A stretch of 32,840 nucleotides of DNA. Origin: Sphacelaria rigidula (taxonomy: Eukaryota). A program made the translations under genes and the position numbers. This document shows positions 1 to 32,840 of the stretch, in pieces. The notes below the pieces were generated by a model. It saw only the letters and a program-made list of their open reading frames with translations. It had not been told where the DNA came from and did not search any database. The stretch lies in assembly GCA_964200075.2 (NCBI GenBank), contig CAXNAA020000036.1:1-32840 (forward strand), read 5' to 3'. Position 1 is the first letter of the stretch. The number at the start of each line of letters is the position of its first letter.

Positions 1-1017
1 GTGTTTTCTTTCACCACAGAAATGGAGAATATCACCCGCGAATTACTCAAGACGCTTACCGAAAAGCCCGTACTTTGCTTTCCTGATTGGGAGGCAGTAC
101 AAGATGGCTCCCGCCTTTTCCAACTCCGTACTGACGCCAGCACAAATAGTTTTGGAGGAGTTTTGAATCAACCTCGGGTTGATGGCTCTGTCCGACCCAT
201 CCTTTTTATCAGCCGTGCTACCCTGCCCAACGAGGCCAATTGAAGCCCGCTAGAACTGGAAGGTGGAGTAATCACTTGGGCCATTAAGCGCCTTCGACAA
301 TATCTATTTCACGTGCCCTTCGAGATCTATACGGATCACGGAGCACTTGAACAACTCGCCAAGGTTGGTGAACACAACCCTCGTGTACAACGATGGTTGC
401 AGTTTCTAACAGCATACCAGTATTCCATTAAGCATCGTCCAGGCAAATCCAACGGGAACGCGGATCTTCTTTCCCGCATACCTCTGCCGCCTACGGCCCC
501 AGCTTTTGGCCCGGCTTGCCGTTTAACGGAACCCGATGAACCCGGAATTTACGCGATCAGACGTTTTTCAACGTCTGTTTACGCCCTCGACCTCCAGTGC
601 CCGGAAACCGGTATGCATATGGGAGGACCTCGCCCTCTACCATATGACGCCGTCTTGGGTGGGTTGAAGCCCACTACCTCCGATTTTGTCGATTTTAGCA
701 CTTTCGGTACTCGCGCGCCACTCTTTGCGGAGTCACCTCCAGTCACCCACCTTATCTCCGACAACACGCGCTCCCGGTCTGCCGCCCGCACTACTCCGAG
801 TGCCCCGCCGCCACCAACAACACCTGTAACCCCTATGAGCCACCCAGCACAAGTTCCACGGACCAACACACAACGCTCCGCAAAACCTTCTGCACCGTGC
901 GCCACGCGCCGCGAACAATCTTCGCCGCGCACTGATACAACCCCGCCGCCTATAATGGCGCCGCAAACATCTCCTGCCCCCGAGCACGGATCTGACGACT
1001 CGTCTCCAGCTCCCGGA

Positions 1018-1209
1018 GAGTCATCCTACGATGGAGGGGGGGGTATTTTGGGCCATTTGTCGAGTCAGATCGTCGTTGAAAGCAGCAACGGTTGTTCGAA
1101 CAAGCTCGTTGTGGATCAATAACNNNNNNNNNNAAGGATGTCTGACACACTTATGAGCCTCTTTTTTCGTGCAACCAAATCCCCCCCCCCCCGTATCGTA
1201 GGATGACTC
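1018..1209. mobile_element. Non-autonomous DNA transposon (MITE), GAG...CTC termini, 4-bp TSD, nested in Gypsy pol
   Basis: TIRs GAGTCATCCTACGAT / ATCGTAGGATGACTC. TSD CGGA at 1014-1017 and 1210-1213. Removing the element restores the pol frame (..SSPAPG|TEIDVG..LVGSPAEGR). It contains a 10-N assembly gap (1124-1133), so its true length is unknown. Confidence 0.9.
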
Positions 1210-2933
1210 CGGAACAGAAATTGACGTCGGCATTTCTACCCCGTCGCCTATTCCCCCGTCGCCTGCCCTACCATATTTGGTCGGCTCGCCAGCGGAAGGT
1301 CGACTACGCGAGTTGCTGGCCAGCTACTCTCACCGCGGTTGGGCTCGTGAACAAAACGCAGAACCGCTATGTCGCGCAGCCATCCGGTACTTACAACTTG
1401 ACTGTCCAGTCCCTTTTCCGTCCACACTTGTGGCCCCGGTTGGAACACTGCCACCACCACTTATCCCTGACGTATACGAGCTCGTGCGTAAAGACACCCT
1501 TTTTACTGCGGATGAAGGCGTGCAACTACTCGCACGTCGGCCCACGCCTTTGACAGGCGCAATTGCCGCCCCAACTACAGGACGCACCGCACGACTACTC
1601 AATGACGAACCAACGCGCATATATGTGCCACTATTAATGCGCCCCTGGGTCATGAAAGGATGTCACACAGACTTGTTATGCCACCTTGGCGTCACCCGCA
1701 CCCTCGCGCTCTTGGAATGCTTCTACTGGTGGGTTGGTATGGAAATTTCAGCCCGCTTCTGAATTCGGCGATGTTTTAAATACCAAGCCCGAAAGACTTC
1801 ACGACAGACAGTACGCTGGCCCGTGATCTCTATGGGACTCCCCGACGCGCCCGGCCACCTTGTGTCCTTTGACTACTTCGGCCCTCTACCTACGACAGGT
1901 CGCGGCAGCACCTACATCTCACTCTTCACTAACCGCTTTAGCCACCACGCGTCTATGTACGCGGTAACCGCCGCAGATTTCACTGCCGCCGGAACGGCTG
2001 ACATACTGGTCCATGATTATTTTAAGCACTACGGTTGCCCGAAGCGACTACTTTCAGACAATGGTCAGCAATTGTGTTCCGACCTATCTGATGAGCTTTA
2101 CAAGCTCCTAGGCATACGCAAAATTGCCACGAGCGCCTACCATCCGAACGGTAACGGTGGTACCGAAAGAGTTAATCACACCATGGCCCAGATGCTCTCT
2201 ATGGTTGTCAATGACCGCCAAAATGACTGGGACCTACATCCCTCGCACATCATGTTGTCCTACAACAACTGGGTTAATGCCGCCACAGGCCTTTCTCCGA
2301 ACGAACTCCATCTTGGACGTTACCCTCGGCTGCCTATCACCGTGTTTGAGCGCCACACGTTCGACGGACACCAAGGATTGGAGCAGGATCAGATATCCTA
2401 CAACGAGCTAACGCACGCACGACAACGCAAAGCGTTCACCCTCGTGCGCGAACAACACGCTATCAACGCCTCGCGCCTAGAGAGATCTAACACTGCGCTC
2501 TACAACTTCATGCACAAACGCCCTAACTGGAAAGTTGGTGATTGGGTTTGGATCTACAACAGCTTGTCGACCATCCGCCAAGGTACCAGCAGGGCAGCCA
2601 ACGAAACAATTTTGAAGACAAAATAGTCCCTCAATTGGACAGGACCATTCAAGATCCTGACAGTCGGACCATCGTCACCATTACCAAATGAAAAAACCCG
2701 TTGGTGACAAACTGCTCTATCTCGACTTGCCTCGCGACTTCCAGGGCATAGAGACCAAGCCCCGCGTCTCCGTGCACAGACGCAAACCCTGCACGAGTCC
2801 GCATGATACAAGTGACATGCCCAAGCCCCTGCCTGGCGGACTCACACAGTATGTTCTCAACAGCTACTCGACCAAGTCCCCGCCCTGCCACGTTACAACC
2901 GACGACGTGACAGAACAGCCCCTTCGGTTGGCT

Positions 2934-3085
2934 GTGTCCTCCATTTCCGGCCACCAGATAACCCGTGGTCGAGGAGGCAAGATCGCTGTCATGTATAAGA
3001 CACACTGGCACGGTCTTCGGAGAGCGTCTTGGGAACGCGAATCCGACCTACAATTGCACCGTCGTGCCATCCTTCTGTACTGGAC
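2934..3085 (+). other. Chromodomain-like segment at the integrase C-terminus
   Basis: VSSISGHQITRGRGGKIAVMYKTHWHGLRRASWERESDL matches the chromodomain pattern V..I..H.........Y...W.G....SWE....L. Confidence 0.75.
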
Positions 3086-3759
3086 GCAATCCCAACATCA
3101 GCATCTTGCTCACAACAGAAAATATCGCAACATGCGCCGTGGCGCAGCAGCCCGCGAACTTCACCGCAATCAGGGACTCCGCTTTGTCGCCGATGGTTAC
3201 GAACTTGTACCCTCCAAGACTTGTAAGACGAAGTTCTTCGCGAACCAGCGACTCCTGCCCAAGGGCAGCTACCTTTGGTTCAAAGGCAGCGACAACCTCT
3301 GGTGGTTGGATCAGACCCACTCCGCTAACCTGGTTTCGGCCGACACATACGTCGTGCGCTTCATCGATGACCCTGAACCCATACAGCTCAAGCTTTGGCC
3401 AGCGCTATACACCACCAGCCCACCTGCACCACGCGGATCCTGGTGTCTCCAGCGCCTCAAGTCCAAAGGACTTCGCCGCGGTCTCCAGCGCAACATCGAC
3501 CACACCCACGACGTCCACGCCCCGCTTTGAACCACGCTTTTTTCGTGACTGTTGTACCACTCCTATTTTTTCTTCCGTAAGCATTGTCTGCCCTCCCTTC
3601 TCCACCGGGATCCTCTTCTACGACACCACAACAGCGCGACCTACAACGGACGACGATAAAGAACTGCTGACACGACCGCTACCTACGACTACTGGAGCCA
3701 TTGTATCCCCTTCATCTGGCGCTCGATCTCGTTGGATCACCGATTTTCAGCTTTTAGCA

Positions 3760-3887
3760 CCTTTGGATTCCCCCTAGGTTGAAGCTCTGCTCCCTGTTGT
3801 CCCTTTGGATTTTCTCCCAGGTTGAAGCTCTGCTCCCTGTTGTACCTTTGGCTTCCCCCAGGTCAGAGCTCTGCTCCCTGTTGAACC
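3760..3887 (+). repeat. Tandem repeat, about 42-43 bp x3, in the Gypsy 3' untranslated region
   Basis: Three units of CCTTTGG(A)TT..CCC.AGGTTGAAGCTCTGCTCCCTGTTG. Confidence 0.9.
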
Positions 3888-4179
3888 TCCCTGTCTTCTC
3901 CCTTAACTTTTGCTAGGACGCCGAAGCAATTTGTGCTTCTTCGTTGATCGCTAGCACGCCGAACCTGTTTGTGCTCCCGCGTTTCGGAGCAGGTGTTTTC
4001 TGCTCCTCGAAACAGTCTATGCTTCCCTTCTTTTGAGGTGTGGTAGTGGGTACGGGATTGTTGGTACGGGAGTGTTAGGTACGGGCGTGTTCCTTTAGGT
4101 ATGCTTTATTAGCCGCTCATGACTTGACGACTAAAGAAAAACCTTAGTTTTCGCTGCTTTGAGGATAAATCCTCGCAGC

Positions 4180-4699
4180 TGTAGTAAAGGTTCGTCTAGG
4201 TGGGTTAGTGTCATGAAGATGCATACTAGCCTGTTGCCATGCCGCTTCAGATCCGTTGTCGAAGTCTAGCTTTCGGTAATATTGGGAATCCCGGTAAACA
4301 AGACTGCAGGTCTGTTCAGAGTTGGTCGGATACGGATATGAGCTTGTATATTGGTAAAAGATGGCGAGATAGATCAGCTGGAACCGATATAGCTCGCCCA
4401 TCCTCCACACTATCACCTGCTCCTAAATTGCCCTCCAGCAAAAGAAGTCTAACGATCGGTGAGACGCATTGGATTGGTTTGGATTGATTGAGAGGATACT
4501 GGATATAGAATCAAGATAATCAAGAGAGAAGTGAAGGACCTATTCGCGTGAAACCTTGTCTGATATTTGGATACTGAGCAGGTCACACAATATCTACAAG
4601 TTGTAGCGGCCTGACGGTTGTACACTTGACTGCCAAGCTTGTGCCTTGGGTTGCAAGCTGTGTCCTTGCATATTATACTGCCACTTGCTCTTCATTACA
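4180..4699 (+). repeat. Probable 3' LTR of the Gypsy element (about 520 bp)
   Basis: Starts TGTAGTAAAG and ends CTTCATTACA (imperfect terminal inverted repeat, 8/10, TG...CA), downstream of the pol stop. The partner LTR is outside the window and there is no clear polypurine tract. Confidence 0.55.
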
Positions 4700-5365
4700 G
4701 GTAGTGGTGGTGCATGGATTTCCCGATATGGGGCCCCTCGCAGCTACCGTACAGTACCCCATTCGAGGAATTCGGCGGTCTGGTTGGTAAGATACCGCAC
4801 AAGGTATTCTTATCCCTGGAGGGAAATTTTGGAACTGACACTGTTTTAGGCACTAATCGGTGTTTCCTGAAAGAGGGAATCTTTTGTCGCAATGGACTAC
4901 GTCGTTGCAATCAAGTGATGTGTCAAATGTATCGTGTGGGTGTTTTATTGAAGCCACCGCTTCACCAGCTGGGCGCATTACTCCTCGAACTGTGGCGACG
5001 TCAAAATCGACGGGAAAATCAATTGTTTCGGGTCTTACTCTGAATCCGATGTTACACCCTGAATCTCACGAATATAGTGTTTACTGTGCCCGCGCTGTAA
5101 GGTGGAGCATATTGCATATGTGTAAAAGTGTTGTACAGAATATTAAACCTTAGACCGTCAGGGTAGTCCCACCTGGATCGTGCATGTTTTTTCAAGTTAC
5201 ATCGATGCTGATTCAACAGATGACCTATTCTCGTCGTTTATGAGTTAACAGCAATGAACACTGCACGGGGTGACGAAACCCTGTGAAGCGCACTGTGTGG
5301 CGCAAAAACACCCTACAGTCCAATCCCCGCGAGAAACATTGCACAGTAGGCGGGATCCTCGGCAC

Positions 5366-5751
5366 CCGAGGTACCCAGAGGGTATATATATCCGAGATAC
5401 TCCGAGTACGTTTGGTAGTTGATACCCTACTAACCCAGAACATTTAGGGTACCCCAGGGCAAGTGCCCTGTCCTGAGCACCTTCCATGTCGATATCAACT
5501 GTTGGAATACCGAAGAAACCAGATATGTACATACTCCGTACCTCTGGTTACTTGGGGTTGGTTCAGGGTATTCCGGAATCTCATTCCTTTGGAAAGCGCA
5601 TCCCATGTTCCTTTGGAATATTGACTTGTTAGCAGTCGATGCTCTCAATACCCGTACCCACCACGTGTACTCAGAACTGCAGGGAACCACACCGCATGAA
5701 TTCGGTGGATGGTTACCCTATCTATTACTCTGGGTTTCTTGGTACCCTCGG
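5366..5751. repeat. GGTACCC/TACCC-rich degenerate repeat with imperfect inverted ends
   Basis: CCGAGGTACCCAGAG at the left and CTCTGGGT...GGTACCCTCGG at the right, with many internal TACCC/GGGTA/TACTC motifs. Confidence 0.4.
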
Positions 5752-7196
5752 TCTTTGCAAAGTTCAGAAGTAGACTCGTAAACACAAATTTTGGTTCGTC
5801 GTACGTCACTAGCAGTGAAAAGCACCTGCGTCGTGCAGGCGTTCGTTGCTCAAGAGCAGGTGCTATACACTGGTCATTTTCATTCTTAATTGATGAATAC
5901 CGAGGACCTTGGTACTAATATACTCATATTCTTCCGTTTGCGTCGTAACTTGCCGTTGCTACCCGTCAAAACACACACCTGCAAGTACCAGAGATATGAG
6001 TGATAATAAAGTTATACGACATTCCGTTATTAGCCGTCGAAGAAGGACTCCGTGCATTACAGTATCGCAACGAAAAAAGGCACTCTGAAACTCTTCTCCA
6101 CCCCACCCTGATACTCACGATCCACATCGAACCACCACGAGGCAAAACCGCAAAATATAGCCGGACTGCTGGCACATCCGAAGGCATGAAAAACGAAAAC
6201 AAACACGACACTTCAAGAAACGAAACGTTAATCGACGCCACCAGAAGAGCACGTCCTTTTGACAACTTCTAGCAACAGGAACGCGGCGAGAGTCTAGTAC
6301 ACGGAACCCCAAAAGGAAAGGAGTAAACGTTATTTCGCGGCGCAAGTAATCGCTTTCATGCCGTCAGGCCTTTCCCTAAATGAACAGACTGGTTTAACAA
6401 AAGTAATGTAAAGAAATTCGCCATGTACGGATTGTTTCGGGCCTACAGGTCCACCACTGTGAACACTGAACGTGAAAATCCCTCGGGTAACGCGCCTGAG
6501 ATGGGCAGTTGAAGGAGCGGTCAAAAGGTGTCACTGCTGCTGACCCCGCATTCCTCACTCAACTATTAGAACAATCCCCAGTTTGGCCAACGGCACGCAC
6601 TATCGTATCGCTGCGATGCAGTCATCACTCGAGCTGCTCCTCCCAACGTCGTACTCATACACCTCCCGGGCGACTTCGTCCGGGAGAAGCCCGAAACCAA
6701 GAAGAACCGGTGGGGTGAGGTAAGAGGGCAGGCACCACAGTCCCGCACCTACACGCCCTCCATTGAATACTAACGCATTATAAGCCACGACTTAACCATT
6801 ATTGTTGCCACTGAAAACTGGAGGTTTACAATCACGGTCTCGTGCACCATCCACTGCATCTTTTGACTAGGGGGTGGGTCGAGGCAAACAGCCGCAGCTG
6901 GCTCCGCTTTTGGTTCCCCCGCAAATGGAAACTTACGTCACACGCAAAAACCCACACACATGCACAACCGTCTACCTTCCCTCTGCAGTAAGCTATATCT
7001 CCAATCTCGATACCTACAACTCTGTATTGCGGTGCAAAGCGCCAAGCAGATCGTTCAACCGCGACAACCCGGTGGGGAGTGGTCGCATAGATACGACGGG
7101 GATTGTAGAAAGTGCGCACACGCTAAATACCTACTGAAGTACGCCACAGGATCGGAGTGTCTCGGGATGGCAGGCGATTCGGCCGTGTTCAGGTCC

Positions 7197-7431
7197 TCAA
7201 AAAACGGGGTCAGTAAAATTCCCGTAGATTCTCGCAATAGCTTGCTCTTTAAGGCGCTTGATTCCCTCGGGTCCAAGGAGAGGCTGGTCAGGTGCAACGA
7301 AGCCCTTCTCGGCTGCTACAGCGGCATTTTCTTGCTCGGCATCGATACCCTCCAAGGCTGCCTCTTCTTGCTCCTCCAGCGGGATGTGTTCGAAGTCCCC
7401 GGCTGCCGCTGCTGTGAGCGGGGGAAGATCG
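7197..7431 (-). CDS. Terminal exon: acidic/Ala-rich C-terminal tail
   Basis: The TTGCAG acceptor phase matches the GTACGT donor at 8251. Encodes SDLPPLTAAAAGDFEHIPLEEQEEAALEG...FTDPVF*. Confidence 0.72.
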
Positions 7432-10400
7432 CTGCAACGGTTACGTGGCAAGGGACGGCGCGGGGGCAGGGTGTGTGCTCATGATCTTGTATGGCGTAGT
7501 CATATGACCACTGACCTCGCATTCATACCAAACGAGGGCGGAGCACGTCGAGTTTTCGCCGGACCAGGCTCGCAATCACCAAGTTTGAAGCGTCGTGATG
7601 TGCTCGGCTAGTCGCATGAAGAATGAGCTGCATCCTGCCAAGATTGTTCGGCCCGAATCGTACCCATCATCTTGCATATGGATGATAGCCTACAAAACAA
7701 GGGGAACCTAGTTGCGTAGCTTATGCAGTGAGTGCGTGCTTTACGACGCCGTTACCAACCGACGCCAACTCTTTTGGGGGGTAGGGGAGGGGCGTTGGGA
7801 TGGGAGGGTATCACGGAGCTATATGTGTGTGTCTTTGCAATGGAGTCAGAGTGAATGAGAGGTTCGGTCGGATTGGCCGCTGGTAGCTTCAGCTACGACA
7901 CGGATTCTGAATTCGGTGAAGGCGGAGGACCGTTGTGCAACGGGGCGGAAACTCTCATCGGGGAAAAGACTCTGGCAGTGCTTGAAGCGTAGGCGCACAA
8001 GCCCCCAAATCATGTCATCTCGACACTTGACACGAGGCAGCCAACCCGCTACGCAACACACGGTGCAGAGCCCTGAAACCCGCCGGCCATGAAGAAAACG
8101 AAGGATGTAGCCAATGCCTCACACCGCCTTCAGGCATTCCCACCCGAACGAATCATCGCGGCTAGGCCATACCTCTCACCGAGATCAAACATACGTATCC
8201 AACGCGGTACGATTCCTCCAGTAGATGATCAGCTACAGAAAATTCACGTACCTCACGGTAGGCTTGGGCGCAGGGGAGGGTGGTGTTCCGCTGGTGAAGT
8301 AGTAGGTAGTGTCCGAGCCGTAGGTTTCTGTTTTATAGGGGGTCAGGCTTCCCAGGAGCACCTGCGAGCACACAGGTATTTTTTGTGGAAGTTATCCGCC
8401 GCGAGAAAGTAGCGGCGGAAACGATGGGAATGGGGTTGGATTGGCCCAAACAGACGGACCAGCAGTTGTTCCGTGGGATGGTTCAAAAAGGCACTGCCAT
8501 GTACACCAAGGTAGTTGGTCCAGGTTAAATATACATTTTACAAACAGGTGAGACCAGGGCGTGGGGCAGCACTGACACGAATAAAACAAGTGAAAAATGA
8601 GAATCTAGGGCCAAGAAAACAACCTCGAAAGAATATACGGTAGGGGTGCACTCTGGTTTTCTGGGGTTATGCACTGAAGGAGCCTTTATCTCTCCTGCGA
8701 CAGACTGCGAATACATGAAACTTGTGTGAGAAGCAGACTCACGCTGGCAGCATCGGCCGTGGGCACAGTGACCGGGATCACACCCGCGCCGCCGGTGGAA
8801 TCCAGACTCATGCCCAGGATACTACCAGTAGCGGCGTCTTTGGTAGCCGTTACAGTAGGGCTGTCAGCGTCCAAAGCTTCGTGCTCTTGGAAGTTCGCAC
8901 ACAGGTCGTCGAACTTGACGGACTGCACATTTGGCGACGTCGGGGGGCAAGGCGAGGTTGGTGCTTTGGACGTTGGGCGGTGGAGATTGTCACCTTCATG
9001 ATGCTGATTGTATCTTGGGCATTACCGTGTCCTCTGAACGGCATTGGAGGCATCCTACGATAGGGGGGGGGAGGTATTTCGGGCTATTTCTTGCACGAAA
9101 TTCCAGGTCAAATCGTCCTAGAAAGCAGCAAGGGTTGCTCGAACAAGCTTGTTATAGATACGTGACGCTCATTCATGCCGATTGACATCGTTTTGAACCA
9201 AATACAAGCGCACCGCGAGTGTGGCAGGTCGTCTGACACACTTATAAGCCTTCACGTGCAATCAAATACCCCCACCCTATCGTAGGATGACTCATTGGTA
9301 CCACTGAATGAACCCTTCGAGCATCGTGTACAGGCGAGAGCGTAGTTGCCAGCGATGAACCCTAAGGGGCAACGAATTACGTTTCACAACAGCAAATCTC
9401 TCTAGACGCACTATTGCTACTGGACGTCTGAGCGTTTTCCTCAAGTCCAAACGATTACTTTGGTGTGTCGGAAAATGCGCCATACCTTGACGGGGAAGGT
9501 GATGAAGCTGGACAGGGTGGCCATGACATCTACGTACCACTTCTCCAGAGCGGACATGCCGCCCAGGTCGGCAGCCGGAATGATGTTGGCCTGGTGGAAC
9601 ATGTACTTGTCCCTGTTTTCGGCGAAAGCACGAAATTGTGTAGAGCAGGGATCGAGCGAGACTGAGCGGAGCGGAGCAAGCGGCGCGTCAACGTCATTTT
9701 TGCGGGGTGGCCAAGTACCATCCCAACTACTAGGACCATATTTGATCATCGGGCTGTCGCACACGGGCTAGTACTTATTGCAGAGTCTGCCATCGAAAAA
9801 TTGAACCGCATGTCCTCGTGCACCTGCGGCCCATAAGCATGTAGCGCGTAGTGGTCTCCGCCTCGGCCTTGTAAATGGCGTCGATTGAACCGAAGGACGC
9901 GATGTCATCATTGCTGTTGCAGCCGTACTCGGAGCCGACGTTCAAGCACGTCTGCTCAATGGTGTGCGACGGGCAACAAAACATAGAGCGAGGGGAACAG
10001 ACGCGAGGTCACCGACCAGCGCTTGCCCCGTTAATGCCGGGAATGGCTTCGATGACGAAGCTGACCCCGTCGACGCGTAGTTACATACGGAAAGAAACAC
10101 ATTTCGGGAACGCAACCAGAAACATTTGCCCCAGCATGATTCCTCACCCCACGGTCCGGTATGGTGGGATCCGGCTCCGAGCAGTTGCAGGTGAGGCGCC
10201 TGATGTATTCGTTTTCGTCCACGAGGCACTAGAATTTCTCGGACGACCAACAACCAAAGTGAAAACAAAAGATGGACGACGAGGACGACGACATTGACGT
10301 CAACCGGAAACATCAGGGTCAGGGAACAGAACGGACAATGGCTGACAAACAGGGATGTAGCCGTTGAAAGCGAAGAACTATGCTCGATGCTTGTGATGGG

Positions 10401-13400
10401 CAGAAGTCGCCCACAATGAGCCAGGCTGACAAATATCGCCCATACTTCCATCACTGCAAACCGTATCTGGATGGCGACACGATAGTCTGGCTTCACTCGA
10501 CTCCCAACATCCTCTCACCTGGCCGGTGACGCAGTTGTAGTAGACGAAGGTGGCGTAACGGGGCACGATCTGCATACCGGCGTGTCCTGGTGTGAGTGAT
10601 GATATCAATATGCCCGGCGGCAAGAGTTCGAAACAGGATAGGCATCAGCTCGAATCGATGCACGATTTGTCTCCTTGATCCACCATCACCTCAAAACAAA
10701 GGACACCCCATCGCTCCTCTCCCCCCCTCATCGAATGCCGGATATCACATATTGTCAACCGTTGTTATCCGTCTTGCGCCAACCAACAAGAACATACAGG
10801 AGGAAAAAGCGCAGCCATCTCCATCGTACTCCGTGACCCAATATCTTGACCATCCGTTAGCGAATGCTCACCGTTAGTGGCCACGGTGGAGTAGATGGAG
10901 TGGTACTCGTTGTCCTGGTTGACAAGAACCGGGTGCGTGTTGTCACCGGGATAGCAAGTCATAAGGTTGGCCTCGCCGGACATGAGACAGTTGGCGTTGA
11001 AGAGACCGGTGATACCCGGCGAAACCATACTGCGCCAGTTGTAAGTGTCCATGTCGAACATACCCGAATACACCGCGATCCGCACGTTGGCTGCGTTTTG
11101 GGGGGGGCGTTGGTGGTTGAACACAAGATAAATGGGTAGAGCGAGAGCGCGTCCGGGGAGGCGTGGTAGGGGGCAGGAATACAACAGACACGTTTCAGGT
11201 GCACGTTCACAAGTTTACTCAAAAACTCAACTTTCGAACCCTGGGTCAAGCTAGCAATACCCACCTTTCGAAATCGTATAAGTAGTAGCTAGATAACTGA
11301 CCACGGTATATGAAGTCGACAATATAGAAATTTACTTCAAGGTTGGAGTCATGCTACGATAGGGGGGCAGGGGGTATTTTGGGCCGTTTTCTTCCACGAA
11401 ATTTCACTTCAACCGTCGTTGAAAGCAGCAAACAGTTGTTCGAACGCGCTTGCTCCCGATATAGAACGCCCATTTCTACTGCGTTGCGCCGCATCTACCC
11501 AAATACAAGCGCAGCACCAGTGATGAGGGGCAGGGATAGATTATGACTGACCAAATGACCCAAAAAATAGGAGCACCAAGCTGGCACAAAAGGTTGGGCA
11601 ATAAGTTGGCCAAGCTTTCGGCAACGATGGTCTACTCGGACGTATTAATGGGGTAGTTACCCATGGTGGAACGTCAACAGAATGTACGTCAAAATCCAAT
11701 GTGCGAAACTTCGTGTTATGCACCCCGTCCTCGAACCTTGCACGGTAAATATGACCTCACTGGAAAAAATTAACCGGCACAGCCGGGAGGAGAGAAATGG
11801 GATGGGGTCACGGAACGCCTCGATTATTACTATGCAGATCGCATGGCACCAGCGCGGGGTAGTTGTAAAACACTCGATTACTTCCCACGAACAAAAAATG
11901 CTGGAAAGAAAGGCGGTAGGGTAGGATCGATGGAAAAGGAACTATTAGACGGGTAAAGTGGTGGTACTGCGGGCATTTGGAGTCCCTCGAGATATGGCGA
12001 TAATAAACTTCAAGAGGAAATGCGAAGTCGGACAGTACGTTTGGGGACCAGGAAAGGTAGAAAGGGAGCGATACAGGAGGGAACTGGGGACACCTCCAAC
12101 ATTCTGGCGCTCATTACGGGAGGGGGGGGGTAGGGAGGGGCGCACTCAATCATCAAGCGCGAAGCGCCGTGGTGTGTTCGGCGAGTCGCATGAAGGGTGA
12201 GCTGCACCCTGCTAAGATTGATCGGCCCCAAGCCTACTGATTGTCTTGTATTTGGATGACAGCCTACAATGGGGTGCTCTATTTTCTGGCATCGCCACAT
12301 CCTGAGACAGCCACGGCTTATACTCCACCTCATAGGTGCCTCACCAGTGAAACACCAAGTGGTGCAAACATCCACACTGTGCGGAGTTGAGGTTCGCCCA
12401 CGCCGCACAACATGATCTAGCTCGACCACCATTATGGTGACCGCAAAAAAAACCAAGCGCTCAAAAGAAAAACGGTAACCTGGTTGCCTAGCTTCCGTAG
12501 TGAGTGGCGTGTTTTATGGCGTCATCGCCAACAAACGCCAACCCCATCGGGGTCCGCCCCTACAAAGCCGGGACAGAGCACGCCGAGTTTTCGACGGACC
12601 AGGTGGAGAGGGGGGGGATCTGCCCGAAAGAAGAGTTACACCCGTAGTCGGGTGGAGAAAAGAGATACCAGAATATCCGTTAAGGCAAGGTAACAGAGTA
12701 GATCTCGTAGAGTGGGAAGATATATACATATATACTATACAAGGGCGGAAGTGACGTGTGTGACCAGGAGATGGGGAAACTAAACGATGACATGAAATCG
12801 TTTGGTACATGAGATAGCGAGAGAGGGATGTATGGTCGTTGGTCGATTGTGTTGAACCGAGCAATAAATGAGTACGCCACCCCTCCTCCCGCCCCCGCTA
12901 CGCCGCTCGCTCCCAACTCTCGAATGCCCCATGCAACAGCGTACACACCTCCGTCCTCGGCATTGCAGTCTGACACTTGGAGCTCGTCGCGAGAAAGGTG
13001 TGTGAGGGTATGGCTGCCAATAAAGCCATCGTTGGGGTTAGCTAGTACCGCCTGGAGCAGAGCGTCACTGTTCCATCCGCCGCTGGCCGCCTCGGCTTCC
13101 ATGAGGGGTACGGTAAGGCTCATGTAGTCCGGGGGAATAACAGTGTCCTGTAGGCCTGGAAATTGTGAGGGGAGGGGGGGGGGGGGCATGCGTGATACTT
13201 TTGAATGTGCCTGGAGTGTGATGGAACATACGTCATGATGTCCCGTACTTCAGTACACTGTAAAATGGTTGTGCGGCCGGTCAGTCATGATAGTCGCTCT
13301 GCTTGCTTTGTGAGTGGGTATCGTTTGGGTTCTTGAACCAATGCAGTCGCGCACCTGAAACTATCACGTGGGATGACTGATGGCAGCGGTCACTTTGATG

Positions 13401-16400
13401 CACCGGGAGGGTGTTTAAACAGAAGTACTCCATTGCTCGAGGCAACTAAAAATGGGGTTGGGGAGGGGAGAGAGAGAGGGAACACTGGTAGCGTATCGAA
13501 ATAACCTATTAGCAATCCCCCGTCATGACTTCGCACTCAGGATACCGCACACGAAGCCAAGTCATTGGGACAGATCGCGGCACCATCAGACACCAATAAA
13601 ACAGTGAAAGGTGGGTAACGGACGGGCGGAAATCCGGAGAGATTTCTCACGTTACAAACAAAGCCAAGTTCGCGAAACACTCCCTCATCGTAACACCGAA
13701 CTACGTGCGCAGGATGGACTCCGCGGAAACCCGAGTATATATAGCGAGCGTGGCTGGCCACACACTCAAACTCACCAGGAGGTGTCATCTTTGTCCCCTT
13801 GACCGTGACCATCGTATCCTTGTACGGAGGTACGTGCTGAGAACCAACCTATACGTCGAAGCACGCGGTCGCATGGGGGCGGTGGACTAGGTTTATGAGA
13901 TACATCGCTGTGTACACACTGGCATGCTGATTTTGTCGGGGCTGCGGGCGCAATATTTGGAGGGCACGATGGTAGTGGCCAGGATTAGAGCCGCACAATC
14001 TCGGCAAACACAATGCCGCAGTGCCTGCCGGCCACGGTGGTGTGGGTATTATCGCCCACGATACAACGACCCTACGCTCGCGCCGTGTCACCTTTTGACT
14101 CAGGTGGGAAACGGAAACCACGGCCCACGTCCACTGAAGCAACGGCGAGAACATGGTCGAACGCTTCACATTCCGACGGAGAGTACATAACATCTCCTTA
14201 AAACGAACATCCCTTGAAGGTACACCCGGGCACCCGCCCCCTTTCCCACCCCTCCTGACCTCAACATGAGCAACGAAGAAAGAAGTACACGTCCTGTAGC
14301 TCAGTTAAGACATTTGAACTCCACCGCATGGACTTTGAAGTGAATTCATCAACAGCCTACGCCTGAAAGACGTCACCCAAGCGGAAAAGTACTCGCTGGA
14401 TCTTTACCCGCAGCGACGTCTTCATGCTCTCTACAGTGGGGGAGCCCCGTGTACTGTGAAGGTCCGCTGTCAAATTTTATGTGTATGGTACAATCATGCT
14501 CACATGTTGAAGGATACCAGCCCCGTTGAAGGCGTACTCCGTAATGATTTCGGACGAATACTGGGTGTTCAGATCATTCTGCACGTCGATGATCTGCTCG
14601 TAGTCTGCAGCGGAACATCTGTATGCCTGTATTAATCAAAGCGCGAGTTCCACACCGGCAAGTCGCAAAACGAGTGGGACAGAGGCGAGAATGCACAATG
14701 CGGAGGTCAGGTGATCGGAGATCGAGCTTGAAAAAGCATGAACATCAAGTGACTGATATTCGAGTAGGCGGGGGCAAAGGCGTGACATACCCAAATACTT
14801 CGCGACTTCAGGGGTGACATGAACGAGAGTATCCCCCTGTAGCTCAGTTTTCATCTACGGAAAAGCGGGGGGGGCGCGGTGTGCCTTCACTTCCCCCCCA
14901 TTAGGATCTACGATAGGACGTAAACAGGTTTGAAAGGCGCAACCCGAAGGAAAACGGGAACGGGAGATTGCAAGGTACGATTATAAGGGTTGGCGACAAC
15001 GAACCATTCACTTACTGTGCCCTCGTTCAACGAGTCATCATATTTGAATTCGTTGGTAGCGAGGAACAGGTCATCAACCGTTGCTCCCAGGTAGAAACGG
15101 CGCTCTCCCTACCGTCGACGCCAAGCCCGAACAGAAAAAGGTACAGGCGAGGTCGGGTAAGAAGGGGGGCGGGAGGGGGGGGGGAGTCAGTGCTCATATC
15201 ATGCGTATACTTCGACCAAAAGCAAAAGTGTCTTGTACGAGAGAGTAGAGAAAAAAAATGGAAATAATTGGCTTTCACTGTGAATTGTGAACATCCGTGT
15301 ACTGTTGTTACACCAGGACATGTTGACGTCACTCCCGAGAAGCCGGTACGGAGCGTTTTCGAAATCTACCACGGAATGACCCCCATTCCAACAGCTCAAG
15401 CGGAGGAGAATGTTGCCGCATCTCACCAGAAAGACTCCCTTCGTAGCCCACTCCACGATGTGGTGCGCCCATGCCCACGAACCCAAGTCGAACCACCCGA
15501 TAGAGAAGAACACGTGCAGCTCTTCGAGACCTGAGGTGGCATTCTTGTACTCCATCATGGCCGCGCTGGGAAAACCGTCGCTTGTAATCGGTGTTCCGGA
15601 TGCATCACGGTACCTTGTGCATGACACGATACAAGGACCGGCAAAGGAAGGAGGAGCAAGAAATGTGGTCAGGTTTCACATCACTTAGCTTGGTCCTTTT
15701 CTTCCTTGCTCAAGCCCCGAAATGTCAACGTGACCCATAGCTTTCCGAGCCGTGTTAGCAAACCTCTCGTTGCCTCAAGATACAAATCAAGCACGGTCTA
15801 CTATTGCTATGATGTGTTGTAGATGACAAGACGGCGACTTCGTCTGGTTTCTGGAAACTGGATCGCCCGACGGCACGCAAAAGAGCCCACGAAGGAACCT
15901 GAAATCCTCTATTGCGAGCGTGCCGTCGGCCGTCGCTGGAGGTCCGATTTATTTCTACCGTACGAGTTGGCACAGGAGGGGGGTGACAAAAAAGATAGCA
16001 TATTATCATGCAAAACAGCTAAAACATGGCCATCGGATACCGCATCGAGGACATGAATATTTGTCGTCGACTAGACCGCCACTGTGAATCATTGCCAGCG
16101 GTGGCCGTCTGATCCATCACGGTCGCTATGACAAATTGTCCTGAAACTGATGCAACATGGTCGATCCAACTGCAGGGAGAAATTCATTGGACCCATGTAG
16201 TTTCCAGACCCCTCATTCCTCACCCACCGAGTTTTTGTGGAGGCGTGCTTGAAGTCATCCTACGATGGGGAGGGGGGGGGATATCTCGGGCCACTTCTTC
16301 CAAACGAAATTCCAAGTCAAATCGTCGCTGAAAGCAGTCACAGCAAGTATATGACGCTCATCCATGCCGCATGTCATCGTTGATAGAACTGGCTTTTTTT

Positions 16401-19400
16401 CGTGCAATCAAATATCCCCCCACCCCCCCCATCGTAGGACGACTCTTCGGCTGTAGCGATTTCTCAAACGAGCACGATCAAGTTCGACAGTCCGGGCATG
16501 CCTTTAGCAATTGTACGAGGAATGCCGATGTACAAAATACTTTCAAAACACCCCGAAATAAACAAACCATAATAATATTTTCGTAGCACAGGAAGCGGCC
16601 TGAGTGGTCAGCCATAATGATATTTAGGCGTCACAAATCATATCTCCCCTTTACAGCAACACGGACCAACCATGAGCTACCAAATATGCCATTAATGGAA
16701 TGCTTTCAACAGTTCTCGTGTGCTTAGTCTACGCGTAGTAGGACCGGTCGATTCATCCTCTGCCTTCGCAGGATACAAGCCAACGGCCGGCAGCCGCGAC
16801 TTGCTTCTGTACTCACTCGGCGATAGGTGTGGTACCGGGAGTAGCTTCGATGATGCGGATAGCTTGGGTAGCGAGACGGTTTGCAGTAGGGTCGGTTTGC
16901 AGGCCAGAGTTAACTATCCTCGCCCCAGCAGCACCCGCAGCTGTTTGAGAAGCGCGTGAAGAGAGAATCCGATGGCACCAATGCGTCAAAACATAGGCCA
17001 CACGAAAAGTACATGGACACAGATAAGAACGCGTATGGAGAATGCTACACCGCACCGGTGGGGACGCTCTGTACGTGACACACGATGACTCACTTCAGAC
17101 GATCACACGGATATTGGGGACACCTAGGGGTTGTGGAATCCCCGCCCAGGCAAAAGCTTGGAACAGCAATATGTGCGAGGATGACGCGAAGTAAGCAATA
17201 GCAACAAAAAAAACGAAACGATGACAACATTTTCAATCCTGTTTTCAAAAGAATTGAGAACCTCCTTCATTTCAGCAGGGGCACAAGTTCCACTCACAGG
17301 TTAGCCCGATAGCGGGCGGCAACAACAAGTCTCCTGCCCAGTGCGCCTGAACGCCGAGCTTAGCTGTGAAGTCAGGATGCACGGACGTGCCAGAAACGTC
17401 GAAATACACAATACGAGCCTTGAACGTGGCGGAGTACTCGGACAAAGCGGCAAACTGGGCGTCAGACGCTGGCAATCCCACGTACACGGCGTTGCACTTT
17501 CCATGCTCGGGGTCAATCGTCAGCTCCGCCAGAAGGTCGGTCTCCGCGGATGCAACAATGATGATCTGCATTCGTAGTTCACGACAATGATGATAACAAA
17601 TCTTTGAGCGCTAGGCAGGAGCAGTTCCTGATTGCAGGGGGGGCTTACTGCATGGAGGTCACGAGCGCGGTGCAGCACTCGAAGCCGTACAAAACAGGAT
17701 GCCGTTCAAATGCATCCATAGAGTCGATTGACGGCGCAACCGTGCTCGGCTTAGCATGGATCAAATTTTGAGCACAGTTACGCGCCACGGGAAGATAAAA
17801 GTTCACGCCGAACAGGCAGCAGGTCGGGTTTCAGCTGGCCTGTGCCCTTGGTATCGGGTTGGCGTGACCGAGTGCCCCTTCGACCGAACGAAAATAAGAG
17901 TTCAATAGCCCCTCATGGACAGTTGTGGAGTGTCGTAACACGCTTGGTACACTCCGCACCTCCGCCCTACCGATCGGAAGCAGACGAACTGCTGATATGG
18001 ATTACAGTCCATGAGCTTACGAACGAAGAGTCATGTCTGCTGGTCATCTCACCGACACGGAAGTCGAACACTCGACAAGGGAAAAATACACTACCGACGG
18101 TAAAGAAGGACACTCGTCGCATGAGCAGGCCTGGATTCGCAGTGTAGGTTTTACCCAAGTCAGACGCGACCCCACGAGCAATACGCGATATGGTACGAGG
18201 AACGTATTCAAAGCACTCGAGAGCAGACCTGCCATGATCGTGTGCTTACCGGACCGCCCGACCAGTATCCCTTGTAGAAGATCTCCATCATGTACGGACC
18301 CGCGGTAGCCTCGGTCTGACGGGTTGCAAAGTGCATGGATTGGGGTCAACACGTCAGTCAAGAGAACGGAAATGCCTGAAGCACGGTGCCATTTTGGAAA
18401 CGGCCGCCCCAATACAGACTGAAGATAAAAGCTGCACAATTCTCTCGCGTGTCGTTGCTACTAGCATGAGGCAATAACTTCACGTCATCGGCTCAAAAAT
18501 CGCGCATTCTCTCTACATGACATAACTGCAGCACGAGCGGGTAAACCTTGCAAGTAAGAGTATGCGTTCTTCGCTATTTCACTCCCTATATTCACTTACG
18601 ATTGCCGCAGGGGTGAGGATGCAGGGTAGCAGGTCCACATACACGATGTCGGGCGGGATGGGAGAGGGGGGCGGAGAAGAAGACGGGGGCGGGGTAACTG
18701 GTGGGGTAGATGTGCCATTGGACATGTCGGGCAGGGAGGGGCGGGGGCGAGGGCAGGGACGAAGGAAATGTAAGACTGTAGAACTCTTGAAACTGCAAGT
18801 GGGAGTGCGCCGTACTCACACGAAACAAGATGACCTCGTTGTGCATCATGTGTGCGTCTTGCCAGTCCATCTATTCTGAACCGTCCATGGTACACTTTAC
18901 GGTATTTGTGGTTGCACCAGCCGGGGTCACATAGGAGGAACGCTAACACAGGATTTGTTTACCCTATCTTTTGTTCTAATATTTCACCCTTCCTAGTATT
19001 TCGCCTTCTGCAATAGTTGACTTCTTCTCTATCGCGAGAGGAATTCGGTGGCTCTTTTTTCTCGTCCCCCGTGACGATTTTTGTGCACCCACGACATAGT
19101 CGCGCTCTACCGCTGTGCGAAATGTGAGAAAAATCCTAGATCGAGTGACTCTCACCGAGATTCGACACCACGTCCCAAGCGTCAGAATGTTCCGAGGTTA
19201 CCAACTGAGCCACTGGGGGAAATTTGGCTTCATAAAAAGAACGAGATACCCTTCGCTCGATGAGCAGTATTAGGGCCGTTATTGTTTTCCCGTTGTTGTC
19301 GATTGTCAGTTTTACCTTCGATGCTGTAGATGTTCATCGCGTTGATGCCGCCGCAGATGACGTTAGCGTCACCGGAACAAGCCCTGTTGCAACCAGTAGA

Positions 19401-22400
19401 CCGGCCGTACTTGTCGATGTCGCTCGAGGCAGGTCCACACCAGCACTGCAGAAGTAGGACGTCGTGGATGGGGCAAATGCAAGCAACCCATCCAAAGAAG
19501 TAGAAAACAGCACAGTAGACCCGCCTTGAACAACTTAGCTTGAACCTTCGTGGACTACTCTCGGCTATAGTTGATTAATTGATTGATTGATTGTCGCACT
19601 TTGACTGACCCCCCAGCGGTCCAGCCGTGGTCTCATGATAGGCTGTTGTGCTCGCCCTGAAGTGAGGCACGCCATGAGTAGCTAGTAACGAGAGCATAAA
19701 GCGCCGTGGCATGAACGAAAAAGCTGACGACAGGGAGTGTGCAACCCCAACTTGAAGCGCCCTCGAACCCTACGCGACTACGCGTGCAGTCTGCTGAGAG
19801 ATGCTCACTATTAATAGCAAAGCTATGAAGCGCAGACCAGAAAACGGCATAGGGAAAAACGAGCGCTTTTGCTATCGGAAGGAAGCACAGTCTGCCAAAT
19901 TGTGAGGAAATCGAGGCAAGAAACAAAAGACGACGCGCCACTCCCACAGCGCGCTATCGCACCTCGTTCCCGTACTGCACGCCGGAGTACGTGTTGGTAG
20001 AGTCATCCGCGCAGAGAGCCTTGCAGCTCTATCATACGTGGCCGATAACGGAAACGCGGGCAAGAAAAAGAACGCATTGTCAGAAGGCGAAGCACCGCGG
20101 TAATATGGACTGTTGAGCATACACGGTGCCGGTGTTTCTTCGGAACGCCGCGCCTCCTGCGTCGACACCGTAACGAAATTAGTTGCGGTCATGGCGCAGA
20201 TTTGCAGTCCTAACTCCCGCGAGGCGGCGGTCGAGAAATGCGGTCAAGTCTCGAGGCCATTCTAATACCCTGCACTATACTACCGTACCCCGCCCCCTCC
20301 CTCCCCTCACAGGGGTTGGCGTCGGTTGGCAATAGCGCTGTAAAAACGTCATTCCTTGCGTGACCAGGTTACTGGTTCAACTTTGCGCTTCTTTTGTTCG
20401 CGCTTGCGTGTTTCTTGCGGTAACCGTGACGGTGGCCAAACTACATCGTATTGTGCCGGGTGGGAAAACTTCGATTTAGCGCTATGGGGATAAATATCCT
20501 ACGTGGTGTTTCATAATTAGACCCCCTTGAGGCGGTGTGTAATCCGTGGCTGCCTCTGGAACTTGCATTGTAGGAATCCAAATGCAAGACGACCAGTGCG
20601 CTTCGGGTTGAACAATGTTGGTAAGATGCAGCGTACCCTTATGCGATTCGTCTAACACATCACGGTGCTTTGCGCATGGGGATTGATTACAAGCCTGGTC
20701 CGGCGTGCTCCGCCCCGACTTTGCAGGGATGCGAATTCACCCATCTTATGACTAATGTGTACACCCCCCTCCCCCCTCCCCCTTTTCCACTTCTCGACGT
20801 TGTTCTGGGCTAGATATCATCACTGGTTTTTCCATGTAGAATTCTGCTTGGGGGTTTCAGAGCTACCTTTCTTTCGAGCTACGAGTGTATTTCTCAGCGC
20901 ACGCAGCGCCCCCGTATGCACTTCCTCAAACAATATTCCATACAAACGCAACAAGGTCGGAACATGACACTGCGTCATCGACCCACCCTCGCTGTTACGG
21001 TATGAATGTAGAAGGTATCACGGACTATGTTGCCGCGTACGCCCCACACTCGTGCATCGAACCCTTCCCACTTGTGTCGACATTGAGATGCTCAGTACCG
21101 ACAGGGTGAACTTTCCTCGCCCCCGTCCTCCATGCTTGCTATCTACCCACAATTACCGCCAACCGAGCATCGAACTGAAACCTGCATGACTGGTCACCGT
21201 TGCCAACAGCGGCCCCGCACAACCCTCTTATTCCCCACTAATCGCACACGTACCTCTGGGGTCATATCGGGGATACCCTTGGTGGATTGGGGGAAAATTC
21301 GGTCAACCTGGACGTCTGCGTAGCAATCACCGTCGATAAAGGTGTTGCTAGGGCCGGGACTGGGTGGCGGGGCTGGGGCAGGAATGGTCCGTGGAGAATA
21401 TCGCAAAAGAGCGGACGGGAACCAGCATCGGCGGCGGGGGGGGGAGGGAGGGCGTTCATCCCATATACGTCACTGCGATACAAAATGTGGAAGTTGACGA
21501 CACGCCGTCCGGGGAACGAATCATTTTGAATCATTTTTCAGAAGAAGCGATCGTCCGCGACCAGCCACTGTACTCCTGTGTTCTTCGATGAACAGAGGAT
21601 CAGAGCCATATCTATTCTACGCAGTTCTTAGCCGGCAAGCTAGCGACTACACAGTCGCTGGTGCAAACATTCCTGCCTAGTCGATGATTGGAAGGGAACT
21701 GGGCATGCTCATTGCTTTTGATATATGCTCCGAACCTCACTCCGTGGAATCCTACGGAGCGTTCTTTTTTCTACAGCAGGATGATTGGAGACGGCCGACA
21801 TTGTCATGGCTATTTCGTGAAACGTATTCTCCATTGTACCATAATTCGGATCTAGGGAGACCAACGGGGATTATCATTCACAAGCTCGACTCAACAGTGG
21901 GACTACTGAAATCGAAGGATATTGCTTCCGACCAAACCGAGATAAACAGACGGTGAGCGTATTCGATGACCCAGTGGATGAGGAAACGCTCGCATCATGA
22001 TTCACGGCAACTTACAGTCCATGTTGTAGATGTTCATGGCGTTGCTGCCACCGCAGATTTCATTAGCATTTCCGCTGCAAGGCATGGTACACGCGGCCGA
22101 CAGTCCGTGTTGAGAGATGTCGCTCGAGTCTGGTCCACACCAGCACTGCAATACAGAGAACGATGGACAATATTTCACGGCACAAGTCAACGAGACGATA
22201 GAGGCACTCATGTAGTTTGTAGAGGAGCGAGATAGAATCTACGCTGCGGGAGTAAATTAGATTCAGCGGTGCACACCACTGTCAGGTAATGGCCCAACCT
22301 AGATGATACGCGGCAAATATTAATTAATATAAATTGCATGACAACAACTCTTTTTGTTGTCCTTTTCCGGGGGGTAGCGTGCTCCACAAGACAAGTATCA

Positions 22401-24570
22401 AGTACGGTTAAATTAAGTCGCTCATGACAAAACACACATGTAGGTATGTTTACATATATACATACGAACGTTTGATGAGAGATGTGTCGGTTCAAGACTT
22501 CAAGAGTCTTAAACCGTCACAGGGAGGAGGCTGACCAGATTTTGTCATGAAAATTGTCCTATCGGGTAATTGCCTTGTCTGACCACTTAAATGCCACAGC
22601 AACGTGGGTAGGGATACCATTGTAACACCAACACAGCGCATCATTTTCTAGCGATACTACGCTGAAGAACAGTGCGACTGCTGCTGCTCCAAGGAATGTC
22701 TCCTACCTCCTTGCTGTACTGCACGCCGTAGAAGGCGTTGGTTGGGTCGGCCTCGCAAATGGTCTTGCAGCTCTGTTGAAATCCGAACAGCGGTCATCCC
22801 CACCGCGGAAATAGGCGAACGGGGTGAGTGGCACAACACGAATAAACGGGAAAAATGACGGCGGGGATATAACCAAAAGCTTCACACGGCAAGACATAGC
22901 AGCACTAAGGGCGTCCACTCGCGCGTGGGGCTTGAAAGGGAGCGGAGGTACACCGACACAGACAAGGATATTTTTCACGTAAAGCCCACTTGCATTGCTG
23001 AACATTTCACGGTGGCGAATGAACGATACCGAACACTTCTGAATTGGAATTTCACCGCAAACGTCAAACAGCAATACTCCCGCAATAACTGTTTCAGTGA
23101 TCAAATCAGGTATATGGAACAACTCAACATACTTCTCATTCTTGTTTGCCCATTTCATGACTTCAAGAGATTCGTGGTTTCATCGAAGGCCAATGCGTCA
23201 AGGGCAAACTGGCTCCATTAACATGTACGTGGCGGTCATTTCCAATCTTCCTCCCTTCCATTTCCCACCCTACATACCGCAATGGTCAGACCGCCGACGT
23301 TGTTGTTGGCATCGGGAAGGATGCGGGCGTTTTGTTTGTCGGCGTAGCATACACCATCGCCAGATGGAGGTTCCATGGGAGGGGGCGTTGGTGTTGGCCC
23401 CGATCCGCCGGTGGTGTATTCGAAAACCTGCACCAGTTATGAATGTTTTGATTTATTTCCAGGGAGTCGTAGAGTCAGCATCTGTGGTGTATCTCAGCAA
23501 GGTATCGTAATACCGCATGGCTTACTACTTCGAGCTGGGCATCATCAGCAGCCCAGATAGTACAACCTCTGCGTTCTTTAGTCTATGCGTATCGCATCGA
23601 AAATAGACTTCATTTTCTCCTCAACACTTGCAAGTCCGCGACTCCCACGGGATACCCACCTCAAAGTGGGTCAAAATCATATTTCATTTCGTGCGAGTTA
23701 TAGTTCTCACCTGTATGGCGTTGGATCCACCGCAGTCTTCCGCAGGGGAGCCCGTGCAGGCCTTGGTGCAGCTGGATTGAGGAAGGCTGCCCAACCCGGC
23801 GTAGTCCGCCCCTGGGACACCGCACCAGCATTCCGAGCCGTACTGCAGTCCGAAGTACTGATACGTACCTTGTGCGTTGCAGAAATCAAAGCAAAACTGT
23901 CCAACGGAGAGAAGAGAGGGAGGTGTGACGGGATTGCGAAAATATCCAACCACCCAGTTTGACAATATGGGGTGTGGTTTGACACCATTAACACCCAAGA
24001 CTAATGCTACGATAGCCCCTCCCCCCCCCCCCCTCCCCCGAAACAAAATGCGGCTGGTTAAGGGAGGCGAAGTCTAGACGTGAATCGAAATGACAAAAGC
24101 CGAGAACAACGAGCAGCTTGGAATTCCCACGCTTAGGATCGTTTTCGCCAATGTTGCCCCGATGAGGCGCTCCATACGACCTGACACCAAGCATCATGCG
24201 CTGTGTAGTCACTTTCTTCGTGACACGTTTGGGCTGATTTTTTGGGGGGTTATCATAGGATTAGTCTCAAGGATGCGGTTCCGTCCTCCGTTTCCGGAGA
24301 CGGTAACTCCCGAAGATGGGTACTCCGTTACCCGTAGTTGTCGAACAGCCCACGTCGGGTATGGGGGAATGCATCGTTTTGAAGGTTGTCTTCCTCTGCC
24401 CACCACGAGCTACATTTGTGGGGAAATGATATTTCAATCCTTGTAGCCAGACACGTGGATGTTATGTTCACCTGCCGATTATTGTCGGGGCTGCCCTTAA
24501 TTCCCAGCTCGAAGCGGCGAGCGCTTTGTGAGTCTGCGTAACATCCCAAATCCGTTGAGTCGGTTGCTGC
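7197..24570 (-). CDS. Multi-exon gene: 3x WSC domain + Agd3-like (CE18) polysaccharide deacetylase, probably secreted; 5' end uncertain
   Basis: Hand-spliced exons (plus-strand coordinates, in gene order): 24472-24570, 23711-23896, 23278-23427, 22707-22772, 22016-22145, 21254-21372, 19963-20028, 19316-19445, 18600-18697, 18250-18315, 17298-17565, 16817-16940, 15427-15613, 15016-15108, 14504-14626, 13776-13848, 12949-13155, 10872-11090, 10519-10586, 10148-10228, 9824-9951, 9486-9612, 8743-8922, 8252-8361, 7197-7431. All introns are GT-AG and all phases match. Total 3333 nt, open to the TGA at 7197-7199. Start not resolved: there is an in-frame ATG at 24672, or a further upstream exon may exist. 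Confidence 0.88.
7497..7770 (+). repeat. Intronic dispersed repeat, family B copy A (internally deleted)
   Basis: Shares GAGCACG.CGAGTTTTCG.CGGACCAGG, AGTCGCATGAAG..TGAGCTGCA.CCTGC.AAGATTG and CCAAC..ACGCCAAC with the copies at 12147-12603 and 20312-20754. Confidence 0.8.
8252..15108 (-). CDS. Agd3/CE18-like deacetylase catalytic domain and C-terminal beta region
   Basis: Motifs in order: GERRFYLGATVDDLFL (DD); EYAFNGAG; SHTLTH (HxxxH); SPGITGLFN..GDNT.P; NGHAGMQIVPRYATFVYYNC (Arg); RYMLMGRRDKYMFHQAN (His); FPVKSVKFDDL; ETYGSD. The order matches Aspergillus Agd3. Confidence 0.85.
9047..9293. mobile_element. MITE, same family as 1018-1209, full length, intronic
   Basis: GAGGCATCCTACGATAGGG...CCCTATCGTAGGATGACTC, with TSD ATTG at 9043-9046 and 9294-9297. 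Confidence 0.9.
11346..11549. mobile_element. MITE, same family as 1018-1209, right end degenerate, intronic
   Basis: GAGTCATGCTACGATAGGGGG..GGTATTTTGGGCC..CGTCGTTGAAAGCAGCAA..GTTGTTCGAAC..CCAAATACAAGCGCA. Confidence 0.8.
12147..12603 (+). repeat. Intronic dispersed repeat, family B copy B (segment order permuted)
   Basis: The body matches 7570-7770 and the reverse complement of 20312-20690. The 'head' segment lies at 12558-12603, after the tail. Confidence 0.78.
15427..18697 (-). CDS. Pro/Ser linker + N-terminal (CBM87-like) region of the Agd3-like module
   Basis: Exons encode VYVDLLPCILTP..EIFYKGY..IIIV..QFAALSEYSATFKARIVYFDV..GLEELHVFFS..HHIVEWATKGVFL. This resembles the region preceding the Agd3 catalytic domain (..Y...F.VR.V..DV; E.M..F; H....W.T.G.Y). 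The similarity is recalled, not computed. Confidence 0.7.
16252..16445. mobile_element. MITE, same family as 1018-1209, internally deleted, intronic
   Basis: AAGTCATCCTACGATGGGG...CCCCATCGTAGGACGACTC. No clean TSD. Confidence 0.85.
19316..21372 (-). CDS. Pro-rich linker + WSC domain 3 (exons 21254-21372, 19963-20028, 19316-19445)
   Basis: GDCYADVQVDRIF...MTPE|SCKALCADDSTNTYSGVQYGNE|CWCGPASS...CNRACSGDANVICGGINAMNIY. Confidence 0.93.
20312..20754 (-). repeat. Intronic dispersed repeat, family B copy C (inverted)
   Basis: The reverse complement reads TAGTCATAAGA..TCGCATCCCTGCAAAGTCGGGGCGGAGCACGCCGGACCAGG...GCCAACCGACGCCAACCCC. Confidence 0.78.
22016..23427 (-). CDS. Pro-rich linker + WSC domain 2 (exons 23278-23427, 22707-22772, 22016-22145)
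   Basis: GVCYADKQNARIL...LTIA|SCKTICEADPTNAFYGVQYSKE|CWCGPDSS...CTMPCSGNANEICGGSNAMNIY. Confidence 0.93.
23463..23590 (+). pseudogene. Inverted, degenerate WSC N-terminal coding segment inside intron 23428-23710
   Basis: Plus-strand translation ..YLSKVS*YRMAYYFELGIISSPDSTTSAFFSLC aligns without gaps to WSC1 DLGCYADSQSARRFELGIKGSPDNNRQFCFDFC. The 12-mer CTTCGAGCTGGG is identical. It is preceded by the acceptor-like TTTTGATTTATTTCCAG. Confidence 0.55.
23711..24570 (-). CDS. WSC domain 1 (exons 24472-24570, 23711-23896)
   Basis: DLGCYADSQSARRF...NNRQ|FCFDFCNAQGTYQYFGLQYGSECWCG...CTKACTGSPAEDCGGSNAIQ shows the canonical 8-Cys WSC pattern. Confidence 0.93.
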
Positions 24571-24869
24571 CTGAGTGTCGGCAACAAAAATGCATGCAGC
24601 GAAAAGAGTGTCGGCGATGGGAACGAAGTACCGCAAAGACACGCATAATCTTTTCCAGTATTGCACTTGCATGGGACGTGCAGTTGTGTCAAAACCAACA
24701 TACTCTCAATCCTCAAAATCAAACATGCCCAACAACGAAACACGACAGGCATAGTTTTCAAGCGCATGGAAAACCAATTTGACCTCTTCACCGTCTAGGT
24801 GATGTTTTATCGACATCAGGTTCACTCGAAAATAATCGGGCGGCCCAGATGACTTACCCACGCGATCTA

Positions 24870-25037
24870 GGCCGTGTCTTATCGAGACCAAAAACGAGCA
24901 GGAAAAGAAACAAGCGCCCAAAAGCAGGATATTGAATGGTCGCGACAACAATGGATCCACCCAGCGATCAATCAACGCGCTGCTTTTGGATCCTGGTTCC
25001 CTTTCCGCATTTTGTTCGGTCTCGATAATTCACGGCC
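24870..25037. mobile_element. Fold-back MITE, GGCCGTG termini (PIF/Harbinger-like)
   Basis: GGCCGTGTCTTATCGAGACC ... GGTCTCGATAATTCACGGCC. The flanks CTA/TGA are not an exact TSD. Confidence 0.75.
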
Positions 25038-25453
25038 TGAGGACCAAGCTCAGGTCATGTCCCATTTTGTGCACTCGAGTGGTGCTACGGTGGGGGCGCA
25101 TAATTTGTTCTCGAGGCTCTGCAATGCAGGGGACTCTCGATGAAGAACACCTGGGCCTTCGTGTACTTTGGAGCAATAAGTGCACCCCTACGGCAGAATA
25201 CCTAACTCATGCCGTGGGTGTCTTGTGTGTTTGCTCGGGCTGAGTTGTGTAAGTACATTGTGGTTCAGTCATGCGTGTCAGTCTCACGCCAGGATCGGTT
25301 TCCACACCTGTTTCCGACCGCGTATAATACAGAAAGAATCACCCTTCTTCCAAGAAAACCGGTTGCGTGAATCCTCGTAAGGACCCAGAGTGATGGTTGC
25401 GGGGAGGCAAGCTGCACTAGCAGGATATGTTGTCTTGCTTCGTTATTTTGTCA

Positions 25454-25817
25454 GGCCGTGTCTTATCAAACTGTTTTCGTGTCGAAAACGTGCGGTCGAA
25501 TCGGATTCGCTCGTTTCTGATTCGTCCACGCTACTGATTTTCCGAGATGGTTGAGAACATGAATGCCGTGGACGTATCGGGCACGAGCAAGTTTGATTCC
25601 ACCGTACGTTTTCGAGTCAAAAACAAGACACGGCCTCATGTCAAATTGTTTTCGACTCGAAAAGTACGGTGGAATCAAACTTTCTCGTACTTGATACGTC
25701 CACGGCATCCATGTTCTTAACCATCTGATAATATGAACAGCGTGGACGAATCAGAAACGAGCGAATTCGATTCGACCGCACGTTTTCGATACGAAATATT
25801 TTCGATAAGACACGGCC
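25454..25817. mobile_element. Fold-back MITE (364 bp) with 3-bp TSD TCA, PIF/Harbinger (Tourist)-like
   Basis: GGCCGTGTCTTATC...GATAAGACACGGCC with inverted arms of about 170 bp. TCA at 25451-25453 and 25818-25820. Confidence 0.9.
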
Positions 25818-25995
25818 TCACAACCTACAGCCTTCCTGAATATCCCAGAGAACCCGTGTGAAAAATTTCAGGATTCCACTTGAAACAATGGTGTGAAGGA
25901 TCGCTGTGGAACAAATTCCAGTCTCTCACCCTGAGCTAGCCTGTATGATTGTCATTAGTGTTAGTGTTGTAATGCCTCGGAGGACGGCGCGCTTA

Positions 25996-26181
25996 GGCCG
26001 TGTCTTAGATCAATTTTTGATCGAAAAAGTGCGATGGAAAACAAATATTTCGATCTGCTAGGTTGTGATTTCAACCATCTTCAATGTAGACTACGATAGT
26101 TGGAATCACGACCCATCACATGAGAGTTTTACATTCCCACTGCACATTGTCGATCCGAAAATATTGTGCCAAGACACGCCC
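25996..26181. mobile_element. Older fold-back MITE with related termini
   Basis: TTA|GGCCGTGTCTT ... AAGACACGCCC, with an internal inverted pair GGTTGTGATTTCAACCATC / GATAGTTGGAATCACGACC. Confidence 0.6.
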
Positions 26182-26263
26182 GAAGGGGACCGAATCGTAG
26201 TTCGAAACACCTCAGGATCGACATTTTTCAAAACCAATCGGACCAGTCCCCGCAAGGACCACG

Positions 26264-26297
26264 CCCTAACCCTGACCCCAAACCTAACCCTTACCCT
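26264..26297 (+). repeat. Short degenerate (CCCTAA)n telomere-like tract
   Basis: CCCTAA CCCTGA CCCCAA ACCTAA CCCTTA CCCT. Confidence 0.65.
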
Positions 26298-26639
26298 TGG
26301 CATGTTCAAATTCCGATGCGGTCCTCTCACGCATTACAGCGGTGCCCGAAGCACGCCGTCTTCCCACGCATCACAATTATATCAGAGGTATCTCTAACTC
26401 GAGTCCCCCGGTATATTTCACAGCAAATTGTCATCATTTGATTATATATGCGCACGTTGGTCCGTTTTCTCGAACTCCTGTTCACATTCACAGGCTCGCC
26501 TTTCCAGTACCTGCAATGCTATTCTTTACACGAGACTATTCTCATTCCTCCTTCTGAGACCTTCGGATTTCCGATTCTCTAGGTTCTCACTCTCGGCCAA
26601 ATGCTAGGCTCTTGATCTGGCGAAAACCCTGTTCTTGCT

Positions 26640-29300
26640 TTACTCGTTCATCCCAGTATGTCGATTGTTCATATGCTGGTGTTGTTTAAGATGAAGCAAC
26701 GAAATGCGTGTGTTCTGAAACTTCGGGGCAGTGGAGGGATCATCTCCAGCCCAGGAATTACGGGCAGTCTCCACTTTTGTTTCATGTCGCAGAATGACTT
26801 TTTTTGTGCTGTGAAACGCATTCCCAAACACGTTGTCTATATTTCTGGCAATGCAGCGCCGGATTTGTGCCGGGGTGGACGGCTTGACAGATTGTGACAC
26901 CCAAAACAAATTCGCCGCACGCCACAAGAGAATTTATCGCAACTTACCTATATTACTTCTTGTGCGCCCAGTTGCAGACTCGCGATTTCTCAAACAACCC
27001 CACGTCGGGCTTCTCCCACATTTGAATCTGTTTCTCGGAAGAACTCGAAAGGCTAGGGTTAAATGAAAACTTCGCGGACAAGCCGAATATGAAACTGGGT
27101 CAACGAAAGATCGGCAAAATGCCGTGAAATTATCGAAGAGAGTAGAATACATCTTTCGGCGGAGGCAAAATGCGCCAAGCCGGGTCTTCTAAATAACGGC
27201 GAAAATCGGCGCTGAGTTATCAAAATCAGTCAATTCTTGAAAGTATTTCTCCACTTCCATGATCAAGGCCCAATATATACTTGCGTCCGTTTCTCCGATG
27301 GTTTCACATACATAACTATCTGAACGTTTCGTATGTATATATATCGAGTATTAATATAAATGTGACACTACCCAACACCCCCTCCTTCGAGAAGAGTGCT
27401 GGTCGAGCCCACGAGACTATCGGGGTATCTAAACATAATCGAACAACGATGACCCGCATAAATCGACAACGGAAATAGGGAGCCAAGTCCTCGAAAATCG
27501 TTCCTCACGAGGACGCATCTCAAACTCGGGGTTGCTTCAGGAACGTAGTCCACGTCAGAGGAGGTACCTCAAATTCGAAATTCTCCACATTCATCACTGT
27601 GAACTACTGTGGAATATGTTGGGAATCCCGAATTGGAGATACCTCTTGAAACATTTGTCCATGAGGTCCGAAGCGTGTCATAGTTCTTATGGTCATATCA
27701 GGGAACCATGCACCAGAAACGTAATCGTCATCCGCGCTGCCCGTGTGATCAGGCATGGGCCGCAGTTACAGTAGCCCCATTCCCTCCCCTCTTGCTCGGC
27801 TAGCAGCGTGGATATCTCTTCTTTGTTTATATGTGATGTATATATACTGTATGCTACACAAACCAGAAAAGGCAGACAGAGGTTTTCACACTCACGGCGT
27901 TGTAATGTTCCATTCACGCGACTTATTGACCACGTAGCCACCGGTGGAAATATTTTATGAACTTTACATGAAAATTCAGACGTTGAAAGGGCTCAAGTGT
28001 TACAAGTAAGTGCTCCGATCGTGAGGAGCACGCGTTTTCCTCAAATTGGCGCATTGACGCAATGGGCGTCCATTCTACTTCAGCCAACGCACACTTTGCT
28101 CATAAGACCACCGTCGTCCATATCTCATGAATATTCGAATCTTCCCCTCTAGTCCTCCTTTTGTCTCCCAAGTCTCCGAAATTTTCGGAATAACAATGAT
28201 CAAAATGTGAGAGCAGACTTATTTCCAACGTCACTCAGCAGATCAATGCCAACCAGAGCACAGATTTCGACGAAAAAATATCATGTCAGATGTGTTCTGA
28301 GCGACCCTTTCTTCTGACAAGTCGGAAATGCTTCCACTTTTTCGGCAAAAATCAAAAATATGTGCATCAATCGCGCCGTTAACCTTTAGACGATGAGAGT
28401 AGGTCATCTGTTGAATTGGCATCAGCTTCACTTGAAAAAGGTATGCGTGGTCGAGATGAACTACTTTCGCGGTCTGAAGGCCCGTTGAATGGTTTCTTAC
28501 GGTTAGTATATTGTGGGGGAACAATTTTTTACTCAAGGTGCTCGACAATTCTTTCGGCCCCCAACCAGGGAATGTCGGCATAACGCGCCCTGGAAAAAAG
28601 ACCTGTAGACTCCGCATTTTTGTCCCTGTATTTTTGTTCCGAGGCCGTGCTCGAAACCTGGGAGCCACGCGATCCAAGATAGGGGGCTAGTTTCCTTTCG
28701 ACTGGGTGGCGCAGCGTGCCAAAACGTGCGATCGCGATTTTCCCATTTTGGGGGGCGAAACCCGAGTAAAAACTCTTCAAAGTGGAAACTGCGTCCACCG
28801 CCCCCCCGCTCAAAACAAAGTCAACCGCAAGGAATGATCTCACCCCCGGCATACTTAGCGATGCCTTCGGGTGGGGTTACGGTTAAGGTTACCGCACATG
28901 CAGAATCGGTGGGTGGCCGTACTATTACGAACTCGGATAAACCTGCCTCGGTCGGTTTCTGCGCGTTGTTCCGAAAGCCATGCAAGAGTTTCTCGTCCCT
29001 CGATACTCGTCCCTTCAGTTCCTGTACTTGTGGCGCAAAGTAGGTCTTCAGACACGTGGACCGATGGTGATGCGCCAAAGCACATGCACTAACAGTGGAA
29101 TCATTGTCTTTTTTGACGCGAACAACAGCTTCCCCAATATTCGGAAACATTGATCGTAAGTTGACTTTAGTGTGAACACCGTTATGCGCATCTTTGGAGG
29201 GGCTGGCAGTACCAAATGTTTTTAGCTCGTCCAGAATGCGTTTTGGTCCAAAATCTGCCAACGCACACTCTACCAAGGACATCCGTGTCCGGAGATTCCC
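26640..29300 (-). pseudogene. Highly decayed coding-like region, possibly a KDZ (Kyakuja-Dileera-Zisupton) transposase relic
   Basis: Chain of short broken minus-strand ORFs. Between 27370 and 27760, frameshifted fragments DDDYVSGAWFP, CFKRY..PNIF/TVV and AGHRCSIMFRYPDSLVGSTS recall the KDZ core order. Weak, from memory only. Confidence 0.3.
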
Positions 29301-31411
29301 CTATGCCTTGGTCAGGATCAGGGTTGGCATCTCATCTATCCTATCAACAATTGTTTCCGACTATTTCGTAATCAGCCGTCGACGCGAAACCCGAGCTTGG
29401 TGCCGAGAAATGTACTTACATAAACTACCTCTTCTGCGGAGAGTTTCCCTTTCTGCTCATCGCGCATCATGGCTAATATGGACAATTCTCCGACGATCTC
29501 TGAGAGGACAACAAGGAGAACCAGTCAAAGTAAAGTCAACAACCATGTAATTTTACCTCCCCAACTGCACTCTCGCAAAACCAGTCTCAATTTTTTGTAG
29601 TAAAATCACGTTCAATGTTTTGTGCCCTGTTGTTCGTCGCCACCTCCCCACAGGATATCAGCCCCGCACACGAGCACTGCACAGCATGTTGTACCACTCT
29701 ACGCTCAATGTTTTCTCACCGTCTGAAGCAACCGCCCTGGCGCAAAATGTGCTCCCCTCATGCTGCGGCCCGTCACTGCATCACATGTACATATTGACGC
29801 TGAAGCCGTCGCGAATGCGACTGCTGTGTGCCGTCCCCACCTCATGGCTTCTATGAACCGCAAACAACCAAGACTCCCTGTCTGCCTCCCGTAGCTTGGA
29901 AGGGGGGAGCTGCTTGTAGTGTGACACGAAGATAGTGTGATGAGAAATTAGGCTGTTCTCGTGACACCAGTTGATGCAAGCGTGTGCCTGGCGCGCGTTG
30001 AAATCACGAGGCGCGAAGTGGTGCAGTGAACGGGGGTGCGGAGGTGCACGCGGAAATGAGATGAAGGTTTGGATCTTTCCGAATAGAACTCCAGACTCCG
30101 GGATTCCACATCCATCACCGAGGAAAACTCTCGGATTCTCAACACGTTCGAATGGGCGAGGATGGGAGAACCCAGAGCCCAGAGCGGAGTATTTATGTGC
30201 ATCTGGCCTGCAGGAGCATGATCGATGATCAACCGAGCGATGTCTCGACAATTGCGGACATACACACAGCATTGACACCCAAGGCATAATGCCTACACAT
30301 CCATAGATTGGCTGAGGCTGGAACTTTAACCCTCAGACCGCGAGGTTAGTCTTCTGTTAAATCGGCATCAATTTCAAGTGAAAAAACATATGCATGATCC
30401 AGAAAGACTAATCTCGCGGTCTAAGGGTTACGATGTGGTGGTTCAGTCGAATGCGCTTGGTTCTTAGGAATCCGTGCCGGGCGTGTATCAAAGGACGTGT
30501 TGTGCGAACATTTAACGAACGTCGTGAGGTATACCAGCCCCGACGTGCACAGTTTTTCTCCTCTCAGGAGGAGTCGGCTTGACGGAGATACTGGAGACAA
30601 CCGCCAAAACTGAGTGACAAATACAAGTACTTGTTTTTGTTGAACCGAAAGTCTACCTCTTTTACGCTCACGCGTCTGGAATCCAGATAACAGGTTCCTG
30701 GATAGCCCGTGCTGCGGTAAATGCAGCAATACTGGTCTATCGCAGCTCACTTGTCGACAGATGCGTGTGTCGCATTTGCAGCGGTCAGCACCGCGATGAC
30801 GTTTTTACGGTGCAGGGTGATCGACATCGGTTTTCGGATTGCGGCACGTACGTGTCGTTACTGTGTCGGCTGTTTTCGATTATCAAGTTTTTCAGAGTCA
30901 AGCTGTATTGACTACTCGTAGGTAGTGCCGACGCTGTCTAGAACTTAGATAAGTCTTGAGATAACTCCTGCTGTTGTTACTTCAGCGACACCAGCCTGTG
31001 CCTGCTACGCTGTCTACATACACATGCATGCATGTGTTCCATTCGCAGTGATCAGCATCTGTGGCGTTTTTGCGTTGCGGGGTGATAACAGTGTGTCAGG
31101 TCACGCTTGATTTCTCCGCAAAGACAGAACATGTGGGGATCCAGATGGATCCGTGCACAGCTCCTCCCGCTATCGGGAAGGTGGCGACATCACTCCGTCT
31201 CGGAAACACTTTTTATAGACGTGTGTGTCCCGGCTGAGTAGTCAACGCAGACGGTTATTCGGGGTCGCGGGGTGACTCGAGATGGTCCGGGCTGGCACGC
31301 AACATGTCAGCTGTGCTTGGCCGTCGAGTGCGCGTTCGAGAGCATCGCGATATCCGGCACGGACAGCAAAAATGATTCCGAGATAAGATTTTGTCCACAG
31401 CGACCAACAAT

Positions 31412-31789
31412 AACTGACCTCTATACCCATTTTTTTCCAGTTCAACCAACCATGAACTACGAGACTCCAACCGACCTCAAAGCTGTGCTCACTTGCCCTC
31501 AAGGTAAACTCAATAATCGTGTTCGTTTAGTGTGATGTATGCTTGTTTTGTTCTTGATCCGCCAAGAAGTGATGGCAAAAGTTGCAATGAAATGTTTTAA
31601 TTAACTTTGATCCGTCGAGAGATCTTGGCGGATCAAAAACAAAACAAGCATACATCACACTTGAATAAGAGCTATGCGGATACGATTATTGAGTTTACCT
31701 TGAGGGCAAGGGAGCGCAGCTTTGAGGTCGGTTGGAGTCTCGTAGTTTATGGTTGTTTGAACTGAATAAAATGGGTGTGGATATCAGTT
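31412..31789. repeat. Long inverted repeat / fold-back element (arms about 155-165 bp, loop about 55 bp)
   Basis: 31412-31567 is the near reverse complement of 31623-31789, e.g. AACTACGAGACTCCAACCGACCTCAAAGCTG vs CAGCTTTGAGGTCGGTTGGAGTCTCGTAGTT. Confidence 0.9.
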
Positions 31790-32840
31790 GTTAGACTGCC
31801 AGTTGCAACGATTTCCCGAACAAAAAATGGAGCACGCAATTCAAAACAACCACTAACAAAGTCGGTGGTTCCTTTGTCGTAACACATAACGTGAACATAT
31901 TATTTGTGACTGAAACGTGCTAGGTCGGGGACTGATCACATCAGACAGACGCAGTCCTTGAGGGGGAGCTGATGGTCTCGCGTACCTTCGCCGCTCGCAA
32001 CACGCGCTTTTGCTCAAATGGGCGCTTCGTCTAGGGTAACTTATGTATGTACCCCCTCATTCCGAAAATTGTCTTCGCGTTGAGGTGGGGTTGGGGTTAG
32101 TCCATCGGCACTCAATGACGACATCGAACTTGAATCGAAGTTGATGGTGATGAAGAAATGGTAGCGGGGGGTACATGTCGTATGATTCAACGTCACCAAT
32201 GGAATATTGTTACGCCGCTGCAGCTCTGCCGTACTTCATGCCCTCTCTTGAACTAATGTACATCAAGAAGCATGCTGCATGGGAGTTTTGTAATGTTTGT
32301 GCGGACAGTGTGCTTTTCGGACCGCATCGGAGTTCAAAACATATCGTCGGGGGGGGCTGTTTACCAGATGGTCGGAAAAATGGTTGACACGAATAATGAG
32401 GTGCCGACAACAGACCTCGGCATAATTGTTCAACCATTCAGTTATGACACTAATGGTTGGCCATCTTTTCGGATCTTATGATCGATGCTGTTGGCAACAG
32501 GCCGATCATTGTGCAGGTACGATTGTACCACTATGGGGAGTCCACTGAGTTGGTTCAGACCCAAAACAAAAATAAACTATAGAGACAAACTACTTTGATA
32601 GTGCAGTACACCGCACCGTGGCAGGCTCCCTGCATTCGCTAGTGCGGCTCACCCCATGCTGTTCTGCTTAGTATGTCTTGCAGACGCACACAATGCCATG
32701 CCTACGCACCAGGTTTTTCACCGCAACTATAAAGCCACCGCAGTTTGAAAACACTACTCAGACCAAGGGGCGCTACAGACTGGAAAACGGTTTTACACCC
32801 CCCCCCCCCCCTCCCCCCTCCCCTCCCCCCCCCGGGGGTG

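Follow-up and report, generated by a model that had tools for sequence, protein, structure and literature searches.

A gene of at least 25 exons in Sphacelaria rigidula joins three WSC domains to a predicted Agd3-type (CE18) deacetylase

Alginate, fucans, and cellulose are the described components of brown-algal walls, and brown-algal WSC domains also occur fused to mannuronan C5-epimerases. WSC orthogroups are expanded in these algae (bioRxiv 10.1101/2024.02.19.579948, partial text). Deacetylases of family CE18, such as Agd3 of Aspergillus fumigatus, are described from fungi and bacteria (Bamford 2020, partial text). In Agd3, residues D377, D378, H510, H514, R613, M666, and H668 were essential when tested (PMC7229062, partial text). 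The PelA deacetylase (CE21) and PelA-DA from Bacillus cereus (CE26) are also metal-dependent de-N-acetylases of alpha-1,4-GalNAc polymers, and their base-coordinating Arg likewise lies late in the sequence (PMC13254593, available text). Ega3/GH114 endo-alpha-1,4-galactosaminidases partner Agd3 functionally, both in fungi and in operons of bacteria.

Here, a 32,840-nt stretch of a contig from S. rigidula (the window) was analyzed. The best explanation, given a probability of about 0.7 as a whole, is that the locus is a nuclear, spliceosomal, single gene of this brown alga, encoding an extracellular enzyme that WSC domains keep in the wall and that deacetylates an alpha-1,4-GalNAc-rich glycan of the algal matrix.

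Gene model and transcript evidence

Homologue-guided spliced alignment placed 25 coding exons on the minus strand (Table 1). The spliced frame contained no internal stop, and the alternative two frames of the same CDS contained 25 and 34 stops. An AG acceptor was found in 25/25 cases (CAG in 20/25), and all 24 donors were GT with the consensus CAG/GTGAGT. The initial annotation had proposed a 25-exon GT-AG gene of about 1110 aa; the recomputed model agrees in span and exon number, the spliced CDS gives 1114 aa, and the strand was corrected to minus. An alternative acceptor of exon 6 at 21315 also left the frame open, but was rejected because the start of WSC3 would be lost.

Transcript contigs came from four runs (X1 to X4) of one study; the RNA status of the runs was guessed, yet the contigs are spliced. 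Spliced contigs directly supported 11 of the 24 introns, eight by listed joints and three by adjoining pieces of one contig. Three more introns fit by length arithmetic, since exons 9 and 10 together measure 164 nt, the same as the gap in X3 record 16. This record links 37 nt of exon 14 with exons 13 and 11 and with exon 8, where WSC3 ends. A single contig therefore connects the last WSC exon with the exon bearing the catalytic Asp pair. An X1 contig (depth 78.5) has the exon 13/14 joint and matches record 5, which comprises exon 11 and 730 nt further on the WSC side. No contig among the matches listed bridges exons 15 to 17. The proposal that the WSC domains and the deacetylase share one transcript is supported by the contig joining WSC3 to exons 13 and 14. 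The public gene model of the locus, P0001 (463 aa), begins at exon 16 and is a truncation of the longer gene. Separately, an X3 contig in which 13775 is joined to exon 17 carries 12 mismatched letters and is probably a paralogue transcript.

Exon 1 lacks a Met, and transcript contigs extend about 300 to 420 nt beyond it in the 5' direction. A candidate first coding exon, which was not chosen by the spliced aligner, is collinear with homologue N termini, which run M-x-R, a hydrophobic stretch, R-K/L-L-Q-T, and TDLGC, and would give a first intron of 5149 nt. The N termini of the homologues look signal-peptide-like, and by this comparison the upstream exon would supply a signal peptide. No transmembrane-like stretch was present in the 1114-aa protein (top 19-residue Kyte-Doolittle mean, 1.49). 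The product would be a secreted, soluble extracellular enzyme.

The only other coding feature identified in the window was a retrotransposon fragment. An intronic repeat outside the protein had very high contig depth and no Rfam match.

Table 1. Position of the gene, its exons and domains, and accompanying features in the window
Feature	Position	Strand	Content and evidence
Candidate first coding exon	29720..29845	-	Putative; Met, hydrophobic stretch, end ...GRLLQT; 42 codons, phase 0, donor GTGAGA
Coding span, 25 exons	7197..24570	-	CDS of 3345 nt, 1114 codons (1114 aa) plus stop at 7197-7199
Exon 1	24472..24570	-	aa 1-33, WSC1 start; AG/GT; contig depth in bin 24352-24985, about 100 covered nt, 4/4 runs
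Exon 2	23711..23896	-	Remainder of WSC1; contig pieces 23709-23896 in 4/4 runs
Exon 3	23278..23427	-	Short Pro-rich spacer and WSC2 start; X4 record 23 passes from 23709-23896 straight to 23305-23425 (exon 2-3 junction)
Exon 4	22707..22772	-	WSC2 middle; spliced alignment
Exon 5	22016..22145	-	WSC2 end; contig pieces 22016-22145 in X2, X3, X4
Exon 6	21254..21372	-	WSC3 start; AG acceptor
Exon 7	19963..20028	-	WSC3 middle; window's own WSC2 aligned to 19200-21700
Exon 8	19316..19445	-	WSC3 end; X3 record 16 piece 19316-19443
Exon 9	18600..18697	-	Pro-rich linker and start of Agd3-like module; spliced alignment
Exon 10	18250..18315	-	Spliced alignment
Exon 11	17298..17565	-	CBM87-like domain; contig pieces in 4/4 runs
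Exon 12	16817..16940	-	X4 record 21 piece 16815-16940, continuous with exons 11 and 13
Exon 13	15427..15613	-	Contig pieces in X2, X3, X4
Exon 14	15016..15108	-	Motif CM1; D575 15073-15075, D576 15070-15072; joint 15107/15426 in 4/4 runs
Exon 15	14492..14626	-	Spliced alignment; no joint among matches listed
Exon 16	13776..13848	-	Internal Met, start of public model P0001
Exon 17	12949..13155	-	Motif CM2; H712 13010-13012, H716 12998-13000; P0001 aligned to 6nwz
Exon 18	10872..11090	-	Joint 10585/10871 in 4/4 runs
Exon 19	10519..10586	-	Motif CM3; R815 10558-10560; joints both sides, 4/4 runs
Exon 20	10148..10228	-	Joints 10228/10519 and 9951/10148, 4/4 runs
Exon 21	9824..9951	-	Joints in 4/4 runs
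Exon 22	9486..9612	-	Motif CM4; M902 9600-9602, H904 9594-9596; joints 9611/9823 (4 runs), 8922/9486 (2 runs)
Exon 23	8743..8922	-	CE domain end and C-terminal beta domain; joints in X1, X2
Exon 24	8252..8361	-	Joints 8358/8740 (2 runs), 7431/8252 (3 runs)
Exon 25, coding part	7197..7431	-	Acidic tail (16 D+E vs 5 K+R in 78 aa); stop 7197-7199; C terminus identical to that of P0001
3' UTR	6600..7196	-	Transcript contigs continue below 6600; X1 record 1, contig positions 1097-1928 = 6600-7431, further 1096 nt beyond
CBM87-like domain	15436..18647 (introns included)	-	aa about 333-560; profile A1 to 6nwz chain 97-242; fold of homologue P0026
CE18 catalytic domain	8857..15435 (introns included)	-	aa about 561-962; Pfam PF25115; PDB 6nwz
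Intronic repeat	7568..7695	.	Second copy 12142-12269, 80% identical

Domain architecture and catalytic residues

Analysis of the spliced protein revealed the domain order WSC x3, Pro-rich linker (aa 316 to 332), CBM87-like domain, CE18 (Agd3) catalytic domain, C-terminal beta domain, and acidic tail. The open 25-exon frame and the domain matches uphold the first description, in which an intact gene with many introns fuses three WSC domains to a module of Agd3/CE18 type. WSC1 (aa 8 to 90), WSC2 (aa 122 to 200), and WSC3 (aa 227 to 305) each matched with E values of 5e-20 to 7e-23 and aligned Cys columns, using an HMM built from three homologue WSC segments, two of which were matched by Pfam across nearly the whole model. 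Pfam WSC also matched raw ORF pieces (exon 2, E 6e-11; exon 5, E 7e-7; third piece, E 9e-5); the third fell under the Pfam cut-off because only its final exon was scanned. Exons 4 and 7 show 77% identity, and exons 5 and 8 show 75%; the WSC2/WSC3 pair is explained by tandem duplication of a three-exon block of roughly 2.7 kb. The linker between WSC3 and the Agd3-type module is extensin-like, and the WSC domains are predicted to anchor the enzyme in the wall.

Membership in CE18 was examined with profile, sequence, and structure searches. P0001 scored 137 bits with Pfam Agd3_CE (PF25115), for which the cut-off is 27.6 (E 1e-39; profile positions 135-363 of 366, exons 16-25), and the exon 18 raw ORF alone matched with 42 bits (E 7e-11). 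Full-length homologues matched at profile positions 2-363 with E values of 1e-38 to 5e-46. In the PDB search, P0001 matched Agd3 (6nwz) with an E value of 1e-25, and a brown-algal profile matched the same entry across chain 97-661 with an E value of 1.2e-48. The structure was modeled for the homologue P0026, which is 52% identical to the window's protein across 706 aligned residues. The AF2 model (pLDDT 89.8) had Agd3 as its best Foldseek match (6nwz_A, E 9e-41, TM 0.81 along the whole 665-residue chain), in support of the family assignment; the first third of CBM87 aligns by fold only. The heparan sulfate N-deacetylase domain of NDST1 was the second match (E 6e-14, TM about 0.45), so the fold also serves other HexNAc polymers. 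PelA was a weaker match (E 6e-7).

The motifs VDD (aa 574), HTLTH (aa 712), PRY (aa 814), YYNC (aa 821), and YMFHQAN (aa 901) occur in the order claimed, and alignment to Agd3 residues identified them as the catalytic and metal-binding motifs of that enzyme. All seven tested Agd3 residues are kept: D377/D378 correspond to D575/D576 (aligned via the homologue P0032), H510/H514 to H712/H716, R613 to R815, and M666/H668 to M902/H904. In an alignment of 64 diverse family members, including 20 sequences from the brown-algal and viral clade, the R815 column was invariant and the other six were at least 90% conserved. The gene very probably encodes an active CE18 enzyme. By analogy to Agd3, a divalent metal bound by D576, H712, and H716 would activate water; the base would be D575, placed by R815, and the acid would be H904. 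The enzyme would deacetylate an N-acetyl-hexosamine residue of a polymer bound in the cleft that the CBM87-like and CE domains form.

Family distribution, substrate, and alternative readings

The gene is one member of a multi-copy family spread across brown algae. In a 58-row tree, the brown-algal members form one clade on a long stem (1.4 to 1.7 changes per site across the trees built). They group, with 99% support, with chytrids, a single ascomycete, and a single green alga, and not among the bacterial sequences. An old horizontal acquisition, as initially proposed, is not demonstrated: the clade falls inside the eukaryote-type CE18 group, so transfer from bacteria is not shown. The statement that CE18 is described from fungi and bacteria stands for the literature (Bamford 2020, partial text) but not for the databases, where named relatives include chytrids, Monoraphidium, and the ichthyosporean Abeoforma. 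Giant-virus-like contigs carry an Agd3-type domain in the same clade as the brown-algal members, which points to possible CE18 transfer between brown algae and giant viruses. CE18 is far more widely spread in eukaryotes and giant viruses than was apparent to the paper that founded the family.

Regarding the substrate, the GH114 family (the Ega3 family of alpha-1,4-galactosaminidases) is amplified and among the most populated GH families of brown algae (PMC11468063; bioRxiv 10.1101/2024.02.19.579948; both partial text). The Scytosiphon protein P0029 combines two GH114-associated domains with Agd3_CE, and in the operon of a bacterial relative the order is PelF-like GT, unknown ORF, CE18, and GH114. 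A GalNAc-type polymer is favored because GH114 is amplified and one brown-algal CE18 subfamily bears GH114-associated domains, and such a substrate is given slightly less than even odds. An endogenous rather than microbial GalNAc-type polymer is put at slightly better than even. In the preferred reading, the enzyme would act on a GAG/Pel-like glycan, rich in alpha-1,4-GalNAc, from the extracellular matrix of the alga itself; deacetylation would render it cationic, and the amplified GH114 family would then trim it. A literature search with algal and brown-algal terms, supplements aside, found no paper on algal CE18/Agd3, in line with the initial annotation, which knew of no characterized algal member, and no description of a GalN/GalNAc polymer in brown-algal walls was found in titles and abstracts. 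The gene suggests that brown algae either produce or target an amino-sugar polymer so far undescribed in them.

A less probable reading is that the same enzyme is directed against foreign polymers, namely Pel of bacteria or galactosaminogalactan of fungi on the thallus, deacetylation allowing the GH114 enzymes of the alga to cut; WSC domains would keep this defense or antifouling pair at the wall. GH114 enzymes cleave deacetylated polymer, and Ega3, by the title of its paper, reportedly disrupts microbial biofilms. CE18, CE21, and CE26 all act on alpha-1,4-GalNAc biofilm polymers (PMC13254593, available text). The family is multi-copy, as would suit such a role, and the search of titles and abstracts returned no GalN polymer of brown algae. 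Against this reading, WSC modules and extensin-like linkers are typically found on proteins acting on the alga's own wall. In all characterized systems covered by the available text of Bamford 2020 and PMC13254593 the deacetylase acts on the polymer of its own producer.

Comparably doubtful is recruitment of the fold elsewhere, either to the O-acetyl groups of fucans or of alginate, or to GlcNAc-containing glycans (chitin oligomers, N-glycans). The long stem of the brown-algal clade leaves room for an altered substrate, NDST1, the second fold match, acts on a GlcNAc polymer, and brown-algal fucoidans can carry O-acetyl groups. However, 7/7 Agd3 active-site residues are kept with near-identical flanking motifs (SHTxTH, YMFHQAN), GH114-associated domains occur on one CE18 subfamily, and GH114 is co-amplified (as far as the partial texts cited above go).

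Two genes as publicly annotated, an upstream WSC protein and a separate 463-aa deacetylase fragment, are highly improbable. In favor, P0001 is the sole Sphacelaria product found for the contig, the three proteins matched in a search with exon 11 include none from Sphacelaria, and exons 15 to 17 are unbridged among the contigs listed. Against, P0001 is missing half of the barrel as well as CM1, the Asp pair encoded by exon 14, contigs connect WSC3 to exons 13 and 14, 11 of 49 relatives carry WSC and Agd3_CE in one protein, and the frame is open through all 25 exons. A catalytically dead, lectin-like wall protein is scarcely credible, given that all catalytic and metal-binding residues are present in the window's protein and at least 90% conserved in the 64-sequence alignment.

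A broader proposal can be made tentatively, and it is rather unlikely as a whole: a complete handling system for a cationic alpha-1,4-GalNAc/GalN (Pel/galactosaminogalactan-like) polymer, made up of diversified CE18 members, tethered via WSC or GH114-associated domains, and amplified GH114, with exchange of CE18 genes between brown algae and giant viruses. If true, brown algae would have an unrecognized amino-sugar matrix component or a dedicated anti-biofilm system. A conserved multi-copy deacetylase family that appears active from its residues, together with the GH114 amplification, does not fit the picture of a wall of alginate, fucans, and cellulose. The enzyme offers an assayable entry point (one enzyme, seven mutable residues, defined oligosaccharide substrates) and bears on wall chemistry, adhesion, and seaweed control of surface microbes.

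Comparison with known systems

The GAG cluster arrangement (uge3, gtb3, agd3, ega3, sph3) was not found within the window, and tblastn for GH114, the PelF-like GT and its neighbor gave only E values above 0.8; this is a weak test because the queries were bacterial and the window covers 32.8 kb. Ega3/GH114 enzymes are unrelated to the algal protein by homology, and none was detected in the window. NDST1 shows no sequence match; it is a Golgi enzyme fused to a sulfotransferase and acts on a GlcNAc polymer. PelA and PelA-DA belong to separate CAZy families, and no Pel enzyme was returned in the PDB sequence searches. WSC proteins (PF01822), present in brown algae and in fungi, likewise have a Cys-rich domain of roughly 80 residues with conserved spacing, whereas here three copies are fused to a CE18 enzyme. 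Agd3 (CE18 and CBM87; 6NWZ) shares with the algal protein a module of three domains, namely a CBM87-like domain, a CE barrel, and a C-terminal beta domain, and the same CM1 to CM4 with Asp base, Asp-His-His metal triad, Arg, and Met-x-His. About 20% of residues are identical in the fold alignment. Unlike Agd3, the algal protein belongs to a separate, long-stemmed brown-algal lineage, has no GAG gene cluster around its gene within the window, is encoded with 24 or more introns, and adds three N-terminal WSC domains with a Pro-rich linker and a C-terminal acidic tail.

Gene structure and transcript support

The exon-intron structure of the gene was determined with a protein-to-genome spliced aligner written with exact split-codon handling, and the homologues P0005 from Scytosiphon and P0032 from Pylaiella were used as queries. 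Because WSC (wall-binding) domains are fewer or garbled in the homologues, the exons of WSC2 and WSC3 were placed with the window's own WSC2 as the query. The single ambiguous acceptor was settled by the open-frame requirement. The alignment revealed 25 exons with a coding sequence of 3,345 nt (1,114 codons plus a stop codon), numbered in the direction of transcription. All 25 acceptors carry AG (CAG in 20 of 25) and all 24 donors carry GT, with the consensus CAG/GTGAGT. The introns are 196 to 1,858 nt long (median, 561 nt). The GC content of the coding sequence is 58% (69% at third positions), and its two alternative frames contain 25 and 34 stops. The 25-exon model of the initial annotation was thus reproduced by homologue-guided alignment, with every AG and GT boundary in place and the frame open. 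Contamination or a viral insert was rejected because of the 24 spliceosomal introns with normal consensus and the relatives in eight named brown-algal genera.

The public product of this gene, P0001 (463 amino acids [aa]), begins at an internal methionine in exon 16 and has neither WSC nor CBM87-like domains nor the catalytic Asp pair. A search for longer proteins with exon 11 gave three matches, with no Sphacelaria protein spanning exon 11 among them. The window's gene is truncated in the public model.

Contigs mapping to the gene were found in four runs (X1 to X4), which were only guessed to be RNA and all come from one study. Between 10 and 15% of the sampled words of the stretch were present in these runs, as exons alone would give. 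Splicing is evident in the contigs, in which CT..AC ends on the plus strand correspond to GT..AG in the orientation of the gene. A small share of the contig pieces was listed, and uncovered parts were not counted as evidence. Among the joints listed (15 of 52), at least eight equal predicted introns, and three further introns (exons 2-3, 11-12, and 12-13) follow from adjoining pieces within single contigs. Record 16 of X3 extends from the exon of the catalytic Asp pair (exon 14) to the final exon of WSC3 (exon 8); its gap between exons 11 and 8 is 164 nt, the size of exons 9 and 10 together. Therefore, the WSC and deacetylase parts lie in one transcript contig, in agreement with the proposed fusion. 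The predicted junctions were borne out by contigs for 11 of the 24 introns, and no bridge over exons 15 to 17 was present among the pieces and the 15 of 52 joints listed. The end of exon 16 is spliced to exon 17 in one X3 contig that carries 12 divergent letters and looks like a paralogue's transcript with its junction in the same position.

Exon 1 contains no methionine. In its bin, the depth in each of the four runs equals about 100 covered nt, in agreement with the acceptor at 24570, and transcript contigs extend roughly 300 to 320 nt further 5'. The N termini of the homologues consist of M-x-R, a hydrophobic stretch, and R-K-L-Q-T a few residues ahead of the first WSC cysteine. An upstream stretch, collinear with these N termini, would encode M-R-W-G-R-H, a hydrophobic stretch, and G-R-L-L-Q-T, followed by a GTGAGA donor in phase 0; its use would imply a first intron of 5,149 nt and a precursor of 1,156 aa. 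It was not picked by the spliced aligner when the N termini of three homologues served as queries and is therefore kept as a candidate first coding exon only. A scan for methionine, a hydrophobic stretch, and a phase-0 GT donor resulted in several weak candidates, and a regular-expression scan for a basic pair plus L-Q as the 5' exon found nothing. Another 5' exon candidate was rejected because the contig depth in the bin permits only about 100 covered nt.

The window also contains repeats. The LTR-retrotransposon pol fragment at its start matches an RNase H-like RT domain (E = 1e-11); its integrase-core match (E = 2e-6) is below the cutoff. The two copies of the 128-nt repeat are 80% identical and are connected by many chimeric contig joints. 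Contig depth over them climbs into the thousands or tens of thousands, and the repeat is abundant and transcribed elsewhere in the genome. Rfam gave no match over the whole window, this repeat included. Of two hairpin-like, MITE-like inverted repeats, the one at 25448-25823, within the proposed first intron, may account for the contig depth there.

Coordinates of features in the window and at related loci
Feature	Location	Strand	Remark
LTR-retrotransposon pol fragment	1-3530	+	
Assembly gap	1124-1133		10 N
Coding exons 1-25	24570-7197	-	
Stop codon	7197-7199	-	
Exon 16	13776-13848	-	contains start of P0001
Intron joint	7431/8252	-	contig joint
Intron joint	8361/8743	-	contig joint
Intron joint	8922/9486	-	contig joint
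Intron joint	9612/9824	-	contig joint
Intron joint	9951/10148	-	contig joint
Intron joint	10228/10519	-	contig joint
Intron joint	10586/10872	-	contig joint
Intron joint	15108/15427	-	contig joint
128-nt repeat	7568-7695 and 12142-12269		in two introns of the gene
Candidate first coding exon	29845-29720		phase 0
Rejected 5' exon candidate	24767-24696		
Inverted repeat	25448-25823		164-nt arms, 87%
Inverted repeat	31431-31771		100-nt arms, 90%
PelF-like glycosyltransferase to GH114 row	L001:1914-8725	+	Bacteriovoracaceae MAG
Uninterrupted viral-type CE18 gene	L009:9824-12370	+	39% GC contig
Uninterrupted viral-type CE18 gene	L011:9965-12256	+	39% GC contig

Domains, active site, and predicted fold

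The protein contains three WSC domains (aa 8 to 90, 122 to 200, and 227 to 305) with aligned cysteine columns, a proline-rich linker (aa 316 to 332), an Agd3-type module (aa 333 to 1030), and an acidic C terminus of 78 residues. Pfam analysis of the raw ORF pieces likewise matched WSC, and no membrane-spanning-like stretch was found in the 1,114-aa protein. The final two exons of WSC2 are 75 to 77% identical in DNA to those of WSC3, about 2.7 kb away, while the introns of the two blocks are dissimilar, which points to an old internal tandem duplication.

Pfam Agd3_CE matched P0001 with an E value of 1e-39 and seven homologues with E values of 1e-36 to 5e-46. A comparison of P0001 with the crystal sequence of Agd3, the Aspergillus fumigatus CE18 deacetylase (Protein Data Bank [PDB] entry 6nwz), gave an E value of 1e-25. 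A profile of 16 brown-algal and related proteins matched chain residues 97 to 661 of 6nwz (E = 1.2e-48), which take in most of the CBM87 domain, the barrel, and the C-terminal domain. Exon 14 alone (31 aa) was too short and gave no match in the PDB. According to passages of Bamford et al. 2020 (PMC7229062), Agd3 activity needs each of the residues D377, D378, H510, H514, R613, M666, and H668. HMMER alignments and a pairwise map revealed the corresponding residues D575, D576, H712, H716, R815, M902, and H904 in the window's protein. Across 64 aligned, diverse family members, the Arg is invariant, and conservation in each of the other six active-site columns is at least 90%.

The fold was predicted for the Pylaiella homologue P0026 (52% identical over 706 aligned residues), with the 64-row alignment as input (mean pLDDT, 89.8; pTM, 0.90). 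A Foldseek search of the PDB with this model ranked Agd3 6nwz_A first (E = 9e-41; TM, 0.81, normalised to the 665-residue chain), the N-deacetylase part of human NDST1 second (E = 6e-14), and PelA third (E = 6e-7). The assignment of the window's protein to the CE18/Agd3 family, made initially from motifs, is sound.

Distribution and phylogeny of the family

A protein search with one exon gave 49 proteins at an E value of ≤0.001, from 54 candidates. The best was P0001 (99% identical), recorded as "unnamed protein product" of Sphacelaria rigidula. A source name was available for 31 of the 49, and all 31 are brown algae: Sphacelaria, Scytosiphon, several Ectocarpus, Pylaiella, Hapterophycus, Choristocarpus, Discosporangium, and the JGI set Undpi1, which we take to be Undaria. 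WSC and Agd3_CE occur together in 11 of the 49 proteins. When 1.84 billion representatives were searched with the profile, 1,204 proteins matched at E values of ≤0.001, 642 at 1e-10, and 138 at 1e-30. Thirty of these matches were looked up, and organism names were obtained for 14: nine chytrid proteins (Phlyctochytrium, Cladochytrium, Nowakowskiella, Gaertneriomyces, Physocladia, Chytridium, and one Chytridiales isolate), one brown alga, the ascomycete Rhexocercosporidium, the green alga Monoraphidium, the ichthyosporean Abeoforma, and one cluster with a marine-protist transcript. Among prokaryote genomes, a pattern scan found seven loci (25 to 33% identity), mostly in Bdellovibrionales-type MAGs. 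The premise that CE18 is confined to fungi and bacteria is outdated by such database members as Monoraphidium, Abeoforma, and the brown algae.

Two chytrid proteins carry tandem CE18 modules in one chain, three in P0054 (2,398 aa) and two in P0055 (1,926 aa). In the alignment of brown-algal and related proteins, profile positions ~348 to 400 are retained in fungal, green-algal, and brown-algal members and absent in bacterial-type members, which match the brown-algal profile in three stretches. This segment may be a marker of the eukaryote-type group.

For phylogenetic analysis, 198 sequences yielded 128 core regions covering profile positions 270 to 680, and removal of 5 near-copies left a 123-row FastTree. 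A second tree of 58 hand-picked rows was built by IQ-TREE quick search under LG+C20. Both trees unite the brown-algal sequences in one clade (support, 100) on a long stem of 1.4 to 1.7 changes per site, within a group of all named fungi and the green alga; support for that group is 99 in the 58-row tree and only 61 in the 123-row tree. The bacterial ORFs L001 to L003 form their own clade outside it, and a fourth, L005, lies on a very long branch close to the drawn root. The window's protein belongs to a subclade of 11 to 14 rows (support, 99 to 100) of Ectocarpales and Sphacelaria, which includes all tree-placed proteins with WSC and Agd3_CE. Because the root is not fixed, support is SH-aLRT only, and rows with organism names are a minority, we conclude only that these sequence trees do not indicate a bacterial donor. 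The old horizontal acquisition suggested in the initial annotation is unproven.

Two proteins inside the brown-algal clade, P0039 and P0045, are encoded by uninterrupted ORFs on metagenome contigs of 39% GC. The genes next to them match a poxvirus-type VLTF3 (E = 2e-52), a D5-type primase-helicase, a hybrid histidine kinase, and an MT-A70/SWIB protein. IMG/VR contains three loci with a CE18 gene, two of them on contigs equal in length to those of P0039 and P0045. Judged by gene content, the 39% GC contigs look like giant virus. In a 37-row tree, five viral sequences form one clade (support, 100), one of six lineages at the unresolved base of the brown-algal clade. The position of the viral clade within the brown-algal CE18 clade makes it likely that giant viruses and brown algae have exchanged the gene.

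Functional context and comparison with known systems

The literature searches found no paper linking Agd3 with a brown alga or CE18 with Ectocarpus, and none on a characterised algal CE18, as the initial annotation had supposed; broader searches likewise listed no paper with the term CE18 or Agd3. Supplementary CAZyme tables of two papers on brown-algal genomes may list CE18 counts. The main texts of Mazeas et al. 2024 (PMC11468063) and of the brown-algal genome preprint 10.1101/2024.02.19.579948 contain neither "CE18" nor "deacetylase". CE18 in brown algae is thus not discussed in the literature searched, and three WSC domains plus CE18 are a new architecture of a known enzyme kind.

The main text of Mazeas et al. 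counts GH114 among the four most populated brown-algal GH families (~5 genes per genome) and gives its activity as alpha-1,4-galactosaminidase, citing Ega3. That of 10.1101/2024.02.19.579948 includes GH114 among the markedly amplified families. In Scytosiphon promiscuus, P0029 (1,298 aa) carries two N-terminal GH114-associated domains (PF14741; E = 2e-21) instead of WSC, together with Agd3_CE. A search for shorter proteins matching the GH114-associated part of P0029 gave only one uninformative 54-aa match. P0033, of the same CE18 subfamily, has a weak LNR/Notch match.

The Bacteriovoracaceae locus contains an operon-like row of a PelF-like glycosyltransferase (DUF3492 plus GT1), a 568-aa ORF without a family match, CE18, and GH114 with its associated domain. 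At the bacterial locus L005, a PelB-like TPR/beta-barrel gene adjoins the CE18 gene. Passages of PMC13254593 describe CE21 (PelA) and CE26 (PelA-DA) as kindred deacetylases that likewise act on alpha-1,4-GalNAc polymers. A GalNAc-type polymer is favoured as the putative substrate because of the GH114 amplification, the P0029 fusion, the bacterial operon order, and the CE21 and CE26 substrates. Together, CE18 and GH114 would bear on brown-algal surface chemistry. The order of the PelF-like glycosyltransferase, CE18, and GH114 genes in the Bacteriovoracaceae MAG agrees with the bacterial arrangement in the passages of Bamford et al. (PMC7229062).
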